The translations under genes and the position numbers were made by a program. A model generated the notes under the pieces. The model was given only the letters and a program-made list of their open reading frames with translations. It was not told the DNA's origin and did not search any database. Positions 1 to 64,000 of a stretch of DNA of 64,000 nt are shown in pieces; the first letter of the stretch is position 1; the number at the start of each line of letters is the position of its first letter. The stretch is from Clostridiaceae bacterium (GTDB taxonomy: Bacteria > Bacillota > Clostridia > Saccharofermentanales > DTU023), in NCBI GenBank assembly GCA_012838795.1, contig DUOO01000003.1, positions 69,663 through 133,662 of the forward strand. Direction: 5' to 3'.

Positions 1-170
1 TTTGCATTATTGAGCAGGCGTTAATTCTGTTTTCTTATCAGTAACCTGATTGAAATATGACAATGAGCGCCGAATTTTATAGACTAAATGATTTTTGATG
101 ATATAACAAAGAGCAGCTTTCTGTATCATATCGCCTTTTAATTCTTCAGAAATACGAATATACTTAAAAC

Positions 171-1025
171 ATGGATGAATTATTATTTGAAAGATTAACT
201 TTAATCAGTGCCAGGCAAAATTCACGCTTCAAGGAGTGGAATCGCTTAAATACGACTCAGGGAGTGAAAAAACAGGGGCTGTTAATTGTTGAAGGGCTAA
301 GAGCATGCCTGACTGCCATTGAACATCAAGCCGAAATTACAACGATTCTTTTCAGCAATGATACTATGGGTGAATATATCTATACAAAGGCAAAAGGTTG
401 GCTCATTCAAGAACAATTCGGTTATAATCAGATTTTTCGTCTGGATTCTGAACTGTTTGATTCCATAGCTGGTGCCAAAAATCCTCAAGGCATTATTTTT
501 ATTATAAAAAAACCGGATTTGTTGAATTTCGCGGAATGGCTCATTAAAAATACAGCCGGGATTCAGGCTGAAGATAAACCGATTAAGCTGGCTTTGTTTG
601 ATAAATTATCCGATCCGGGTAATGTAGGAACGATGATCAGAACAGCACATGCTTTTGATTTTTCGGGAGTTATTTTAAGTGAAGGAACGGTTGAACCTTT
701 TAATCCGAAGCTGCTGCGATCTACGATGGGATCTCTATTTGCATTAGATTTGATTGGCATAGATTCATATTCCGAATTAGCGGATTTAGCTAAAAAATAT
801 CAATTGCAAATCATAATATCTGATCTTGAGGGCGATTTATTACCTGAATTCGAGCCGGATCGGACAGCGTCAGGTTTCATTTTAGTTATCGGTAATGAAG
901 CTCATGGTCCAAGCAATGAGATTAAGCAGATTGCTGATCATTGTGTCACAATACCGATGTCAGGCAATGCAGAATCTTTGAACGCGGCAATTGCATTCGG
1001 GATTTTGGCCTATCAATTAAATTAA
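171..1025 (+). CDS. TrmH/SpoU-family RNA 2'-O-methyltransferase
   Basis: 284-aa ORF. The C-terminal half carries SpoU methylase motifs (GNVGTMIRTAHAF, LVIGNEAHG, ESLNAAIAFGILAY). Confidence 0.85.
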   Translation: MDELLFERLTLISARQNSRFKEWNRLNTTQGVKKQGLLIVEGLRACLTAIEHQAEITTILFSNDTMGEYIYTKAKGWLIQEQFGYNQIFRLDSELFDSIAGAKNPQGIIFIIKKPDLLNFAEWLIKNTAGIQAEDKPIKLALFDKLSDPGNVGTMIRTAHAFDFSGVILSEGTVEPFNPKLLRSTMGSLFALDLIGIDSYSELADLAKKYQLQIIISDLEGDLLPEFEPDRTASGFILVIGNEAHGPSNEIKQIADHCVTIPMSGNAESLNAAIAFGILAYQLN

Positions 1026-1125
1026 CCATTAATAAATCAAGAGAATTTCGATAAAAGTTAAACATAACAAGTCATGTCAAATTAACTAAGCGAAAATCAT
1101 AAAAAAGGGAATATAATCAAGAATT

Positions 1126-4053
1126 ATGGGGAATAATTCTATCAAAGAAAATTACTTAAATTATAATCAAGCTGATTTAGCGATTTATGGAGCACGTGTC
1201 CATAATTTGAAAAACATATCATTGAAAATACCGCGGAACAAATTGACGGTTATTACCGGTTTATCGGGTAGCGGAAAATCTTCGTTGGCTTTTGATACAA
1301 TTTATGCCGAAGGCCAAAGACGTTATGTTGAGTCTTTATCATCTTATGCCAGACAATTTTTGGGCCAAATGGAAAAGCCGGATGTTGATCGTATTGAAGG
1401 CTTGTCTCCGGCAATTGCGATTGACCAAAAATCTACTTCGAATAACCCGCGTTCAACGGTCGGAACCGTAACGGAAATTTATGATTATTTGCGTTTGCTT
1501 TATGCCAGAGCCGGCACGGTACATTGTCCGCAATGTGGCAGAGTTATCGAACAGCAGACAATTGATCAGATGATTGACCGGATCATGCAGTATCCTGCAA
1601 AAACAAAAATGATCCTTTATGCACCGATTGTACGGGAACGCAAAGGCGAGTTCAAAAATCAGTTTAATCATTTTCGCAGAGAAGGTTATGTGCGAATCAG
1701 AGTAGACGGTGAAATTCTATACTTAGACGATTTGCCGCAAGATTTCAAGTTGGAAAAAAATATAAAACACAGTATAGAAGTTGTTGTGGACCGTTTGGTG
1801 ATGCGTGAGGGGATTGAAAGTCGTTTGGCCGATTCTTTGGAAACTTGTCTTAATTTGAGTAATGGTTTGGCTCTGATTAATATTATTCAATCGGATTCTG
1901 AACAGGAATTATCGGATTGGCATTTGTACTCTCAACATTTCAACTGCCCTGATTGTGATATCAGCATAAGCGAAATTTCGCCCAGATCTTTTTCTTTTAA
2001 TAACCCGATAGGAGCCTGTTCAGGTTGTGACGGCCTCGGTGAAATGACGGAAATTGATCCGGAATTAGTAGTGTATGATCCGGGACTTTCGTTAAATGAT
2101 GGAGCAATCCAAGCAATTGGCTGGAAATTTTCCGATCGCAAAAGTTGGGCTCGCGGTTTTATAGAAGCATTAGCAAAACGTTATGATTTTTCTTTGGATA
2201 TGCCGTGGCAAGATTTGCCGCAACAGATCCGTGATATTGTTTTATTTGGTAATGACGGAGAGATTCTTTCAATTGATACCAGTAACAGCAAATTTAATCG
2301 AGGCACGGAATATAAGCGCGATTGGATCGGAGTAATTCCCAGCATGACCAAAAGATATGCGGAATCATCCGGAGACAGTCAGGATTATTATGAACGCTAT
2401 GTTTCAGTTACACCTTGCCCGATTTGCCATGGTGCGCGTTTGAATCAGGAAAGTCTTTCCGTCAGAATCGGCGGCTTAAACATATACGAATTGACGCTTT
2501 TATCAATTTCGGAATGCAAGAATTTTTTAGATAATGTTCAACTTGATTCATATAGAAGTCAAATAGCTTTACCGATTTTGCGAGAATTGTCCGGACGTTT
2601 ACAATTTTTGTTGGAAGTCGGTTTGGATTATCTGACTTTAGCCAGGGCTTCCGCCAGTTTATCCGGCGGCGAAGCTCAACGTATACGTTTAGCCACACAA
2701 ATCGGTTCCGGCCTGACCGGAGTACTTTATGTTCTGGATGAGCCCAGTATCGGGCTTCATCAAAGAGACAATTCACGTTTGCTGAAGACATTAAAGCATT
2801 TGCGTGATTTGGGCAATACCGTAATTGTCGTAGAACATGATGAAGAAACGATTTGGGAAGCCGATAATGTTGTCGATATCGGTCCGGGTGCCGGTGCGCA
2901 TGGCGGCCAAGTTGTCGCTGCAGGCAGACCGGAAGATATTTTGGCAAATCCGGTATCTGTTACCGGTCAATATTTGTCGGGGATTAAAAAAATTCCCATT
3001 CCGGAAAAGCGTCGTCAATCAAATGGTTACACCGTAAAGCTTACAGGTTGCCATCAAAACAACTTGAAATATATCGATGTAAACATTCCTTTAGGAGTTT
3101 TTGTATGTGTCACCGGGGTTTCCGGTTCCGGTAAAAGTTCCTTAATTAACGGAATTCTTTTAAAAAAAATGGCGGAAGTATTGAATGGAGCACGTAAATT
3201 CAGCGGTCCTTTCAAATCGATCAGCGGTTTGGAATATCTGGATAAGGTTATAGCCATTGACCAAGCACCGATCGGCAGGACTCCACGTTCCAATCCGGCA
3301 ACTTATACCGGTGTTTTCACGGAAATTCGTGATCTGTTTGCTGAAACTAAAACAGCTAAAGCCAGGGGTTATAAGAAAGGTCGTTTCAGTTTTAACGTTA
3401 AGGGCGGACGTTGTGAAGCTTGTAAAGGAGACGGTGTCAATAGAATTGAAATGCATTTCTTGCCTGATGTCTATGTAACTTGTGAAGTCTGCAAAGGGAA
3501 ACGTTATAATAGGGAAACTTTGGAAGTTAAATATAAAGAGAAGAATATATCTGATATTTTAGATATGACAGTAGAAGATGCATATCATTTTTTCCGGAAT
3601 ATACCGAAAATTGTCAGAAAACTCCAAACTATGCTGGACGTCGGTTTGGGATATATCAAACTGGGTCAGCCGTCGACTCAACTGTCGGGCGGCGAAGCGC
3701 AAAGGGTCAAATTGGCAACCGAGCTTTCTCGCACAAGTACCGGCAAAACTTTTTATATATTAGATGAACCGACTACCGGTTTACATAGTGCCGATGTTCA
3801 TCGTTTGGTAGATATCTTGCAAAGATTGACTGAAAAGGGAAATAGTGTTTTGGTAATAGAACATAATTTAGATGTTATCAAGACGGCAGACTATATTATC
3901 GATCTGGGACCTGAAGGCGGAGATGGTGGTGGGGAAATTATAGCACAAGGCACCCCGGAAGAAGTTGCGGAGATTCCCGGTTCATATACCGGAAAATATT
4001 TGAAGCAGATATTACAACGCAAATATCCTACAATAGAAAGAGTTCAAAGTTGA
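1126..4053 (+). CDS. uvrA: Excinuclease ABC subunit A
   Basis: 975-aa ORF with two ABC modules (Walker [10 protein letters not shown] and GVSGSGKSS; LSGGEAQR signature twice) and CxxC zinc modules. Full UvrA architecture. Confidence 0.97.
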
Positions 4054-4083
4054 GTTCCATATCTTGAGTTGGATGAATATGAA

Positions 4084-4147
4084 TTGACCGGACTAATCTA
4101 TATAGGTAAAATGTACAATCGATAAAAATTAACAATTATCGTATAAT
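4084..4147 (+). promoter_or_regulatory. Two candidate sigma-A promoters upstream of the Clp ATPase gene
   Basis: TTGACC (4084-4089), 17 nt, TAAAAT (4107-4112); and TCGATA (4119-4124), 17 nt, TATAAT (4142-4147). Sequence match only. Confidence 0.35.
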
Positions 4148-4245
4148 GAAGATACTTATATTGGATATAATAGATACGATAAGTAAAGACAAGTGAGACT
4201 TAAGAGGTAGATTTTAGATTTTATAGACGGGAATGTAAAAACAAG

Positions 4246-6735
4246 ATGTCCACATGCCAAATATGCAAAAAAAATACAGCAGTTATTTACACTACGCGCA
4301 TTGAAAACAATGAAACTGTCAGTGAGGGTATTTGTTTGAAGTGTGCTTTTGATATGAATATCGGAGGACTTGAACCTCTGTTTAAAAAATCCGGTATCAA
4401 TGAAGAGAATATTGATCAAATTCAAAACAGAATGAATTCAGTAATGGAACAGATGGGTGATACCAATCCATTTGAAATGTTTAAATCATTTATGGATTTA
4501 GATGCAAGTAATGAATTGGGTTTCATGATTGATGGATTAAACTTTGACGGTCCGGGTGATTTTGGTACGGATGAAGAAGAATCGGATGATTCTGAAGTTT
4601 CAGGTATTACTGATGGAGACAAGGGTGAAGCAGAATCTGATAATAAATCGAGCAGCTTGATGGCAGCCACGATTGACAGCAGTATCGCAGCAGATCAGGA
4701 AGGTACGGATAATAATACTCAACGTTCGGGATCACGTAGTGCAGGACGCAGAACAAGACGTAATAAATTTCTGGATCAATTCGGGACAAATCTTACCGAA
4801 AAGGCAAAACATGGTGAAATTGACAGAATAATCGGTCGTGATGAGGAATTGAACAGGGTCATTCAAATTTTGAATCGAAGAACCAAGAATAATCCGGCAT
4901 TGATCGGCGAACCGGGTGTTGGCAAGACGGCAATAGCCGAAGGTTTGGCGGTAAAAATAGTCAGTAAAGAAGTTCCGGCCAAATTGTTGGATAAGCAGAT
5001 TTATCAGCTGGACATGACAACAATGGTAGCCGGAACACAATTCAGGGGTCAATTTGAAAGTCGGATGAAAGGTGTAGTTGAAGATGCCAAAAAGGACGGA
5101 AATATTATTTTGGTAATCGATGAACTGCATAATATTATGGGGGCAGGAGATGCCGAAGGTGCGATGAATGCAGCTAATATCTTAAAACCTGCTCTGGCCA
5201 AAGGCGATGTTTCGGTAATCGGTTCAACCACTTTGGATGAATATCGCAGATTTATTGAAAAAGACTCTGCTTTGGAAAGGCGTTTTCAAAAGGTAATTAT
5301 CAATGAACCGACCCAAGCAGAAGCAATAGAAATTCTTCACGGAGTTCAAGATTATTATGAAAAACATCACTTTGTTACTTATTCCAAAGCTGCAATCAGA
5401 GCAGCAGTTCAATTATCTGACCGCTATATTCATGAGAGGTATCTGCCGGATAAAGCAATTGATATTATAGATGAAGCAGGTTCCAGGGTTAATTTAGACA
5501 ATGACCTGTTAGTTGAGCAAAAGGAATTAGAAGATCGTTTAGCAGAATTAAATGATGCGATTGCGGCTTCTTATGAAAAATTAATTGAAACTTCGGATGA
5601 AGAAAAATCTTTGGAACTTTATGAAAAAGATGCTGAATTGCGATCCGAACAACTAAAACTTAATCGTAGATTAAAAGAAGTAAATGAATTATTGGAACCT
5701 GTACAAATCGGTGTAAATGAAATAGCGGAAGTGGTGGAAATGTGGACGGGAATTCCGGTTCAACAAATAACCGAAGCTGAAACAGAGAAGTTGTTGCATT
5801 TAGAAGAACGATTGCACGAACGGATTGTCGGACAAGAAGATGCGGTTAATGCAGTATCGCGAGCAATTCGCCGCAAAAGAGCCGGTTTCGGTTCAGTTAA
5901 CAAACCACCGTCATTCTTCTTTGTCGGGCCGACCGGAGTCGGTAAAACCGAATTGGTTAAAGCGCTGGCTGAAACTCTGTTTGAAGAGAAAGATTCCTTG
6001 GTAAGACTTGATATGTCTGAATTTACCGAACCTCATACCGTAAGCAAGCTGATCGGTTCTCCGCCCGGTTATGTCGGATACGACGACGGCGGTCAATTGA
6101 CGGAAAAAATCAGACGTCGACCTTATAGTGTAGTTTTATTCGATGAAATAGAAAAAGCACATCCCGATATTTATAATATTTTATTGCAGATATTAGATGA
6201 CGGACGTTTGACTGACAGCCAAGGCCGTGTAATTAATTTTGAGAATACGGTAATTATTATGACCTCAAATGCCGGCACAACCTTAAAAGCACACAGCATA
6301 GGATTTGGTGATGACGGTCATATAGCGATGGAAAGTCGAGTACAGACAGCAATGCAAGATATTTTCCGTCCGGAATTTTTAAATAGAATCGACGAAATTA
6401 TTGTGTTCAAAGAACTGACTAAAACGGAAATTCGTCAAATTGTGGATCTGATGTTGCGAGAGGTTGAGCAGGATGTTAAAGGACATGGTATGGTTATTAC
6501 CGTAACCGATTCTGCACGTGATGCTTTAGCTAAAGAAGGCTACAATCCTAAATATGGAGCAAGACCTTTAAGAAAAGCAATTCAACGTAAAATTGAAGAT
6601 CCGTTAGCCGATAAATTACTGGCAGGAGATTTTGAGAATACAAAAGAAATAGTAATAACATGGGAAGAGGAAAATCAATTCGTTATTTCGGCAAATTCCA
6701 AAACAAATACTGATAATTCCAAAAGTAATTCTTGA
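4246..6735 (+). CDS. Clp/Hsp100 ATPase, ClpE-like (N-terminal zinc ribbon, two AAA+ modules)
   Basis: 829-aa ORF. It has a 4-Cys ribbon (CQIC...CLKC), an acidic Asp/Glu/Ser-rich linker, Walker A GEPGVGKT and GPTGVGKT, a coiled-coil middle domain and an IGF-type loop (SIGFG). It lacks the repeated ClpC/ClpA N-domain. Confidence 0.85.
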
Positions 6736-6781
6736 AAATTAATTTAACGTAAATATTATTATCTGTTTTTTAGGAGATTAG

Positions 6782-7825
6782 ATGACTACAAAAGAAATTA
6801 AGCTGAAGGCCAAAAATGTTTTGAATCAAGGATGTTATTGGTCAGGTTACGGTGTAAATCTTACCTATAGATTTATCAACAATACAATGGGAATAATAAT
6901 TAGTTTGTTTTTCGGTTTGGGAATGTTCGGATCACTGTTCGGTTTTGCGACTAAAGTAACAATATCGACTGTCATTACAAATGAGGAAGCTGCTTTTGAT
7001 TTATTGAAATCCTTCCTCAATCAAATGAAAGTTTTAATAATATCAGCATTAATTATGTCCTTAGTTATGTTTGTTATAAAACTCCTGTTAACTAATATCT
7101 TGACTACAGGAAAATTACTTTGGTTTTCCAGAAACAGAGAACAAACGGTTCCTCCCGTTTTTTCATTATTGTTCAACGGGTTCAAGAGAGGAGCGTACGG
7201 TAATTTAGTCAAAGGTATGGCCTGGTGTGATCTCTGGCAAACAATTTGGCAATTGCCCATTTATATTGTCCAATTAACAATTGGAATTTACAGCTTGGTA
7301 ATTATTGAGAATATGTTAAAAGTAGTGCAGGAAAACTTGCTATACCTGTCATCTTATAATTTAGATAATAAAATTTTTAATGAGATGTTCCAGGATCTGA
7401 TGATTTTTTTGATTGTTATAATTATAGGAACCATTATCAGTATCGGTTTCGGAGTTGTTGCAATAATTAAGAGATACAGTTATCGGGCTACTGCTTGGAT
7501 TTTGGCAGACAATCCTGATATCGGTCATCGCCGGGCATTACAATTATCAAAAGAAATGACTCAAGGATATAAAGGAAAATGGTTTGTTTTAGACATTTCT
7601 TTTATCGGGTGGTATTTGTTGCTGATTTTGACAGCTCCGGTAATTCTTTTTACGGCACCTTTGTTAGAAACTTATACTAATGCAAGTTATGCCGAATTTT
7701 ATGCTTGGTTGCGAGATCAAGCCGTAGGCAGAGGTTTAGTTACAATGGAAGAATTAGGTTATGTGGCAGTGCAGAACAATCCGTATCAAACTCCGATCAG
7801 TGCGACTGATTTTTATCAAAAATAA
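6782..7825 (+). CDS. Multi-pass membrane protein, DUF975-like
   Basis: 347-aa hydrophobic ORF. The C-terminal region (KGKWFVLDISFIGWYLLLILT...YAEFYAWL) resembles DUF975 proteins. RBS AGGAG lies at 6772-6776. Confidence 0.6.
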   Translation: MTTKEIKLKAKNVLNQGCYWSGYGVNLTYRFINNTMGIIISLFFGLGMFGSLFGFATKVTISTVITNEEAAFDLLKSFLNQMKVLIISALIMSLVMFVIKLLLTNILTTGKLLWFSRNREQTVPPVFSLLFNGFKRGAYGNLVKGMAWCDLWQTIWQLPIYIVQLTIGIYSLVIIENMLKVVQENLLYLSSYNLDNKIFNEMFQDLMIFLIVIIIGTIISIGFGVVAIIKRYSYRATAWILADNPDIGHRRALQLSKEMTQGYKGKWFVLDISFIGWYLLLILTAPVILFTAPLLETYTNASYAEFYAWLRDQAVGRGLVTMEELGYVAVQNNPYQTPISATDFYQK

Positions 7826-8199
7826 TGCGAATATTTACAAGCAGCAAATTTGATCACACTGTTATTCTAATCAAAAGTTTGGTTTTTATTACATTAACTC
7901 TTTTGATTGTTTATTTTGGGTTGCGATTGTTGTTCAGCTATTTTCGCAAGAAAAACAGTCAACATAATCAGCAACGTGATGATATAGTAGAAGGTCAGGT
8001 TTGTTATGTTTTCCAAAGTGTAAGTCCGGAAAAACCCGGATATATTATTTGTGAAACGGATGAAGGTGTACGCTTTTCTGAAGCTGTCGCAGATGTCGAA
8101 ATTAATGAAGGAACAGCGGTTATCGTTATTTCATGTCAGAAAAGTGCTTGCAAAATAAAACCGCTGGTTTCGAGAGTTAAACCCAAACAAATGATGTAA
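7825..8199 (+). CDS. Small membrane-anchored protein, tentatively NfeD-like C-terminal domain
   Basis: 124-aa ORF. Its ATG overlaps the upstream stop (TAATG, 7823-7827). One N-terminal TM helix is followed by a beta-rich soluble domain. The family call is tentative. Confidence 0.4.
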   Translation: MRIFTSSKFDHTVILIKSLVFITLTLLIVYFGLRLLFSYFRKKNSQHNQQRDDIVEGQVCYVFQSVSPEKPGYIICETDEGVRFSEAVADVEINEGTAVIVISCQKSACKIKPLVSRVKPKQMM

Positions 8200-8202
8200 T
8201 AT

Positions 8203-10029
8203 ATGGCCAAAGTTGCTTTAATTGCTCTCAATTCAAGTTATAGTCATACCAATTTAGCTTTGCGCTATATCAGAGAAAAATTGGCTGATTTAGCGATTTC
8301 TGATCTCGAAATCGTGTTCATGGAAAAAACGATCAATGATCACTGGTTCAAGCTGTTTGATCAACTTGTTGAGATTAAGGCGAATATATATGCTTTTTCT
8401 TGCTATATCTGGAATCGTTCTTTAGTCGAATCGTTATCATTTCATCTCAAACAAATCAGACCGGAAGCTGCAATAATTTGGGGTGGTCCGGATGTTTCAT
8501 CACAAGCAGAATTGATGTTGGCGAGTCATCCGTGGCTTGACGGCTTGATTCAAGCTGAAGGTGATTCGGCAACTGTGGAATGGATTTTGCGCTATTTAGG
8601 ATATGAAAAATTTGCTGTTGAGAGGTTAACCGGCACAAGTGAGGAGTTGAATTGGAAATTTCCTTATACGGCAAGTGAAATGCGACAATTAAATGAGCGG
8701 ATTTTGTATTATGAAGGAAGTCGCGGCTGTGCATATAATTGCACATACTGTTTATCGAGCAATACCTATCGGGTACGTCATAAACCGCTAAACGAAGTAT
8801 TTTCCGAACTCAAATGGATAATGCAATATAATCCTCGTCAACTGAAATTTATTGACCGGACTTTTAATTCCGATCAGCGAAGATCTTATGCAATCTGGCA
8901 TTTTATTATGCAACAAACCGAATCTTTAAATACCAGAACTAATTTTCATTTTGAAATTGCTGCAGAATTGATAACTGAAGAACACTTAACATTATTATCC
9001 GAGCTTAGACCCGGTTTATTTCAATTTGAAATTGGAGCTCAGACCACAAATCCTGAGGTTTTGCGGACAATTCGCCGACCTTATCGGGCTGAACATTTCA
9101 ATCATGTTGTCAGCCGTTTACGCAGTATGGAAAATATCCATATACATTTGGACTTAATAGCCGGTCTGCCGGGCGAAAGTTTAGAGTCGCAAATAAAATC
9201 TGCTAATGATCTGTTAAATTTACATCCCAATATGCTGCAAATGGGTTTTTTGAAAGTTTTACCTGATACAAAAATGAAGATTGATTGTGACCAAAGGTCA
9301 ATGATTTATCAAATGTTGCCGCCTTATGAGATTTTACAGTCAGATCGAATGAGTGCAGAAGAATTAATGTATTTGCGCAAGATAGAACAGGTTTTGAATC
9401 TATATTATAACAGCGGAAATTATTTCTATAGCATTAATTATCTGATGCATCTGAGTGAACAGCCGTTTACAGTCATTTTGGATCTATATGATTGGTTGCG
9501 ACCTGAAATGGAACAAGGAGCTCTCGCCAGATCAAGTCAAGTAGAATTATTTTACAGATTCGGAATGAAATTTATAGCGGAAAAAAGTTCAGTTCAAGAA
9601 TTAACCAATGATAAAATTCTGTTTGCCGATTTGCTGAAATTGGACTATTTTGCACAAGGTATGAAAGGTTATCCGGATTGGTTATATGATCTGCGGTATA
9701 CCGATCAGACAATAATTGAGGAAGTAATGGAAAAAGCCAAAGTTTTATATCGCGAAGCAGGACATCGGACCAGAGCCAGATTTGAGCATTTTCATTTCAG
9801 TTTGAAAGAGTTGCCGGGATTTTGTTCAGATCGGAGTAAACAGTTTTCCGGTGCCGGCGAAGTACAACCGAGTCCGACCAGAGTGATTGCTTATATAAAA
9901 GAACAAAGCCGGAAATTTGATAGCGAATTGTCATCTTCATACATTTGTGCTTTGTTGTTAGGGCAAGGTCCGGTTCAAGTCATTGAAGAATATCAATTAA
10001 TTGATATTCTTCAGCTGTCTGGCTTATAA
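8203..10029 (+). CDS. B12-binding-domain radical SAM protein (DUF4080-type C-terminus)
   Basis: 608-aa ORF starting 3 nt after the previous stop. It has the radical SAM cluster motif CAYNCTYC, an N-terminal Rossmann-like B12-binding region and a long C-terminal extension. Confidence 0.75.
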   Translation: MAKVALIALNSSYSHTNLALRYIREKLADLAISDLEIVFMEKTINDHWFKLFDQLVEIKANIYAFSCYIWNRSLVESLSFHLKQIRPEAAIIWGGPDVSSQAELMLASHPWLDGLIQAEGDSATVEWILRYLGYEKFAVERLTGTSEELNWKFPYTASEMRQLNERILYYEGSRGCAYNCTYCLSSNTYRVRHKPLNEVFSELKWIMQYNPRQLKFIDRTFNSDQRRSYAIWHFIMQQTESLNTRTNFHFEIAAELITEEHLTLLSELRPGLFQFEIGAQTTNPEVLRTIRRPYRAEHFNHVVSRLRSMENIHIHLDLIAGLPGESLESQIKSANDLLNLHPNMLQMGFLKVLPDTKMKIDCDQRSMIYQMLPPYEILQSDRMSAEELMYLRKIEQVLNLYYNSGNYFYSINYLMHLSEQPFTVILDLYDWLRPEMEQGALARSSQVELFYRFGMKFIAEKSSVQELTNDKILFADLLKLDYFAQGMKGYPDWLYDLRYTDQTIIEEVMEKAKVLYREAGHRTRARFEHFHFSLKELPGFCSDRSKQFSGAGEVQPSPTRVIAYIKEQSRKFDSELSSSYICALLLGQGPVQVIEEYQLIDILQLSGL

Positions 10030-10088
10030 TATAGATATGAAAGAAATATTTTTAACAGAAATCATAATCTGAAAATTGGAGGTACAAT

Positions 10089-11408
10089 ATGATTCGTATA
10101 TGTGAAAATCACCTTAAGCCTTTTGTGCAAGAGCATGAATTAGAGTATTTAGCAACTCAGTTGGCGTTAGCCTTTGATAATGTAACTGAGAAAACCGGTC
10201 CGGGCAATGATTTTTTAGGCTGGGTAGATTTGCCGATTAATTATGATAAAGAAGAATTTGATCGAATTCTTGATGCAGCCGAACGTATTCGTTCTCACAG
10301 TGATGTCCTTTTGGTAGTCGGCATCGGAGGATCATATTTAGGTGCACGTGCAGTAATAGAGGCTCTTAATCCTGCTTTTCGCAAACCTGACGATTTGGAA
10401 ATAATTTTTGCAGGTCATCAAATCAGTGGTGATTATTTATCGGAGTTGTTAGATTATATTGCGGATAAAGACGTTTCATTAAATGTAATTTCTAAATCAG
10501 GAACTACTACTGAACCTGCGATTGCTTTCCGGATTTTACGTGAATTCATGGAGAAAAAATATGGTGAAGAAAGTATTGAGAGAATTTTCATTACTACAGA
10601 TAAAGCACGCGGAGCATTAAAAGAATTGGCCAATCAAGTCGGTTATGAAACTTTTGTTGTACCGGACGATATAGGTGGTCGCTATTCTGTATTAACAGCT
10701 GTCGGATTGCTGCCGATTGCCGCTGCCGGAATTTCAATTAAAGAATTGATGCAGGGTGCTGCTGAACAAAGAGAATTGGCTTTGAACTTTGATTTAGAAG
10801 AAAACGTTATTCTGAGATATGCCGGCTGGAGAAATATTTTATTACGTCGCGGTTATGACACAGAAATTTTAGTTAATTATGAGCCCGGTTTAATGTTTTT
10901 CAATGAATGGTGGAAACAACTTTATGGTGAGAGTGAAGGCAAAGACGGTAAAGGCTTATTCCCGGCCGGAGTTAATTTCACATCCGACTTGCACTCAATG
11001 GGACAATTTATTCAAGATGGCAAGCGCAATTTATTTGAAACAGTTTTAGATTTTAAACAAACCAGAAGAGAAATTTATATTCCCGGCGATGAACAAAATC
11101 TGGATGAATTAAATTACTTGACCGGCAAAAGTTTACAAGAAGTGAATCGAACCGCTTTAAGAGGTGTAATGTTAGCCCATGAAGACGGCGGTACACCGAC
11201 AATCCGTTTGGAATTAGATCGTCTGGATGTGAAACATCTGGGTGCTTTGATTTATTTCTTCGAATTTGCTTGCGGTATCAGCGGTTATGTTTTAGGAGTC
11301 AATCCTTTCGATCAACCGGGAGTTGAAGCTTATAAACGCAACATGTTTGCATTATTGGGCAAACCCGGTTATGAAGAATTAACCAAGGAATTAGAACAAA
11401 GACTTTAA
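10089..11408 (+). CDS. pgi: Glucose-6-phosphate isomerase
   Basis: 439-aa ORF with SIS/PGI motifs ([34 protein letters not shown]). RBS GGAGG lies upstream. Confidence 0.93.
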
Positions 11409-13294
11409 TGCAGAATAATTCACAGGACCTTTTTTATCCGAACCATGTTTTAAGACAGGTAGAAAAACCGGCACAATACTTAGGACATGAATGGAATATA
11501 ATAGATAAAAGCGAATTTATGGATCATAGGCATCAAAAAATGCCTATGATCCGTTTTGGTTTTTGCTTTCCCGATATCTATGAAATCGGCATGTCGAATA
11601 TGGCTTTGCGCATTGTATACAACTTGTTGAACAGCAGAGCTGATACTTGGTGTGAACGTATATTTTCGCCTGCGAGTGATATGCGCGGTTTCATGCAAGA
11701 GTTAGAAATACCGCTTGTATCCTTAGAATCCAAAACACTTTTAAATCAATTTGATATCGTCGGTTTTACCATGCAATATGAAATGAGTTTCCCGACAATC
11801 TTAGATATGCTTAATTTGGGAAAAATTCCGATTCATAATTCTGCACGCAGCAATAGTGATCCGCTGATTGTCGCAGGCGGACCGATTGTCTATAATCCGG
11901 AGCCTTTAGCCGATTTTATTGATTTGTTTATGATTGGTGACGGTGAAGAACTGTTGGGGGAGTTGATCGATCTTTACAAAACTTGGGATCGTAAGGATGA
12001 AAGTAGAGAGTCTTTCCTGTTGCGTTGTGCGGAACTTGAAGGTGTTTATGTACCTTGGTTCTATCAACCGGAATATTATTCGGACGGTGAATTTAAGCAA
12101 ATGCATAAATTACATTCGACTGTACCCGGTCAGATTAATAAACGAGTAGTAAGAAATCTCAGCAAGGCTTATTTCCCGACTGAACCTATTGTGCCGAATA
12201 CGCAAATTGTTCATGATCGTGCTTATTTGGAATTGTTTCGGGGATGTCCGAGAGGCTGCCGTTTTTGCCAGGCGGGAATGGTTTATCGACCGGTTCGGGA
12301 GCGAGCTGTGGATCTGTTGGTTGAACAAGCCAAACAATTAATTGAATCAACCGGATACGATGAACTGGGTTTGCTTTCTTTATCGACCGGCGATTATTCC
12401 GAATTAGTACAACTGTGTGATCGACTTCTAGAATTTTGTGCCGAACAGAATGTCAGCTTATCTTTACCTTCATTACGCCTGGATTCTTTCAGCTTAGATT
12501 TAATGTCCAAAGCTGCAAAAACCAGAAAAACCGGCTTAACTTTTGCACCGGAAGCAGGCAGTCAGCGGTTACGAGATATCATCAACAAAGACATAAAAGA
12601 ATCAGATTTGTTAAAAGCTGCGCGAATTGCTTTCAGTGGTGGCTGGGATCGGCTCAAGTTTTATTTTATGTTGGGTTTGCCCTTTGAAACTGATGAAGAC
12701 GTTTACAGTATTCCTGAACTGGCAAAGAAGGTTTTGCAGATATACTACGATTTGCCGCCTGAACAAAGAAAACGAAAACCTCAATTGACAATCAGTACTT
12801 CTTTCTTTATTCCAAAAGCTTGGACTCCTTTCCAATGGTGCAGTCAAATTGATCAAATTGAAATGGCGGAAAAAAGAAAAATTTTAATAGATAATTTGAG
12901 GATTCGTACAATAAACTATCAATGGCATGAGCCGGACTTGAGTGTGACTCAAGGAATTATTGCCAGAGGCGATCGTAAAATCGGCAAAGTGATTGAAGAA
13001 GTATGGCGTACCGGCGGCTGGCTTGAATCTTGGAATGAATTATTTGTCTATGAACGTTGGCAGAATGCAATGGATAAGTATGGTTTATCTGTCGATTTTT
13101 ACACTTCCAGACAGAGATCGGCAGATGAAGTATTTCCTTGGGACCATATCAGTTCCGGTGTAACCAAACAATTTTTATGGTCGGAATATCAGAAAGCTGA
13201 AGCCGGAGAATTGACAGCTGAATGTCGGGAACAATGTCATTTTTGCGGAGCTCTACGATTTAATACAGGATTATGTGTTTCTCATGGAAAATAA
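11408..13294 (+). CDS. Radical SAM protein, TIGR03960-like (function unknown)
   Basis: 628-aa ORF with cluster motif CPRGCRFC. Its ATG shares one base with the pgi stop (TAATG). Size and layout match the uncharacterised TIGR03960 family. Confidence 0.8.
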   Translation: MQNNSQDLFYPNHVLRQVEKPAQYLGHEWNIIDKSEFMDHRHQKMPMIRFGFCFPDIYEIGMSNMALRIVYNLLNSRADTWCERIFSPASDMRGFMQELEIPLVSLESKTLLNQFDIVGFTMQYEMSFPTILDMLNLGKIPIHNSARSNSDPLIVAGGPIVYNPEPLADFIDLFMIGDGEELLGELIDLYKTWDRKDESRESFLLRCAELEGVYVPWFYQPEYYSDGEFKQMHKLHSTVPGQINKRVVRNLSKAYFPTEPIVPNTQIVHDRAYLELFRGCPRGCRFCQAGMVYRPVRERAVDLLVEQAKQLIESTGYDELGLLSLSTGDYSELVQLCDRLLEFCAEQNVSLSLPSLRLDSFSLDLMSKAAKTRKTGLTFAPEAGSQRLRDIINKDIKESDLLKAARIAFSGGWDRLKFYFMLGLPFETDEDVYSIPELAKKVLQIYYDLPPEQRKRKPQLTISTSFFIPKAWTPFQWCSQIDQIEMAEKRKILIDNLRIRTINYQWHEPDLSVTQGIIARGDRKIGKVIEEVWRTGGWLESWNELFVYERWQNAMDKYGLSVDFYTSRQRSADEVFPWDHISSGVTKQFLWSEYQKAEAGELTAECREQCHFCGALRFNTGLCVSHGK

Positions 13295-13961
13295 ACAGAT
13301 ATCTAATTATCGTTATCGTTTATATTATTCACGTACCGGAGTTCCGACTTGGATCGGACACCTCGATTTAATGCGTACGTTTCAATATAGTTGTAAACGT
13401 GCAAAACTGCCGTCGGCGTTTACACAAGGTTACAATCCCAAACCGATAATGGAATTTGCACTTCCGGCAGGGGTAGGAGTTGAAACCAGGGCAGATCCGC
13501 TGGATTTGGAATTGACGGAAAGAATAACGGCTCAAGAGGTTATACAACAATTGAATACTAAATTGCCCCAAGGTATACGGATTGAAGCAGCAACATATCT
13601 CGAACAGCCTGACAAGAATTTGATGAGTTTGGTTCAAGCTGCTGCTTATACGATAATTGCCGAAAAGCTGGGAACTGCAGCTGAAAAAGTAATCGTAGCA
13701 AATGATCAGACAATAATTGTCGAAAGAGTTCGTAAAGGCAAAAAACGTCGATATGATTTGCGCAAATTAATTATTGATTTACAAATTGTATCTCCAAATC
13801 AAATAAAATTTTTGTGCAAAGCGGGAAGTAATGCAAATCTCAGGCCTGATATGCTGTTGAAAGCTTTGTATGAAGCTGAAGAAATTACGAAAAATAATGC
13901 ATTAGATGCTATAATTATCCGAGATCGAGTTTTCCTGAAAAATGAAGAGCTGGATTATTAA
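13275..13961 (+). CDS. Radical-SAM-linked protein, TIGR03936/DUF2344-like
   Basis: 228-aa ORF overlapping the preceding radical SAM gene by 20 nt (alternative ATG at 13284). This is the family that normally accompanies, or is fused to, TIGR03960 proteins. Confidence 0.7.
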   Translation: MFLMENKQISNYRYRLYYSRTGVPTWIGHLDLMRTFQYSCKRAKLPSAFTQGYNPKPIMEFALPAGVGVETRADPLDLELTERITAQEVIQQLNTKLPQGIRIEAATYLEQPDKNLMSLVQAAAYTIIAEKLGTAAEKVIVANDQTIIVERVRKGKKRRYDLRKLIIDLQIVSPNQIKFLCKAGSNANLRPDMLLKALYEAEEITKNNALDAIIIRDRVFLKNEELDY

Positions 13962-13994
13962 AATAGATTGATATCATAATAATGGAGGAAAGAA

Positions 13995-16097
13995 TTGTCT
14001 GTTATCAGTATCAGGCTTCCGGGCTATTTCAAAGACAATATGGTTTTGCAGCAGGGGATAACAAATCGCATCTTTGGGCAAACAAAATCTAATGCGAAAA
14101 TTCGAATTTTGTTGGAGAGATATCCGGGAATAGATTCTGCGAAAAATAAAGAATACGGTATTGTATTTCAGAATACGGATGAATCCGATGCACGTGGTTT
14201 GTTCGGCTTCAGATTACCTGTATTGGAAGCTTCATCTGATTTTTATCGTTTGTCATTAACTGTAGAAAACACACGTTGTGTTATAGAAAATATTTATTTC
14301 GGTGAAGTCTGGTTAGCTTTAGGTGAATCTAATATGTCGATGCCGGTTCGTTATACCGATGTTAAAGCTTTGCTTCCGCAAATTTCCAAACAACGAAAAC
14401 TTCGGATTTTCACAATGGCTGAAGACGGTTTGGCCGATGATGAAGAGATGTTTTTATATAAACCGACTGCTCGTATCGTAAAAGGACAATGGTTGACTCC
14501 GAATATGGAAAATTTCTTGGATGTGTCTGCCACAGCCTTGGTTTTTGCTGCCAGATTGCAGGAAAGTTTAAATATACCGGTTGCAATCTACAATTTGGCA
14601 GCAGCGGATACGATGATCCATAGTTGGTTGCCGAGAGAAATTATTGAGACCAAACCTCATTTGAAACAACATGTGCTGGATTCGGGACATTATCGCGATA
14701 AATCAAATTGGAACGATTTATCTTCTGAATCGAAATCTTTCAGTCGAAAAAATCAACCGACAGTAATGTATAATCACAAACTTGCTCCGTTTACCGGATT
14801 ATCGATTCGTGGTATTATATTTTCACACGGTGAATCGGATGTTCATTTTCCCGAATATTATCTGGAAGCATTTAAGGAGTTTTCGACAGTATTATGTCGC
14901 AATTTTCATAGCTTCAAACGTGGTCCGTGTATGATTTACAGCCAATTGGCACCTTATTATTACAGTTCAAGTGACGATAAAGTATTAGCCTGTTTTAATG
15001 AGGCGTTAACAATAGCCAGACGCCAGCTGAAAACTCCTGCCGGTATGATTACTCTATATGATTTACCTTTAGATTATAATACCGAGGGCGACCATATTTA
15101 TGCCAGACCGTTAAATCCGAAAGCTAAAGCTCAAATCGGTGAGCGCATGTGTGATGTTGCAAAAGGTTTAGTTTATCATGCCGATATGCCGATTTCGGCT
15201 CCGGAAGTAAAATATGCAGAATGGATTTCAGATAAGTTAATTCTGAGTTTTGCCAATGTCGGAGAAGGATTAAAGTTACCGGAAGGTGATTTAACATTAA
15301 AAGGATTTAACATTTGCGGTGACACTTCAAATTATTTGCCGGCTCAAGCAAAAAAATTGTTCGGTATCAGAACTTTGGTTTGGCATCCTGAAATTAAAAA
15401 ACCACAGTCCTGTTCTTACGCTTTTTCCGGTTTTAATCAAGCTGCCAATTTGTTGGGCGGCAACGGTATGCCGATCGTGCCTTTTCGTCTGGAAAGAGAT
15501 TATCCGGAAAACTCTTTAAGTCAAATTTGGATGTATTGTGATCAACTCACAGGTTGGATTGTTCCGAAAAAATCAACTGATTATTCAAAAATGCCAAAAC
15601 AGGATCAACCGGGTTATTTTCCTTTATGGCAAATTTCTTCGGGGAAAGGCAAATTAAGTTTGGAAAAAAATAATAAACGCAGTAGTTCCGCTGCATTATA
15701 TTTAGAATATACCAAAGCTGATCAAATACCGATTATGTTTGAGCCTATTTTGCATTATGCTTCACTCTATCCGCCATTAAATTTAAGTTTTTGGCGAAGA
15801 TTAACGATTGAACTTTTTAATTCAGATCATCATGTAAAAAAAATCTTTTTGTTACTGGAAGATGAAGATGGAAATTCGGCCAGATCGATTCCTCATCAAA
15901 TAAAAGATATCTTGGCGTGGCAAAAAATTAGTTTTATAATTGACGAAATGCATGTTGATTTAAGCAGAATTAAGCGTTTGCAATTTATTGTACAATCAAA
16001 TTATTCAGATGGTAATTTAACTATAGATTCAGTGTTCGGTGAAGGCAGGAAAATTATCGTAAAGGAAGTTGAGGAAATTAATGAAGAGAATAGATAG
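13995..16097 (+). CDS. Cytoplasmic SASA/DUF303-type carbohydrate esterase (sialate O-acetylesterase-like) with a C-terminal region I could not assign
   Basis: 700-aa ORF with a TTG start after GGAGG. The N-terminus (LPGYFKDNMVLQQG...) and nucleophile block (VWLALGESNMSMP, 14322-14336) resemble the GQSNM esterase family. No signal peptide. Confidence 0.6.
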   Translation: MSVISIRLPGYFKDNMVLQQGITNRIFGQTKSNAKIRILLERYPGIDSAKNKEYGIVFQNTDESDARGLFGFRLPVLEASSDFYRLSLTVENTRCVIENIYFGEVWLALGESNMSMPVRYTDVKALLPQISKQRKLRIFTMAEDGLADDEEMFLYKPTARIVKGQWLTPNMENFLDVSATALVFAARLQESLNIPVAIYNLAAADTMIHSWLPREIIETKPHLKQHVLDSGHYRDKSNWNDLSSESKSFSRKNQPTVMYNHKLAPFTGLSIRGIIFSHGESDVHFPEYYLEAFKEFSTVLCRNFHSFKRGPCMIYSQLAPYYYSSSDDKVLACFNEALTIARRQLKTPAGMITLYDLPLDYNTEGDHIYARPLNPKAKAQIGERMCDVAKGLVYHADMPISAPEVKYAEWISDKLILSFANVGEGLKLPEGDLTLKGFNICGDTSNYLPAQAKKLFGIRTLVWHPEIKKPQSCSYAFSGFNQAANLLGGNGMPIVPFRLERDYPENSLSQIWMYCDQLTGWIVPKKSTDYSKMPKQDQPGYFPLWQISSGKGKLSLEKNNKRSSSAALYLEYTKADQIPIMFEPILHYASLYPPLNLSFWRRLTIELFNSDHHVKKIFLLLEDEDGNSARSIPHQIKDILAWQKISFIIDEMHVDLSRIKRLQFIVQSNYSDGNLTIDSVFGEGRKIIVKEVEEINEENR

Positions 16098-18756
16098 TAT
16101 TGAAAAGAATTTTATTCCACAAGATCGTGAAGATAAAATATATAATCTTTGGCAGGAGCAAGGGTGTTTCACGGCCGATCCGCAATCAGGCAAACAACCC
16201 TATACTATTGTCATGCCTCCGCCGAATATTACCGGTGTTCTTCATATGGGACATGCCTTAGATCTGACTTTGCAGGATACACTGATCAGATTCAAGCGAA
16301 TGCAAGGTTATGAAGTTTTATGGCTGCCCGGAACTGATCATGCCTCAATTGCTACTGAAATGAAAATTGTTGAAGAGATGCGCGAAGAAAACTTGACCAA
16401 AGATGATCTGGGCCGCGAAAAATTCCTGATTCGTGCTTGGAATTGGAAAGAACGTTACGGCAATCAAATTGTTGAACAGATTAAACGTATGGGTTCTTCC
16501 TGTGATTGGAGCCGTTTGCGTTTTACTATGGATGACGGATTATCGCAAGCCGTGGAATATGTCTTTATCAATTTATTTAAAAAAGGTTTGATCTACCGGG
16601 GCAATCGCATGATCAACTGGTGTCCGGTCTGTATGACTTCAATTTCCGATGCTGAAGTTGAACATCTGGATCGTCAAGATCAGTTCTGGCATTTGCGTTA
16701 CCCTTTGACTGACGGCAGTGGTTATTTGGAATTAGCAACTACCAGACCGGAAACGATGCTTGGCGATACTGCCGTTGCGGTAAATCCATCGGATAAACGC
16801 TATCGGGAACTGATTGGCAAAACGGTTCTGTTACCTCTGGTTAATCGTGAAATTCCGGTTATTGCCGATGACTATGTTGATCCGGAATTTGGAACCGGTG
16901 TTGTCAAAATTACTCCTGCTCACGATCCGAATGATTTTGAAGTGGGATTAAGACATAATCTGGAAATTATTGATGTTTTAAATGATGATGCAACAATCAA
17001 TGAACTGGGTGGCAAATATCAAGGTTTAACCCGTGAAGATGCTCGTACAAAAATTGTGCAAGATCTGCTTGCTCAAGGTTTTTTAGTCAAGACCGAAAAT
17101 ATTGAACATGCGGTCGGTACTTGTTATCGTTGTAATACTGTAATTGAGCCGAAACTATCTGAACAATGGTTTGTAGCGATGAAAGAATTGGCTGAACCGG
17201 CAATTGAAGCGGTAAGATCGGGAGAGATAAGTTTTGTTCCCGAACGGTTTAATAAAACATATTTTCATTGGATGGAAAACATCCGGGATTGGAATATTTC
17301 CCGTCAACTTTGGTGGGGTCATCGAATTCCTGCTTGGTATTGTGAAGAATGTGGTCAAATTACGGTTCCTCAACAACCGGGACAAGTTCCTGAACATTGC
17401 GATTTTTGTGAATGTACTGATTTGAGACAGGACGAAGATACTTTAGATACATGGTTTTCATCGGCATTATGGCCATTTTCAACTTTAGGCTGGCCGGAGC
17501 AAACTGCAGACTTGGAATTTTTCTATCCGACCGATGTTCTGGTAACAGGTTATGATATTATCACTTTTTGGGTTTCACGAATGATTTTTTCCGGAATTGA
17601 ACATACCGGTGAAATTCCATTCCATGATGTTTTGATCCATGGTATTGTACGTGATGAATTAGGACGCAAAATGTCGAAATCTTTGGGCAACGGTATTGAT
17701 CCGCTTGAAGTCATTGATCTTTACGGTGCGGATGCTCTGCGTTTTGCTCTGGTTGCAGGTGTTGCAGCAGGTAACGACTTGCGTTATCAAACCGAAAGGA
17801 TTGAGAACGGACGTAATTTCATTAATAAATTCTGGAATGCATTTCGTTTTGTGATGCTGAACATCGAAAATGAAATCAGTTTTGCCGATTTGGATATAGA
17901 TTATAATACTGCAGAATTAGCAATTGAAGATAAATGGATTTTGAGCAATTTACAAAATTTAATTAAAGAAGTTTCATACAATATGGAACAATACGATTTA
18001 GGAATAGCTTTAACTAAAATATATAATTTTTTATGGGATAATTTCTGTGACTGGTATATTGAAATGGTCAAAGCGCGCCTGCAAGGTGAGGATAAGCGTT
18101 CCAGACTGATAGCACAATCCGTTCTCAATTATGTGCTTTGTCAATGTATGGCGCTCTTGCATCCGTATATGCCATTTGTTACGGAAGAAATATATAAATC
18201 GCTTCTGCATAGAGATGGTTTATTAATTAAACAAGCTTGGCCGACCGTTGACGAAACACTGATTTTCCCTGAGGATGCTGCTCAAATGGAACTCTTAATT
18301 GAGGTCATTCATGGTGTAAGAAATGTCCGAGCTGAGATGAATGTTCCGCATAATCGTAAATCCGGTTTACTGCTTGTTGCTGAATCTGCCACGGTAGGTT
18401 CAACCTTTGAGAATGCGGCCAAAAGCCTGGAGAATTTGGCGAGTATTGACCAGGTCACAATACAAACCGATAATTCAGATATTCCTGAAACGGCAATTAC
18501 ATTACCGTTCAGTGCAGGAACTGCGTATCTTCCTTTGGAAGATCTGATTGATTTGTCAGAAGAGAAGAAGCGACTTGAAAGTGAATTAGAAAAATATCAA
18601 GCTGAGATCAAGAGAGCGGAAAATAAATTGGCAAATAAAAATTTTACCGACAAAGCACCGGAACAAGTCGTTGCCAAAGAACAACAAAAACTGGAAGATT
18701 ATCGTAATATGTATCAACAGACTGAAATCCGCTTAAATAATTTGTTCAGCGATTGA
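16081..18756 (+). CDS. valS: Valine--tRNA ligase
   Basis: HIGH-type motif (PNITGVLHMGHAL), KMSKS and a C-terminal coiled coil. The ORF track begins at TTG 16069, but ATG 16081 has GAGGA 5 nt upstream. Either start lies inside the preceding gene. Confidence 0.95.
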   Translation: MKRIDSIEKNFIPQDREDKIYNLWQEQGCFTADPQSGKQPYTIVMPPPNITGVLHMGHALDLTLQDTLIRFKRMQGYEVLWLPGTDHASIATEMKIVEEMREENLTKDDLGREKFLIRAWNWKERYGNQIVEQIKRMGSSCDWSRLRFTMDDGLSQAVEYVFINLFKKGLIYRGNRMINWCPVCMTSISDAEVEHLDRQDQFWHLRYPLTDGSGYLELATTRPETMLGDTAVAVNPSDKRYRELIGKTVLLPLVNREIPVIADDYVDPEFGTGVVKITPAHDPNDFEVGLRHNLEIIDVLNDDATINELGGKYQGLTREDARTKIVQDLLAQGFLVKTENIEHAVGTCYRCNTVIEPKLSEQWFVAMKELAEPAIEAVRSGEISFVPERFNKTYFHWMENIRDWNISRQLWWGHRIPAWYCEECGQITVPQQPGQVPEHCDFCECTDLRQDEDTLDTWFSSALWPFSTLGWPEQTADLEFFYPTDVLVTGYDIITFWVSRMIFSGIEHTGEIPFHDVLIHGIVRDELGRKMSKSLGNGIDPLEVIDLYGADALRFALVAGVAAGNDLRYQTERIENGRNFINKFWNAFRFVMLNIENEISFADLDIDYNTAELAIEDKWILSNLQNLIKEVSYNMEQYDLGIALTKIYNFLWDNFCDWYIEMVKARLQGEDKRSRLIAQSVLNYVLCQCMALLHPYMPFVTEEIYKSLLHRDGLLIKQAWPTVDETLIFPEDAAQMELLIEVIHGVRNVRAEMNVPHNRKSGLLLVAESATVGSTFENAAKSLENLASIDQVTIQTDNSDIPETAITLPFSAGTAYLPLEDLIDLSEEKKRLESELEKYQAEIKRAENKLANKNFTDKAPEQVVAKEQQKLEDYRNMYQQTEIRLNNLFSD

Positions 18757-18783
18757 GTTTATCTGTCCGGCGAAGAGTTGTGA

Positions 18784-18812
18784 TTGAAGATTTAGTAGTT
18801 TCATAATATAAT
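18784..18812 (+). promoter_or_regulatory. Sigma-A-type promoter for fba
   Basis: TTGAAG (18784-18789), exactly 17 nt, TATAAT (18807-18812). It sits about 70 nt upstream of the fba RBS AAAGGAG. Confidence 0.6.
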
Positions 18813-18882
18813 ATACATACTCACTAACTTATTGATTTTAAAAAGTTTAATAAATAATATTTTAATTTAAAGGAGAATTCAA

Positions 18883-19818
18883 ATGGCATTAGTAACAACA
18901 GAAAAAATGTTTAAGGAAGCATATGATGGTGGCTATGCAATAGGTGCTTTCAATGTAAATAACATGGAAATTGTCCAAGGTATCACAGAAGCGGCAAATG
19001 AATTAAATTCACCTTTGATTTTGCAAGTTTCTTCCGGTGCCAGAAAATATGCAAAACATACGTATTTGATGAAATTAGTCGAAGCCGCAGTTCAGGAAAC
19101 CGATATTCCGATTGCTTTACATTTGGATCACGGAGATACTTTTGAATTATGTAAAAGTTGTATTGACGGTGGTTTTACCTCGGTAATGATTGACGGTTCA
19201 CACTTAGACTATGAAGATAATGTTGCTTTAACCAAACGGGTTGTTGAATATGCCCATGCACACGGTGTTGTTGTTGAAGCAGAATTAGGACGTTTAGCCG
19301 GTATTGAAGATGATATTAATGTATCGGCTGAAGATTCAAGCTACACAGATCCGGCACAAGTTGAAGACTTTGTAACACGTACCGGTTGTGACTCATTGGC
19401 AATTGCGATCGGAACCAGCCACGGAGCTTATAAATTCAAACCAGGTAAAGAGATCAAATTAAGATTTGACATTTTAGATGAAGTGGCAAGAAGATTACCC
19501 GGTTTTCCAATTGTTTTACATGGCGCCAGCTCGGTAATTCCTGAATTCGTTGAAATGATCAACGCCAACGGCGGTGCATTAGAAGATGCGTTAGGCTGTC
19601 CGGAACCGATGCTCAGAGAAGCAGCTCGTGGAGCAGTTTGCAAAATCAATATTGACTCGGATTTACGTTTGGCCATGACAGCTTCAATCAGACGTGTCTT
19701 TAATGAATCTCCGTCAGAGTTTGATCCTCGTAAGTATTTAGGACCAGGCCGGGATGCCATTCGTGATCTGGTCAGACATAAGATTACCGCTGTTTTAGGC
19801 TCAGACGGCAAAGCATAA
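18883..19818 (+). CDS. fba: Class II fructose-1,6-bisphosphate aldolase
   Basis: 311-aa ORF with class II aldolase motifs (ALHLDHGDTFE, AIAIGTSHGAYKF, LVLHGASS-like VLHGASSV). Confidence 0.95.
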   Translation: MALVTTEKMFKEAYDGGYAIGAFNVNNMEIVQGITEAANELNSPLILQVSSGARKYAKHTYLMKLVEAAVQETDIPIALHLDHGDTFELCKSCIDGGFTSVMIDGSHLDYEDNVALTKRVVEYAHAHGVVVEAELGRLAGIEDDINVSAEDSSYTDPAQVEDFVTRTGCDSLAIAIGTSHGAYKFKPGKEIKLRFDILDEVARRLPGFPIVLHGASSVIPEFVEMINANGGALEDALGCPEPMLREAARGAVCKINIDSDLRLAMTASIRRVFNESPSEFDPRKYLGPGRDAIRDLVRHKITAVLGSDGKA

Positions 19819-19844
19819 ACGATCTATTTTGATTGCTTTATTAA

Positions 19845-19885
19845 AAGGATGTATCAGCAATAATGTTATACATCCTTTTTTTATT
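19845..19885 (+). terminator. Rho-independent terminator after fba
   Basis: Perfect 10-bp stem AAGGATGTAT (19845-19854) / ATACATCCTT (19868-19877), followed by a T-run. Confidence 0.85.
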
Positions 19886-20047
19886 ATATTAATTGAGATA
19901 GATAGGGCGGATAGAATATCAAAACTCAATACAATCCTGATTCAAATAATCTGAATTTGTGACAAACACACAAGCCGAGAACGTAAAGTTTGATAAAAAT
20001 GGCAATATGCATAATATAATAATTATGATATTTTATTATAAGGTAAG

Positions 20048-20068
20048 GTGGTAATACCACTCAACCAA
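20048..20068. promoter_or_regulatory. Candidate GntR operator, copy 1 (upstream of the regulator gene)
   Basis: GTGGTAATACCAC palindrome (20048-20060) followed by CAACCA. It has the same TGGTAA-N-ACCA-NN-TTACCA layout as copies 2 and 3. Confidence 0.55.
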
Positions 20069-20081
20069 TCTGAATAGTTAG

Positions 20082-20789
20082 ATGGTTAATATGGAATATA
20101 ATACAATAATCGATAAGAAGAGTGTCAGTCAACAGATAATAGATCTTATTTTACAAGAAATAATAGAGGGTAGATTAAAGCTGGGGGACAGAATCTTAAA
20201 TGAAAGAGAATTTGCCGCAGAACTGGGTGTATCCCGTGTACCTTTACGCGAAGCGATTTCGGCTTTATCACTATTAGGAATTCTTACACCGAAACAAGGA
20301 GAAGGTACTTTTGTAACAAATTTCAATTCAGAAAGATTCAGTAAAATAATTTTCGCAAACGTCAAACTTCAAAATATATCGCAACAGGATATATTCGATG
20401 TAAGAAAAGATTTTGAATGCAGTGCAGCAAAATATGCTGCTAAAAGAGCAACTAAAGAAGATATTAAAAAAATAAAGCACTATTATGATTTACATAAAAA
20501 AACAATAGATCAGTATCTTTCAGGAGAAGGAAATTTATTATCAGTAACAAAAGCAGATATGCAATTCCATGATGCAATTGCATCAGCAGCAAACAATGAA
20601 TTTTTTAAGCAGTTTGTGGATGCCCTGCACTATTCAATAAAGTATATGCATTCAATATATAAAAATAAAAAAGATGAATTGAATATATTTTCAACTCATC
20701 ATAAGAAAATCTTGGATGCAATAGAAGAAGGAAATCCTGATTTAGCTCATAAGAACATGTCGGAACATCTCAATACAATTGTTTTCTGA
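20082..20789 (+). CDS. GntR-family transcriptional regulator, FadR/FCD subfamily
   Basis: 235-aa ORF with an N-terminal wHTH (ERELAAELGVSRVPLREAISAL-like: EREFAAELGVSRVPLREAISAL) and an all-helical C-terminal FCD-like domain. An alternative ATG lies at 20091. Confidence 0.88.
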   Translation: MVNMEYNTIIDKKSVSQQIIDLILQEIIEGRLKLGDRILNEREFAAELGVSRVPLREAISALSLLGILTPKQGEGTFVTNFNSERFSKIIFANVKLQNISQQDIFDVRKDFECSAAKYAAKRATKEDIKKIKHYYDLHKKTIDQYLSGEGNLLSVTKADMQFHDAIASAANNEFFKQFVDALHYSIKYMHSIYKNKKDELNIFSTHHKKILDAIEEGNPDLAHKNMSEHLNTIVF

Positions 20790-20850
20790 TTAACAAATGA
20801 ATAATTAATTTTGATTGAATGAGAAATAAAGGTAAATATTTTTTCGACAA

Positions 20851-20871
20851 ATGGTAATACCACATTACCAC
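20851..20871. promoter_or_regulatory. Candidate GntR operator, copy 2
   Basis: ATGGTAATACCACATTACCAC. TGGTAATACCA is a perfect palindrome. A TATAAT lies at 20886-20891, just downstream. Confidence 0.55.
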
Positions 20872-20912
20872 TAAGAAAAGCAATATATAATCAAGAAAAG
20901 GGTTTAATATTT

Positions 20913-20945
20913 CTATTAATGGTAACACCATATTACCATTAATAG
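20913..20945. promoter_or_regulatory. Candidate GntR operator, copy 3, embedded in a 13-bp perfect inverted repeat
   Basis: CTATTAATGGTAA (20913-20925) and TTACCATTAATAG (20933-20945) are exact reverse complements. The core ATGGTAACACCATATTACCAT (20919-20939) matches copy 2 at 18 of 21 positions. Confidence 0.55.
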
Positions 20946-21098
20946 AATGTGACATTGCTGCTTTAATAATAAAAAAAGAAATGGAGGGAGAAGTAAAAAA
21001 CTGAATAATTGTAGGCAGGTAATTTTTTAACAAATTTTAGTTTGTTAAGCGGATGGATGAAACAAATTAAGTATTAAAGATTAGGAGTTTGAATTGTT

Positions 21099-22175
21099 AT
21101 GAAAAAAAGTATTTTTAAAAAAGTATTGAGCTTATTGTTAGTCAGCATTTTGATATTTGCTATGGCTGCATGCAGTAAAAAAGAAACTAAAGAAGACGAG
21201 AAAAAAGAGGACGTCAAAGAAGAATCAAAAGAAGAATTAAAGGAAGAGGAAAAAGAAGAAGAAAAGGAAGAGGAAGAGGCTTCAGATTCAAAAGAAAAAT
21301 ATCGAATAGTCTATGCTATTTGTGATAAAGAAACCACAACAGCGGTTGCTTCTGAAGAGCGCATGAAAGAACTTGAAAAAGAACACGATAATATCGAGTT
21401 TACTTATATGGCTAACAGTAATGCAGATACGAATGTAGCTATCGAAAATGCGCGTAATGTTATTACATTGAAACCGGATTTGTATATTAATTACCTGGTC
21501 AGCGCGGCAAGTGAGCGAGTCGGAGAAATGATGGCCGAAGCCGGTCAACCAATGCTTTCTGTACAATCACGTTGTGGCGATACCCCGCTCTGTGCTATTG
21601 ACAATGTCCAAATCGGTCATGATATGGCAGTGGCTCTTACCGATTATTATAAAGAAAACTGGGCAGATGAAGAAGATGTTCAAATCCTTTTTGCCAATAT
21701 GCCTGACTCAGGTCAAATGTTTGTAGACAGACAAACCGGATCTGAAGAATATTTTGCTCAGGAAATTCCGGATCTTCCACAGTCATTGATTAACGGACAC
21801 GGCAACATGGAAACAAACAGACAGATGTTCGCTGATTTCTTAACCGCTCATCCTGATTCAAAGGTTTTAGTTTGGGCTCATATTGATGAACCGGCATTCG
21901 GTATATTAGCCGCAGCTGAAGCAGCTCACAGAACAGACGATATTGTAATTGTAAGTACCGGCGGTATAGCAGATTTTTATGCGGAAATGCAAGAAGAAGG
22001 CAGCCCGTTATTAGGAACAGTGGATTATTTCCCCGATAAATGGTCTGACACAATTTTGGAAGTAGCATTGGATATGCTTGAGGGCAAAGAAGTTCCGGAT
22101 ACAACTGTACTTTATACAGAATTGGTTACATTAGAGAATCTGGCGGAATTGCGTCCTGAATATGTAATCGATTAA
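21099..22175 (+). CDS. Sugar ABC transporter substrate-binding lipoprotein (PBP type I, ribose-binding-like)
   Basis: 358-aa ORF with a signal peptide and lipobox (IFAMAAC), a Glu/Lys-rich tether, then a periplasmic-binding-protein fold. Confidence 0.8.
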   Translation: MKKSIFKKVLSLLLVSILIFAMAACSKKETKEDEKKEDVKEESKEELKEEEKEEEKEEEEASDSKEKYRIVYAICDKETTTAVASEERMKELEKEHDNIEFTYMANSNADTNVAIENARNVITLKPDLYINYLVSAASERVGEMMAEAGQPMLSVQSRCGDTPLCAIDNVQIGHDMAVALTDYYKENWADEEDVQILFANMPDSGQMFVDRQTGSEEYFAQEIPDLPQSLINGHGNMETNRQMFADFLTAHPDSKVLVWAHIDEPAFGILAAAEAAHRTDDIVIVSTGGIADFYAEMQEEGSPLLGTVDYFPDKWSDTILEVALDMLEGKEVPDTTVLYTELVTLENLAELRPEYVID

Positions 22176-22206
22176 CAGTTTCTGCCTGTGAGGAGAGGAA
22201 AACGCC

Positions 22207-23712
22207 ATGAACATAATTGAAGCGAGGAAAATTTGTAAATCATTCGGCGGTATAAGCGCAGTAAGTGACGTTGATTTTGAATTACGAAAAGGCGAGATAC
22301 ATTCAATCATCGGTGAAAACGGTGCAGGGAAATCAACTTTTATCAAAATGATTTCCGGTGATTACATTGCGGATTCCGGGACAATAACATTCGAAGGGCG
22401 GGAAGTAAAATTAACCCGCCCTGAAGATGCAACATCACTGGGGATCAGAACGATTTATCAGGAATTCAATTTGATTCCAACCATGAGTGTTGCAGAGAAT
22501 ATATTTTTGGGCGATTTACCGCTCAAAAATAAAGTTGTTTCTTGGCCGGAAATGTATCAAAAAGCTCATGACTTATTAGCCAGACTGGGTGTAAATATCG
22601 ATTCACGAAAAAATGTCAGTGAACTCACGGTTGCAGAACAACAGATGGTAGAGATATGTAAAGCACTTTCGAAAGACATGAAGGTATTGATACTTGATGA
22701 ACCGACAGCTGCACTTAACGAAAATGAAAGCCAGAAATTATTTACATTAATCAGAACATTATCATCCCAAGGGGTGAGTATTGTATATATCTCTCATTAC
22801 TTGAATGAAATAATGGATATTTCTGAAAGAATATCCGTCTTCCGTGATGGCAAAAAAGTTACCACTGTAAACAAAGAAGACACAAAAGTATCAGATTTGG
22901 TTACATATATTGTCGGTCATGAAATGGGCCATCAATATAAGGAACGACAGGTCGAGTTCGGAGCAACAATATTAGAAGTAAATTCAATTTCAAATAATTA
23001 CTTAACAGATATTACTTTTCAAGTAAAGAGTAAAGAAATAGTCGGCCTATATGGTTTGTTAGGAGCAGGTCAACTAGAGATCTGCCGCACCCTATTTGGT
23101 GATTTACCGATAAATAGTGGTGAAGTGAAAATCAACAATAAATCTGTTGCTATTTCAAGCCCGATTGAAGCAATGAAAAACGGCATCGGTCTTGTTCCTT
23201 CAGACAGAAAAAACGAAGGTTTAATGATGAATATGTCTGTAGGAGTGAATTCTACATTCAGTGGTACATATTTGCGTTCGAAACATGGAGTTATAGATTT
23301 TGCGAAAGAGAGAGAAGTTTTTGAAAAGTTAAAGCAAGATGTGCAAATTAAAACCACAGGGTACAACCAAAACATTACAGATCTTTCCGGCGGCAATCAA
23401 CAAAAAACATTGATATCGCGCTGGATGGATTATGATTCCAGTGTATTGATACTGGCAGATCCCACCCGTGGAGTAGACATAGGTGCGAAATCCGAAATAT
23501 ATGATCTTTTATATGATTTTTGTAATTTAGGTAAAGCTGTTCTGTTTATGTCATCTGATTTACCTGAAGTTTTAGGTGTTGCTGACAGACTGATTTTGTT
23601 TAGTGACGGTCGGATTCTGACTGAATGTAATTGTAATGAAGTCAGTCAGGCGGATGTGTTGAATTTATTAAATGCCAGCGAAGAACAGAGTGAAGAAACT
23701 GTTGCTTCTTAA
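22207..23712 (+). CDS. Sugar ABC transporter ATP-binding protein (tandem ABC domains, RbsA/MglA-like)
   Basis: 501-aa ORF with Walker A GENGAGKST, a degenerate second P-loop, signature LSGGNQQK and Walker B ILDEPT/ILADPT. Confidence 0.9.
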   Translation: MNIIEARKICKSFGGISAVSDVDFELRKGEIHSIIGENGAGKSTFIKMISGDYIADSGTITFEGREVKLTRPEDATSLGIRTIYQEFNLIPTMSVAENIFLGDLPLKNKVVSWPEMYQKAHDLLARLGVNIDSRKNVSELTVAEQQMVEICKALSKDMKVLILDEPTAALNENESQKLFTLIRTLSSQGVSIVYISHYLNEIMDISERISVFRDGKKVTTVNKEDTKVSDLVTYIVGHEMGHQYKERQVEFGATILEVNSISNNYLTDITFQVKSKEIVGLYGLLGAGQLEICRTLFGDLPINSGEVKINNKSVAISSPIEAMKNGIGLVPSDRKNEGLMMNMSVGVNSTFSGTYLRSKHGVIDFAKEREVFEKLKQDVQIKTTGYNQNITDLSGGNQQKTLISRWMDYDSSVLILADPTRGVDIGAKSEIYDLLYDFCNLGKAVLFMSSDLPEVLGVADRLILFSDGRILTECNCNEVSQADVLNLLNASEEQSEETVAS

Positions 23713-23729
23713 ACAGAACGGAGGACAAA

Positions 23730-24701
23730 ATGTCGAAAAAATTAGGAAATATTAAAGCAAGACTATCATCATCAGGTTCAGTGTTTGGTCTGTTTTTGGT
23801 TTATATTTTATTAGTTATTTTACTTTCATTTTTATCAAAATATTTTTTTCAATTAAGTAATTTTGCCAATATCGGAATTTCGATAAGTGTGTATGGTATT
23901 GCAGCCCTTGGTGTTACGATGATTATTTTATCCGGTGGCCTTGATATGTCAGTAGCAGGCAATATGGCATTATCGAATGTAATTTCCGTGCTGCTTTTAA
24001 CGAAAACCGATCTCAGTCCATATCTGATAATGATAGTTTGTGTCTTAGTAGGATTAATTGTAGGAATAATAAACGGTTTTTTAGTTACCGCGTTTGATCT
24101 GCATCCGACGATCGTAACGCTGGGAACTGCAGGAATAACCAGAGGTACGGCATTTGTAATATGTGGCGGCATGTCAATGATGCACGATTCAAAAGAGATT
24201 AAATTTTTAGGCTCAGGAAAAATTCTGGGTATACCGGTAAGTCTGCTGTTTTTCGTAGTACTTTTGATAATTATGTTTTTAGTGCTGAAATACACTACTT
24301 TCGGTCGTTCCGTCTATGCGATTGGCGGAAATAGAAGAGCCAGTCGTTTAGCAGGAATTTCAGTGAAGAAAACACAAATGTTAATTTTTTCTATATCAGG
24401 GATGTTAGCGGGAATTGCAGCTCTGATCCTAACCGGTACTACCGGCGGCGGAGGAGGCAATGCAGCAACCGGATGGGAGAGTGATATCATCAGTGCCGTT
24501 CTTTTGGGAGGAACCAGTATTGCAGGAGGAAAAGGTACAGTATTTGGTACCGCGCTGGGTATCTTATTTATCGGTACGTTAAATAACGGCATGTCATTAT
24601 TAGGTACAAATTCATATGTACAAATGATCTTGAGGGGCCTGGTATTAATAATTGCGGTTGTTATAGATAGTGTCAGAAACAGAAAAGCTATAGCTAAGTA
24701 A
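23730..24701 (+). CDS. Sugar ABC transporter permease (RbsC-like)
   Basis: 323-aa polytopic ORF with a Gly-rich C-terminal segment (TGTTGGGGGNAATG), as in branched-chain/monosaccharide (BPD_transp_2) permeases. Confidence 0.88.
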   Translation: MSKKLGNIKARLSSSGSVFGLFLVYILLVILLSFLSKYFFQLSNFANIGISISVYGIAALGVTMIILSGGLDMSVAGNMALSNVISVLLLTKTDLSPYLIMIVCVLVGLIVGIINGFLVTAFDLHPTIVTLGTAGITRGTAFVICGGMSMMHDSKEIKFLGSGKILGIPVSLLFFVVLLIIMFLVLKYTTFGRSVYAIGGNRRASRLAGISVKKTQMLIFSISGMLAGIAALILTGTTGGGGGNAATGWESDIISAVLLGGTSIAGGKGTVFGTALGILFIGTLNNGMSLLGTNSYVQMILRGLVLIIAVVIDSVRNRKAIAK

Positions 24702-24748
24702 ATCGATAAGTATTGAGAAACATTAATTGAAAACAAAGGAGAGTAAAA

Positions 24749-25789
24749 ATGACAAAAGACTATTTTAAAAGAGTAAGTGCCAAAACCCCGACCCGTTTTT
24801 GGATAAACAATGTAACTGAAGAGCAAGCTCGATTGGCAATAGAAGCCGGAGCAATTAATTGCACACAAAATCCGACATATCCGTCAAAAATATTAGGTAA
24901 CCCTGTGTTAGGAGAGGGACCGGATAATTTGCTTAAGAAATTGATGGAAGAAGATGCGGACAACGAATCTGTATTAACAAAATTTCAGCTTCATAGTGTA
25001 AAGAAAATTTGTGATATTTTCTTACCGGTTTTTGAAAAATCAAAAGGTAAAGAAGGGTATGTAACTATTCAATCAAGTCCGCTTGATGAATCCTTCGAAA
25101 ATATCGTAACCTGTGCTGAAATGTACAAAGATGTTGCACCGAATATTATGATAAAAATTCCTGCAACGGAATCAGGTCTGGAAGCGATACGTTATCTTTG
25201 TGAACAAGGGTATGCGGTATTAGCTACTGAAGTTATGAGTGTAGCACAAGCAATTGATGTATGTGAAATTTATGAAGAATGTTTAAAGAAAAACTCTGAC
25301 GTAAAGACTTTTGCGTTTGCGCATATTGCAGGGATATTCGATGAGGAATTGTCTGCTCAGGTAGAAGCGCAAAACATCGATGTAGACAGAGATGCTTTGT
25401 GGCAAGCAGGCATAATTGTTGCAAAAAAGATCAGACGTATGATGGATGATCGCGGATATAAAGCAGAAATGCTTTCAGGCGGTGCGAGGGGATTGCATCA
25501 CTTTACCGAGATGGTAGGTGCCCGTTCAGGCATTACCATTAATTGGCAGGGAACCGCTGACAAATTATTAGAAGCAAATGGTGTCGTGATTGATCGTTTC
25601 TCTTGTGCGCCTGCTCCGGATGTTATTGATGAATTATTAGAAAAAATCCCCGATTTTAAACGAGCATATTTACGTGACGGATTAAAAGCAGAAGAATATG
25701 AAGATTTTGCTCCGGTGCGCAGATTTAGAAATCAGTTTGAAAATGGATGGAATAAAGCATTAGATTATATTGCTGATCGAAGAAAATAA
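24749..25789 (+). CDS. Transaldolase-family (class I aldolase fold) protein
   Basis: 346-aa ORF with N-terminal TRFWINNVTEEQ...NCTQNP and the Schiff-base lysine context IMIKIPAT. Confidence 0.75.
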   Translation: MTKDYFKRVSAKTPTRFWINNVTEEQARLAIEAGAINCTQNPTYPSKILGNPVLGEGPDNLLKKLMEEDADNESVLTKFQLHSVKKICDIFLPVFEKSKGKEGYVTIQSSPLDESFENIVTCAEMYKDVAPNIMIKIPATESGLEAIRYLCEQGYAVLATEVMSVAQAIDVCEIYEECLKKNSDVKTFAFAHIAGIFDEELSAQVEAQNIDVDRDALWQAGIIVAKKIRRMMDDRGYKAEMLSGGARGLHHFTEMVGARSGITINWQGTADKLLEANGVVIDRFSCAPAPDVIDELLEKIPDFKRAYLRDGLKAEEYEDFAPVRRFRNQFENGWNKALDYIADRRK

Positions 25790-25835
25790 TAAATATTTTT
25801 TTATTAAATATCAAATATATAACAGAAAGGAATAG

Positions 25836-26954
25836 GTGAATGTTATGTCAGATAATAATGTAGTAAAAGATGACGGTAGAGGAATATTGTCCGGTACATG
25901 GGTATCAAGAGATCAGGATATTGATCGGGATCAGTGGTTAAGAGATTGTTTTCCTGAATGGGGTACATTCTTAAATCAAGAAATAGAAAACTTTGAAGTT
26001 CCGGTAGGCCAAGTAGCCTTATGGTGGTGCGGCGGTACATCATGGATTTTAAAAACTGATGCCGGCGGGATTTTCTGGATAGATCAATATTGCGGCCCGT
26101 CAATATACACAGAGCGAGTAGGAAATTGCGGTGTTTGCAGACAAGGCGGTGCTGTGAGTATCAATTGGCTGCGATTAAATGTACAAGTTATTGATCCTTG
26201 GAAATTCAACAGAGTAGACGGTGTTTTCTGTACACATATGCATCAAGATCATACGGATCTTTATGCTGTTAAAGCTGCTTTGAAAACAACAGATGCTCCA
26301 TTTTATGCGGCACCGAAAGCTGCTGAAAAATTGAGAGTGTTTAAGGTTCCGGAAGAACGTATCCATGTTGCGAGGGTGGGAGAATCCGTGCGAGTCCCGG
26401 GAGCGGAGGTAGATTTCTTAGTTTGTTATGACGACACGGCGATCAGAACTACAGCCGGTGATGAACTGTTACCATATGAAGAAGCAGCTGTATCATTGTT
26501 GTTTAAGACTTCCGGAGGAAACATTTTATTTTTAGCCGATACTTGGTATAACGACGGTTATGTAGAAGTTGCAGCTAAATATGATATAGATGTAGCTCTG
26601 TTTAATATGGGATTTAATCCTCCGGGAGCTACTGATAAAATGACACCGTATGATGCTGCCAGATTAGGTCAAACTCTCAAAGCAAAACTATTGATTCCGT
26701 ATCACTATGATAATTGGGCTAATTGTACAGGAGATCCTGCAATGCTTACTCGTCAGTTGGAGTATATCGTTTCCGATTTAACACCTGAAACAAAAACGGT
26801 GATTATGGCATGTGGCGGACGTTTCCTTTATCCCCAGGATCAAGATATTAAACGTTATAGATATCCTGATGGTAGTGAAGATTTCAAATATGAGCGTTCA
26901 GAACATTATAAACGTAGAAAAAAATATGAAGATTCTCTGAAACAGGAGAAATAA
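25836..26954 (+). CDS. UlaG-like metallo-beta-lactamase-fold hydrolase (putative phospho-sugar lactonase)
   Basis: 372-aa ORF with the HxHxDH motif (HMHQDHTD). The N-terminus (FPEWGTFLNQEIE...VALWWCGGTSWILKT) parallels E. coli UlaG. The start could be GTG 25836 or ATG 25845. Confidence 0.75.
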   Translation: MNVMSDNNVVKDDGRGILSGTWVSRDQDIDRDQWLRDCFPEWGTFLNQEIENFEVPVGQVALWWCGGTSWILKTDAGGIFWIDQYCGPSIYTERVGNCGVCRQGGAVSINWLRLNVQVIDPWKFNRVDGVFCTHMHQDHTDLYAVKAALKTTDAPFYAAPKAAEKLRVFKVPEERIHVARVGESVRVPGAEVDFLVCYDDTAIRTTAGDELLPYEEAAVSLLFKTSGGNILFLADTWYNDGYVEVAAKYDIDVALFNMGFNPPGATDKMTPYDAARLGQTLKAKLLIPYHYDNWANCTGDPAMLTRQLEYIVSDLTPETKTVIMACGGRFLYPQDQDIKRYRYPDGSEDFKYERSEHYKRRKKYEDSLKQEK

Positions 26955-26976
26955 AGGGAATATAAACCCTTTCCGG

Positions 26977-27109
26977 ACAAGTACAATGAAGCACTCACAA
27001 AACGATTATGATTTCAATTGCTGATGAAGCACCAGCATGCACGTATATGATTTTAATTGCTGATGATATTCCTCGCTAAAAGACCTACATGTGCTTCATT
27101 GTACTTTGT
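26977..27109. repeat. Inverted-repeat-bounded structured element (candidate leader RNA or MITE-like element)
   Basis: The 18-nt arm ACAAGTACAATGAAGCAC (26977-26994) pairs with GTGCTTCATTGTACTTTGT (27091-27109), with one extra T. Inside are two 21-nt direct repeats, TATGATTT[C/T]AATTGCTGATGA (27007-27027 and 27046-27066). A hairpin, TGCTG-ATGAAGCAC-CAGCA (27019-27037), carries in its loop a copy of part of the left arm. Confidence 0.6.
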
Positions 27110-27156
27110 CGTAAAAAGGATGTTGTTTTTGTTAACAACACAAGGAGTGTGAATTT

Positions 27157-28098
27157 ATGAGTAAAAAAAGAAGAGAAAAAACAATTATAACCGCTTCAAT
27201 TACAGGAGCAATTCATACGCCAAGTATGTCGCCGTATCTTCCTAAAGGGAAAGACGAGATTATTCAAAACGCTGTTGACGCGTGGAAAGCGGGAGCTGCA
27301 ATTGTACATATTCATGCGAGAAAACCTGTAACGGGGGAGCCGACTTCTGACTTGGATTACTTCAGAGAAATATTAAACGGTATTAAAGAACAGTGTAATG
27401 TAGTTATCGGGATTACTACCGGTGGCGCATTAGGAATGACCGTCGAAGAACGTTTTGCTGTTTTATCCGAATTTCAACCTGAAATGGCAACTTGTAATGC
27501 AGGGACATCCAATTTTGTTTTGTCCGAATTGACAAAAACATTCGATAAACCGCAGTTTGATTGGGAAGAGCCGTTTTTATTAAGAACATATGACAGCTTT
27601 TTCAAAAACACATTCGCTGATATAGAACATGCATTAACTTTGATGAATGAACACCGGATCAGACCGGAATTCGAGGTTTTTGATCTTGGACAAATTAATA
27701 CTGTTGCTTATTTCAGGCGTAAAGGACTTGTTAAAGATCCGATATATATTCAGTTTGTACCCGGAACATTGGGTGGAATACCGTTAAGTAACGATAATAT
27801 TACATTTATGATTAAAACGGCTCAACAGTTATTGGGTTCAGATATAAGGTACTCATTAGTAGGATCAGGACGCAGAATGTTCCGTGCAGAAACTTTCCAT
27901 GTTTTACAAGGCGGCAATGTAAGGGTCGGGATGGAAGACTCTTTATATATCAATATTCAAGGTGAACTTGCTCGCAATAATGCTGAACAAGTAACAAAAA
28001 TTAAAAGTATTTTAGAATTACTGGATTATGAAATAGCCAGTTCAGATGAAGCCAGAGAAATGTTACAGCTTAAAGGTGTGGATAAAGTCAATTTCTAG
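27157..28098 (+). CDS. Beta-keto acid cleavage enzyme family protein (BKACE, DUF849)
   Basis: 313-aa ORF. The N-terminus (IITASITGAIHTPSMSPYLPKGKDEII...AGAAIVHIHAR) is typical of 3-keto-5-aminohexanoate cleavage enzyme homologues. RBS AAGGAG lies at 27142-27147. Confidence 0.8.
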   Translation: MSKKRREKTIITASITGAIHTPSMSPYLPKGKDEIIQNAVDAWKAGAAIVHIHARKPVTGEPTSDLDYFREILNGIKEQCNVVIGITTGGALGMTVEERFAVLSEFQPEMATCNAGTSNFVLSELTKTFDKPQFDWEEPFLLRTYDSFFKNTFADIEHALTLMNEHRIRPEFEVFDLGQINTVAYFRRKGLVKDPIYIQFVPGTLGGIPLSNDNITFMIKTAQQLLGSDIRYSLVGSGRRMFRAETFHVLQGGNVRVGMEDSLYINIQGELARNNAEQVTKIKSILELLDYEIASSDEAREMLQLKGVDKVNF

Positions 28099-28126
28099 AG
28101 GGTAAGTTTATAATATAAATATAGTC

Positions 28127-28152
28127 AGCCAGTGATAAAGTTATCACTGGCT
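28127..28152. promoter_or_regulatory. Perfect 12-bp inverted repeat (hairpin or protein-binding palindrome)
   Basis: AGCCAGTGATAA (28127-28138) and TTATCACTGGCT (28141-28152) are exact reverse complements. No T-run follows, so it is not a canonical terminator. Confidence 0.5.
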
Positions 28153-28297
28153 AAATGAAGCATCAGACAGCGGTTTGTTCTATGTGAATATGAAATTTTT
28201 TTCATGGAATCCCAATAAGACGGGGATAATTTGTTCTGGAGAACAATCTCAGGTTTTATTTTTTGTGGATGTAAGCGGACAATTTAGTGAGGTTAAT

Positions 28298-28708
28298 ATG
28301 AGTTTCGTCTATTCAGAATTAAAAGTGGGTGATTCGAATAATTTTCAAAAAACAATTACAGTTGCCGATATAACATTATTTGCAGCGATATCAGGTGATT
28401 TTAATCCTATGCACGTCAGCGCACAATTTGCGAAAAAAACTCAATACAAACAAAGAATTGCACATGGAGCACTAACTTCCGGATTAATTTCCGCTGTGAT
28501 AGCAAATACTTTTCCTGCTTCTATATACATATCGCAATATGTTGAATATTTAGCACCTGTGTTTATAGATGATACCATTACAGCAATTATTGTTTGTAAA
28601 GAAAAATTAGGGAAAGGCAGAGTGAGATTACAAACAAAATGTATTAATCAAAATGATGTATTAGTTGTTGATGGCGAAGCTATTGTTAGATTAGCCAGAG
28701 ATAGATAA
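28298..28708 (+). CDS. MaoC-like (R)-specific enoyl-CoA hydratase / hot-dog fold dehydratase
   Basis: Motif FAAISGDFNPMHV...RIAHG. The ORF track starts at 28175, but ATG 28298 follows GTGAGG with good spacing and gives the usual ~136-aa size. Confidence 0.8.
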   Translation: MSFVYSELKVGDSNNFQKTITVADITLFAAISGDFNPMHVSAQFAKKTQYKQRIAHGALTSGLISAVIANTFPASIYISQYVEYLAPVFIDDTITAIIVCKEKLGKGRVRLQTKCINQNDVLVVDGEAIVRLARDR

Positions 28709-28775
28709 TTGAACAACCGGCAAAAATTTAAATTTAACTCGTGGATAATTGGTTTATTTTTTTTGAATGATAGTA

Positions 28776-28784
28776 TGGTATAAT
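28776..28784 (+). promoter_or_regulatory. Extended -10 promoter element upstream of the kinase gene
   Basis: TGGTATAAT (TGnTATAAT) about 40 nt upstream of ATG 28825. No good -35 at proper spacing. Confidence 0.35.
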
Positions 28785-28824
28785 ATATCAAAATGCAAAT
28801 AAACAATAGAAATGAGGTTTAAGC

Positions 28825-29898
28825 ATGAAATTAAAAGAAAATTGCAAGTATAATTTAGTTATCCCGACAAGTATGGGACTCAGACTAACACCTGTGGATC
28901 GGATGCCGGTACATATGAGTAATCAATATCTTATGACTTCGACCAGTGCGGAATCAAATGTAGGACAAATATCTGCTTCTTTGGGTAAAAAAGTTAAATT
29001 ACTAACTGCCTTTGTGGAAGACAATGCAATTTCTGATTTTATCAAGGGCGAATTGCGTAAACGCAATATTGACTTTGAAGGTCCTGATGTTCCAACAGGC
29101 GGACCATGGGGTTATCGCCATCACATCAATATTGCTGATAGTGGTTATGGTATGCGCGGACCTCATGTTCTCAATGACAGAGCCGGTGAAGTAGGTCGTT
29201 CTTTGAACGCGAAATATTTTGATCTCGACAGGATTTTCAAAGAAGAAGGAGCACAAATCATTCATATCTCAGGTTTGATTGCAGCTTTATCCGCAGATAC
29301 GAGTGAATTCTGTTTGGAAGTTGCAAGAGCAGCTAAAGCCAACGGTACCAAGATAGCCTTTGATTTAAATCACAGAGCATCTTTCTGGGTAGGTCGTGAG
29401 GAAGAATTACGTGCAGCTTTTGATGAAATTGCCGGCTATGCAGATATCTTGATCGGCAATGAGGAAGATTATCAATTAGCTCTGGGAATCAAAGGACCTG
29501 AAGCAGGTGGTGTCGATATTGCTGATAAGATTGACGGTTTCAAAGAAATGGTCAAACGTGTTCATGAGGCATATCCTAACTGTCAAGTATTTGCAAATAC
29601 CTTACGTGATGTAAAAAGTGCAAATGAACATGAATGGGGTGCAATCCTCTACGTCAATGATAATTTTTATGTTGTTGAGCCACGCCCGATTCCGGTACTT
29701 GACCGCATTGGTGGCGGAGACGGATTTGTTGGTGGTTTGCTTTACTCAATTCTCAGCGGTTGGGATGAAGACAAATGGGTAAAATTTGCTTGGGCAACCG
29801 GTGCTTTGGCTTCAACCTTACTCACAGACTATGCTTGTCCTGCAAATGAAGAACAAGTTTGGGCAATTTACGAAGGTAATGCTCGAGTAAAACGATGA
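28825..29898 (+). CDS. PfkB-family sugar-acid kinase, 2-dehydro-3-deoxygluconokinase (KdgK)-like
   Basis: 357-aa ORF with N-terminal SMGLRLTP...SAESNVGQISASLG, ATP/anion-hole motif GGGDGFVGGLLY and NEEDY. Confidence 0.8.
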   Translation: MKLKENCKYNLVIPTSMGLRLTPVDRMPVHMSNQYLMTSTSAESNVGQISASLGKKVKLLTAFVEDNAISDFIKGELRKRNIDFEGPDVPTGGPWGYRHHINIADSGYGMRGPHVLNDRAGEVGRSLNAKYFDLDRIFKEEGAQIIHISGLIAALSADTSEFCLEVARAAKANGTKIAFDLNHRASFWVGREEELRAAFDEIAGYADILIGNEEDYQLALGIKGPEAGGVDIADKIDGFKEMVKRVHEAYPNCQVFANTLRDVKSANEHEWGAILYVNDNFYVVEPRPIPVLDRIGGGDGFVGGLLYSILSGWDEDKWVKFAWATGALASTLLTDYACPANEEQVWAIYEGNARVKR

Positions 29899-29953
29899 CA
29901 AATTTCGATAGCACTGTTTGTCGGAGGATGACTCTGTATGAAAGAGGTGAAGA

Positions 29954-31399
29954 ATGTCTGATATTGGCTTAATCGGTTTAGCTGTTATGGGCGAAAACTT
30001 AGTGATGAACATGGAAAGCAACGGCTTTTCTGTTTCGGTATATAATCGCACAACTTCTAAGGTAGATGATTTTATTAATGGCAGGGCAAAGGGAAAAAAT
30101 ATTCAAGGTGCTTATTCTTTGGAAGAATTAGTTGAACAAGTCGACAGACCGAGAAAAATTATGATAATGGTTAAAGCCGGTAAACCTGTTGACAATATAA
30201 TTGAACAATTAATTCCTTTACTGGATGAAGGTGATATTTTGATTGATGGAGGAAATTCACATTTCCCGGATACCGAAAGACGCACTAAATATATTGAGAG
30301 TAAAGGCTTGCTGTATATCGGCAGCGGTGTTTCCGGTGGTGAAGAGGGTGCTTTAAAAGGACCATCTCTAATGCCGGGTGGTTCGCCGGATGCATGGCCG
30401 CTCATAAAACCAATATTCCAATCAATAAGTGCTAAAGTTGATGAAGGTGCCGCTTGTTGTGAATGGGTAGGCAGTGGTGGTGCCGGTCATTTTGTCAAAA
30501 TGGTTCACAATGGAATTGAATATGGCGATATGCAGCTTATTTGTGAAGTTTATCAGATAATGAGAGATTATCTGGGCATGACAAATGAAGAAATGCAAGC
30601 TGCATTTGCCAAGTGGAACGAAGGTAAGCTTGACAGTTACTTGATTGAAATTACTGCAGATATCTTGGGCTACAAAGATGAGAATGGCGAAGCTGTCGTA
30701 GATTATGTTTTAGATGCTGCCGGTCAAAAAGGCACCGGTAAATGGACCGGCATTAGTGCTTTAGAAGAAGGAGTACCGCTGACATTAATAGTGGAAGCAG
30801 TTTTTTCGCGTTGCCTCAGTTCACTTAAAGATGAAAGAATAGAAGCAGCTAAAATATTAAAAGGGCCTGAAGTTAAATTTGAAGGGGATAAAGAGCCTAT
30901 ACTCAAGGCTTTACATGATGCTTTATATGCTTCAAAGATTGTTTCTTATGCTCAGGGATATGCTCTGATGAGAACAGCCTCTGAAACATATGATTGGGAT
31001 CTCCAATATGGTGATATCGCTTTGATGTGGCGTGGTGGTTGTATTATCCGCAGTGCCTTTTTAGGTAAGATTAAAGAAGCCTTTGATAAACAACCCGGTT
31101 TGAAAAATTTACTCTTAGATGACTATTTCCGCAAGGAAATTGATGCTGCTCAAGCAGGTTGGCGTGAAGTTGTAGCTGAAGCGGTTAAAGCTGGTATTCC
31201 GGTACCCGCTATTTCATCTGCTCTTGCCTATTATGACGGTTATCGAACAGAAAATCTTCCTGCCAACTTATTACAAGCGCAAAGAGACTATTTTGGAGCT
31301 CATACTTATGAAAGAACAGATCGTCCTCGCGGTCAATTTTTCCATACCAATTGGACCGGCGAGGGTGGTGACACTGCAGCTTCAAACTACGATGTATAA
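29954..31399 (+). CDS. gnd: 6-phosphogluconate dehydrogenase, decarboxylating
   Basis: 481-aa ORF with NADP fold [12 protein letters not shown] plus [21 protein letters not shown] and [10 protein letters not shown]. Confidence 0.95.
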
Positions 31400-31438
31400 T
31401 TATCATTATCAGCTATTTTATTATTATATATGTTTAGT

Positions 31439-31480
31439 AAAGATCAGACGAGAATATTAATTCTCGTCTGATCTTTAATT
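31439..31480 (+). terminator. Terminator hairpin after gnd
   Basis: Perfect 17-bp stem AAAGATCAGACGAGAAT (31439-31455) / ATTCTCGTCTGATCTTT (31460-31476). The trailing T-tract is short (TTTAATTT). Confidence 0.7.
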
Positions 31481-31541
31481 TGGTTGAAAATTATTTAGAT
31501 ATTAATTCTATAATTGAAACAATATTTAAAAGTCAATAAAT

Positions 31542-31580
31542 AGAAAATCGCTTTCAACATAATATTGAAAGCGGTTTTCT
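31542..31580. terminator. Second hairpin; possible bidirectional or backup terminator
   Basis: AGAAAATCGCTTTCAA (31542-31557) pairs with TTGAAAGCGGTTTTCT (31565-31580), with one G-U pair. No clean T-run on either strand. Confidence 0.4.
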
Positions 31581-32065
31581 ATAGAGGTAAGTATTTTAAG
31601 GATTGTAGTGTGTAAGTTTTCTTTAATACAATCAATTCTATCATATAATTATTTATTTTTTCAATTTATTTACATTGTTATTATATAATATGCCATAAAA
31701 AAACCATAAAAATTAATAATTTATACAATGTTTGAATATTATATCAGTTTTCAGCAATGAATTTAAATATTATTGAATATTTATATAATTGTAACATAAT
31801 AACTAAAAATTATCCTTATTATCTTAAAACTCTAAAATCTTATTTGTATGATTTTTTCAATCTATTAAACATCAAAATTTTAAAATTTATGAAATTGCTG
31901 TATCAATCAGGACCTTTCAGAGTATTAATTTGTTAATTCGTATAAAAATAACAATCGAATCTTTACATAATCATATTAAACAAGTAGATTTAAGCTTAAT
32001 TATCATATTGAATGACGATTTAATTTTAATAATTAAATGATAAATTTCAGAAATGATTTGCAACT

Positions 32066-32392
32066 AGATTTTTCAGAGGAAACGCGTGATTTGTTGAAAC
32101 CGATAGAGAGGCAAGACAGGTGGAAATTGCCGGCAGAGACTTATTGCTACTCAGTTCCTCGCATCATATGTGATTGCAGTTTGAGATTTAAGCTTAGAAT
32201 TTCAAATGACTAATCCAAGTAGTTTCTTTTATACCCGGTCGAGAAATCAAAAGATCAGGATCATATTAAAAGTAAATTATTGAATGATAGAAAAATACCA
32301 GTTTAATAGATGCAGAGTGAATGAAAATTAATTTTCATTAATTTGGGTGGTACCGCGATAATTCGTCCCAGAGAGTAATCTCTGGGTTTTTT
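32066..32392 (+). promoter_or_regulatory. T-box leader riboswitch (Leu-type, candidate CUC specifier) with intrinsic terminator
   Basis: Stem I elements are the AG bulge GATAGAGAG (32102-32110) and the distal-loop GGTGGAA (32119-32125). CTC occurs at 32150-32152 and 32158-32160 on the 3' side. The T-box sequence is AATTTGGGTGGTACCGCG (32340-32357). The terminator stem is CCCAGAGA (32367-32374) / TCTCTGGG (32379-32386) plus T6. It lies directly upstream of leuA. Confidence 0.85.
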
Positions 32393-32434
32393 ATTTAGTG
32401 GATATAGTCCGATAATTTATTATAGGAGGATAAC

Positions 32435-33940
32435 ATGATAAAAATATTCGATACAACGTTAAGAGATGGTGAACAATCCCCGGGTTGTTCGATGAATTTA
32501 TATGAAAAATTACAAATGGCCAGACAACTTGAACGTTTGGGTGTTGATATCATTGAGGCCGGTTTCCCTGCCGCTTCACAAGGTGATTTTGATGCCGTAC
32601 AAGCAATTGCTCGCAGTCTGAGCAAAACAGTAGTCTGCGGTTTGGCACGTTGTACAAAAAATGATATTGATGCTGCGTATAATGCAATTAAAGATGCAAA
32701 AATGCAACGAATCCATGTATTTATTGCAACATCAGATATCCATTTAAAATATAAATTAAAAAAGACCAGGGAAGAGGTGTTATCTGACATTGCGAAATAT
32801 GTCAGTTATGCGAAATCGTTTGTTGATGACATTGAATTTTCATGCGAAGATGCTTCACGTACCGATTTAGATTTTTTATGCGAAGCAGTGGATATTGCAA
32901 TTAAAAATGGAGCAACAACGATTAATTTGCCCGACACGGTTGGCTATGCCGTACCGGAAGAATATGCCAATATGATCAGGACTGTGATTGAGAATGTACC
33001 AAATGCCGACAAGGTGGATATTTCAGTACATTGTCATAATGATTTAGGTTTGGCTGTGGCCAATTCTTTGGCTGCAGTTAAAGTAGGTGCAACTCAAGTG
33101 GAATGTACGATTAACGGCATAGGTGAACGTGCAGGTAATGCTGCTTGTGAAGAAATAGTGATGGCACTTAAAACCAGACATGATTACTATGGTGAAGAAA
33201 CTGCAATCAAAACAACAGAAATAATGAGAACTTCCAATCTGTTAGAGCAAATCACTGCCACTCGGGTCAGTCCGACCAAACCGATTGTCGGTAAAAATGT
33301 TTTTGCACATGAAGCGGGAATTCATCAGCACGGAGTTTTACAAGAAAAATCGACTTATGAAATCATGGATCCTGCAATGATAGGCATAGTTGAGACGGAA
33401 AATCTTGTCTTAGGTAAACACTCCGGTAAACATGCTCTGCGTGCTAAACTTGAAGAATTAGGCTATGAAGTTGATGACGCTCAAATGGAAGAGGTTTTTG
33501 TTGACTTCAAGAGTATTGCGGATTCGAAAAAAGAAATCTATGATCGTGACATTCATGCTTTGATGCTCAAAGAGTTCCAAAAAGTCAGCGGAGGTTATGA
33601 ATTGATTGACTATTCTGCCTTTACCAGCAACGGCAAGGAATCAAAAACGATAATTAAACTCAGTAACGGTCAAGAAACTATTGAACGTGTCGGTTCGGGT
33701 GCGGGTCCGGTTGATGCAGCATTTGATTGTATGGCAAATATTGTCGGAGATAAATTTCAATTGGAAGATTTTGCAATTCATTCGGTGACCAGAGGCAAGG
33801 ATGCTTTAGGTGAAACATTCTTAAGCTTAAGAAGTGATGATCAAGTATTTAACGGCAAGGGCTTAAGCAATGATATTATTAAATCAAGCATTATTGCCTA
33901 TGTAAATGCTGTAAATCAACAGGTACAAAGTCAAGAATAA
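32435..33940 (+). CDS. leuA: 2-isopropylmalate synthase
   Basis: 501-aa ORF with IFDTTLRDGEQSPG, HCHNDLGLAVANSL and a C-terminal LeuA dimerisation/regulatory domain. Confidence 0.95.
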   Translation: MIKIFDTTLRDGEQSPGCSMNLYEKLQMARQLERLGVDIIEAGFPAASQGDFDAVQAIARSLSKTVVCGLARCTKNDIDAAYNAIKDAKMQRIHVFIATSDIHLKYKLKKTREEVLSDIAKYVSYAKSFVDDIEFSCEDASRTDLDFLCEAVDIAIKNGATTINLPDTVGYAVPEEYANMIRTVIENVPNADKVDISVHCHNDLGLAVANSLAAVKVGATQVECTINGIGERAGNAACEEIVMALKTRHDYYGEETAIKTTEIMRTSNLLEQITATRVSPTKPIVGKNVFAHEAGIHQHGVLQEKSTYEIMDPAMIGIVETENLVLGKHSGKHALRAKLEELGYEVDDAQMEEVFVDFKSIADSKKEIYDRDIHALMLKEFQKVSGGYELIDYSAFTSNGKESKTIIKLSNGQETIERVGSGAGPVDAAFDCMANIVGDKFQLEDFAIHSVTRGKDALGETFLSLRSDDQVFNGKGLSNDIIKSSIIAYVNAVNQQVQSQE

Positions 33941-33987
33941 TATTATCGAAGTTACTCCGGTAAGCAGGAAAGTCAGGAGAGTGCTAA

Positions 33988-35355
33988 ATGCAAAAAACAT
34001 TATTTGAAAAAATTTGGGAAAAGCATGTAATTGTCACAAAAGATGATAAAGATTTGCTTTATATAGATTTACATTTGATTCATGAAGTAACTTCTCCTCA
34101 AGCGTTTGAAGGATTGCGATTAAAAAATCGCAAATTAAGAAGACCCGATCGTACTTTTGCCACGATGGATCATAATACACCGACGATCGCTGCACATCGT
34201 GCTGAAATTAAAGATCAATTGTCAGCAGAACAGTTGAACAGCTTGGCTGCCAATTGTGCGGAATTCGGAGTGACTCTATTTGATATGGAGTCTGAATATA
34301 ATGGAATTGTTCATATGATAGGTCCCGAATTAGGTTTAAGTTTACCCGGTAAAACGATAGTATGCGGAGATTCTCATACTGCGACTCATGGTGCTTTAGG
34401 TGCTCTTGCTTTCGGCATCGGCACCAGTGAAGTAGAAGATGTATTCGCAACTCAATGTATGTGGCAGACTAAACCGAAAACCATGGGGGTGAAAATTACC
34501 GGAAAACCGGCGGATAACGTTTTTGCAAAAGACATTATTTTGAAGTTAATCGCTGAGAACGGTGTTTCTTTCGGTACCGGATATGCGATTGAATATTATG
34601 GTGATACGATCGAAAATATGCCGGTTGAGGAAAGGTTAAGTTTATGTAATATGTCAATTGAAGGAGGAGCGAAATTCGGCATTATTAAACCCGATCAGAA
34701 AACCTTAGATTACATTGTGGGCAGACTTTATACGCCTGAAGGTGAGGAATTTGGAAAATTTACGGAATCAATTAGTGACCTGTATACGGATGATGAATCT
34801 TTATTTGACAAAATAATCACTTTGGATGTAACTAGCTTAAAACCTCAAGTAAGTTATGGTACGAATCCCGCAATGACAGTAGATATTGATCAGGCATTTC
34901 CTGAAATCAATTCATCGGAAGATCAAACAGCTTATAAATATATGGGGCTTCACCCCGGCATGAAAGCTGCAGATATACCAGTTGAATTTGTTTTTATCGG
35001 TTCTTGTACCAACGGACGAATTACCGATTTGCGAATCGCTGCGAAAGTTATGCAGGGGAAAACCATAGCGGACAATATTACTTGTGTAGTTGTTCCGGGT
35101 TCTATGCAAGTATTAAAACAAGCCGAACAGGAAGGATTAGTAGATATCTTTGAACGGGCAGGATGTGAAATGCGAATGCCCGGATGTTCATATTGTTTAG
35201 CTATGAATGAAGACAGAATTGCTCCTGAAACCCATTGCGCCTCAACTTCAAATCGCAATTTTGAAGGCAGGCAGGGCGAACGTTCCAGAACGCATTTAAT
35301 GAGTCCTTATTTAGCTGCGAAAACTGCAATTGAAGGGAGGATCAGCCTTGGATAA
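33988..35355 (+). CDS. leuC: 3-isopropylmalate dehydratase large subunit
   Basis: 455-aa ORF with aconitase-family motifs (CGDSHTATHGA, GSCTNGR, CSYCLAMN). Confidence 0.95.
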   Translation: MQKTLFEKIWEKHVIVTKDDKDLLYIDLHLIHEVTSPQAFEGLRLKNRKLRRPDRTFATMDHNTPTIAAHRAEIKDQLSAEQLNSLAANCAEFGVTLFDMESEYNGIVHMIGPELGLSLPGKTIVCGDSHTATHGALGALAFGIGTSEVEDVFATQCMWQTKPKTMGVKITGKPADNVFAKDIILKLIAENGVSFGTGYAIEYYGDTIENMPVEERLSLCNMSIEGGAKFGIIKPDQKTLDYIVGRLYTPEGEEFGKFTESISDLYTDDESLFDKIITLDVTSLKPQVSYGTNPAMTVDIDQAFPEINSSEDQTAYKYMGLHPGMKAADIPVEFVFIGSCTNGRITDLRIAAKVMQGKTIADNITCVVVPGSMQVLKQAEQEGLVDIFERAGCEMRMPGCSYCLAMNEDRIAPETHCASTSNRNFEGRQGERSRTHLMSPYLAAKTAIEGRISLG

Positions 35356-35923
35356 ATTAGATATTGTAAAATCAAAAGCTACGGTAATATTCAAAGACAA
35401 TATTGATACGGATATTTTGATCCCGAAAAATTATTTAAAATCTACGAAACGCACCGGTTTCGCTGATGCTTTATTTGCTCCGTGGCGCTATGATGAAACC
35501 GGACAACCGATTGAGAATTTTCCGTTAAATCAAGCATCAAATCAAGGTAATCAGATCTTGATTGCAGGTGAAAATTTCGGGTGTGGTTCATCGCGCGAAC
35601 ATGCGGCTTGGGCTTTGCAGGATTTCGGTTTTAAAGTTGTAATTGCCGGCAGTTATTCACCGATTTTTTATATGAATTATTTGAATAATTTGAAGTTGCC
35701 TTTGGTTTTGGGAAGGGCGGAACGTGAAGCCCTGATCGAGCTAGATTCTGAAATTACGGTAAATTTGATCGATAAGACTGTAGCGGCAGGTAATTTATGT
35801 TTTTCTTTTGAAATCGAAAATGTATATCGGGAAAAACTGCTGAAAGGTCAAGACGGAATTGAAGAAATTTTGCAATATATAGATTTAATCGAAGAACATG
35901 AGAATAAATATGAAAAACAATAA
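35348..35923 (+). CDS. leuD: 3-isopropylmalate dehydratase small subunit
   Basis: Motif GENFGCGSSREHAAWAL. The ORF track starts at TTG 35330. TTG 35348 is better placed after GAAGGGAGG (35332-35340). Either start overlaps the leuC stop. Confidence 0.9.
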   Translation: MDKLDIVKSKATVIFKDNIDTDILIPKNYLKSTKRTGFADALFAPWRYDETGQPIENFPLNQASNQGNQILIAGENFGCGSSREHAAWALQDFGFKVVIAGSYSPIFYMNYLNNLKLPLVLGRAEREALIELDSEITVNLIDKTVAAGNLCFSFEIENVYREKLLKGQDGIEEILQYIDLIEEHENKYEKQ

Positions 35924-36971
35924 AATTTTAGTTTTGAAAGGCGACGGTGTCGGCCCTGAAATCATTGATAGTGCACTTGAGGTATTGAATAAGATATCTC
36001 AAAAATCAGGTAAAATATTTCATTTGATTTTTGGAGATATCGGGGGTGTAGCCATTGATAAACATGGACATCCTTTTCCGGAAGAAACCGAACAAAAGCT
36101 TCAAGATGTATCCGCTGTTCTCTTGGGAGCGGTCGGCGGTCCGAAATGGGATAATATAGACCCTGCAATCAGACCTGAAAAAGGTCTTTTGGCTTTGCGC
36201 AAGGCATTGGGTGTATATGCAAATCTGAGGCCTTGCCGTATTTATCCCGGTTTGATTGATAATTCACCTTTGAAACCGGAATATCTCAAAAACGTTGACT
36301 TTGTAATTATACGTGAATTAGTTGGCGGAATTTATTTCGGTAAGCGTGATACTTTTATAGCTAACGGTTTACGAACCGCTTTTGATGAAGAGCGTTATGA
36401 TGAAATGGAAATTAAACGTATAGCGGTGTATGCTTTTGAAACAGCGATGGGACGTTCTAAAAAATTGACTTTGGTTGATAAGGCTAATGTTTTAGATTCA
36501 TCTAAACTGTGGCGTGAAGTTGTCGGAGAAATTGCCGAAGATTATCCGGAAGTAAAATTGGAATATCTTTATGTTGATAATGCTGCTATGCAATTAATTC
36601 GTCAGCCAAGCAGTTTTGATGTTATCTTAACCAATAATATCTTCGGAGATATCTTGTCGGATGAAGCGAGTCAAATTGCCGGTTCAATCGGTCTTTTACC
36701 TTCGGCAAGTTTAGGTGCGAATATCGGACTTTATGAACCTGTTCACGGTTCAGCGCCTGATATTGCAGGTCAAAATATAGTAAATCCTCTGGCAACGATT
36801 TTATCTTTAGCGATGCTTTTGCGTTATTCTTTCGGCTTACAGAATGAAGCTGAGCAAATCGAGCAAGCTGTAGATAAAGTTTTGGCAGATGGTTATCGCA
36901 CTAAAGACTTGGCATCTGATGATTTCTTAGGGACATTTGAGATTACTGATGAAGTAATCAAGAATTTATAA
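35910..36971 (+). CDS. leuB: 3-isopropylmalate dehydrogenase
   Basis: MKNNKILVLKGDGVGPEI N-terminus and NIFGDILSDEAS. The ORF track starts at ATG 35898. ATG 35910 gives the canonical N-terminus. Confidence 0.93.
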   Translation: MKNNKILVLKGDGVGPEIIDSALEVLNKISQKSGKIFHLIFGDIGGVAIDKHGHPFPEETEQKLQDVSAVLLGAVGGPKWDNIDPAIRPEKGLLALRKALGVYANLRPCRIYPGLIDNSPLKPEYLKNVDFVIIRELVGGIYFGKRDTFIANGLRTAFDEERYDEMEIKRIAVYAFETAMGRSKKLTLVDKANVLDSSKLWREVVGEIAEDYPEVKLEYLYVDNAAMQLIRQPSSFDVILTNNIFGDILSDEASQIAGSIGLLPSASLGANIGLYEPVHGSAPDIAGQNIVNPLATILSLAMLLRYSFGLQNEAEQIEQAVDKVLADGYRTKDLASDDFLGTFEITDEVIKNL

Positions 36972-37078
36972 ATAAGTGTGATTGAAAACTTTTAGTAGGA
37001 TTTAATTTTAAATTAAATAAAAATTAACGCCTATAAAATAATTTTCTGCAATATATAATTATAAATGTGTGAAATATA

Positions 37079-37849
37079 ATGATAGAATATAAAAATGTTT
37101 CTTTTATCAGAGACGGTAATGTGATAATTGATAATATAAGTTTTAAAATCGGTCAAAATGAAAATTGGGTTGTTCTCGGACCGAACGGAGCCGGTAAAAG
37201 TGTATTGTTTTCAATGCTGATGGCTTATAACATACCGACCAAAGGAGAAATACAAGCTTTTGGGAAAAAATTCGGTGAATATAATTGGAATAAAATTAAA
37301 TCACGTATCGGTATTGTTTCATCGACAATGATGCGTTTTGAATCGGTTCTTAATCGAATGAGAATATTCGAAATTGTACTTTCGGGCTTAAAACGATCAA
37401 TCGGAATTTACGAAAAGATTACTGAAGCGGAAAAGAAAAGAACTGCTGATTTTATTGCCCAAGCGAATTTTGAATCGATGCAATACAAAGCTTATCGCAA
37501 TCTGTCAGCCGGTGAGAAAAAGAAAACAATGATCTTACGCAGCCTGATTACTGAACCGGACATATTAATATTAGACGAGCCATGTTCTTCTTTGGATTTA
37601 TTTCAAAAAGAATATATATTATGTACTTTGAGTAAGATAAAGAATACAAATATGATTTATATCACACATGATATTACTGAAATTATTCCTGAATTCGGGT
37701 ATATAATGATGTTGAAGGAAGGCAAGATTCTAGCTCAAGGCAATAAAAAAGAAATTCTGAATCAACAGAATTTGCATGCGTTATACGGTCTGGAGGTAGA
37801 AATTAACAATGTTGAAGACCGGCCTACGATCCGGGTAGTCAACTGTTAA
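37079..37849 (+). CDS. Stand-alone ABC ATPase (single domain, ModF/YlmA-like), no adjacent permease
   Basis: 256-aa ORF with Walker A GPNGAGKS, signature LSAGEKKK, Walker B ILILDEP and an H-loop ITHD. It is flanked by gene-free spacers of 107 and 96 nt inside the leu-ilv operon. Confidence 0.8.
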   Translation: MIEYKNVSFIRDGNVIIDNISFKIGQNENWVVLGPNGAGKSVLFSMLMAYNIPTKGEIQAFGKKFGEYNWNKIKSRIGIVSSTMMRFESVLNRMRIFEIVLSGLKRSIGIYEKITEAEKKRTADFIAQANFESMQYKAYRNLSAGEKKKTMILRSLITEPDILILDEPCSSLDLFQKEYILCTLSKIKNTNMIYITHDITEIIPEFGYIMMLKEGKILAQGNKKEILNQQNLHALYGLEVEINNVEDRPTIRVVNC

Positions 37850-37945
37850 GAAATGATTGCCGGGTTGCTGAATGATTTGCAGCTGGAATTCGATTTAGAT
37901 AAGAAATAACTCTAAATAAAATCTTATAGATTGAGGAGGGAAGAG

Positions 37946-39607
37946 ATGAAATATACAGGAGCGGAAATATTAATTAAAACACTGCTTGATGAAGGCGTAG
38001 ATACAATATTCGGCTATCCGGGTGGAGCTGTTATTGATATATATAATGCTCTTTACGATTATCAAGATCAAATCAAACATATCAGACCGAGCCATGAACA
38101 AGGCGGGGTACATGCTGCTGACGGTTACGCCAGAAGCACGGGAAAAACCGGAGTATGCATAGCTACCAGCGGTCCCGGTGCAACTAATATGATAACCGGT
38201 ATTGCGACAGCTTACATGGACAGTATTCCTTTAGTTTGTATCACCGGTAATGTTGCAAGTCATTTAATTGGTAAAGATGCTTTCCAGGAAATTGATATTT
38301 ACGGTGTAACAATGTCGGTCACCAAACATAATTTTATGGTGAGCGATGTTGCGAAATTACAAGATACAGTTCGCAAGGCTTTCAGTATAGCTAATTCCGG
38401 TCGCAAATCGCCTGTTTTGATTGACGTACAAAAAGATGTCATGCAAAGCATGTATGAATATGAACCTAAACCAAGTTTACCTTTAGCTCAATTACCTCAA
38501 TTTGAACAAAGTGAAATAGAAAAATTGGCTGAATATATTAACAATGCAAATAAGCCGATCATTTATGCCGGTGGCGGAGTTAATTCTTCCAATGCCGGTA
38601 AGGAATTACGTGAACTGATGAATAAAGCCAGTATTCCTGCGGTCAATACTATTATGACAATCGGTGTTTTGGGTGAGCTGGATCAGTTAAATCTCGGTAT
38701 GGTAGGAATGCATGGCAAAAACAGTTCAAATTTTGCCATTGAAAATTCTGATTTGGTAATTGCTTTAGGTACCAGATTTTCTGATCGAGTTGCTCTGAAT
38801 ACTAAGCATTTTGCACCTGATGCAAAAATTATTCAGGTTGATATTGATGCAAGTGAAATGAATAAAAATGTTATAGTCGATTATGCAGTAGTCGGTGATG
38901 TCAAAGAAGTTTTGACAGCATTGTTGCCTTTGATTGAGACAAAAAACCGTCAAGCTTGGCTGGATAATATTGCCGAATTCAAAAAAGAAGATTATCAAGC
39001 ACCATGCTGTGAAGAACAAATTAAGCCACATCAATTAATTTCATACGTAGTGAATGAGCTGGGAGAAGATTTAATTGTAGTTACCGATGTCGGCCAACAT
39101 CAAATGTGGTCTGCTCAATATTGTGCCAGAACCAAACCGCGCACTTTCTTAACCAGCGGCGGCCTGGGGACAATGGGTTTCGGTTTCGGTGCGGCAATCG
39201 GTGCAAAAGTCGGTAATCCGGACAAACCGGTTGTTTTATTTACCGGTGACGGTTCATTTACGATGAATATGAATGAATTAAAAACTGCTGTTGATTCCAA
39301 GATCAAAACTACAACTATTATTTTGAACAACCATACTTTGGGTATGGTTCGTCAGTGGCAAAACCTGCTTTATAATAAGCGTTTCAGCCAAACTGACATC
39401 AATCATTCATTTGACTATGTAAAGTTAGCTGAAGCTTTCGGGGCGAAAGGTTATAGTTGTAAAACTGTAAACGAATTTAAAGCTGCTTTTATTGATAGTC
39501 AAAAACAAGATGGTCCGGTCATTATCGAGGTTTTGATTGATCAAGATGAATTAGTCTTGCCGATGATTCCGGCAGGTGGTACCGTAGAAGATATTATTAT
39601 GGAGTAA
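37946..39607 (+). CDS. ilvB: Acetolactate synthase (acetohydroxyacid synthase) large subunit
   Basis: MKYTGAEILIK...GYPGGAVIDIYNAL and the TPP motif GGLGTMGFGFGAAIGAK...GDGSFTMN. ATG 37946 follows GAGGAGGG. The ORF-track TTG 37931 lies within the RBS. Confidence 0.95.
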   Translation: MKYTGAEILIKTLLDEGVDTIFGYPGGAVIDIYNALYDYQDQIKHIRPSHEQGGVHAADGYARSTGKTGVCIATSGPGATNMITGIATAYMDSIPLVCITGNVASHLIGKDAFQEIDIYGVTMSVTKHNFMVSDVAKLQDTVRKAFSIANSGRKSPVLIDVQKDVMQSMYEYEPKPSLPLAQLPQFEQSEIEKLAEYINNANKPIIYAGGGVNSSNAGKELRELMNKASIPAVNTIMTIGVLGELDQLNLGMVGMHGKNSSNFAIENSDLVIALGTRFSDRVALNTKHFAPDAKIIQVDIDASEMNKNVIVDYAVVGDVKEVLTALLPLIETKNRQAWLDNIAEFKKEDYQAPCCEEQIKPHQLISYVVNELGEDLIVVTDVGQHQMWSAQYCARTKPRTFLTSGGLGTMGFGFGAAIGAKVGNPDKPVVLFTGDGSFTMNMNELKTAVDSKIKTTTIILNNHTLGMVRQWQNLLYNKRFSQTDINHSFDYVKLAEAFGAKGYSCKTVNEFKAAFIDSQKQDGPVIIEVLIDQDELVLPMIPAGGTVEDIIME

Positions 39608-39611
39608 GCTT

Positions 39612-40088
39612 ATGAAAAAAATGAGAGTATTGAGTATTTTAGTCAAAAACAATGCCGGAACCTTGACCAGAGTAGCCGGATTATTTGCCAGAAGAGGATA
39701 TAATATTGATACTTTGACTGTTTCCGCAACCAAAGATCATAGATTTTCCAAAATTACATTAACAGCCGAATTGGACGACATTATGCTAGGGCAATTAATG
39801 AGTCAAACTGCTAAATTGCAAGAAGTAGTTTCTATTGAAGAATTATTTGATCACAATTCTGTTTTACGTGAAATACTATTGATTAAAGTAGCTGTGACAC
39901 ATGAATGCAGAAGCAAACTGATTGAAATTGCAAATATATATAAAGGTGTAGTTGTTGATCTTTCACGTGAAAGTATGATTATTGAACTCACGGGCAAACC
40001 GCAAAAAATTGATGCATTTATTAATGTAATCGATAATTTTAACATTGTTAATTTTTGTAGAACCGGCGTAACAGCAGTTCAAAGATGA
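39612..40088 (+). CDS. ilvN: Acetolactate synthase small (regulatory) subunit
   Basis: 158-aa ORF with ACT-domain N-terminus [31 protein letters not shown]. It starts 4 nt after ilvB. Confidence 0.92.
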
Positions 40089-40101
40089 TAGGAGTAAAAA
40101 A

Positions 40102-41100
40102 ATGATTGAAAAGTATTATGACAAAGATTGTAATTTAGATGTGTTAGCAGGGAAAACCGTAGCGATTATCGGTTTCGGCTCACAGGGACATGCCCACGCA
40201 TTAAATTTAAAAGAAAGTGGAGTAAAAGTTATTGTAGGTTTAGCACCGGATTCAAAAAGCAGAGTAAAGGTTAAAGAATTCGGGTTGGAAGTTTTTGATG
40301 TACCGGAAGCTGCCAAACGCGCTGATATAGTTATGATGTTGGTACCGGATGAAGTATCAGCCAATATATATAACAGTGAAGTAGCACCGTATTTGATTGC
40401 CGGGAATACCTTGATGTATGCTCATGGATTTAATATTCATTATAATTTGGTTATTCCGGCAGATGATATTGATGTAATTATGGTGGCCCCGAAAGGGCCC
40501 GGTCATACTGTACGCAGCGAATATGAAAGGGGCTTTGGCGTTCCTTCATTGATTGCTGTTTATCAAGATGCTACAGGTAATGCCAAAGAAACGGCATTAG
40601 CATATGCATCTGCCATCGGTGCCGGCAGAGCGGGTATTTTACAAACAACTTTTAAAGAAGAAACAGAAACCGACTTGTTCGGTGAACAGGCTATTCTTTG
40701 CGGCGGTGTAACTGCATTGATGAAAGCCGGTTTTGAAACTTTGGTTGAAGCAGGTTATGAACCTGAAATGGCTTACTTTGAATGTATCCATGAAATGAAA
40801 CTGATAATAGATATGGTTGCAGCCGGTGGTTTCAAAAATATGAGAAATTCAGTTTCGAACACGGCAGAATATGGTGACTATGTTGCCGGACCCAAAGTAA
40901 TTGATGAATATGTCAGAGAAAGTATGCGTGATATTTTGGCAGATATTCAAACTGGCAAATTTGCGTCAGAATTTATTCAAGAAATGACATCGGGTAAAAA
41001 AATCCGTTTCTTAACTACAAGACGCAAAGAAGCAGAACATAAATTAGAAAAAGTCGGCGAAGAATTACGCAGTATGATGCAAGGCTTCGATAACAAGTAA
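40102..41100 (+). CDS. ilvC: Ketol-acid reductoisomerase
   Basis: 332-aa class I KARI with [17 protein letters not shown] and [11 protein letters not shown]. Confidence 0.96.
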
Positions 41101-41145
41101 GCAAATTTGAAAATTATTTTAATATAAATGATATAGGGGGGAAAC

Positions 41146-42810
41146 ATGAAGTTAGCGAGTGATAAGGTTTTACGTGGAGCTGAAAGAGCACCAAATCGCA
41201 GTTTGTTTTATGCATTGGGTTATACTGAAGAGCAATTAAAACGCCCGTTGATCGGAGTTGTCAGTGCTTATAGCGAAATAGTTCCCGGTCACATGAATCT
41301 CGATAAATTAACCCAAAGTGTTAAAACCGGAGTTTTAATGAATGGCGGAACTCCGATCATGATTCCTTCGATTGGAGTTTGTGATGGAATTGCGATGGGA
41401 CATCACGGTATGAAATATTCTTTGCCCAGCAGAGAATTGATTGCTGACAGTGTTGAATCGATGGCTATCGCTCATGGTATAGATGCACTGGTTTTAATTC
41501 CTAACTGTGACAAAATTGTTCCCGGAATGATTATGGGAGCTCTAAGACTTAATTTGCCGACTATATTGGTCAGCGGTGGTCCGATGTTGGCAGGACAAAG
41601 TGATCAAGGTTCAATCAGTCTATCTAAAATATTTGAAGCAGTTGGCAGCTATAAAGCAAATATGATTACGGCAGAAGAACTTTTACAGTGTGAACAGTCG
41701 GTATGTCCGAGTTGCGGCAGTTGTGCCGGGATGTATACCGCAAATTCCATGAATTGCTTGAGTGAAGCAATCGGCCTGGCACTTCCGGGTAACGGAACTA
41801 TACCTGAACCATTTTCAGCCAGACAACGTTTGGCCAAAGAAACCGGCATGATGATTATGGAATTGTTACGCAAGGATATCCGGATCAAAGATATTATTAC
41901 TCCGGATTCAGTGCGTAATGCAATTGCTTCCGATATGGCACTTGGTTGCTCAACCAACACGGTGTTACATCTTTTGGCGATAGCTACGGAAGCGGGAATT
42001 GAAGTAGACTTAAATATCTTTAATGAATTGAGTGAAACCATACCTAATCTTTGTCATTTAGCACCTGCAGGACCGACTCACATGGAAGATTTATATTTTG
42101 CCGGCGGTGTAGGGGCCGTTCTTAAAGAATTAGCTAAAAAAGATTACATCAATCCGGATTTGATGACTGTTACAACAAAAACGGTGGGTGAAAATATTGC
42201 CGATGTAAAGACCTATGATAACGGTGCAATCAGACCGATTGATAATCCGTACAGTAAAGTAGGGGGGCTAGCAATTTTATATGGTAATATTGCGAAAAAA
42301 GGGGCAGTAGTAAAGCGTTCAGCTGTTGCAACCGAAATGTTAAAACATGAAGGTCCGGCCAGAGTATTTGACAGTGAAGATGCTGCGATTGAAACAATTT
42401 ATGCGGGAAAAATCAATCCGGGTGATGTAGTTGTCATTCGGTACGAAGGTCCGAAAGGCGGACCGGGGATGCGCGAAATGCTCAATCCGACGTCGGCTTT
42501 AGCCGGTATGAAATTAGATAAGAGCGTTGCCTTAATCACAGACGGCAGATTCTCCGGAGCCTCAAGAGGAGCAGCAATCGGTCACGTTGCACCGGAAGCT
42601 GCATTAGGCGGCGCGATCGGCATTATCCGGGAAGGTGACACTATTGCTATCGATATTCCGAATTATTCACTCAATCTGAAAATATCCGATGCTGAATTTG
42701 CAGAGCGTATGGCAAATTTTGAACCACAAGAAAAGAATGTAGTTGGTGGCTGGCTCAATCGTTATCGCAGATTGGTCGCCAGTTCTGATAAAGGAGCTGT
42801 TTTGGAATGA
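41146..42810 (+). CDS. ilvD: Dihydroxy-acid dehydratase
   Basis: 554-aa ORF with [23 protein letters not shown] and TDGRFSG. Confidence 0.96.
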
Positions 42811-44048
42811 AACAGAGTAAAATCACTTTAGATAACGTTTATCGAGCAGCACACAGAATAAAAGAGGTTGTGCGCAAAACCGATATGATTGAGGCTCGGG
42901 CAATTTTTCCGGACGATAATATTTTTATGAAAACGGAAAATTTACAAACGACCGGCTCGTTCAAAGTCAGGGGCGCTTATTTTAAAATTTCTCAATTGAC
43001 CGAGGAGGAAAAGGCACGTGGTGTAGTAGCTTGTTCTGCCGGGAATCATGCTCAAGGTGTTGCTTTGGCCTGTAATCATTTAGGTATCGATTCAACAATC
43101 TTTATGCCGGAATCAGCTCCGATTTCAAAAATTGAAGCTACCCGCTCCTACGGTTCAAAGATTATTTTAGCCGGTGATAATTATGATGATTCTTATGAAG
43201 CGGCTCTCCAATACATTTCCGAACATGATAAGATCTTTATCCATCCGTTTGATGATGAAGAAGTTATTGTCGGTCAGGCAACAATAGGTTTAGAAATTTT
43301 GGAACAAATGCCTGATGTTGATATTATAATGGTACCTGTTGGCGGCGGAGGTTTACTTGGCGGAATTTCTTATGTTATTAAAAGTTTGAAGCCTGAATGT
43401 CAGGTTATCGGCGTGGAAGCCGCCAAAGCTCCTTCAATGGGTGTGTCTTTAGAAGAGGATAAAATAATCAGAATTTCGAGCCAGGATACTTTTGCTGACG
43501 GTATTGCTGTCAAACAACCGGGTCCTACAACTTTTGAGTTAGCCAAACAGTACGTTGATCAAATGTTGACAGTCAGTGAGGATGAAATTGCATATGCTCT
43601 CTTATCCTTGATGGAAAAACAAAAATTGGTTTGTGAAGGTGCGGGTGCGGTGGCTTTTGCTGCAGTAGTATTTAATAAAATCGATTTTAAAAACAAAAAA
43701 GTATGTGTTTTGTTAAGTGGCGGCAATATTGACGTTAATATACTATCAAGAGTTATTCAGCGTGGTCTGTTGGTTAGCGGACGCAATACTGAGCTGAGTA
43801 TCAGCTTGACCGACAAACCGGGTCAGTTGCAAGCTGTAGCAACGGCAATTGCCGAGCTGGGAGCTAATGTAACTGAAGTCAATTATAATCCCGGCGGCGA
43901 AAATACGGCAATTGACAGTTGTGTTTTGAATCTGAAGCTGGAAACAAAAAACATTGAACATATCCGTATGATTGAAACTGTTTTACAAGAGAAAGGCTTT
44001 AATCTGCTCAGCAAAGAAGAAGCACGCGGCTGTTTCGCAGAGAGTTAA
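42807..44048 (+). CDS. ilvA: Threonine ammonia-lyase (biosynthetic threonine dehydratase)
   Basis: 413-aa ORF with PLP-lysine motif [14 protein letters not shown] loop and a single C-terminal ACT-like domain. Its ATG overlaps the ilvD stop (ATGA). Confidence 0.92.
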
Positions 44049-44120
44049 ATATTCGAATAGATATAATAATTGCATAAAAGCAAATATTCGCAGAGAACAA
44101 AATATTCGATTGGAGTAAAT

Positions 44121-45185
44121 ATGGAAATAAAAATTACATTAAATAAAAACTTGAAAGAGAAGATTCAAGACGAAAGCAAATTGGGTTTCGGAAATTTTTT
44201 TACTGATCATATGTTTCTCATGGACTATAAAGAAGGTAAAGGTTGGCATGATCCGCGTATAATACCTTATCAACCGATTAACGTAGATCCTTCTTGCTTA
44301 ACGTTTCATTATGGTCAAACTGTTTTTGAAGGCTTGAAAGCCTACCGTTCAGCTCAAGATGAAATTCTGTTATTCAGACCTGCAGAGAATTTTAAACGAA
44401 TGAATTTATCTTGTGACAGATTGTGTATACCGAGATTTGACGAAAAACTTGCTCTGGAAGCTCTCAAAAAATTGATTGATATTGATCGTGACTGGGTGCC
44501 TCATCAATCAGATTCATCTTTATATATCAGACCGTTTATTATTGCAGATGAGGAATTTCTCGGCGTCCATGTCAGTGAATCTTATAAATTCATGATTATT
44601 TTAAGTCCGAGCGGACCTTATTATGCATCGGGACTTGATCCGGTCAAAATCTATGTTGAAGAAAAGTATGTACGTGCTGTTCCCGGCGGAATGGGTGAAG
44701 CAAAAACCGGCGGGAATTATGCAGTCAGTTTAATCGGTCAAGCTGAAGCTGAGAAAAAAGGCTATTCTCAAGTTTTATGGCTGGACGGTATAGAAAGAAA
44801 ATTCATTGAAGAAGTCGGCGCCATGAATATTTTCTTTATAATTGATGATGTAGTTATTACGCCGAAACTTAACGGATCGATACTTGCCGGTATTACTCGT
44901 AAATCAGTTTTGGAATTATTGCGTGAACAGGATGCTCAAGTCGAAGAAAGAAAAATATCGATTGATGAATTAGTAGACGCATATGATAACGATAAATTGC
45001 AGGAAGTATTCGGAACAGGCACAGCGGCGGTTATTTCACCGGTTGGCGAATTAATGTATAAAGATAAGAAAATGATCATTAATAATAATCAAATCGGTCC
45101 GGTTTCACAAAGCCTGTACGATAATTTGACCGCTATTCAATGGGGACGTCAACCGGGTCCGGCAGGCTGGAGTATCAAGGTCTAG
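44121..45185 (+). CDS. ilvE: Branched-chain amino acid aminotransferase
   Basis: Class IV aminotransferase motifs (FHYGQTVFEGLKAY, GEAKTGGNYA, GTGTAAVISPV). ATG 44121 follows GGAG. The ORF-track start at 44070 adds an unlikely 17-aa extension. Confidence 0.93.
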   Translation: MEIKITLNKNLKEKIQDESKLGFGNFFTDHMFLMDYKEGKGWHDPRIIPYQPINVDPSCLTFHYGQTVFEGLKAYRSAQDEILLFRPAENFKRMNLSCDRLCIPRFDEKLALEALKKLIDIDRDWVPHQSDSSLYIRPFIIADEEFLGVHVSESYKFMIILSPSGPYYASGLDPVKIYVEEKYVRAVPGGMGEAKTGGNYAVSLIGQAEAEKKGYSQVLWLDGIERKFIEEVGAMNIFFIIDDVVITPKLNGSILAGITRKSVLELLREQDAQVEERKISIDELVDAYDNDKLQEVFGTGTAAVISPVGELMYKDKKMIINNNQIGPVSQSLYDNLTAIQWGRQPGPAGWSIKV

Positions 45186-45196
45186 ATATTTGTTAT

Positions 45197-45622
45197 ATGA
45201 ATGAACAGTTGCTAAATAATTTAATCGTATCTGCAATTGAGGCAAGTAAAAACAGCTATTCTCCTTATTCAAAATATCGAGTAGGTGCAGCTTTGCTTGG
45301 GACAAGCGGAAGGATTTTTACAGGATGCAATGTGGAAAATGCATCTTATGGAGCAACAATTTGTGCAGAATTAACTGCTGTTGTAAAAGCGATTTCTGAA
45401 GGTGAGCATAAATTCTCAGCTTTGGCTATTCATGGGTCCTCCCATCAGCCAAAACCAAATCAAACTTATTATGCATATCCATGCGGTATTTGCCGCCAAG
45501 TTTTAAGTGAATTCGCCGAGCCTGATCTGACCGTTTTGATCGTACATTCGGAGAACGATTATCTTAAAAGAACATTGGGTGAATTATTGCCCGATAGTTT
45601 CGGTTCTGCTAACCTGGAGTAA
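45197..45622 (+). CDS. cdd: Cytidine deaminase
   Basis: Zinc motifs CAELTAV and PCGICRQVL. ATG 45197 gives the usual ~140 aa. The ORF-track start at 45140 would overlap ilvE. Confidence 0.9.
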   Translation: MNEQLLNNLIVSAIEASKNSYSPYSKYRVGAALLGTSGRIFTGCNVENASYGATICAELTAVVKAISEGEHKFSALAIHGSSHQPKPNQTYYAYPCGICRQVLSEFAEPDLTVLIVHSENDYLKRTLGELLPDSFGSANLE

Positions 45623-45725
45623 ATATCTTTGATTTGATTCAAAAATATCTGCTTTTTTTATTTCAACCGAATTATTGTATGGTATTTACTTAATTATAGT
45701 AATAGTTCATAGCTTGGAGGATTCA

Positions 45726-46499
45726 ATGGAAAAACTTTACCATATTCAATTGGATGATTCACATCAGGCGAAATATGCGTTGCTTCCCGGTGATCCGGCA
45801 AGAGTCGAAAAGATAGCTCAATTCCTGGATAATCCGCAATTCATCGGTTGTAACAGAGAATATACAACATGGCTGGGTCAGTTAGCAGGCAAAAATGTTT
45901 TAGTTATGTCAACCGGAATGGGCGGACCTTCAACTGCAATAGGCATTGAAGAACTTTTTCAAACAGGTGTGACAAATTTTCTCAGAGTCGGTACTTGCGG
46001 CGGTATTAAACTTGATGTAATGGGCGGTGATATAGTTATTGCAACAGGAGCAATCAGAATGGACGGTACTCCTGATGAGTATGTACCGAAAGAATTCCCG
46101 GCTGTTGCCGATTTTGAATTTACCGGCAGTTTGGTTCAAGCAGCGAAAAATTTAAATGTAAATTATCATACCGGAATTGTACATTGTAAAGATTCATTTT
46201 ACGGTCAGCATAATCCGGGCCGAATGCCGGTAGGCTATGAACTTGAAGCAAAATGGCAAGCGTGGTTCAAGGCCAATTGTCTGGCTTCAGAAATGGAGAG
46301 CTCCACATTATTTATTGTAAGTCAAATTCTCGGTGCCCGAGCAGCCTGTGTGTTAAATGTCGTTTGGAATCAGGAGAGAGCTAAACGTTGTTTGTCCGAT
46401 CCGCACCAACATGATACTGAACTTGCGGTCAGAGTGGCTGTAGAAGCAGTGCGTGAGGATATTATCAAACAAAATAATGCTGATTGGCAAAGGAAATAG
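45726..46499 (+). CDS. udp: Uridine phosphorylase (PNP/UDP-1 family)
   Basis: Collinear with E. coli Udp by eye (LPGDPARVEKIA, STGMGGPSTAIGIEEL, EFPAVADFE, EMESSTLF). ATG 45726 follows GGAGGA. Confidence 0.85.
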   Translation: MEKLYHIQLDDSHQAKYALLPGDPARVEKIAQFLDNPQFIGCNREYTTWLGQLAGKNVLVMSTGMGGPSTAIGIEELFQTGVTNFLRVGTCGGIKLDVMGGDIVIATGAIRMDGTPDEYVPKEFPAVADFEFTGSLVQAAKNLNVNYHTGIVHCKDSFYGQHNPGRMPVGYELEAKWQAWFKANCLASEMESSTLFIVSQILGARAACVLNVVWNQERAKRCLSDPHQHDTELAVRVAVEAVREDIIKQNNADWQRK

Positions 46500-46500
46500 A

Positions 46501-47130
46501 ATGTCGGATACAAGATTAAGTTTTCAGGATTTACCTAAAGCATGGCAAGGTTTTTTACAAGCATGTCAATCATGTAATAATTGTGAATTGCATCAAACAC
46601 GTGACAATGTTGTAGTCTATCGCGGGAGTTTAACTGCTCCGTTAATGCTGATTGGTGAAGGGCCGGGTGCAGAAGAGGATCGGCAAGGTATTCCCTTTGT
46701 CGGCAGATCGGGAAAACTATTGGATAGTTTGCTGCAAGCTCAAGAATTTACTGCCCGAGATTTTCATATATGCAATATTGTTAAATGCAGACCTCCGGGA
46801 AATCGTGTGCCTACTGAAGAAGAAGCACAAGCGTGTAAACGTTTATTAAGTGCTCAATTTACCTTAGTAAAACCTAAAGTCATCGTACTCGTCGGTGCAA
46901 CAGCTTATAAATATTTTACAAATTTGAATGATCCGATTTCCAAAGTCAGAGGAAAATGGATTGAAAATAGCGGTTACTATATCATGCCTACTTTTCATCC
47001 TGCGTATTTATTGCGCAATCCGAGTAAAAAACTTGAAATGTGGAATGATTTCAAAAAAGTACGAGAAAAGCTTGAAGATCTTAATTTAATTCAGCCGATG
47101 CAACACCCGTTTGAATTTATTGAATGGTAA
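46501..47130 (+). CDS. Uracil-DNA glycosylase, family 4
   Basis: Motifs GEGPGAEEDRQGIPFVGRSGKLL and HPAYLLRNP, plus N-terminal Cys residues for the Fe-S cluster. ATG 46501 lies 2 nt after the udp stop. Confidence 0.88.
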   Translation: MSDTRLSFQDLPKAWQGFLQACQSCNNCELHQTRDNVVVYRGSLTAPLMLIGEGPGAEEDRQGIPFVGRSGKLLDSLLQAQEFTARDFHICNIVKCRPPGNRVPTEEEAQACKRLLSAQFTLVKPKVIVLVGATAYKYFTNLNDPISKVRGKWIENSGYYIMPTFHPAYLLRNPSKKLEMWNDFKKVREKLEDLNLIQPMQHPFEFIEW

Positions 47131-47146
47131 GGAATTCACTTAATTA

Positions 47147-49165
47147 ATGCAAAACAAGCAGTTTAAAATAGTATCCGATTACCAACCGAAAGGTGATCAG
47201 CCGACGGCTATCTCCAAAATAGTTGAAGGGCTTGCAAGAGGCGATAAAGCACAGACTTTAGTCGGTGTGACCGGCTCAGGTAAGACTTTTACCATGGCGA
47301 ATGTAATTGAGCGAACACAAAGACCGACTTTGGTTATAGCTCATAATAAAACATTAGCCGGACAGTTGGCAGCTGAATTTAAAGCCTTATTTCCGGAAAA
47401 CGCTGTTGAATATTTTGTTTCCTATTATGACTATTATCAACCGGAAGCTTATTTGCCGGTGAGCGATACTTACATTGAAAAAGATTCTTCGATCAATGAT
47501 GAAATTGATCGCTTAAGACATTCTGCAACAGCATCTTTATTTGAACGCAGAGATGTAATTGTGGTGGCTTCGGTTTCTTGCATATACGGACTGGGCTCAC
47601 CGGAATCCTATAAAAAAATGATGGTTCATTTACGACCGGGTCAACAAAAATCATTAGAAGATGTAATAGAAGAATTAATTAATATTCAATACATCAGAAA
47701 TGATTATGAATTGAGACGCGGCAACTTTAGAGTCAGAGGTGATGTAATCGATATCTTTCCCGCATCATCGGAAAATGTGATTACCAGAGTCGAGTTTTTC
47801 GGCGATGAAATTGATCGCATCACGGAAATAGATGCAATTACGGCACGCAGCATTCAAGGCAGAAACTATCAGCAGATATATCCTGCCAGCCACTATACGA
47901 CGACAAGTGAAAATACCAAACGGGCAGTGGGTGACATTTTGAATGAACTGGAGTTCAGATTAGAACAGCTGAATAATACCGGAAAAATAGTTGAAGCCTA
48001 TAGACTTGAACAACGTACCAGATATGACATGGAGCTATTGCTGGAAACAGGAATTTGCAAAGGAATTGAGAACTATTCCCGACATTTTGACAACAGAAAA
48101 CCGGAAGAACCGCCTTTTACCTTGCTCGATTTTTTCCCGGAAGATTACTTGTTAATGATCGATGAATCTCATGTAACTGTGCCGCAAATCGGCGCTATGT
48201 ACAATGGGGACCGTTCCAGAAAAATTTCTTTAGTTGATTACGGGTTTAGATTACCGTCAGCTTTGGATAACAGACCGTTAAAATTTTCTGAGTTTGAAGA
48301 ACGGATGGGTCAAACTGTTTTTGTCAGCGCGACACCTTCTAAATATGAAGCAGAGCATTCAACTGCCTATATTGAACAAGTAAATCGTCCGACCGGTTTA
48401 CTTGACCCGATTATTGATATTCGACCGGTTGAAGATCAAATTGCCGACTTGATTTATGAGATAGAAGAAAATATTAAAGTAAATGAACGAACTTTGATTT
48501 TAACTTTAACCAAAAGAATGGCAGAAGAACTGAGTGAATATTTAGCAGGAGAAGGGCTGAAAGTCAAATATTTACATTCAGATATCAAAACTGTTGAACG
48601 TTTGCAAATTCTCAAAGAATTGCGCGAAGGCAAATTTGATGTCTTGGTCGGAATCAATTTATTAAGAGAAGGCCTGGATCTGCCTGAAGTTTCACTGATT
48701 GCAATATTAGATGCGGATAAAGAAGGTTTCTTGCGATCTGCAACGTCTTTAATTCAAATTATCGGCAGAGCAGCACGCAATGAACGGGGCAGAGTAATCA
48801 TGTATGCCGACAATGTTACCGAATCGATGTATCAGGCCATTCAGGAAACTAAACGCAGAAGAGAAATTCAAAGCGAATTTAATCATAAACACGGCATTAC
48901 GCCGCAAACAATAAGAAAACAAGTATTACAGATTGTTGATACAGCATATGATTTGTCAGAGACTGAAATATTAAGAGCAAGCGAATCAGATACCGATTAC
49001 TTGACAGAATCCGAAATATCGAATTTGAGCACATCGGAAATTCGAAAAATGATTGCCGATACTGAGAAGAAAATGCGTGAGGCAGCCGCAAATCTGGCTT
49101 TTGAAGAAGCAGCTGATCTTAGAGATTATCTGATGATTTTACGCGGAGAATTAAAGAATAAATGA
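47147..49165 (+). CDS. uvrB: Excinuclease ABC subunit B
   Basis: 672-aa ORF with Walker [11 protein letters not shown], helicase motifs (DESH) and a C-terminal UVR domain ([17 protein letters not shown]). Confidence 0.97.
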
Positions 49166-49390
49166 TTTCCGATTCAGGATATTATGTGATTTCTTCTTAT
49201 ACAACTCTCAGATTTAATTAAACGAAACCCGAAAATATGTCAATTGTTTTATTATTTAAATAATTCATGAGAATAATATGCAAGAATTAATGCTATAATA
49301 ACAATAGATAGGATAAATCTATAATGGTATTAAAAATACTGATGCATTAAGAATAACAAAAGGAATCATATAATTTTCAGGAGGTTCGCT

Positions 49391-51142
49391 ATGAGTAATG
49401 CTCAACGCAAATATGAAGTATGGTTAAATAATCCGAATTTTGACCAAGACACAAAGGATGAGTTGCAATCAATCAAAGATAATGCTGCCGAAATCGAAGA
49501 TCGCTTTTATCAGGACCTGGCATTCGGCACAGCCGGTTTAAGAGGTGTTCTGGGTGCCGGAACCAATCGTATGAACATATATACGGTCGGTAGAGCGGCG
49601 GATGGTTTTGCCCGTTACTTCAAAGAGCGTGGTGCGGATTATTGTGCAAGAGGACTGGCGATTTCTTATGATTCGCGTCATTTTTCGCCGGAATTCGCTG
49701 AGTTGGTAGCAAGAATATTTGTTACTTACGGTATCAGAGTTGTACTCTCCGACGAATTGCGTCCCACACCGATGTTGTCGTTTGCAGTCAGGCATTATAA
49801 TTGTGCAGGCGGTGTAATGATTACTGCCAGTCATAATCCCAAAATGTACAACGGTTTTAAAGCGTATGGCGAAGACGGCGGTCAATTGGGAGCTGAAGAT
49901 GCGGATGCTGTTTTGAAAAAAATGAATGAACGCGATGACTTTACTGAAATTATTGATGCAGCATTACCTTTATCGGAAGCCAAACAATCAGAATTTTGGA
50001 ATGAAATGGGCGAAGAATTCGACAAGATTTATAATGATATGCTGCTTGATCTTGCAATCAATCCGGAAGTCTGTAAAAAACAAAAAGATTTGGCGATTGT
50101 TTATACACCTTTATACGGTACCGGTTATAAACCGGTAATGCTAGTTTTAGATAGTTTAGGTTTTGAGAATATTAAAGTTGTCGAAGAACAGGCGAAACCG
50201 AATGGTGATTTCCCGACTGCACCGTATCCGAATCCCGAAGAAAGAACGGCTCTGACCTTAGGAATTGAACTGGCACAAAAAGAAAATGCCGATCTGTTGA
50301 TTGCTACCGATCCGGATGCAGATCGTACCGGTGTAGCAGTCAGAACCAAAGACGGAGAATTTATTGTTTTAACCGGCAATCAAATCGGACTGTTGCTGAT
50401 GGAGTATATATTAAGTGAAAAAACCAAAAACGGAACTTTACCGGAAAAATCTTTCTGTGTTACAACTGTTGTTTCGACAAGATTAACCCGCAGGATTGCC
50501 AAAGCATATAATTCCGAAATGGCAGAAGTATTGACCGGTTTCAAAAATATTGCGGAACAAATTCTTAATCGTGATGAAAATGGCGATGAGCATTTTCAAT
50601 TCGGTTTTGAAGAAAGTCTCGGATATCTGTCGGGAACCAATGTAAGAGATAAAGATGCGATTGTCGCAACGATGTTAATTGCGGAGATGGCTGCTGTAGC
50701 TGCCGAACAGAACAAAACTCTTTATGACAATCTGATAGAACTGTATGAGAAATATGGTTATGGTGCGGAGAAAACGATTTCGCTTGAGCGTACCGGTATG
50801 AAAGGTGCAGAGCAGATTAAAAATGCCATGAACAGTTTGCGAGCCGATAAAACCAAAGGAATCAGCGGAATTCCGATTACGGCAGTCAAAGACTTCCAAA
50901 CTAATGAAATCACTGATGTAGAAAGCGGTGACACAGCAGCTGCTGATTTACCAAAAAGCAATGTACTGATATACGAAATTGGTGATGATTTGGACTGGAT
51001 TGCAATCAGACCTTCCGGCACAGAACCGAAAATTAAAATCTATGCAGGATTCTACACTGAATCCGAAGATGAAGCAAAAGCCGACTTGGAAAAGTACAGC
51101 TCGGCAATGGCTGAATATATAGAAAGATTATTAGATGCCTGA
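49391..51142 (+). CDS. Phospho-sugar mutase (alpha-phosphoglucomutase, PgcA-like)
   Basis: 583-aa ORF with catalytic loop TASHNP, metal loop DPDADR and sugar loop GFEESLG. RBS AGGAGG upstream. Confidence 0.88.
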   Translation: MSNAQRKYEVWLNNPNFDQDTKDELQSIKDNAAEIEDRFYQDLAFGTAGLRGVLGAGTNRMNIYTVGRAADGFARYFKERGADYCARGLAISYDSRHFSPEFAELVARIFVTYGIRVVLSDELRPTPMLSFAVRHYNCAGGVMITASHNPKMYNGFKAYGEDGGQLGAEDADAVLKKMNERDDFTEIIDAALPLSEAKQSEFWNEMGEEFDKIYNDMLLDLAINPEVCKKQKDLAIVYTPLYGTGYKPVMLVLDSLGFENIKVVEEQAKPNGDFPTAPYPNPEERTALTLGIELAQKENADLLIATDPDADRTGVAVRTKDGEFIVLTGNQIGLLLMEYILSEKTKNGTLPEKSFCVTTVVSTRLTRRIAKAYNSEMAEVLTGFKNIAEQILNRDENGDEHFQFGFEESLGYLSGTNVRDKDAIVATMLIAEMAAVAAEQNKTLYDNLIELYEKYGYGAEKTISLERTGMKGAEQIKNAMNSLRADKTKGISGIPITAVKDFQTNEITDVESGDTAAADLPKSNVLIYEIGDDLDWIAIRPSGTEPKIKIYAGFYTESEDEAKADLEKYSSAMAEYIERLLDA

Positions 51143-51227
51143 ATTATTTAGTTTAAGTGTATTTTAGAGTAAACAAACACGAAAAGTATTTTTGCTTGGC
51201 AGAATTTCTTAAACAATATTTTACCGG

Positions 51228-54200
51228 ATGAAATTTACGCATTTACATTTACATACTGAATATAGTTTACTGGACGGGGCAAATCGGATTTCCGATTTGG
51301 CTCCCCGTCTTCTTGAATTAGGCATGGATTCCTGTGCAATTACTGATCATGGTGTAATGTACGGTGTGATTGACTTCTATCGAACGATGCGAGCAAACGG
51401 CATTAAACCGATTATCGGTTGTGAAGTCTATGTCGCAAAAAGAGGACATGAAGATAAAGTCAGCGGTATCGATAACCAATCATACCACTTAGTACTTTTA
51501 GCAGAAAACAATCAAGGTTATAAAAACTTAATGAAATTGGTGTCCTGCGGATTTTTAGAAGGTTTTTATTATAAACCGCGGATAGATTTCGGTCTGTTAG
51601 AAAAACATCATGAAGGACTGATCTGTCTCAGTGCATGTTTGAGCAGTGAGTTGGCTCGAACTTTCCTGGAAAGAGGCTATGAAGAGGCAAAACAGGTTGC
51701 TCTAAAATATGATGACTTATTCGGGCATAATAATTATTTCCTGGAAGTTCAGGCCAATGATTTACCGGATCAATTGAAATATAATCAGGCGCTTATCCGC
51801 ATGAGTCGTGAAACGGGCATACCCATGGTTGCAACGAACGATTGTCATTATCAGACTAAAGAATCTGCATATGCACATGAAGTCCTGCTGTGTATGCAAA
51901 CCGGGAAAAAATTGAAAGATGAAGATCGGCTGCGTATGGATACCGATCATTTTTATATTAAATCGCCGGAAGAAATGCTTGCAGCATTTGCCGATATACC
52001 TGAAGTTATTATGAATACGCAAGTTATTGCTGAACGTTGTAATGTTGAAATTCCTTTCAATAAAATGCATTTACCGAAATTTGTGCCTGATGACGGATCG
52101 AGCAGTGCAGATTATATCAGAAGAATTGCCTTGGAAGGTTTGGAAGAGCGTCTTCGATTCAAACAAAGCGACCGGCCACCTGAAGTCTACTATGAACGTT
52201 TAACAAGGGAATTAGATGTAATTCAAAATATGGGTTATGTTGACTATTTCCTGATTGTCTGGGACTTTGTACGATTTGCCCATGAAAACAAGATTATGGT
52301 CGGTCCGGGCAGAGGTTCCGGCGGCGGATCTTTGGTAGCTTATGCGTTGAGAATTACAAATATCGATCCTTTACAATTTAATCTGTTATTTGAACGTTTT
52401 TTGAATCCTGAACGAGTAAGCATGCCGGATTTCGATTTAGACTTTTGTTATGAAAGACGCGGCGAATTAATTGAATATGTAACTGATAAGTATGGTTCGG
52501 ATCATGTCTGCCAAATCATCACATTCGGTACTTTGGCGGCACGTCAATCAATCCGCGATGTAGCCAGAGTTCTGGATGTATCTTTTGCTGAAACAAGTCG
52601 GATTGTCAAAATGATTCCCGATATTTTGAATATTACGCTTAAGGATGCTTTGGCTAAAAGCAGTGACTTGAAATACGATTATGATAATAATGAACAGACT
52701 AAAGAAATTATAGATTTAGCTCTGCAGTTTGAGGGTATGCCGCGACATGCATCTACTCATGCTGCCGGGGTAGTAATCGCCGATTGTCCGATTGTTGAAG
52801 TAGCTCCGTTGTCACTTAATGATGAGTCGGTAGTTGTTCAATTTGATAAAGATATTATTGAAGATATCGGCTTAATCAAAATGGATTTTTTAGGGTTGCG
52901 TACTTTGACTGTAATGCGCGATACAGCCGACATGGTTCGCGACAATCATGGAATAAATATTAATTTTGATCAGATTCCGTTTGATGACAGTAATGTTTAT
53001 AAAATGTTAAGCGATGGTGATACGGCAGGTGTTTTCCAATTAGAGTCTTCCGGTATGACGAGCTTTATCAAAGAAATGCAACCGAAGAACCTGGAAGATA
53101 TTATAGCCGGCATTTCTTTGTATCGTCCGGGGCCGATGGAACAGATTCCGAAATATGTTCGTTGTTTACATAATCCTGAGACTATTTCTTATGATCATCC
53201 TTTATTAATACCCATTTTAGACATGACTTACGGTTGCATTGTCTATCAAGAGCAGGTTATGCAAATAGTACGTGAACTTGCGGGATTTTCAATGGGACAA
53301 GCAGATAATGTCAGGCGTGCAATGTCTAAGAAAAAACCGGAAGAGATGGCAAAATATAAGGATTTGTTCATTTATGGCGGAACAGATGAAAATGGTAATC
53401 CGGTAAAAGGTGCGATTAAGAACGGTGTTTCAGAAAAAATTGCCGATCAGATTTTTGAAGAAGTACAAGCCTTTGCCGGATATGCATTCAATAAATCACA
53501 TGCGGCAGGTTATGCTGTTTTAGCTTATCAGACAGCATGGCTGAAATATTATTATCCGGTAGAATTCATGGCTGCAATGCTGAATTCATTCTTGGGTAAT
53601 TTGGATAAAGCGGCAAATTACATACGAGTATGCAATAATGCAGGCATTCCGATTTTGCCTCCTGATATTAATAAAAGTCATGCCAGATTTAAGCCTGAGG
53701 AAAATGGCATCAGGTTTGCTCTGGGTGGAATTAAAAATGTCGGAATCAAAGCTATTTCTCAAGTAATTGAAGAACGCAATAAAAATGGTGAATTCAAAAC
53801 TTTCGGCGATTTTATTTCCAGAATAAGCAATTATGATGTCAATCGTAAAATTGTCGAGAGCTTAATTAAATCATCCGCTTTAGATGTTTTTAAGATTCCT
53901 CGGGTTCAGTTGATGGCTGTACATGAAGATTTCATGAACAGCATCCAGCGATCGAAACAGCAATCGATGGCAGGACAATTGAGTTTGTTTGATTTTGATA
54001 CAATCTCCGATGCAAAGATTGTGGAACCTAAATATCAACCGACATTAGAAGAATATTCCCTGTCCAGACGACTGGAGATGGAAAAAGAAGTATTGGGTGT
54101 TTATATTAGCGGCCATCCTTTAGATGATTATCAGACTGCGATCAACAATTTGGTTACTTTGCAAAGTTCAAAACTTATGTTAAAAGAAAATTTGGATGAC

Positions 54201-54923
54201 CGGACAGAAACTGCGGATGATTTATTAATTGAACAACAGGTTTTAGCCGTAGTTGATCGCCAAAAAGTAATTATGGCGGGAATTATTGTAGCTAAACAGG
54301 AATTATTGACCAGATCGAATGAAAGAATGGCTTTTGTAATGCTTGAGGATTTGGAGGGAACTTTCGAGTTAGTTGTATTTCCGAAACTTTTTGCCGATGT
54401 CAGATTTTTATTAGTTGAAAATAAAGTATTATTGATTGCCGGACAAGTAAGTTTGAGGGATGATCAAAATCCTAATATTATTGCTGATCACATTATCGAA
54501 CTAGATCCTGATCAATTTCAATTACCTCCGAGCATGGATTCTTATTTAAGCGGAGTAAGCAACAATAATAATATTATTAAATATCGCAACAGTGTTGCTG
54601 AAAATGAGAGTTTTAATTCAAATAATTATCAAACTGAATTGATTATGGAATCCGATTCAATTAACAATCCGACTGAACAATTTAATACGCAAATCGATGG
54701 AGAAATCTTGAAGTTATGTATTAAGTGGGAACAGGAATTAGATACGGAAGAAACAAAAGTCTTGTTTTCTATGTTGGATTACTTTTCAGGTGATACTCCG
54801 GTTTATTTGTTTAATTCGCAAATCAAGCGAGCAATAAATCTTGATCAACCGAAGTATTTTGATTTGAATTATTTAGAACAATTAACCAAAAGATACAATA
54901 TAGAGAGATTTTTGATAATTTAA
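51228..54923 (+). CDS. dnaE: DNA polymerase III alpha subunit
   Basis: 1231-aa ORF with PHP domain FTHLHLHTEYSLLDGA, palm/fingers motifs (PDFDLDF, GLIKMDFLGLRTL) and an OB fold. The C-terminal region is Asn-rich. Confidence 0.96.
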   Translation: MKFTHLHLHTEYSLLDGANRISDLAPRLLELGMDSCAITDHGVMYGVIDFYRTMRANGIKPIIGCEVYVAKRGHEDKVSGIDNQSYHLVLLAENNQGYKNLMKLVSCGFLEGFYYKPRIDFGLLEKHHEGLICLSACLSSELARTFLERGYEEAKQVALKYDDLFGHNNYFLEVQANDLPDQLKYNQALIRMSRETGIPMVATNDCHYQTKESAYAHEVLLCMQTGKKLKDEDRLRMDTDHFYIKSPEEMLAAFADIPEVIMNTQVIAERCNVEIPFNKMHLPKFVPDDGSSSADYIRRIALEGLEERLRFKQSDRPPEVYYERLTRELDVIQNMGYVDYFLIVWDFVRFAHENKIMVGPGRGSGGGSLVAYALRITNIDPLQFNLLFERFLNPERVSMPDFDLDFCYERRGELIEYVTDKYGSDHVCQIITFGTLAARQSIRDVARVLDVSFAETSRIVKMIPDILNITLKDALAKSSDLKYDYDNNEQTKEIIDLALQFEGMPRHASTHAAGVVIADCPIVEVAPLSLNDESVVVQFDKDIIEDIGLIKMDFLGLRTLTVMRDTADMVRDNHGININFDQIPFDDSNVYKMLSDGDTAGVFQLESSGMTSFIKEMQPKNLEDIIAGISLYRPGPMEQIPKYVRCLHNPETISYDHPLLIPILDMTYGCIVYQEQVMQIVRELAGFSMGQADNVRRAMSKKKPEEMAKYKDLFIYGGTDENGNPVKGAIKNGVSEKIADQIFEEVQAFAGYAFNKSHAAGYAVLAYQTAWLKYYYPVEFMAAMLNSFLGNLDKAANYIRVCNNAGIPILPPDINKSHARFKPEENGIRFALGGIKNVGIKAISQVIEERNKNGEFKTFGDFISRISNYDVNRKIVESLIKSSALDVFKIPRVQLMAVHEDFMNSIQRSKQQSMAGQLSLFDFDTISDAKIVEPKYQPTLEEYSLSRRLEMEKEVLGVYISGHPLDDYQTAINNLVTLQSSKLMLKENLDDRTETADDLLIEQQVLAVVDRQKVIMAGIIVAKQELLTRSNERMAFVMLEDLEGTFELVVFPKLFADVRFLLVENKVLLIAGQVSLRDDQNPNIIADHIIELDPDQFQLPPSMDSYLSGVSNNNNIIKYRNSVAENESFNSNNYQTELIMESDSINNPTEQFNTQIDGEILKLCIKWEQELDTEETKVLFSMLDYFSGDTPVYLFNSQIKRAINLDQPKYFDLNYLEQLTKRYNIERFLII

Positions 54924-55018
54924 CGCAAACCAAATAATTTGTTCAGTAAAAAAATGTATAATTACGTTAATAATAACTGAGACAAATCGATTTTTTTTCA
55001 GATTAAAGGAGACGTCAA

Positions 55019-55999
55019 ATGGCACAATCACAAACGATTAAAACAATAGGAATATTGACAAGTGGCGGTGATGCTCCCGGGATGAACGGAGTGATCCGAG
55101 CCGTCACCAGAACGGCGATTAATTATGGTATACGAGTCATGGGGATTCGCAGAGGATTTCACGGATTATGGCGAGGTGATGTTGCTGAATTGGATGCCCG
55201 TTCGGTTTCAGATAAATCCAGAGTAGGCGGTACTTTTTTAATGACTGCCCGCAGTAAGACTTTTATTACTCAGGAAGGATTGCAGCAAGCTCAGAAGATG
55301 ACACAGGTTTTCGGACTTGATGCACTGGTGACGGTTGGTGGTGACGGTACAATGCGTGGAGCCGGTGACCTGGCAAAATTGCAGGTACCGGTTATTCATA
55401 TTCCGGCAACTATTGATAATGATGTCGGATGCACGGACTATACAATAGGTTTTGATTCTGCACTTAATACTGCCATCAATTGTGTGGATAAATTGCGAGA
55501 TACGGCATCTTCGCATGAAAGATGTTCAGTAATTGAAGTGATGGGGCGTGAAGCGGGATATTTGGCATTGCATGTCGGCATTGCTACCGGCGCAGAAATT
55601 ATTTTGATTCCCGAGCAACCTTTTGATCGCGATAAAGATATTATCGGTAAAATTTTATCGGCCCGAAATCGAGGAAAACAACATTATATTGTTGTGGTTG
55701 CCGAAGGTGCTGCCAGAGGTGAAGAAGTTGCTCAATATATTGAAAAAAATACGGGAACAGAGGCCAGAGCGACTGTTCTGGGTTATTTGCAGCGTGGTGG
55801 AAGTCCGACTTATCAAGATCGCTATTTGGCATCTATGTTCGGTATTCAAGCTGTGAAAGCATTGATGGAAAATAGAGTTAATCGTGTTGTTGTATTAAAG
55901 CAAGGAGAAGTTACAGATATTGATCTGTTGGAAGGATTGGAAACAACAAAGAAAATTACTGCAGAAAGTATGAAAAAGGCAAATATACTTTCAATTTAA
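55019..55999 (+). CDS. pfkA: ATP-dependent 6-phosphofructokinase
   Basis: 326-aa ORF with GILTSGGDAPGMNG, GGDGT, PATIDND and MGR. Confidence 0.95.
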   Translation: MAQSQTIKTIGILTSGGDAPGMNGVIRAVTRTAINYGIRVMGIRRGFHGLWRGDVAELDARSVSDKSRVGGTFLMTARSKTFITQEGLQQAQKMTQVFGLDALVTVGGDGTMRGAGDLAKLQVPVIHIPATIDNDVGCTDYTIGFDSALNTAINCVDKLRDTASSHERCSVIEVMGREAGYLALHVGIATGAEIILIPEQPFDRDKDIIGKILSARNRGKQHYIVVVAEGAARGEEVAQYIEKNTGTEARATVLGYLQRGGSPTYQDRYLASMFGIQAVKALMENRVNRVVVLKQGEVTDIDLLEGLETTKKITAESMKKANILSI

Positions 56000-56022
56000 T
56001 AATTGATGATTTTTAAGAACTG

Positions 56023-58443
56023 ATGATTGAACAACATAGTTTAGAAGTTTTAGAATTTAATAAGATAATTGAGCAACTGGCAGTACAAGCATATTCCATT
56101 CCCGGCAAGACTTTGTGTTCCGATTTGCTGCCGGCAAGAAGTTTTGAACAAATGCAGGCCGAACTGGATGAAACAAGTGATTTAGTTTCGTATTTAATCT
56201 ATGAGCCGGAGTTCCCTTTGTCCGGTCTTGAAGAGATAAGACCATTAATCGGGAAAACAAAAACCGGGGTTGTACTTGAATTACGGGAATTGAATCGCTT
56301 TGTCAGATTTTTATCGTTGGTAGATTCAGTCAGAAAAAGATTGACGGATGCTCGTTTGAAACAGGAGCGAACTTATATGTTTTTCAACCGGATTCAGTAT
56401 TTGGATGCACTACCGAGCCTGGCAGCCAGATTACAACAATGTATTGCCGGTGATGATGAAATTTTTGACCGTGCGACACCTGAATTATTTTCTATTCGAC
56501 GTAAAATTCTTAATACTCAAGAAAACATCAAAATTCAATTAAATCGGATTGTTAATAATAAGAGCAATTTTCTGCAAGATGCACTTATAACAATACGAAG
56601 CGGCAGATATGTAGTTCCTGTAAAAGCCGAGCATCGTTCGGAAATTCCCGGAGTTGTCCACGATACTTCCGGTTCCGGTGCAACGGTTTTCATTGAACCC
56701 TTGGCGGTCGTTGAATTAAACAATAAAATTCGCGAGTTGGAAATTGAGGAACGAGATGAGATTTATCGAATTTTACAGGAATTGTCTGAGAGAATTGCTC
56801 AATCAGCAGATGTTTTAAAATATAATGCAGATATTCTGGCACATCTGGATTTTGTACAGGCAAAAGCAAAATTATCTTTTCAGATGAAAGCAATTTCTCC
56901 TGAACTTAATGATCAAGGGCGTATTGTGTTATACAACGCAAGGCATCCGTTGATACCTGCCAAAGATGTTGTGCCGATATATTTTGAGTTAGGCACGGAA
57001 TTCAATACACTGGTAATTACGGGACCTAATACAGGTGGTAAGACGGTAAGCTTAAAAACTTGCGGTCTGTTTGTGCTGATGGCGATGGCGGGACTTCATA
57101 TCCCTGCCGACAGCAATTCACAAATATCTTTTTTTAATCAGGTTTTGGCTGATATCGGAGATGAGCAGAGTATAGAACAAAACCTAAGTACTTTTTCTTC
57201 GCATCTCAAACAATTGATTTACATAATCGATAAAGCCGGTCCATCAACTTTAGTTTTGACAGATGAACTCGGTGCAGGTACAGATCCTTCTGAAGGCGCT
57301 GCTTTAGCGATTGCAATTTTGGATTATTTGCGTCAAGCCGGATGTCATATTGTGGCGACTACCCATTATCGGGAATTAAAAGGCTATGCATTGAACACAG
57401 AATCTGTAAATAATGCATGCTGTGAATTTGATGATATTAATCTACAGCCGACTTACAAATTATTGATAGGAGTTCCCGGAGTAAGTAATGCTTTTAAGAT
57501 TTCTCAGAGACTTGGTCTTAATTCTGAAATTATTGCTGCCGCTGAACAATTACTATCTGATGAAAATATCAAGTTCGAAGAAATGATTGCCGCGATTGAG
57601 GCATCACATCAAAAAGCACAAACCATGCAAGATGAAATTCAGAGTCTGCAAAGAGAAAGTCTGAAGCAAAAACAAAACTTGGAAAATGAGCGTAGACAAT
57701 TGATAGCTGCCAGAGAAAAAGCGATTAACTCTGCTCAACAGGAAGCAGCTGATATTATTCAATCTGCCAGACTTGAAGTAGATCAATTATTAACTCAATT
57801 AAAAGCAGATATTGCTCAAGCTCAAAGTTCAAAAGAAAAACAAAATGCCCAAAAATCTGCCAGAGAGGCAGAAAGACAATTATCCGAAAGCGGTAAAAAA
57901 ATAGAGCTTGAAATATGTAATAATCAAAAAAACAGTCAACTTGATCCGGCTTTAACTGCCGAGGATATTATTGCAGGTGAATATTATTATTCAGTTTTAT
58001 TTAATATTACCGGTCAAGCTTTAACAAAGCCGGATAACAAAGATCAAGTTTCACTAAAAAGCGGTACGCTGACGATCAATGTACCGCTGAGTTCATTGCG
58101 TCTTGCTGATAAAGATCGAAATAATTTCCAAACTACATACAGTGAACAGGCCAGAACTGAACGTAATTCAACCAGAAAAATAATCAGTGAACGTAAAATG
58201 ATGTTTGAATCGGAATTAAAATTGCTGGGATGTACGGTTGACGAAGCCTTATATAAAATGGACGAATTTATCGATAATGCTGTTTTGGCAAATATTCCGG
58301 TTATACGTATAGTCCATGGAAAAGGGACCGGTGCTTTAAGACAGGCAGTACATAACACCTTAAAACAGGATAAAAGGATTAAGGCCTTTCGCTTAGCAGG
58401 GCCGGGTGAGGGAGACTCCGGAGTGACCATAGTAGAATTTTGA
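56023..58443 (+). CDS. mutS2: Endonuclease MutS2 (MutS-II ATPase with C-terminal Smr domain)
   Basis: 806-aa ORF with Walker A GPNTGGKT, a long coiled coil and Smr motif IRIVHGKGTGALRQAV. Confidence 0.93.
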   Translation: MIEQHSLEVLEFNKIIEQLAVQAYSIPGKTLCSDLLPARSFEQMQAELDETSDLVSYLIYEPEFPLSGLEEIRPLIGKTKTGVVLELRELNRFVRFLSLVDSVRKRLTDARLKQERTYMFFNRIQYLDALPSLAARLQQCIAGDDEIFDRATPELFSIRRKILNTQENIKIQLNRIVNNKSNFLQDALITIRSGRYVVPVKAEHRSEIPGVVHDTSGSGATVFIEPLAVVELNNKIRELEIEERDEIYRILQELSERIAQSADVLKYNADILAHLDFVQAKAKLSFQMKAISPELNDQGRIVLYNARHPLIPAKDVVPIYFELGTEFNTLVITGPNTGGKTVSLKTCGLFVLMAMAGLHIPADSNSQISFFNQVLADIGDEQSIEQNLSTFSSHLKQLIYIIDKAGPSTLVLTDELGAGTDPSEGAALAIAILDYLRQAGCHIVATTHYRELKGYALNTESVNNACCEFDDINLQPTYKLLIGVPGVSNAFKISQRLGLNSEIIAAAEQLLSDENIKFEEMIAAIEASHQKAQTMQDEIQSLQRESLKQKQNLENERRQLIAAREKAINSAQQEAADIIQSARLEVDQLLTQLKADIAQAQSSKEKQNAQKSAREAERQLSESGKKIELEICNNQKNSQLDPALTAEDIIAGEYYYSVLFNITGQALTKPDNKDQVSLKSGTLTINVPLSSLRLADKDRNNFQTTYSEQARTERNSTRKIISERKMMFESELKLLGCTVDEALYKMDEFIDNAVLANIPVIRIVHGKGTGALRQAVHNTLKQDKRIKAFRLAGPGEGDSGVTIVEF

Positions 58444-58488
58444 ATATTATCAAGATAAAATGACATTCTGAATTTAATCAAAAATATC

Positions 58489-58516
58489 TTGTATAATTTA
58501 ACAAAAATAGTATAAT
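58489..58516 (+). promoter_or_regulatory. Candidate promoter for the glg operon
   Basis: TTGTAT (58489-58494), 16 nt, TATAAT (58511-58516). A second TATAAT lies at 58492-58497. Confidence 0.35.
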
Positions 58517-58548
58517 TGACTTAACCAATAATAAGGGAGATTGCACAA

Positions 58549-60615
58549 ATGGAAATGGATCTTGCTTATCTGTTCAATATGGGTAAGAACTACATGAGCT
58601 ACAATATTTTAGGTTCGAAACCTGAAATCAATGCTGAAGGAGAACAGGGATATCGATTTGGAGTCTGGGCACCAAATGCAAAAAAAGTTTGCGTCGTAGG
58701 TGATTTCAACGAATGGCAAGAAGATCGTAATAAGTTGGAACCATATGGAGCAACCGGAATCTGGATCGGATTTATTCCTGATTTGGAACAGTGGGAAAGA
58801 TATAAATACGGAATCTTAACTCAAAATGATGAATGGATTCTCAAAGCGGATCCGTATGCCCGCCATGCTGAAACCAGACCCGGTACGGCATCGATTCTTT
58901 ATGATCCTGATGATTACACTTGGCAGGATCAAGAATATATGGCAAATAGGGTTGATGCATACGAATTAAGTCCTCTGAATATTTATGAAGTACATATAGG
59001 ATCTTGGAGGCGTTATCCGGACGGTTCGGTCTATAACTATCGTGACATTGCTGATCAATTGGCAGATTACGTACTGGAAATGGGCTATAATGCAATTGAA
59101 TTGATGCCGATTTCCGAGTATCCGCTCGATGCTTCCTGGGGCTATCAGGTAACCGGCTACTATGCTGCAACCAGCAGATACGGAACTCCGGCAGATCTGA
59201 AATACTTTGTAGATCATATGCATCAAAAAGGTATCCATGTTTTCTTAGATTGGGTGCCGGCACATTTTCCGAAAGATGCTTTCGGTTTGGCTAAATTTGA
59301 TGGTGAACCGCTATATGAATATGCAAATCCATTACTTGGCGAGCATGAAGATTGGGGAACACTGGTTTTTGATTTTTCCAAGGGCGAAGTAAGATCTTTT
59401 TTATTATCCAATGCTTATTTCTGGTTGGACGAATTTCATTTTGACGGATTACGGGTTGATGCTGTCAGCTCCATGATTTATCGAGATTATTCACGTAATG
59501 AATATATTCCGAATATTCATGGCGGTAACGAAAATCTTGAAGCGATTTCTTTTTTGCAGGAATTAAATACTATTATCAGAGAAGATTTTCCGGGTGCCGT
59601 TACAATGGCGGAAGAGTCGACTGCATTTCCGTATATGACGACCGGAGTTGATCAAGGTGGCATCGGATTTATCTATAAATGGAATATGGGATGGATGAAT
59701 GATACTTTATTTTTTAACTCTTTGGATCATTATCAAAGAGAGTTCCATCACAATGCCTTTACTTTTTCTATGGTCTATGCATTCTCAGAACGATATATCT
59801 TGCCCTTTTCACATGATGAAGTCGTACATGGCAAAGGAACGTTGATCGGCAGAATGGCCGGAGATTATTGGCGTCAATTTGCCAACTTGAGAGCCATTTA
59901 CACCTATCAAATTGCCCATCCGGGAGCAAAATTGAATTTTATGGGTAATGAATTCGCTCCGTTTACTGAATGGCGTTACTATGAAGAGCTTGAATGGTTT
60001 ATGCTTGAATATCCGGCACATAATGAAATTCATAAATATGTAAAAACTCTAAATCATCTTTATCTTGATACACCTGCTTTATGGGAAGAAGATAACGATT
60101 GGCACGGATTCAAATGGGTTCAAGCTGATGATTCAAAAAACAGCGTTTTTGCTTTCTTGCGTTTTAATTCGGCTCATGATGAAGCGGTACTTTGTGTATT
60201 AAATATGACTCCAGGTGTTGTTCCGGAATATACCTTGACGATGCCTTTTGCGGGTGAGTTCGAATTGATTTTAAATTCCGATGATGAAGAATTCGGCGGC
60301 AGTAATTACTTGGGCGGTTTTGATAATAAGCGTATTTATCAAACTTATGAATATTATATTTATCCTGAATCTGATGAAAATGAATCAGAAGAATTAAATG
60401 AAATAGAGAAAGAAGATGAATTGCTCAGCAAATCAATCAAGATTAATTTAAAAGATAGGCCTGATCCTGAACCGGAATATCTGCCGGATAGTCCGGAAGA
60501 TGATCAGACAGATGAATTGGAACCAATTGAAGTTGTGCATCGCTTAGATATTGTAGTGCCACCGCTGTGTGGAATGCTATTTAAGTGGTCTGAAGAGGAA
60601 AAACAGAAAGAATAA
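58549..60615 (+). CDS. glgB: 1,4-alpha-glucan branching enzyme
   Basis: 688-aa GH13 ORF with FHFDGLRVDAV, EESTAFP and FSHDEV. It carries an acidic insert near the C-terminus. Confidence 0.95.
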   Translation: MEMDLAYLFNMGKNYMSYNILGSKPEINAEGEQGYRFGVWAPNAKKVCVVGDFNEWQEDRNKLEPYGATGIWIGFIPDLEQWERYKYGILTQNDEWILKADPYARHAETRPGTASILYDPDDYTWQDQEYMANRVDAYELSPLNIYEVHIGSWRRYPDGSVYNYRDIADQLADYVLEMGYNAIELMPISEYPLDASWGYQVTGYYAATSRYGTPADLKYFVDHMHQKGIHVFLDWVPAHFPKDAFGLAKFDGEPLYEYANPLLGEHEDWGTLVFDFSKGEVRSFLLSNAYFWLDEFHFDGLRVDAVSSMIYRDYSRNEYIPNIHGGNENLEAISFLQELNTIIREDFPGAVTMAEESTAFPYMTTGVDQGGIGFIYKWNMGWMNDTLFFNSLDHYQREFHHNAFTFSMVYAFSERYILPFSHDEVVHGKGTLIGRMAGDYWRQFANLRAIYTYQIAHPGAKLNFMGNEFAPFTEWRYYEELEWFMLEYPAHNEIHKYVKTLNHLYLDTPALWEEDNDWHGFKWVQADDSKNSVFAFLRFNSAHDEAVLCVLNMTPGVVPEYTLTMPFAGEFELILNSDDEEFGGSNYLGGFDNKRIYQTYEYYIYPESDENESEELNEIEKEDELLSKSIKINLKDRPDPEPEYLPDSPEDDQTDELEPIEVVHRLDIVVPPLCGMLFKWSEEEKQKE

Positions 60616-60651
60616 ATCAAACAATTATAATTAACGAAAAGAGGTGCTTTC

Positions 60652-61920
60652 ATGCCAAAACAACAAATGATTGCTATGATTTTAGCAGGCGGACAGGGTT
60701 CACGACTGGGAGTGTTGACCGAATACATTGCAAAACCGGCTGTACCTTTCGGAAGTAAGTATAGGATTATTGATTTTGCTCTCAGTAATTGTACGAATTC
60801 TGGAATTGAAACAGTTGGTGTATTGACCCAGTACTCTCCCTTAGAGTTAAACTCGTATATCGGAAACGGATATTCTTGGGATTTAGATCGCAACTTAGGC
60901 GGTCTATCAATTTTACCTCCATATCAAAGTCTCGAAGGAAGTGATTGGTATAAGGGTACGGCAAATTCGATATATCAAAATATAACATTTATTGATAATC
61001 ATAATCCGGATTATGTCTTGGTGCTTTCCGGAGACCATATTTATAAACAAGATTATCGTCAAATGTTACGTGCTCATATCGAAGCTAAGGCCGCTGCGAC
61101 CATTGCCGTCAGAGAAGTTCCGTGGGAAGAAGCATCCCGTTTCGGAATTATGAATACGGATGAAGAAGGCAATATTCTTGAGTTTGAGGAAAAACCGGCA
61201 AATCCCAAAAGTAACTTAGCATCGATGGGTGTTTATATTTTCACTTGGAAAACTCTCCGTGCACATTTAATCGCTGATGAGAATAATCCGGATTCACGTA
61301 ACGATTTCGGTCAAAACATTATTCCCGCAATGCTGGCAGATAGAGAAACAATGCTGGCATTCACATTTGATGGCTATTGGAAAGATGTCGGAACAATTTT
61401 CTCGCTCTGGGAAGCTAATATGGATTTATTAGATCGTCCGCAAGAAATTAATTTACAGGATGCAATGTGGAGGATCTATAGTCGCAGTACATTACAGCCT
61501 TCACATTATATCGGAGAAAATGCTTCAATTATTGACAGTATTTTAACCGACGGTGTTGAAGTGTATGGGAATGTGAAACATTCAATTATATCAAGCGGTG
61601 CAGTGGTCGAAGAAGGTGCTGAAATCAAAGATTCTATTTTGATGCCGGGTGCTGTAGTCAAAAAGGGATGTAAAATTGACAAATGTATTATTGGTATCGA
61701 CACAATAATCGGCGAAAACGTAGAAGTAGGAGTTACTGTGAAAGACGGTCGAGCTGATTTTGTCAATAAGAAATTTTGCAGTGACGGAATAACCGTATTC
61801 GGCAGCGGACTTGTGATTGCCGATAATGTCAAGATAATGGCTAATTCAATGTTTTTCCCGGTAGACGAAGGACAAACAAGTGATGTAATCCTTGAAAGTA
61901 CAGTTTTAGGAATTATTTAA
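60652..61920 (+). CDS. glgC: Glucose-1-phosphate adenylyltransferase, catalytic subunit
   Basis: 422-aa ORF with [28 protein letters not shown] and a C-terminal left-handed beta-helix. Confidence 0.95.
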
Positions 61921-61931
61921 GGAGGGTATAT

Positions 61932-63038
61932 ATGTTAATTGATGCAATGGGGATTATTCTTGCGGATAACGGTCGTGTAAAACTCGGAGAGTTAAACGAT
62001 GAACGTGCTTTGGCAGCAACTCCGTTTGGCGGAAGATATAGAATAATTGACTTCATGCTTTCCAGCATGGTCAATTCAGGTATTAAGCATATCGGTATTT
62101 TAGCCGAAACAAAATATAGCTCTCTGATGGATCATTTAGGGACCGGTTCACACTGGGATTTAGATCGCTTGCAACAAGGTTTGAGGATTATTCCGCCTTA
62201 TATGCAATCCGACTTTTTCCGTTCACCCAGCCCTCAAGATTTAAACGGCTTATATGATTTTTTGAAACATTCAGTTCAGATGCATGTTGTAGTTGCAGAA
62301 AGCAATATAATCAGCAACATCAATTTTACGGAATTTGTTAAAGAACATGAAGCCAGCGGAGCTGATGTTACCGTTATGTATAATCATGATGCTGATACCC
62401 TTGGCTCGCCAAATGTATCTTTGACTTTTGAGGATAATAAATTAGTTGATCTGCTGATTGATCCGTTAAATTTGACGAGTGATTGCTCATCGTTAGGTGC
62501 TGTCGTGTTAACCAGATCATTATTGATGGACATGTTGACCCAGGCAATTTCCAGAAGTGAGGTATTATTCAATACAGAATTTATTCTGGAAAAATATAAA
62601 GAATTAACGATTCGAGGCTTCGAGAATAATGATATGACGTTGAGAGTAAACTCTTTAGCTACTTATTTTTCCGCATCGATGCGTTTATTGGAAAGTAATA
62701 TTCTGCAAAAATTATTTAAAGCTGAAAACAGAATTTATACTAAAGTAAAAAATGAATCACCTGCTCGTTATCTTAAAGGAAATCATGTTTCAAACAGCTT
62801 GATTTCTGATGGTTGTGACATACTTGGCAATGTTGAGGACAGTGTAATTTTCCGTGGTGTTAAAGTTGGAAAACATAGCAAAATATCAAATTGTATCATT
62901 ATGCAGGATACAGTAATAAGAGACGGTGCAGAGCTCAAAAACGTGATTATTGATAAAGACTCTGTAATAAGATCCGGTGTCAGATTACAGGGTTCACCGG
63001 ATTATCCGGTAGTAATTAGAAAAGGAGTGATCGTGTGA
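61932..63038 (+). CDS. glgD: Glucose-1-phosphate adenylyltransferase, GlgD regulatory subunit
   Basis: 368-aa GlgC paralogue with a degenerate nucleotide loop (ILADNGRVKLGELN). Its position after glgC is typical of Bacillota. Confidence 0.88.
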   Translation: MLIDAMGIILADNGRVKLGELNDERALAATPFGGRYRIIDFMLSSMVNSGIKHIGILAETKYSSLMDHLGTGSHWDLDRLQQGLRIIPPYMQSDFFRSPSPQDLNGLYDFLKHSVQMHVVVAESNIISNINFTEFVKEHEASGADVTVMYNHDADTLGSPNVSLTFEDNKLVDLLIDPLNLTSDCSSLGAVVLTRSLLMDMLTQAISRSEVLFNTEFILEKYKELTIRGFENNDMTLRVNSLATYFSASMRLLESNILQKLFKAENRIYTKVKNESPARYLKGNHVSNSLISDGCDILGNVEDSVIFRGVKVGKHSKISNCIIMQDTVIRDGAELKNVIIDKDSVIRSGVRLQGSPDYPVVIRKGVIV

Positions 63039-64000
63039 AAATATTATTTGTTTCATCCGAAATGGTTCCTCTGGCTAAGTCAGGCGGATTGGGCGATGTA
63101 ATCGGTGCATTGCCGAAAGCTATTCGGGCACAAGGGCAAGATGCGAGAGTAATACTGCCTTTATACAAACAAATTAAAGATCGCTATGGTGATCAACTCA
63201 AGTTTATGCGTTGGTCAATGAACAAGCTTGGTTGGCGAACCATGTATAGCGGGCTGTTCACTATGGAAGTAGATGGTGTTCCGGTTTATTTCATTGATAA
63301 TGAATATTATTTCGGACATGAAGCTCTTTACTTGGATTATGCTTTTGACATTGAAAGATTCAGCTTTTTTCAACGAGCAGTACTCGAAGCTTTGGGTGAA
63401 CCGATGCAATTTGAACCTGACATTCTGCATTTGAATGACTGGCAGAGCGGAATGATTCCTGTTTTGTTGGAAGCACATTACAAAGCACATGGTTATCATA
63501 CCGGTGTCCAATGTATCTATACGATTCATAATTTGAAATTCCAAGGAATTCACGGGAGAGAAAGAATTCAGGATTTAATGGAATTACAAGATCGTTATAT
63601 GACTGATGATGGCGTGATGAAAGACGGTGTACCTAATTTCATGAAAGCAGGTATTTTATACAGTAATCGTGTTACTACCGTTTCACCGACCTATGCTCAG
63701 GAAATTAAACAAGACTACTATGGTGAAGGATTGAACAACTTGTTAAGTGCCCAATCATGGAAAGTAGTAGGAGTGTTGAATGGAATTGATGTTGACAGTT
63801 ATAATCCGGAAGCAGATGAATCTATTGTCAAAAACTATACTGTGCGTACATTCCAAGCCGGAAAGAAGGCTAATAAGCTTGCGTTACAGGAAGAAATCGG
63901 CTTGGAGCAAAGAGAAGACGTCCCGATGCTGGCGATGATTACTCGTTTGACTTCACAAAAAGGTTTAGATCTCTTGTTGCATATTGCGGACGAATTGATT
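63035..64000 (+). CDS. glgA: Glycogen synthase (5' partial; continues beyond the window)
   Basis: Absent from the ORF track because there is no stop in the window. GTG 63035 overlaps the glgD stop (GTGA). My translation reads VKILFVSSEMVPLAKSGGLGDV...HLNDWQSG...TVSPTYAQE and is open for all 322 codons to position 64000. Confidence 0.9.
   Translation, partial: MKILFVSSEMVPLAKSGGLGDVIGALPKAIRAQGQDARVILPLYKQIKDRYGDQLKFMRWSMNKLGWRTMYSGLFTMEVDGVPVYFIDNEYYFGHEALYLDYAFDIERFSFFQRAVLEALGEPMQFEPDILHLNDWQSGMIPVLLEAHYKAHGYHTGVQCIYTIHNLKFQGIHGRERIQDLMELQDRYMTDDGVMKDGVPNFMKAGILYSNRVTTVSPTYAQEIKQDYYGEGLNNLLSAQSWKVVGVLNGIDVDSYNPEADESIVKNYTVRTFQAGKKANKLALQEEIGLEQREDVPMLAMITRLTSQKGLDLLLHIADELI

Follow-up and report, generated by a model that had tools for sequence, protein, structure and literature searches.

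Organization of the locus

Ten open reading frames, all on the + strand, lie between two strong hairpins in the window, which is the whole 64-kb stretch of DNA that was analysed. The first gene (20082–20789) encodes a 235-residue GntR regulator with an FCD effector domain (PF00392 and PF07729). It reaches no equivalog; its top model, LldR, gives 127 bits where 311 are required. The next three genes encode an importer of the CUT2 (ribose-type, RbsBAC-like) ABC family: a lipoprotein substrate-binding protein (21099–22175; PF13407, Peripla_BP_4), an ATPase with two ATP-binding cassettes (22207–23712; PF00005 twice) and an AraH/RbsC-like permease (23730–24701; PF02653, BPD_transp_2). None of these reaches an equivalog cut-off; the ATPase is AraG/XylG/RbsA-like with every score under threshold, and the binding protein matches PDB ribose-binding proteins only weakly. 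The binding protein also contains a Glu/Lys-rich linker 3' of its lipobox.

The importer is followed by a transaldolase/FSA-superfamily protein belonging to an uncharacterised subfamily of about 348 residues (hereafter TAL-like; 24749–25789; PF00923, TAL_FSA, 87 bits), a UlaG-like Mn/Zn hydrolase of the metallo-beta-lactamase (MBL) fold (25836–26954; Lactamase_B_2) and a BKACE (27157–28098; PF05853, 313 bits). The final three genes encode a 136-residue MaoC-type (R)-specific enoyl-CoA hydratase/dehydratase (28298–28708; PF01575), a PfkB-family sugar-acid kinase that has been called KdgK-like (28825–29898; PF00294) and the decarboxylating 6-phosphogluconate dehydrogenase, gnd (29954–31399). The latter is a true equivalog (TIGR00873, 780 bits, cut-off 427). 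The genes, domains, boundary hairpins and operator copies reported in an earlier note on this DNA are all present, with the ten reading frames at the positions and with the domains given there. Several digester metagenomes, independent of one another, contain the identical ten-gene arrangement with 100% identity, and it is therefore not an assembly artefact.

Operators, terminators and other non-coding elements

When one mismatch is allowed, the palindromic motif TGGTAATACCA occurs at only three sites in the 64 kb, at 20049, 20852 and 20920, and all three fall in two promoter regions, those of gntR and of the transporter. This corresponds to 5 strand-hits where 1.2 are expected, a number that is reached in 0 of 100 shuffles. 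Copy 1 (20049–20059) is 23 nt upstream of the gntR start codon and is a predicted site of autoregulation. Copy 2 (20852–20875) consists of TGGTAATACCA followed by CATTACCA and lies in the transporter promoter region, while copy 3, TGGTAACACCA (20911–20947), sits within a 15+15-nt perfect palindrome. The position of copy 1 is conserved in the closest relative, L011, and in the Treponema loci L021 and L050; copy 2 is conserved in L011 as well, at position 6158. The L011 copies precede gntR and the binding-protein gene, and those of Treponema precede gntR, the permease gene and the MBL gene. The earlier view that the locus is under GntR control is supported. In the same 64-kb scan, no copy with one mismatch or fewer was found upstream of BKACE, MaoC or PfkB.

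The upstream boundary is the intrinsic terminator of fba (19843–19886, + strand), which has a 12-bp perfect stem and a 13-nt loop (19843–19879) and then a T-run. The downstream boundary is a + strand hairpin with an 18-bp stem (31438–31477), the strongest in the terminator scan. That scan returned 20 terminator-like sites in 18.5–33 kb against 8.1 expected, and predicted no + strand intrinsic terminator between 20790 and 31438. As none is predicted from the transporter promoter to the gnd terminator, a common transcript of MaoC, PfkB and Gnd with the preceding genes is possible in this strain. Within the locus, a conserved, structured intergenic element on the + strand (26970–27115) forms a long stem enclosing two 26-nt direct repeats, and has no Rfam match. 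A 12-bp perfect hairpin without a T-run (28127–28152, +) marks the junction of a conserved block, which ends at 28105, and a variable block. Finally, the extended -10-like sequence TGGTATAAT (28776–28784, +), located 41 nt upstream of the PfkB start, is a possible separate promoter for PfkB; the site is missing from the output of the consensus scan.

The three core enzymes

Alignment of the TAL-like protein to transaldolases and FSA from the PDB equates K136, T160 and Q108 with K85, T109 and Q59 of FSA, and these residues are invariant in 15 TAL-like relatives. The AF2 model (pLDDT 92.6) has a TM of 0.81 to 3R5E, so that the transaldolase fold is confirmed at the level of a predicted structure. 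The protein had been proposed to be a pentose-phosphate enzyme. This is not supported: Gln108 takes the place of the catalytic Glu of transaldolases, and members of the family mostly have TRAP transporters and sugar-acid enzymes as neighbours. In addition, the protein misses every transaldolase equivalog cut-off.

The UlaG-like hydrolase matches UlaG (2WYL) over its full length with an E value of 6e-58, and the HxHxDH motif is intact as HMHQDH. UlaG is also its top NCBIfam model, although the 229 bits do not reach the cut-off of 306. On the strength of this similarity the enzyme is probably a lactonase, and lactone opening, which had been suggested previously, would be the most plausible entry reaction. 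The hydrolase is not accompanied by a PTS, UlaDEF or a kinase, and its substrate is therefore probably not phosphorylated. The usual partners of its subfamily are GntR regulators, TRAP or ABC transporters, 3HCDH, DhaKL and IlvD.

The BKACE is full length, and its VHIH and GMEDS metal and catalytic motifs align to those of BKACEs in the PDB. On NF053538, the model for the 3,5-dioxohexanoate enzyme, its score of 404 bits is short of the cut-off of 430, and the MBL-linked BKACEs of L015, L094 and L157 score 373–386 bits.

Recurrence of the core in other loci

Genes for the TAL-like, UlaG-like and BKACE proteins occur together in eight other loci (L007, L011, L015, L021/L145, L049, L050, L168 and L170), which come from Clostridiales, Saccharofermentanales, Oscillospiraceae and Treponema. 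The gene order is shuffled, and the transporter is either a CUT2 ABC importer or a member of the amino-acid-permease family. GntR homologues with 41–75% identity are present in six of the eight (L007, L011, L021, L050, L168 and L170), and identity is only 32% and 29% for the regulators of L015 and L049. MaoC, PfkB and Gnd are absent from all eight. The core is conserved, and no description of the GntR/transporter/TAL-like/UlaG-like/BKACE module was found in the literature, in line with the earlier suggestion of a new system. The association is not general to the families involved: among 50 loci of at least 8 kb that contain the UlaG-like subfamily, a BKACE is present in 9 and a TAL-like gene in 3. 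Most of the UlaG-like loci are without both partners, as are most TAL-like loci, and the three-enzyme link is therefore restricted to a minority clade of each family.

That each enzyme family is found mostly in other contexts could mean that the neighbours are functionally unrelated and were brought together by historical accident, in a rearrangement-prone part of the genome. Close relatives do differ here, with a duplicated fba, a relocated ilvD and a repeated 100-nt element. Against this stand the recurrence of the three families with GntR across two phyla in spite of the shuffled order, the similarity of the regulator in six of the eight loci, and the operator sequence kept in L011 and the Treponema loci, so that we consider an accident highly improbable.

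A thiolase, the conserved partner of the core, is found in most of the eight core loci, and no gene for it exists anywhere in the window. L050 and also L157 carry both Ptb and Ack, and L021/L145 carries Ptb. The same partnership with thiolase is seen in the phloroglucinol cluster of Clostridium scatologenes (PMC10470551), and the core could then encode a redox-free phloroglucinol/triacetate variant. Here, the MBL enzyme would hydrolyse a cyclic beta-tri- or diketone, or a ring of the triacetic-acid-lactone type, to 3,5-dioxohexanoate, which BKACE would convert to acetoacetyl-CoA and acetoacetate, followed by thiolase. The BKACE is at 94% of the 3,5-dioxohexanoate-enzyme cut-off, with the MBL-linked BKACEs above scoring on the same model; genes of the 3HCDH family, to which the triacetate-forming dehydrogenase belongs, are beside the UlaG-like gene in 15 of the 50 loci; L092–L095 carry an aromatic-acid-type MFS transporter; and the habitats (rumen, gut, termite and digester) are polyphenol-rich. 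However, the BKACE score is still under the cut-off, neither phloroglucinol reductase nor cyclase-family cyclohydrolase is among the genes annotated in these loci, the importer belongs to the ribose/sugar type, the one homologue of the hydrolase with a characterised function is a lactonase of sugar phosphates, and the TAL-like enzyme is left without a role. Consequently, we view this variant as unlikely.

L015 points to a different route. In this locus the core is found with an aldose 1-epimerase, a 3HCDH dehydrogenase, a tartronate-semialdehyde-reductase-like gene, a glycerate kinase and a deoC that passes its equivalog cut-off. This gene content is consistent with an anaerobic oxidative 2-deoxy-sugar pathway, in which a 2-deoxy-aldonolactone is hydrolysed, C3 is oxidised by an enzyme encoded elsewhere, and BKACE splits the resulting 2-deoxy-3-keto-aldonate into acetoacetate and a glyceryl-CoA-type product. 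A precedent in Pseudomonas and Paraburkholderia combines lactonase, dehydrogenase, BKACE, glycerate kinase and thiolase (PMC6365646), and the importer of the window is ribose-like. The proposal is nonetheless doubtful, as a dehydrogenase that could oxidise C3 is encoded neither in the window nor in L007 or the Treponema loci, the window is without 3HCDH, glycerate kinase and deoC, and the TAL-like enzyme again has no explained role.

MaoC, PfkB and Gnd

The closest relative, L011, is colinear with the window from valS to the end of BKACE, at 84–88% DNA identity. It aligns without a break to 16220–28105, and the alignment ends 7 nt past the BKACE stop codon. Protein identity is 93–98% for the binding protein, ATPase, permease, TAL-like protein, MBL hydrolase and BKACE, and 75% for GntR. 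Other genes occupy the place of MaoC, PfkB and Gnd, and similarity returns at the leuA leader.

The start of the MaoC gene is revised, most likely to the ATG at 28298, with AGTGAGG just 5', which yields a protein of 136 residues. Its homologues are 136–150 residues long and sit in unrelated CoA-ester clusters; MaoC is strain-variable and lies outside the conserved module, being absent not only from L011 but from all the other loci (L007–L170) retrieved in two scans for relatives of the locus. Homologues of the PfkB kinase are about 70% identical across phyla (68–75% in L171–L175), and a 6PGD gene accompanies the kinase in five of five genomes sampled, directly adjacent in L171, L172 and L175 and at most about 3 kb away in L173 and L174. 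Four of these loci (L171, L173, L174 and L175) also have both an SDR and a LarA-like gene, and the last of them UxaC as well; L172 has a UxuB-like gene beside the pair and neither SDR nor LarA-like gene. PfkB and gnd constitute an independently conserved module. The kinase reaches no KDG-kinase equivalog, and the Eda partner is absent both here and in the five sampled relatives. With neither Eda here nor PTS or UlaDEF by the UlaG-like gene, the enzymes are detached from their textbook partners, as had been pointed out. The kinase probably makes 6-phosphogluconate, which would be the reason that Gnd and not Eda is its partner.

These findings bear directly on the pathway put forward in the earlier note, in which all nine enzyme and transport genes act together: a lactone or sugar acid is imported, opened and phosphorylated by PfkB, and enters the pentose-phosphate route via Gnd and the TAL-like protein, with BKACE and MaoC as a side branch. 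The layout is in its favour, as the genes share one strand, have short gaps, lie between two strong hairpins with no predicted + strand terminator inside, and keep the same arrangement in several metagenomes. But L011 retains GntR through BKACE without MaoC–PfkB–Gnd, which the other core loci also lack; PfkB and Gnd are conserved alone elsewhere; the operator is absent before BKACE, MaoC and PfkB; and the TAL-like protein has the Gln substitution and falls short of the transaldolase models. When relatives were checked for a split into independently conserved modules, exactly this was found (the core, PfkB with Gnd, and MaoC elsewhere), and a single pathway is quite unlikely. Instead, we favour, with moderate confidence, a locus made up of three separate units: a conserved GntR-controlled module for uptake, ring opening and the cleavage of a beta-keto acid, a stray MaoC gene, and the PfkB and gnd pair.

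Proposed mechanism and substrate

From the observed gene content, motif statistics, module boundaries and conservation, we infer the repressor role and every catalytic step of this three-unit arrangement as follows. Unit A would be the conserved regulon (20049–28105). The FCD-type GntR repressor would bind TGGTAATACCA in the gntR and transporter promoters, and the presence of a small-acid effector would permit expression of the ribose-type ABC importer and the three enzymes. The UlaG-like metallo-hydrolase would open the ring of what is most likely a lactone or enol-lactone, producing a beta-keto acid. BKACE would then move the C1–C2 acetate unit of this acid onto acetyl-CoA, yielding an acetoacetate-type acid and an acyl-CoA by a route with no kinase or redox step. 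The TAL-like protein would be an FSA-type Schiff-base aldolase, with the Lys kept and Gln for Glu, that cleaves or builds a C–C bond next to a keto group, either in a small product or in the sugar-like chain. In genomes other than this one, thiolase would take over the CoA product, with Ptb/Ack in some Treponema-type loci. In this strain the stray MaoC dehydratase (unit B) may take a 3-hydroxyacyl-CoA product, and PfkB and Gnd (unit C) would be a separate pair leading from an aldonate to the pentose-phosphate pathway.

The clues to the substrate conflict with one another. An ascorbate-type 3-keto-aldonolactone is a tentative candidate, and so is a triacetate-like polyketide or phloroglucinol-type ring; a 2-deoxy-aldonolactone is a somewhat weaker one. 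That the substrate is something else carries a little more weight than any of these, although it too is far from likely. The product of a UlaG-type reaction on ascorbate would carry a 2-hydroxyl, and to our knowledge BKACE has never been shown to take such a substrate.

Comparison with known systems

The PfkB kinase is, like that of the KdgK/Eda hexuronate branch, a PfkB-family enzyme, and sources annotate it as 2-dehydro-3-deoxygluconokinase. It differs in being without Eda and in having Gnd as its conserved partner. The TAL-like protein shares with the FSA/transaldolase family the TIM-barrel fold, the Schiff-base Lys with its neighbouring Thr, and Gln at the position of FSA Q59. In contrast, it is only 14–20% identical to solved members, is 346 residues long with a C-terminal half that is unalignable, and would, by positional inference, have Asn-Asn in its first strand at the expected catalytic Asp; its contexts are acid-sugar clusters and not the pentose-phosphate pathway. 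The hydrolase has the fold of UlaG, the L-ascorbate-6-phosphate lactonase of the Ula system, with the metal motif kept and similarity over the full length, and the UlaG reaction likewise converts a lactone to a 3-keto acid. Unlike UlaG, it is under the equivalog cut-off (229 against 306) and has no PTS, UlaDEF or kinase.

In the oxidative deoxyribonate pathway, a lactonase is followed by BKACE (Price et al. 2019, PMC6365646). Lactone hydrolysis and the conversion of a beta-keto sugar acid by BKACE with acetyl-CoA to an acyl-CoA and acetoacetate would be common to both systems, both cluster with a transporter and regulator, and thiolase acts downstream, as it would in the relatives of the core; the two lactonases are compared here by reaction. 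That pathway differs in needing an SDR for the 3-keto acid and a glycerate kinase, neither of which is in the window, in having no transaldolase-like enzyme, and in its aerobic proteobacterial hosts.

BKACE and thiolase also operate together in phloroglucinol degradation by Clostridium scatologenes (PMC10470551). Unlike this route, the window is without phloroglucinol reductase, cyclase-family cyclohydrolase and 3-hydroxy-5-oxohexanoate dehydrogenase, and has a sugar ABC transporter, an MBL-fold hydrolase and a TAL-like enzyme. The two would be alike in hydrolytic ring opening, in the use of a BKACE (triacetate acetoacetate-lyase) and thiolase, and in their setting in anaerobic Clostridia, and the phloroglucinol BKACE is the nearest named relative of the window BKACE, at 404 of 430 bits.

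Organization of the locus

The locus (20048–31480) comprises ten plus-strand genes, which by ORF calling occupy 20082–31399. [quoted passage not shown] The importer is of the ribose type (CUT2) and consists of a lipoprotein binding protein (SBP), an ATPase with two cassettes and a permease, each of which falls short of its equivalog cut-off. Residues 1–70 of the binding protein (21099–22175) hold a lipobox (…FAMAAC) and then a Glu/Lys-rich, low-complexity linker of about 45 residues, which leads into a Peripla_BP_4 domain. The hairpins thought to bound the locus are both borne out, at 19843–19879 with a T-run behind it and at 31438–31477 with an 18-bp stem. The ten-gene arrangement was recovered at 100% identity from several digester metagenomes. 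Horizontal transfer was considered and rejected, the locus G+C (0.34–0.40) being the same as that of the window. In the remainder of the 64-kb window, thiolase, 3HCDH, glycerate kinase, deoC, LarA, UxaC and others were absent by tblastn.

Both flanks are housekeeping: valS and fba precede the locus, and a leuA operon, headed by a T-box-like leader, follows it. A scan of the whole window at Rfam gathering thresholds gave zero matches, and scanning the intergenic regions by E-value brought up a single match, the sub-threshold T-box (32197–32373, plus strand) 5' of leuA (32435), which scored 52 bits on RF00230 (E 2.5e-10; gathering score 93). A GGGTGGTACCGCG motif and a terminator (32367–32386) are visible in this leader. 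The class-II fructose-bisphosphate aldolase gene fba (18883–19818) is tandemly duplicated (2684–3619 and 4156–5091) in L011, the closest relative. An intergenic element of about 100 nt, which contains a hairpin, has one copy in the window (31539–31637) and two in L011 (3887–3983 and 18976–19074); both L011 copies sit at the edges of rearranged segments, and the element may be a recombination hotspot.

The regulator and its candidate operator

The regulator consists of an N-terminal GntR winged helix-turn-helix (PF00392) and a C-terminal FCD domain (PF07729). The three operator copies proposed earlier hold up: with at most one mismatch, TGGTAATACCA occurs at 20049, 20852 and 20920 alone in 64 kb, in promoter regions only. 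This amounts to five strand-hits against 1.2 expected, a number reached in 0 of 100 shuffles. As judged by its sequence, TGGTAATACCA is a candidate operator of the palindromic T.GT...AC.A type expected for GntR/FCD regulators. It is kept in L011 5' of gntR and the SBP gene, and in Treponema before the genes for GntR, the permease and the MBL hydrolase. A search for further copies before BKACE, MaoC or PfkB, allowing up to two mismatches, returned background level only (25 against 17 expected).

A conserved core and a strain-variable segment

The locus was previously read as a single pathway, in which an imported sugar acid or lactone is opened, phosphorylated by the PfkB kinase and passed by Gnd and the transaldolase-like enzyme into the pentose-phosphate pathway, with BKACE on a separate branch. 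The observations behind this reading (genes, hairpins and operators) stand; the unity is supported only in part, as MaoC, PfkB and gnd split off in relatives. The clearest case is L011, a long-read Saccharofermentanales MAG and the closest genome, which aligns continuously with window positions 16220–28105 at 85–87% DNA identity. Protein identity is 93–98% for the SBP, ATPase, permease, TAL-like protein, MBL hydrolase and BKACE, and 75% for GntR. The alignment breaks off 7 nt past the BKACE stop codon. L011 lacks MaoC, PfkB and Gnd and has instead an ilvD that overlaps the BKACE stop codon and two further genes, similarity returning at the leuA leader. Positions 28106–31538 are thus a strain-variable segment, and the junction of the two blocks carries a 12-bp perfect hairpin (28127–28152). 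No plus-strand terminator was predicted within the locus; transcription may thus read through in this strain, which counts against full independence of the units.

Relatives were collected by searching genomes with a TAL-like profile (80 loci) and metagenomes with a UlaG-like profile (80 loci), followed by tblastn and ORF clustering. The TAL-like, UlaG-like and BKACE genes occur together in eight other distinct loci. L011 keeps the window order through BKACE. In Clostridiales (L007/L012) the order is GntR, MBL, BKACE, SBP, permease, ATPase, permease, small MBL, TAL-like and thiolase. In Oscillospiraceae (L015) it is MBL, BKACE, TAL-like, SBP, ATPase, permease, 3HCDH, deoC, a gene resembling tartronate-semialdehyde reductase (TSR) and glycerate kinase, with thiolase, a URO-D-like gene and GntR on the divergent side. 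Treponema (L021/L145 and L050) has permease, GntR, TAL-like, MBL and BKACE, with Ptb, Ack and thiolase close by in L050. The core genes are also present in Treponemataceae (L049) and in two loci whose taxon is not assigned (L168 and L170). GntR homologues are 41–75% identical in six of the eight (L007, L011, L021, L050, L168 and L170), 32% in L015 and 29% in L049; the remaining GntR neighbours in both scans are 21–34% identical. The hosts are strict anaerobes that live in digesters, in the rumen and in the guts of termites and humans.

Conservation of the neighbourhood holds in part: the GntR-to-BKACE set (20049–28105) recurs, and MaoC, PfkB and gnd, found in none of the eight other core loci, do not accompany it. 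In two phyla the gene set and the operator are both retained even though gene order is shuffled and the transporters differ, which argues for one functional unit.

An intergenic element between the MBL and BKACE genes (26970–27115, plus strand) has a stem of about 19 bp enclosing two 26-nt direct repeats (ACGNTTATGATTTYAATTGCTGATGA). The L011 counterpart is 86–90% identical, and the folding z-score is -2.5; an E-value scan gave no Rfam match. The element could be a regulator-binding site or could act in RNA processing or stability.

The PfkB–Gnd pair and MaoC

One third of the locus is an unrelated, independently conserved module. Gnd is a true equivalog (780 bits on TIGR00873, cut-off 427), and the kinase misses the KdgK equivalogs (30 against 400 bits on NF052444 and 95 against 440 on NF041332). 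An extended -10-like sequence, TGGTATAAT, lies 41 nt 5' of the PfkB start. Homologues of PfkB in Clostridia, Spirochaetes and Bacteroidales share about 70% identity, and five of their contexts (L171–L175) were sampled, the hosts being Clostridia and Bacteroidales. All five have a 6PGD gene, which is the immediate neighbour of the kinase gene in L171, L172 and L175 and lies no more than about 3 kb from it in L173 and L174. Four (L171, L173, L174 and L175, the last also with UxaC) encode in addition an SDR and a LarA-like (Lar_N) protein; L172 has a UxuB-like gene and neither of these. The KdgK-like kinase had been said to stand without Eda, and indeed Eda is missing both here and in the five contexts, the partner being Gnd. 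BKACE, MBL and TAL-like genes are likewise missing from L171–L175.

The simplest reading is that the PfkB kinase would supply 6-phosphogluconate to Gnd, which would explain a "KdgK-like" gene without an aldolase partner. The PfkB–gnd loci look like a route that would convert hexuronate or aldonate, by way of gluconate and then 6-phosphogluconate, to ribulose-5-P independently of Eda, and the pairing suggests an exit from hexuronate/aldonate catabolism that bypasses Eda.

The MaoC gene probably starts at 28298 and encodes 136 residues. Homologues with 60–66% identity belong to clusters that encode CoA-transferases, an acyl-CoA ligase, crotonases, 3HCDH and thiolase, and MaoC is absent from every locus of both relative-locus scans (L007–L170).

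The UlaG-like hydrolase

The hydrolase (25836–26954) is similar over its full length to E. coli UlaG and matches UlaG 2WYL over residues 24–349 (E 6e-58). The HxHxDH metal motif is present as HMHQDH, and H134, H136, D138 and H139 are invariant in five relatives. UlaG converts ascorbate 6-phosphate to 3-keto-L-gulonate 6-phosphate and lies beside the ascorbate PTS (UlaABC) and UlaDEF, whereas relatives of the hydrolase lie beside ABC, TRAP or MFS transporters. As the earlier note held, no PTS or UlaD/E/F domain is encoded among the ten ORFs. The score on the UlaG equivalog NF008688 (229 bits) falls below its cut-off of 306. Because of this score and the missing PTS linkage, the hydrolase probably acts on an unphosphorylated ring.

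The UlaG-like subfamily extends beyond the module and is common in human-gut metagenomes, where it belongs to another cluster. This highly conserved cluster (L098–L118 and L155) comprises a divergent GntR, the UlaG-like gene, DctP/Q/M (TRAP), a VOC/glyoxalase-like gene, 3HCDH, DhaK, DhaL, RpiB (DerI-like), a 362-residue protein and IlvD, and may be a non-PTS ascorbate or aldonolactone pathway ending in tetrulose or pentulose phosphate. The 362-residue protein has no Pfam or NCBIfam match, and a profile search found no kinship with the TAL-like protein, with the URO-D-like neighbour (PF01208) seen in several related loci, or with any other partner.

The transaldolase-like protein

The protein encoded at 24749–25789 has a TAL_FSA domain (87 bits) and misses all curated transaldolase/FSA equivalogs, the best scores being 78 against 367, 74 against 234 and 37 against 246 bits. 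Its AF2 model (pLDDT 92.6) indicates a transaldolase TIM-barrel fold, with Foldseek TM scores of 0.81 to 3R5E (C. glutamicum transaldolase) and 0.78 to 3CLM. In the alignments K136, within IMIKIPAT, coincides with K85 of FSA and with the catalytic Lys motif of both 3R5E and 3CLM, and Thr160 with the Thr of FSA and TalB. Gln108, invariant in 15 family members, aligns with FSA Q59 and not with TalB E96, so the catalytic glutamate of a transaldolase is replaced by Gln. The first strand carries an invariant Asn20-Asn21, which from its position would occupy the place of the catalytic Asp. The hhalign comparison with FSA and TalB covers residues 90–170 only, the C-terminal half being not alignable; the FSA reference sequence was checked and is identical to 1L6W. 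Beyond this, a motif-level comparison points tentatively to Ile at the positions of the FSA acid/base Tyr131 and phosphate-binding Arg134, and to Arg247 at that of Lys168, which also binds phosphate in FSA.

The family, of about 348 residues, has about 1,900 matches and is found for the most part next to transporters of the TRAP or Tct type and regulators of the GntR or LacI type. Among the enzymes encoded nearby are Asp/Glu-type racemases, HpcH aldolases, xylose-isomerase-like proteins accompanied by split transketolases, and SMP-30 lactonase/Ldh_2/SDR/FucI-like sets. At least six contexts recur (L010, L013, L014, L019, L023, L036, L053, L058, L069 and others). These are LacI, SMP-30 lactonase, Ldh_2, SDR, a FucI-like protein and HpcH aldolase with a TRAP transporter; a xylose-isomerase-like protein with split transketolase; an Asp/Glu-type racemase with BKACE; a class-II aldolase with a racemase; a Tct transporter with a DRL-type oxidoreductase and Zn-ADH; and a Man-type PTS with a small MBL and a tautomerase. 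A class-II aldolase 35% identical to the fba product belongs to TAL-like trios in Dielma fastidiosa and relatives.

[quoted passage not shown] Its His-x-His (VHIHAR) and Glu-Asp (VGMEDS) motifs, which we take from Kce to be metal-binding, align with their counterparts in PDB BKACEs. The enzyme is far from Kce (237 bits on NF052387, cut-off 382) and from the 3-oxoadipate enzyme (165 bits, cut-off 350), and no aminomutase or dehydrogenase gene of lysine fermentation is found among the ten ORFs, as had been proposed. On NF053538, the 3,5-dioxohexanoate:acetyl-CoA acetone transferase of the phloroglucinol pathway, it scores 404 bits without reaching the cut-off of 430. Other MBL-linked BKACEs score 373–386 bits on this model (L015, L094 and L157) or 248–269 (L007 and L170). 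The phloroglucinol reductase, cyclohydrolase and dehydrogenase partner genes are all missing at the locus. Promiscuity of BKACEs for small beta-oxo acids is documented (PMC11961710).

Proposed mechanism and candidate substrates

For the core as a whole we infer the following mechanism. GntR would repress its own promoter and that of the transporter until an acid intermediate lifts repression. The UlaG-like hydrolase would open the ring of the imported compound to give a beta-keto acid, and BKACE would move an acetate unit onto acetyl-CoA, yielding an acetoacetate-type acid and an acyl-CoA. The CoA ester would then be handled by thiolase in other genomes (with Ptb/Ack in some loci) and possibly by MaoC here. 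The FSA-like enzyme would form or break a C-C bond beside the ketone, a step that would not be universally required.

Clues to the substrate conflict among three candidates. A triacetate-like compound would fit the BKACE score on the 3,5-dioxohexanoate model and the thiolase partner. The UlaG homology points elsewhere, to an ascorbate- or 3-keto-aldonate-like compound, as do Ldh_2, TRAP, 3HCDH, DhaKL and RpiB, which partner the UlaG-like and TAL-like families elsewhere, and a true IlvD with a TSR-like gene after BKACE (L011, L092 and L095). The latter pair would fit a 2-hydroxy-3-oxobutanoate product that is reduced and then dehydrated. A 2-deoxy-sugar-like compound is the candidate to which L015 points, as it carries deoC, 3HCDH, a glycerate kinase and an aldose epimerase.

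Above-cut-off ilvD equivalogs directly follow BKACE in three lineages (L011, 13335–15020; L092, 12212–13879; L095, 9054–10712), the TSR-like gene of L095 lying between BKACE and ilvD. The ilvD of the window (41146–42810) is in an ilvBNCD cluster, 13 kb from BKACE.

Relation to known systems

The locus is made of familiar enzyme families, and its core is best called a catabolic cluster that depends on BKACE, in which the entry hydrolase is new and the aldolase family has no assigned function, not a categorically new system. A bolder proposal has two parts: that the core is a new lactone-fermentation route, with neither kinase nor redox step, in which the UlaG-like hydrolase yields a beta-keto acid and BKACE thiolysis with acetyl-CoA keeps the energy in a CoA ester; and that the TAL-like family (Gln for Glu, Asn for Asp) is a new kind of Schiff-base enzyme, an aldolase or decarboxylase, for unphosphorylated keto-sugar acids. 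That both parts are true is rather unlikely. In such a kinase-free route the lactone could be plant- or host-derived, for example unphosphorylated ascorbate, erythorbate or a polyketide-type beta-keto lactone.

Literature searches on BKACE with lactonase or transaldolase, ascorbate/UlaG, phloroglucinol/triacetate and diketogulonate/erythrulose turned up no account of the module, and a published NetSyn survey of BKACE contexts mentions no MBL or transaldolase context. To our knowledge, BKACE cleavage of sugar-derived beta-keto acids has so far been the subject of one genetic study in aerobic Proteobacteria, besides polyphenol degradation. In the present module, found in strict anaerobes, its partners are a UlaG-type hydrolase and the unassigned aldolase family. 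The locus is a good target for enzyme-function discovery. A solution would give a function to three large unannotated subfamilies, establish an ATP-sparing fermentation of a lactone-type nutrient (vitamin C, deoxy-sugars and polyphenol fragments being possibilities) and correct the labels "transaldolase", "UlaG" and "KdgK" that thousands of genomes routinely carry.

Two known pathways come closest, and between them they supply published precedents for the two halves of the proposed mechanism. In phloroglucinol degradation, ring hydrolysis is followed by BKACE and thiolase (PMC10470551), and in deoxyribonate catabolism a lactonase precedes BKACE (PMC6365646). The oxidative deoxyribonate pathway (Price 2019) consists of lactonase, 3-dehydrogenase, BKACE, glycerate kinase and thiolase, whereas the window has the hydrolase and BKACE only; the Oscillospiraceae locus, L015, holds most of that gene set.

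Follow-up and report, generated by a model that had tools for sequence, protein, structure and literature searches.

A 136-nt element bounded by inverted repeats, lodged between a lactonase gene and a BKACE gene in the 64-kb stretch of DNA analysed here (the window, taken at its full length), is, on comparison of its sequence between relatives, a non-coding feature under selection, at least across two sister lineages. We read it as a retained insertion that may act as an intercistronic mRNA processing or stability module, a reading that is plausible and that we advance tentatively, short of confidence. Evidence for it is drawn from the layout of the operon, the pattern of conservation between the lineages, the predicted fold of the + strand RNA and the shortness of the equivalent spacer in more distant relatives.

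The element and its operon

The genes on either side of the element and the parts from which it is built are as follows.

25836-26954, + strand: upstream gene, encoding an UlaG-like metallo-beta-lactamase-fold lactonase
26953-26972, + strand: hairpin H1, AAAGGG-AATATAA-CCCTTT, overlapping the lactonase stop codon (26952-26954)
26975-27110, + strand: whole element as common to both lineages, two 20-nt arms and a 96-nt interior, 136 nt
26975-26994, + strand: left arm of the long helix P1, GACAAGTACAATGAAGCAC, with a perfect core at 26979-26994 and a pair probability of 0.99
26986-27023, + strand: tandem unit 1, 38 nt, beginning with the ATGAAGCAC copy that forms the inner end of the left arm
27002-27032, + strand: direct repeat 1 with the 9-mer; 27004-27032 is unchanged in lineage B
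27024-27062, + strand: tandem unit 2, 39 nt, beginning with the second copy of ATGAAGCAC, the 'competing partner' of the initial annotation
27041-27066, + strand: direct repeat 2; 27045-27063 is unchanged in lineage B, and 27039-27063 has one change
27091-27110, + strand: right arm of P1, GTGCTTCATTGTACTTTGTC, with one bulged U
27121-27140, + strand: hairpin H3, TGTTGTT-TTTGTT-AACAACA, ending 1 nt 5' of the Shine-Dalgarno sequence
27142-27159, + strand: Shine-Dalgarno AAGGAG (27142-27147) and BKACE start codon (27157-27159)
27157-28098, + strand: downstream gene, encoding a BKACE family enzyme (PF05853, 313 bits)

Both genes belong to an apparent catabolic operon (21099-31399) whose genes, like every gene in the 64-kb window, lie on the + strand. 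Gene order runs from a GntR/FCD regulator (20082) through a sugar ABC transporter (21099-24701), a transaldolase-like gene and the lactonase to the element and BKACE, followed 3' by a MaoC dehydratase, a PfkB kinase and a 6-phosphogluconate dehydrogenase (to 31399). The promoter region (20843-20947) contains two palindromes of the form TGGTAnnACCA that is typical for GntR-type operators, and a perfect 18-bp terminator hairpin (31438-31477) stands 3' of the last operon gene. The best NCBIfam model for the BKACE protein is 3,5-dioxohexanoate:acetyl-CoA acetone transferase, which it matches at 404 bits, under the model's 430-bit cutoff. The lactonase-BKACE spacer spans 202 nt (26955-27156), and because a consensus scan finds neither a promoter-like nor a + strand terminator-like site within it, the element should, from this layout, be co-transcribed within the polycistronic + strand mRNA of the operon. 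Located within an apparent transcription unit, it is predicted to fold into a long and stable stem, as is expected of a co-transcribed hairpin. On the minus strand, H1 scores as a weak terminator-like site. Elsewhere in the window a T-box lies upstream of leuA (32197-32373), with T-box sequence and a strong terminator; its match has E = 2e-10, yet falls under the Rfam gathering score.

The anatomy described in the initial annotation, comprising the arms, the direct repeats, the recurring 9-mer and a distance of 48 nt between the end of the element and the BKACE ATG (27157), is present in full. The arms ACAAGTACAATGAAGCAC (26977-26994) and GTGCTTCATTGTACTTTGT (27091-27109) pair throughout except at one bulged base, and their lengths of 18 and 19 nt differ by that bulge, with no mismatch. 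The inverted repeat has a perfect 16-nt core (26979-26994 / 27091-27106), reaches 20 bp with one bulge and, in a repeat search, can be extended to 25 nt at 84% identity (26970-26994 / 27091-27115). Markov shuffles give an expectation of 0.03 per 64 kb for perfect 16-nt inverted repeats whose arms lie within 300 nt of each other; the window contains them at two loci only, the element and the operon terminator at 31438-31477. Between the arms, the direct repeats TATGATTT[C/T]AATTGCTGATGA at 27007 and 27046 start 39 nt apart and can be extended to 26 nt at 88% (27002 / 27041), while the 9-mer ATGAAGCAC is present twice, at 26986 and 27024, with its complement at 27091. Since the 9-mer and the 26-mer recur at the same 38/39-nt offset, they look together like one diverged tandem duplication, and this, with the inner end of the left arm included, appears to be the simplest account of the internal anatomy. 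The tandem units are ~77% identical by eye, and it is because they are so diverged that Tandem Repeats Finder reports no 38/39-nt duplication.

Comparison with Rfam yields no match, either in a gathering-threshold scan of the whole window or in a permissive scan of the spacer (E <= 10). The two scans returned chance-level snoRNA and miRNA hits only. The initial annotation had recognised no known riboswitch class. Candidate attC, CIRCE, cre, CodY, Fur, TnrA and Spo0A sites were considered by eye and rejected for the element, as were sigma-70 and sigma-54 promoters in either orientation, leader peptides and a type I toxin ORF.

Conservation between sister lineages

A second sequence in the 90% protein cluster of BKACE belongs to a sister lineage, lineage B, represented by 'Saccharofermentanales bacterium' MAGs (L179-L182). 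Its BKACE is 98% identical in amino acids to that of the window, and the two lineages share 91.8% nucleotide identity over 7 kb from the transporter to BKACE, with an identity at four-fold-degenerate sites of 0.73 overall and 0.79-0.84 in the gene halves adjoining the spacer. The gene 3' of BKACE differs from that in the window, being an ilvD-like dehydratase in lineage B. The element is found at the same site (9828-9955 in L179), in a spacer of 193 nt.

Divergence is distributed unevenly along this spacer. In repeat blocks set beforehand from the window alone (26970-26994, 27002-27032, 27041-27066 and 27091-27115), the lineages differ at 9 of 108 columns, some of the nine being artefacts of gap placement at block edges, against 36 of 95 columns in the linkers (Fisher p = 4e-7). 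Measured against synonymous (four-fold) sites, too, the blocks have changed less, with p between 0.002 and 1e-6. Every short ORF of the element is frame-shifted in one lineage relative to the other, so protein coding does not account for the conservation. Elsewhere in the operon, short spacers are likewise 89-100% identical between lineages, and block conservation alone therefore leaves function unspecified. Across the element, contigs from eight samples of the window's own lineage are 100% identical, and hence uninformative; a slightly diverged strain (98.75% over 19.8 kb) is identical there as well.

The few changes within the arms fit the predicted pairing. The sole change in the left arm, A26990G, converts an A-U pair to G.U on the + strand and would leave a C.A mismatch on the minus strand, and the sole substitution in the right arm, T27106A, falls at the bulged U; for two such substitutions we estimate roughly p = 0.06. 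On either side, H1 retains a 5-bp stem with an altered loop, and H3, read directly from the sequence, retains identical arms (GTTGTT / AACAAC) around a loop changed from TTTGTT to GATAAAT. A consensus fold of the two variants has compensatory changes at 0 of 40 pairs, since only two distinct sequence variants exist. Taken together, the conservation of the blocks, the pairing-compatible changes in the arms and the retention of the H1 and H3 stems point to selection on + strand RNA structure.

Conservation of the direct repeats is of a different kind. It is primary sequence and not structure that is conserved there, down to the C/T difference between the copies, as would suit a DNA-level binding region in which the two 19-nt direct repeats and three ATGAAGCAC sites would serve as operators or roadblocks for an intra-operon transcription factor. 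We consider this distinctly unlikely: the region has no nearby promoter to regulate, neither the operon's own promoter region nor any other part of the window contains the motifs, the repeat spacing shifts from 39 nt in the window to 40 nt in lineage B, and to the eye the repeats are without dyad symmetry and show no match to the GntR-type TGGTnnnACCA operators at 20843-20947.

Folding of the RNA and the question of a switch

As every gene lies on the + strand, the + strand RNA was taken as the relevant molecule. P1 is predicted there with pair probabilities of 0.99 in the window and is the dominant helix in the lineage B fold, and the + strand as a whole folds with z = -1.97 in the window and z = -3.48 in lineage B. 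A hairpin is symmetric with respect to strand, so the transcript of either could form it. The minus strand of the window folds much better (-58.3 kcal/mol, z = -4.98) and, together with the terminator-like site that scores on that strand, this raised the idea of a small or antisense minus-strand RNA ending at the hairpin 26972-26953. The asymmetry is reversed in lineage B, where the minus strand reaches only z = -1.87 and the + strand folds better, and with that reversal the idea was rejected. The minus-strand advantage in the window stems from G.U pairs in the non-conserved outer stem extension (CCTTT 26968-26972 / AAAGG 27117-27121), which is present in the window and not in lineage B. The C.A mismatch that A26990G would create, the failure of any minus-strand promoter near the element to pass the scan and the + strand location of all genes in the 64 kb likewise count against such a transcript, which we judge very improbable.

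On each strand, the 96-nt interior of P1 shows no excess of structure over shuffles (z = +0.76 and +0.47), and structure thus leaves the strict sequence conservation of the direct repeats unexplained. The same result bears on the riboswitch or attenuator proposed in the initial annotation, whose right arm would switch its pairing between the left arm and the internal ATGAAGCAC copy. Both potential partners do exist; lineage B keeps the internal copy (27024) wholly unchanged, its left-arm copy having gained a G.U pair, and the element stands upstream of BKACE in both lineages despite their different downstream genes. Mutually exclusive pairing is nevertheless not borne out by the predicted energetics. 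The competing helix (27024-27032 : 27091-27099) has an equilibrium probability of ~1e-7 against 0.99 for the long stem, and enforcing the alternative fold (-38.3 vs -47.5 kcal/mol) costs ~9 kcal/mol. The small hairpin that would present the second ATGAAGCAC copy has a stem of only 4 bp (GCTG / CAGC) and is lost in lineage B.

Nor does the expression platform expected of a riboswitch or attenuator appear. The spacer is without a + strand terminator, and the choice of partner neither makes nor removes one; the Shine-Dalgarno sequence lies outside the competing helices, and no helix convincingly sequesters it, the best conserved anti-Shine-Dalgarno match being the 4-bp UCCU:AGGA. The normal T-box with a clear terminator in the same window shows what this organism's attenuators look like, and both the missing Rfam match and the absence of the element from all other BKACE and lactonase loci examined weigh further against a switch. 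We therefore regard a riboswitch or attenuator of this design as very improbable, and conclude, from the two sequence variants compared, that ligand sensing through two partners competing for the right arm is most probably not what the element does.

Origin of the element and orientation of its interior

In more distant relatives that keep the lactonase and BKACE genes adjacent, the two are separated by short spacers of 50 nt (L005), 19 nt (L135) and 5 nt (L136), which contain nothing resembling the element; removing 26968-27121 from the spacer of the window would leave 48 nt. Against a spacer of 202 nt in the window, the 5-50 nt of these relatives make the element look like a clade-specific insertion, a comparison that spans relatives only 63-74% identical. 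The lactonase of L005 is 74% identical to that of the window, and among 5.8 billion proteins the next BKACE homologue is 64% identical and the next lactonase 74%. None of the BKACE and lactonase loci examined at 60-74% protein identity has the element.

The arm and direct-repeat motifs do not recur in the 64-kb window with up to 3 mismatches, and no second copy of the element is found there even at low stringency, nor in ~15 kb of further sequence of the same genome past both window ends, nor in the 21-kb lineage B loci; absence from ~80 kb argues only against a very abundant family. Plasmid and phage collections give no blastn match to the element, and three scans of viral contigs gave chance matches only. 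The 16-mer arm core, too unspecific a probe, matches at least 119 loci in genome contigs, and among the matches listed all are attributable to chance and span at most 23 nt, bar one of 40 nt at 82%. A 19-nt gapped arm pattern found 8 chance matches in a collection of metagenome contigs; the collection evidently lacks the source genomes, since the source locus was itself missed, though JGI contigs 3300002898 and 3300060823 carry it. The initial annotation had proposed that many dispersed copies would indicate a mobile element, and a single copy conserved upstream of BKACE orthologues with compensatory changes a cis-regulatory RNA. Only one copy is present in the sequence searched and it is kept upstream of BKACE in lineage B, whereas the compensatory double changes did not materialise; by that yardstick, a single copy with orthologous conservation leans towards a cis-acting element and not junk.

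These results also frame the possibility that the element is a MITE or solo insertion-sequence relic with no host function, the arms being its terminal inverted repeats and the direct repeats either subterminal transposase-binding sites or a BOX-like duplication of an internal module. It is missing from every distant relative compared, ends in inverted repeats, is non-coding and small (136 nt, under the 300-400 bp limit), carries an internal tandem module like boxB (PMC3049150) and, at a G+C of 0.38, matches its A/T-rich host. We nonetheless find an inert relic not likely, if well within reason. Beyond the missing copies and the lack of plasmid, phage or viral-contig matches above chance, no protein among 5.8 billion resembles any of the six frames of the element, and no parent insertion sequence with matching ends occurs in the window. 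Target-site duplication is not clear either, as no convincing direct repeat is found at any plausible boundary and the candidates (TA, AAAGG) depend on arbitrary ends. Lastly, the repeat blocks at the orthologous site are conserved well above the synonymous-site rate, unlike an inert relic.

The same anatomy would serve an invertible DNA switch, or inverton, in which a recombinase encoded elsewhere would flip the 96-nt interior and so alter expression of BKACE and the genes downstream. Invertible segments are typically intergenic or in 5' UTRs, have 10-20-nt repeats and may depend on recombinases encoded elsewhere (PMC5903667); inverted repeats of 16-20 bp around ~100 bp directly upstream of a gene fit this description, and arms and internal motifs are both conserved. 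Inversion would create the junctions ACAATGAAGCAC|ATGTAGGTCTTTT and AATCGTTTTGTGA|GTGCTTCATTGTAC. Three contig ends do fall inside the interior (27008, 27030 and 27057), all from two low-coverage Logan assemblies, and that at 27008 coincides, by our derivation, with the exact k=31 graph branch for mixed orientations. The other two miss the predicted branch (27077 expected), however, and a simple coverage gap at 27009-27029 explains the contig ends. All 12 independent assemblies of the two lineages show the same orientation, and neither a scan nor manual reading makes a promoter or terminator evident in the interior in either orientation. With no recombinase among the annotated neighbours, and with a site inside a metabolic operon, which is unusual for phase variation, we think an inverton unlikely.

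An intercistronic processing or stability module

The reading that we favour, a retained insertion serving as an intercistronic processing or stability module, would unfold as follows. An insertion of ~136 nt would have entered between lactonase and BKACE, a conserved and co-transcribed pair whose spacer is normally very short, and its repeated parts would since have been held under purifying selection. In the + strand mRNA the arms are predicted to form the 20-bp helix P1, closing a 96-nt, largely single-stranded A/U-rich loop that would present two copies of a conserved 19-29-nt motif, with P1 flanked by H1 at the lactonase stop codon and by H3 just 5' of the BKACE Shine-Dalgarno sequence. 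An endoribonuclease of RNase III or RNase Y type could then cut the long helix or the A/U-rich loop. The transporter-lactonase half would have its new 3' end shielded by H1, and the BKACE half its new 5' end by H3; cleavage would thereby uncouple the abundance of the operon's two halves. The conserved direct repeats may serve in this process as a protein-recognition or cleavage motif. Beyond a conserved + strand helix inside a transcription unit, these steps are inferred from layout and precedent.

A bolder version, to which we assign a small chance, would see a previously undescribed, clade-specific device derived from the insertion, either a motif-presenting RNA platform for a dedicated RNA-binding protein or nuclease, or an inverton of a metabolic operon. 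Were the latter true, the second half of the pathway would be switched on and off in a biogas-reactor Clostridium.

If instead the module reading holds, the locus would offer a clean natural example of an inserted palindromic element retained and used inside an operon, with an empty site in more distant relatives, a conserved occupied site in two sister lineages and selection after insertion. It would then be a compact test case for the origin of RNA structures that lie between cistrons and set the stoichiometry of an operon's halves. Practical value is modest, as the element belongs to a narrow uncultured clade of biogas-reactor Saccharofermentanales and 'Clostridiaceae bacterium' MAGs and no ligand sensing is indicated.

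Comparison with known systems

In Bacillus subtilis, the cggR-gapA transcript contains an intercistronic site cut by RNase Y that gives segmental mRNA stability, and processing of this type results in different steady-state levels of upstream and downstream genes. The element may resemble such sites in having a putative cleavage region between cistrons with stabilising flanking hairpins, an analogy of layout only; we know of no Firmicutes processing site with a 20-bp long-range helix containing internal direct repeats.

With riboswitches and T-boxes the element shares a non-coding position upstream of a metabolic gene and more than one possible pairing for a segment. It differs in lacking both a conserved structured core and an expression platform, in matching no Rfam family, in an alternative pairing that is energetically negligible and in a distribution limited to two sister lineages. 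The Cdi1/cwpV and Cdi4/flgB switches of Clostridioides difficile are similar in that short imperfect inverted repeats enclose a leader segment of 100-200 bp and the recombinase gene is not necessarily nearby (PMC5903667). Those switches lie upstream of surface and signalling genes, whereas the element sits inside a metabolic operon, has one orientation in 12 assemblies and contains no orientation-dependent promoter or terminator that we recognise.

Closer parallels are found among the stem-loop repeats BOX, RUP and ERIC, which are thought to alter transcript stability (PMC3049150). BOX elements of Streptococcus pneumoniae (boxA-boxB(n)-boxC) are likewise built from paired terminal modules that enclose a tandem internal module contributing little to the fold. 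They occur in transcribed intergenic regions and have been proposed to influence the stability of transcripts and the expression of nearby genes (PMC3049150). The family is dispersed, its number of boxB modules varying between strains, whereas the element has two diverged units in both lineages, invariant within a lineage, and no sequence similarity between the two was found.

Correia elements (CREE/NEMIS) of Neisseria provide the best-documented precedent for action on mRNA: when co-transcribed, their repeats pair into a hairpin in the mRNA, which RNase III binds or cleaves, with a change in the expression of the adjacent gene (PMC2649163). Like the element, they are non-coding intergenic inserts, of 100-157 bp and bounded by inverted repeats of ~20-26 bp (PMC2649163). 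They differ in number, with 100-250 copies per genome against one known here; they usually duplicate a TA target, whereas the element is without a clear target duplication; and they can carry an IHF site and promoter halves, in sequences unrelated to the element. RNase III action is documented for Correia elements and, by analogy, putative for the element. The element's sequence family is unrecorded and its distribution very narrow; in kind it belongs with what is already known, among inverted-repeat-bounded intergenic inserts that act on mRNA, or among invertons.

The operon downstream of BKACE in the sister lineage

In the sister lineage (lineage B, represented by metagenome-assembled genomes of Saccharofermentanales bacteria, in which the inverted-repeat element occupies the same site), BKACE is directly followed on its 3' side by an ilvD-like dehydratase gene (10942-12627 in loci L179-L181) that shares 87% nucleotide identity with the window gene at 41146-42810, and the MaoC, PfkB and 6PGD genes are absent from the post-BKACE position. 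The second half of the operon is remodelled between lineages, with the element and BKACE kept together.

Assembly breaks and rearrangement

Three contig ends, at window positions 27008, 27030 and 27057 (contigs L149, L002 and L148), fall in the 96-nt interior of the element. All derive from two low-coverage Logan assemblies, and could reflect either a drop in coverage at a strong palindrome or heterogeneity in orientation.

Further upstream, a segment of at least 4 kb, running from the ribosome-binding site of PGI (window ~10075 onwards), occurs at 99.98% identity in two contexts: after a B12-radical-SAM gene in the window and in L137, and after sepF in contig ERZ27280800 k141_705746 (L140 17130), a junction lying ~5 kb past the right end of the window. 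Both junctions coincide with the ends of JGI contigs (L139 and L141). Either the segment marks a large genomic duplication or rearrangement polymorphism, or there is a chimeric join in one of the assemblies, which may be that of the window.

Intergenic features between the operon and leuA

A very A/T-rich stretch of ~600 nt (window 31480-32100), within which no convincing ORF was found, follows the operon terminator and precedes the leuA leader; one pipeline calls a 59-aa ORF there (L144 12540-12719). Two further features occupy the region:

31539-31637: conserved intergenic module of ~95 nt (also L179 1494-1590 and 16583-16681; L180 ~1524-1619)
32197-32373: T-box leader upstream of leuA (32435), with sequence AATTTGGGTGGTACCGCG and terminator CCCAGAGAGTAATCTCTGGG, then a T-run

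The module, of which the window has one copy and the 21-kb lineage B locus two or more, comprises a bidirectional terminator-like hairpin (GAAAACCGCTTTCA...TGAAAGCGGTTTTC) with conserved stems and a variable loop, and, 3' of it, a promoter-like TTGTAG-18-TACAAT. Such an arrangement may represent a terminator-promoter cassette that has undergone duplication, or alternatively a gene encoding a small RNA. The T-box scores 52 bits (E = 2.4e-10, Rfam), and because this falls below the gathering score of 93, a default Rfam scan of the window lists no RNA.

Candidate operators at the operon promoter

Two imperfect palindromes lie in the interval that separates the gene for a GntR/FCD regulator (20082-20789) from the first gene of the transporter (21099):

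20843-20947: AATGGTAATACCACATTACCA and AATGGTAACACCATATTACCATT, each containing TGGTAnnACCA

TGGTAnnACCA is a half-site pattern that typifies operators of the GntR/FadR class, and these palindromes are probably the operators of the operon.

Follow-up and report, generated by a model that had tools for sequence, protein, structure and literature searches.

[quoted passage not shown] The MaoC-type hydratase gene that follows it, and with which the original prediction had paired it, belongs to a strain-specific MaoC-PfkB-gnd insert abutting this module. That BKACE and MaoC are neighbours we regard as a chance result of gene order in particular strains; the partner that tells something about BKACE lies on its other side. 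The module looks like an undescribed variant of the known acetyl-CoA-dependent splitting of sugar acids.

The module and the insert beside it

The module, all of whose genes lie on the + strand, opens with a GntR/FCD-family transcriptional regulator (20082..20789; Pfam GntR and FCD domains). This is followed by a CUT2 (ribose-type) sugar ABC substrate-binding lipoprotein (21099..22175; Pfam Peripla_BP_4), an ABC transporter ATPase with two ABC domains (22207..23712; two matches to Pfam ABC_tran) and an ABC transporter permease (23730..24701; Pfam BPD_transp_2). The best NCBIfam matches of the ATPase are the AraG, XylG and RbsA types, each below its cut-off, and the permease resembles AraH and RbsC, again with scores below their cut-offs. 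Among PDB entries the binding lipoprotein, which is 96% identical in the sibling locus L096 (L numbers denote the loci compared), matches ribose-binding proteins only, and these weakly (at most 37 bits). Next come a divergent protein of the transaldolase/fructose-6-phosphate-aldolase family (TAL/FSA-like; 24749..25789; Pfam TAL_FSA, 87 bits), a UlaG-like hydrolase of the metallo-beta-lactamase fold and putative lactonase (25836..26954), and BKACE, of 313 aa (27157..28098).

Downstream, also on the + strand, the insert begins with the gene for a MaoC/PhaJ-type (R)-specific enoyl-CoA hydratase (28298..28708), followed by a PfkB-family, KDG-kinase-like kinase (28825..29898; Pfam PfkB) and gnd, encoding a decarboxylating 6-phosphogluconate dehydrogenase (29954..31399). 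The latter is bona fide, scoring 780 bits against a cut-off of 427 for TIGR00873. The closest solved structure to the kinase is the Thermotoga maritima 2-keto-3-deoxygluconate kinase (PDB 2AFB, 113 bits), and in NCBIfam it best matches the kinase part of a KHG/KDPG aldolase-kinase fusion (181 bits). The matches in Pfam, NCBIfam and PDB thus agree with all four gene calls made earlier (BKACE, MaoC, lactonase-like protein and sugar-acid kinase), and the carbohydrate context that had been proposed is borne out by the GntR/FCD regulator and CUT2 transporter upstream and gnd downstream. An Rfam scan of the locus gave nothing at gathering scores. Neither a thiolase nor an acetoacetate CoA-transferase was found in the 64-kb window, and the same was true of a 3-dehydrogenase and a glycerate kinase.

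The limits of the insert are set by comparison with L096, to which the window is 91% identical in nucleotide sequence across 21028-28105. Homology stops at 28105, 7 bp past the BKACE stop codon, and resumes at 31539; the 3.4 kb between (28106-31538) holds MaoC, PfkB and gnd in the window and other genes in the sibling. The base composition of this segment is not distinctive (0.37-0.40 GC, as in its surroundings), and the PfkB kinase is absent from all other loci examined. A terminator scan and the sequence itself revealed two hairpins. The first, with a 13-bp stem (28125..28154), lies between BKACE and MaoC, just past the synteny breakpoint and inside the window-specific segment; since no T-run follows it on the + strand, it is not a clear intrinsic terminator. 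The second, with an 18-bp stem (31438..31477, + strand), lies 3' of gnd and likely ends a MaoC-PfkB-gnd transcription unit. The MaoC protein was found on 12 contigs, one of them a short contig from a biogas fermenter, and in both contigs with enough flanking sequence, L178 (ENA) and L179 (Logan), the order BKACE-MaoC-PfkB is the same. As these two come from different sources and share the junction, an assembly chimera between BKACE and MaoC is excluded. In L096, the gene that follows BKACE was considered as a dedicated sugar-acid dehydratase and rejected; it is a 93%-identical orthologue of the ilvD gene of the window (41146-42810), and therefore probably has a housekeeping function.

The MaoC open reading frame (28175-28708, + strand) matches PF01575 (MaoC_dehydratas) with 86 bits (E 1.6e-24). 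Its likely start is the ATG at 28298, preceded by a GTGAGG ribosome-binding site, which gives a protein of 136 aa. The best PDB matches are the PhaJ hydratases 5CPG (105 bits) and 1IQ6. The protein carries what we take to be the hydratase-2 motif, FAAISGDFNPMH, with its catalytic Asp and His included.

It had been proposed that the hydroxyacyl-CoA or enoyl-CoA left by BKACE cleavage of a 3-keto-aldonate is dehydrated or hydrated by MaoC. The intact Asp/His motif is compatible with such a role, and so is the position of the two neighbouring genes, which share a strand, lie 200 bp apart and keep this arrangement across the 12 contigs. The closest homologues of MaoC (60-66% identity) lie in clusters with a CoA ligase, a CoA transferase, 3HCDH and a thiolase, joined by a glycerate kinase in L089/L090, a GntP permease in L093/L094 and LacI regulators in L087/L088 and L093/L094. 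Klebsiella michiganensis has a similar, CoA-dependent cluster for deoxyribonate, so the MaoC clade plausibly handles hydroxyacyl-CoAs derived from sugar acids. However, a crotonase that accompanies MaoC in all of the homologous clusters is absent from the window, and none of the MaoC-homologue contexts contains a BKACE (0/4). Conversely, no MaoC gene was found within 10 kb of BKACE in 80 genome loci and about 20 further ones, bar an unrelated match in L055 (27% identity, 7 kb from BKACE). The sibling has the complete module without MaoC, PfkB and gnd, and in the window a hairpin stands in the 200-bp gap. BKACE and MaoC are not, therefore, a recurrent pair, and we consider joint action of the two rather unlikely.

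Recurrence of the UlaG-like/BKACE core

On the other side of BKACE the picture is different. The UlaG-like and BKACE genes are adjacent in about 12 Firmicutes lineages (L015, L016, L020/L107, L095, L096/L097, L100/L102, L101/L103/L104, L105, L131, L147, L165, L183 and L185), with UlaG-like orthologues that are 58-99% identical. Related clusters occur in cultured bacteria too, namely Hungatella hathewayi DSM 13479 (L009) and Massiliimalia timonensis (L007). The UlaG-like/BKACE core is widely accompanied by a GntR gene and a CUT2 ABC transporter, and the TAL/FSA-like gene stands beside it in L095, L096, L165 and L183. Of 18 non-redundant metagenome clusters, 10 have a GntR/FCD gene next to the UlaG-like one, and so do L015, L016, L020, L095, L096, L183 and L185. 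Companions of the UlaG-like gene in the same 18 clusters include dehydrogenases, both 3HCDH-type (6) and molybdenum-dependent (6), as well as IlvD-type dehydratases (5) and sugar or acid transporters. BKACE is present in only 3 of the 18 clusters with enough context, so the hydrolase would also serve routes without BKACE.

Additional enzymes accompany the core in some genomes. In L020/L107 the UlaG-like lactonase and BKACE are joined by two dehydrogenases, one molybdenum-dependent and one of the 3HCDH type; 3HCDH-type dehydrogenases are likewise present in L095 and L105, and L095 additionally has a true deoC (203 bits against a cut-off of 117) and a GarR-like reductase. No 3-dehydrogenase was found in the module of the window or in L096, L100 or L183. 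In more distantly related UlaG-like loci, every IlvD-type gene scores above the cut-off of the ilvD equivalog model; from context only, we infer a catabolic role for them.

The hydrolase matches NF008688, the equivalog model for L-ascorbate-6-phosphate lactonase, with 229 bits against a cut-off of 306, and is therefore not an L-ascorbate-6-phosphate lactonase equivalog. It matches E. coli UlaG (PDB 2WYL) with 200 bits, and its HxHxDH metal motif (H134, H136, D138 and H139) is invariant. It belongs to the UlaG fold family and probably acts on a substrate different from that of UlaG. E. coli UlaG, to our knowledge the one characterised member of the hydrolase family, yields the beta-keto acid 3-keto-L-gulonate-6-P from an enediol lactone, ascorbate-6-phosphate.

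Among PDB transaldolases, the TAL/FSA-like protein reaches 51 bits at best. Its Schiff-base Lys136 (in MIKIPAT), Gln108, Asn20 and Asn21 are all invariant, and in an alignment with two transaldolase sequences Gln108 falls on the Glu of the V-S-I/L-E-V motif. In transaldolases this Glu takes part in catalysis, and Gln in its place is characteristic of FSA, an aldolase. The route proposed below assigns the protein no step.

BKACE itself matches Pfam PF05853 from end to end, its residues 8-305 covering profile positions 1-274 of 274 with 312.6 bits (cut-off 24.8; E 2.9e-93), and it is 97% identical in L096. In an alignment of homologues H51, H53 and E260 are invariant; these we take, from the Kce structure, to be the zinc ligands. 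E173 aligns to E171 of BKACE15, the catalytic base, and R256 to R254. Judged by these residues, the BKACE of the window is complete and its predicted catalytic apparatus intact. Groups G6 and G7 of the family are inactive and have been termed 'not BKACE' (PMC4922564); since the putative zinc ligands, E173 and R256 are all present, the protein lies outside them.

Assignment to a subgroup with a known non-sugar substrate would have spoken against a sugar acid, and no such assignment was obtained, as with none of the four curated NCBIfam models of the family does BKACE reach the cut-off. The best of these is NF053538 (3,5-dioxohexanoate:acetyl-CoA transferase, equivalog), with 404 bits against 430; the Kce model gave 237 against 382 and the Kal-Kce fusion model NF052389 gave 137 against 725. 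Nine other members of the Firmicutes clade that were tested score 269-395 bits with NF053538, whereas proteobacterial and actinobacterial homologues pass it with 514-555. By sequence, the Firmicutes members appear to form a separate clade with a carbohydrate-type rather than an aromatic-degradation context. In an unbootstrapped NJ tree the UlaG-associated BKACEs are deep branches of this clade, and the other type of context is nested within these branches. The nearest characterised homologue, BKACE15, aligns to the protein of the window over nearly its full length (256 bits), and its substrates are uncharged polar beta-keto acids (PMC11961710). The nearest characterised relatives use uncharged polar or hydrophobic substrates, as described for G1 among the active-site subgroups G1-G7 (Bastard et al. 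2014).

BKACEs are a large family, most members of which lack an assigned physiological substrate. The recurrent synteny that ties a Firmicutes clade of them to a UlaG-type hydrolase and sugar-type transporters defines a concrete two-enzyme system.

A proposed route and its alternatives

We propose that an imported sugar-derived lactone is opened to a 3-oxo acid, which BKACE then splits with acetyl-CoA, a reading to which we give about an even chance. The sugar-derived lactone, or its acid, would be imported, and the UlaG-like metal hydrolase would open the ring, with a 3-oxo (beta-keto) acid as the immediate product in the manner of UlaG; in those relatives that have extra dehydrogenases, the 3-oxo acid would arise after oxidation at C3. 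The zinc-dependent BKACE would then carry out a Claisen-type acyl transfer with acetyl-CoA, with acetoacetate (or its 2-hydroxy analogue) and a shortened hydroxyacyl-CoA as products, so that the C-C cleavage would be kept as a thioester and not lost through decarboxylation. Where MaoC is present, it may dehydrate an (R)-3-hydroxyacyl-CoA coming from BKACE. What the genes are, that their catalytic residues are intact, and that BKACE recurs beside the UlaG-like gene but not beside MaoC are observations; we infer the substrate class, the order of the steps and any role of MaoC. As the module has no dehydrogenase, which is also true of L100 and L183, the 3-oxo group would come from the substrate itself or from the action of genes elsewhere.

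The beta-keto sugar acid that had been suggested as the substrate of BKACE gains support from the adjacency of the UlaG-like gene in about 12 lineages and from the frequent 3-hydroxyacid-type dehydrogenases. Against the proposed route, a 3-keto-aldonate bears a 2-hydroxyl, and in the literature we found no report of a BKACE acting on a 2-hydroxy-3-oxo acid. The dehydrogenase missing from the module, the thiolase and acetoacetate CoA-transferase missing from the window, the small share of UlaG-like clusters with BKACE and the weak matches of the binding lipoprotein also count against it. In a more specific form, which we put forward tentatively and with some doubt, the UlaG-like/BKACE core and its TAL/FSA-like companion would make up a hitherto undescribed route that is common among Firmicutes of guts and digesters and by which a sugar-derived enol-lactone or beta-keto-lactone is hydrolysed to a 3-oxo sugar acid that is cleaved thioclastically. 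Possible substrates would be, among others, unphosphorylated compounds of the ascorbate or deoxy-aldonolactone type. If the module does cleave a 3-oxo sugar acid with acetyl-CoA, this would be a fermentative alternative to UlaD or to spontaneous loss of CO2, and the single known link between sugars and BKACE, that of deoxyribonate, would extend to anaerobic bacteria living in the human gut and in biogas reactors.

The module could also be a Firmicutes counterpart of the oxidative pathway for 2-deoxy-sugars (deoxyribose/deoxyribonolactone), in which the lactonase would form a 2-deoxy-aldonate, a dehydrogenase encoded elsewhere would convert it to a 2-deoxy-3-keto acid, and BKACE would release glyceryl-CoA and acetoacetate. 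A 2-deoxy substrate would offer the CH2 at C2 that canonical BKACE chemistry needs, and the transporter is of the ribose type. The dehydrogenases, lactonase and BKACE of L020/L107 mirror the gene set of Pseudomonas simiae, and L095, besides its deoC and 3HCDH, has the GarR-like reductase, which would be glycerate-forming. However, the four loci named above (the module of the window, L096, L100 and L183) have no 3-dehydrogenase, a glycerate kinase is not nearby, and the TAL/FSA-like protein would be left without a role. We therefore consider this explanation unlikely.

Less probable still, indeed quite improbable, is that the substrate of BKACE is no sugar acid but a small beta-oxo acid freed by an aldolase from a keto-sugar acid. 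One such scheme would have the TAL/FSA-like protein cleave a 5-keto-2-deoxy-hexonate to dihydroxyacetone and malonate semialdehyde, from which BKACE would form formyl-CoA and acetoacetate. The invariant Lys136 of the TAL-like protein, and Gln108 in the place of the transaldolase Glu, fit an aldolase. Related clusters always have BKACE together with a kinase and an aldolase-type protein; in L015/L185 these are DUF1537 and FBA-II, in loci of Type A DUF1537 and RraA. More than 20 BKACE homologues turn malonate semialdehyde into formyl-CoA (PMC11961710), but this activity has been described as non-native. Moreover, iolG, iolE, iolD and iolB were not found in any locus, the argument is inferential throughout, and it is now the UlaG-like protein that would have no role.

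Finally, it is very improbable that BKACE is a triacetate acetoacetate-lyase of anaerobic phloroglucinol/polyphenol degradation, as its best curated model (3,5-dioxohexanoate, i.e. triacetate) might suggest, or a lysine-fermentation Kce whose partner Kal, the hot-dog-fold lyase fused to Kce in some lysine fermenters (NF052389), would be replaced by MaoC, since the locus is a sugar ABC operon, NF053538 and the Kce model both remain below cut-off, the phloroglucinol reductase, the cyclase-family DPGC and TfD are absent from the locus, kamA, kamDE, kdd and kal are absent from the window, and the best matches of MaoC are PhaJ enzymes.

Comparison with known systems

To call a link between sugar acids and CoA-thioester chemistry new would overstate the case. 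The oxidative deoxyribose/deoxyribonate pathway already makes this link with a BKACE, using a lactonase, a dehydrogenase and BKACE to give glyceryl-CoA and acetoacetate (Price et al. 2019, PMC6365646). In the literature on BKACE with ascorbate, inositol, DUF1537, lactonase or sugar acid, this was the only precedent we found. As in the deoxyribonate pathway of Pseudomonas simiae and Paraburkholderia (PMC6365646), a lactonase-like gene and BKACE share one operon with transporters in the window. The relatives L020/L107, likened to P. simiae by gene set, add molybdenum-dependent and 3-hydroxyacid dehydrogenases. Unlike in that pathway, the putative lactonase of the window is of the UlaG type (metallo-beta-lactamase), neither an SDR nor another 3-dehydrogenase is encoded in the operon, a CUT2 ABC system takes the place of an MFS transporter, a TAL/FSA-like protein is added, and the hosts are anaerobic Firmicutes.

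The BKACE of the window shares the length class of about 310 aa with Paracoccus denitrificans BKACE15 (PDB 8RIO, 8RIP and 9HNF) and the NF053538 family, and like BKACE15 it keeps the catalytic Glu, the Arg and the putative zinc ligands. It differs from the NF053538 family in that it and the nine other Firmicutes-clade proteins score 269-404 bits against the cut-off of 430. The triacetate acetoacetate-lyase of Clostridium scatologenes (PMC10470551) is likewise a BKACE of an anaerobic Firmicute, giving acetoacetate and an acyl-CoA, and related loci (those of Type A and Type B, and L183) often have a thiolase close by. Unlike the C. scatologenes system, the locus of the window is centred on a sugar ABC transporter and the UlaG-like hydrolase. 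The resemblance to Kce-Kal of lysine fermentation, in which BKACE again sits beside a small hot-dog-fold enzyme, one that acts on its 3-substituted acyl-CoA product, is a formal analogy only: MaoC is of the PhaJ type, aminomutase and kdd genes are missing, and the two genes are not conserved as neighbours.

With the UlaG/UlaD route of anaerobic L-ascorbate catabolism in E. coli, the window shares a UlaG-family hydrolase whose metal-binding motif is conserved. Uptake in the window is by an ABC transporter and not by a PTS, hence the substrate is probably not phosphorylated. The window has no UlaD decarboxylase, and it is BKACE that sits after the lactonase. If the undescribed route outlined above is correct, the decarboxylation of the ula pathway would be replaced by acyl transfer, and the bond energy would be saved as a hydroxyacyl-CoA.

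Gene order and the BKACE protein

[quoted passage not shown] Pfam matches confirmed BKACE and MaoC at the positions of the original prediction. BKACE (27157-28098, + strand; 313 aa) gave a whole-length match of 312.6 bits and is 100% identical to an NCBI entry from a "Clostridiaceae bacterium" MAG. The MaoC ORF (28175-28708) has a MaoC dehydratase domain (86 bits), and its probable start, the ATG at 28298, six bases past a GTGAGG ribosome-binding site, yields a protein of 136 aa. The UlaG-like gene and BKACE are 202 bp apart (26955-27156), a stretch in which no RNA family was matched; in five compared loci (L015, L016, L095, L183, L185) they sit almost back to back, overlapping by 4 bp at one extreme and separated by 50 bp at the other.

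The module is flanked upstream by valS and a class II fructose-bisphosphate aldolase gene and downstream by leu/ilv biosynthetic genes. The aldolase gene is present as a single copy (18883-19818) versus two in the sibling genome L096, where tandem copies, 94% identical, lie just upstream of the GntR gene (L096:2774-5119). A 700-aa ORF with a TTG start (13995-16097), between a DUF2344 gene and valS, had no Pfam match at E 1e-5. On the other side, an otherwise unannotated AT-rich spacer of about 1 kb (31400-32200) is followed by a T-box leader match just 5' of leuA (32197-32373; E 2.4e-10; its 52 bits fall short of the Rfam gathering score, 93) and then by a terminator-like hairpin with a T-run (32367-32386); the leader and hairpin are probably the leu operon attenuator.

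The BKACE conserves H51, H53 and E260, taken as zinc ligands, as well as the catalytic base E173 and the arginine R256, which align to E171 and R254 of the structurally characterised BKACE15. This conservation marks it as a competent BKACE outside the inactive subgroups. The best solved structures for it are 3LOT, 3E02 and 3E49, which are uncharacterised, and BKACE15 of Paracoccus denitrificans. The closest curated model was the 3,5-dioxohexanoate:acetyl-CoA transferase equivalog, at 404 bits under a cut-off of 430. Nine other Firmicutes relatives scored 269-395 bits, all below this cut-off, and proteobacterial and actinobacterial homologues scored 514-555 bits, well past it; with the Kce model the score was 237 bits, far under the cut-off of 382. 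By these sequence comparisons the protein is placed in a distinct, functionally unassigned Firmicutes clade, and the closest homologues that have been characterised work on uncharged polar substrates. Phloroglucinol and lysine-fermentation readings were both rejected, the scores being below cut-off and the partner genes absent from the locus.

Recurrence of the UlaG-like hydrolase with BKACE

The UlaG-like hydrolase (25836-26954), a putative lactonase, recurs (58-99% identity) next to a BKACE of the window's clade in about 12 lineages. Besides L131 and the sibling L096, the pair was observed with a thiolase, a DUF1537 kinase, an SDR and an FBA-II-like aldolase (L015, L016, L147, L185); with a TAL-like protein and a thiolase (L165, L183); with a TAL-like protein, a CUT2 ABC transporter, a 3HCDH, a true deoC and a GarR-like reductase (L095); and with IlvD (L100-L105), joined by an MFS transporter in L100 and by a 3HCDH or GarR-like gene in some. 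Another gene set, found in L020:463-10912, L107, L127 and L148, combines the UlaG-like gene with a three-subunit, molybdenum-dependent dehydrogenase of the xanthine-dehydrogenase family, a 3HCDH-type dehydrogenase, an IlvD-type dehydratase and a methyltransferase, and includes BKACE in L020 and L107.

In a neighbour-joining tree without bootstrap, the UlaG-associated BKACEs formed deep branches of the Firmicutes clade. Nested among them was the other common context (PCC domain, AP_endonuc_2, BKACE, thiolase, DUF1537 kinase, SDR and RraA-like; e.g. Hungatella hathewayi, Massiliimalia timonensis), which suggests that the UlaG association is ancestral.

A strongly conserved cluster of about a dozen Firmicutes genomes (L001-L012, L017-L019; e.g. 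L009, H. hathewayi DSM 13479, and L007, M. timonensis) encodes RraA-like, a CUT1 ABC transporter, PCC/DUF296, AP_endonuc_2, BKACE, thiolase, a DUF1537 acid-sugar kinase and an SDR. Its BKACE is 55-64% identical to that of the window. The cluster is apparently uncharacterised, and two of its carriers are cultured and genetically testable.

A metagenome scan with the UlaG-like alignment yielded 80 loci, which fell into 30 clusters at 90% identity; 18 of these clusters had 6 kb of context or more. Within 10 kb of the hydrolase gene, these 18 clusters carried GntR (10), a CUT2 ABC transporter (9), a molybdenum-dependent dehydrogenase (6), a 3HCDH-type dehydrogenase (6), an IlvD-type dehydratase (5) and BKACE (3, plus two short contigs); none carried MaoC, PfkB or gnd. 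The commonest human-gut form (L108-L128 type, 31/80 loci; e.g. L122:8836-20756) is without BKACE and encodes GntR, the UlaG-like hydrolase, a TRAP transporter (DctPQM), a glyoxalase-family protein, a 3HCDH-type dehydrogenase, a Dak1/Dak2 kinase, an RpiB-type isomerase, an IlvD-type dehydratase and a 376-aa protein without family match, a set that suggests that acid sugars are routed by way of a tetrulose-type intermediate. The hydrolase thus has a general part in the breakdown of sugar acids or lactones by these bacteria, and BKACE is one among several downstream options.

A proposed route and the TAL/FSA-like protein

Beta-keto acids are the substrates of BKACE. The repeated adjacency is most simply read as follows: the ABC transporter would bring in a sugar-derived lactone or acid, whose ring would be opened by the UlaG-like enzyme. 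A 3-oxo acid would arise directly if the substrate were an enol-lactone or beta-keto-lactone, or after prior oxidation at C3 in loci with a 3HCDH-type enzyme. BKACE would then move the acyl part onto CoA, giving a shortened hydroxyacyl-CoA and acetoacetate, or the 2-hydroxy analogue of the latter if C2 bears a hydroxyl. The beta-keto sugar acid originally proposed as substrate is thus still plausible, and is now better grounded by this adjacency. For the window itself the scheme is weakened, since its module has no dehydrogenase, the 64 kb hold no thiolase or CoA-transferase, and the TAL/FSA-like protein is left unaccounted for. Nor did we find any published BKACE that uses a 2-hydroxy-3-oxo acid.

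The TAL-like protein (24749-25789) belongs to a sizeable divergent clade with about 1,900 database matches. Across the family alignment the Schiff-base lysine K136, Gln108 and an Asn20/Asn21 pair are invariant. In the two transaldolase sequences compared, Gln108 falls opposite the Glu of the V-S-I/L-E-V motif, the catalytic Glu of transaldolases; canonical transaldolases have Asp at the position of the Asn pair. The protein is probably no classical transaldolase. A Glu-to-Gln change is a trait of aldolases (FSA), and with K136 retained this allows a second, less likely reading, in which an aldolase would free a small beta-oxo acid for BKACE, e.g. malonate semialdehyde, which many BKACEs convert to formyl-CoA.

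MaoC and comparison with known systems

The pairing of BKACE with MaoC proved to be incidental. The window's proteins were used to search 80 genomic loci and about 20 more obtained by exact-protein look-ups, and in none of them did a homologue of MaoC, PfkB or gnd adjoin BKACE; the sole MaoC match was unrelated (27% identity) and 7 kb off, in L055. Conversely, BKACE was absent from the four examined contexts of the closest MaoC homologues (60-66% identity). The clearest case is the sibling L096, which, on a 1.52-Mb contig, carries the UlaG-like, BKACE and TAL-like proteins at 98-99%, 97% and 93-94% identity, respectively. Its nucleotide identity to the window is 91% over 21028-28105, i.e. to 7 bp past the BKACE stop codon; homology is then lost and returns at 31539. 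There, the place of MaoC-PfkB-gnd is taken by ilvD, adhE and a kinase gene of the APH family (PF01636); at 93% identity this ilvD is orthologous to the one that the window itself carries at 41146-42810, and so is probably housekeeping. Hairpins mark the left (28125-28154, 13-bp stem) and right (31438-31477, 18-bp stem) edges of the window-specific segment. The MaoC protein occurs on 12 contigs, and both of those with enough flank, L178 (ENA) and L179 (Logan), repeat the order BKACE-MaoC-PfkB, which shows the junction to be real; a short biogas-fermenter contig has it too. Taken together, these comparisons make MaoC the first gene of a 3.4-kb segment specific to the strain, and no conserved partner of BKACE.

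MaoC is an intact PhaJ-type (R)-hydratase. Its closest homologues lie in a different, very consistent cluster (L087-L094) in which MaoC and a crotonase are constant and a family III CoA-transferase, SDR, acyl-CoA ligase, family I CoA-transferase, 3-hydroxyacyl-CoA dehydrogenase (3HCDH) and thiolase vary; glycerate kinase (L089/L090), GntP permease (L093/L094) and LacI regulators (L087/L088, L093/L094) are additions. A similar composition is seen in the CoA-dependent deoxyribonate cluster of Klebsiella michiganensis (CoA ligase, CoA-transferase, 3-hydroxyacyl-CoA dehydrogenase, thiolase, glycerate kinase), and by this analogy the MaoC clade plausibly acts on sugar-acid-derived hydroxyacyl-CoAs. 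Unlike the Klebsiella cluster, the MaoC clusters have an extra R-hydratase and S-hydratase pair, which could epimerise a 3-hydroxyl. That MaoC handles the BKACE product in the window strain seems rather unlikely to us; conservation lends this link no support.

What gives the locus its value is not the BKACE-MaoC pair, but a two-enzyme module that can be tested and is widespread among Firmicutes of gut and digester. In the searchable literature we found neither the coupling of a UlaG-type hydrolase to BKACE nor the accompanying TAL/FSA-like family described. The novelty first claimed for a link from sugar acids to CoA thioesters through BKACE was overstated, as the deoxyribonate precedent was already known: in the oxidative deoxyribose/deoxyribonate pathway, one operon with a lactonase, an SDR and BKACE leads to glyceryl-CoA and acetoacetate (PMC6365646). 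Our four-step scheme would share the logic of that pathway. The L020-type set has a counterpart in the deoxyribose pathway of Pseudomonas simiae, with its molybdenum dehydrogenase, lactonase, dehydrogenase and BKACE, the deoxyribonate gene set being rebuilt here from apparently non-orthologous parts.
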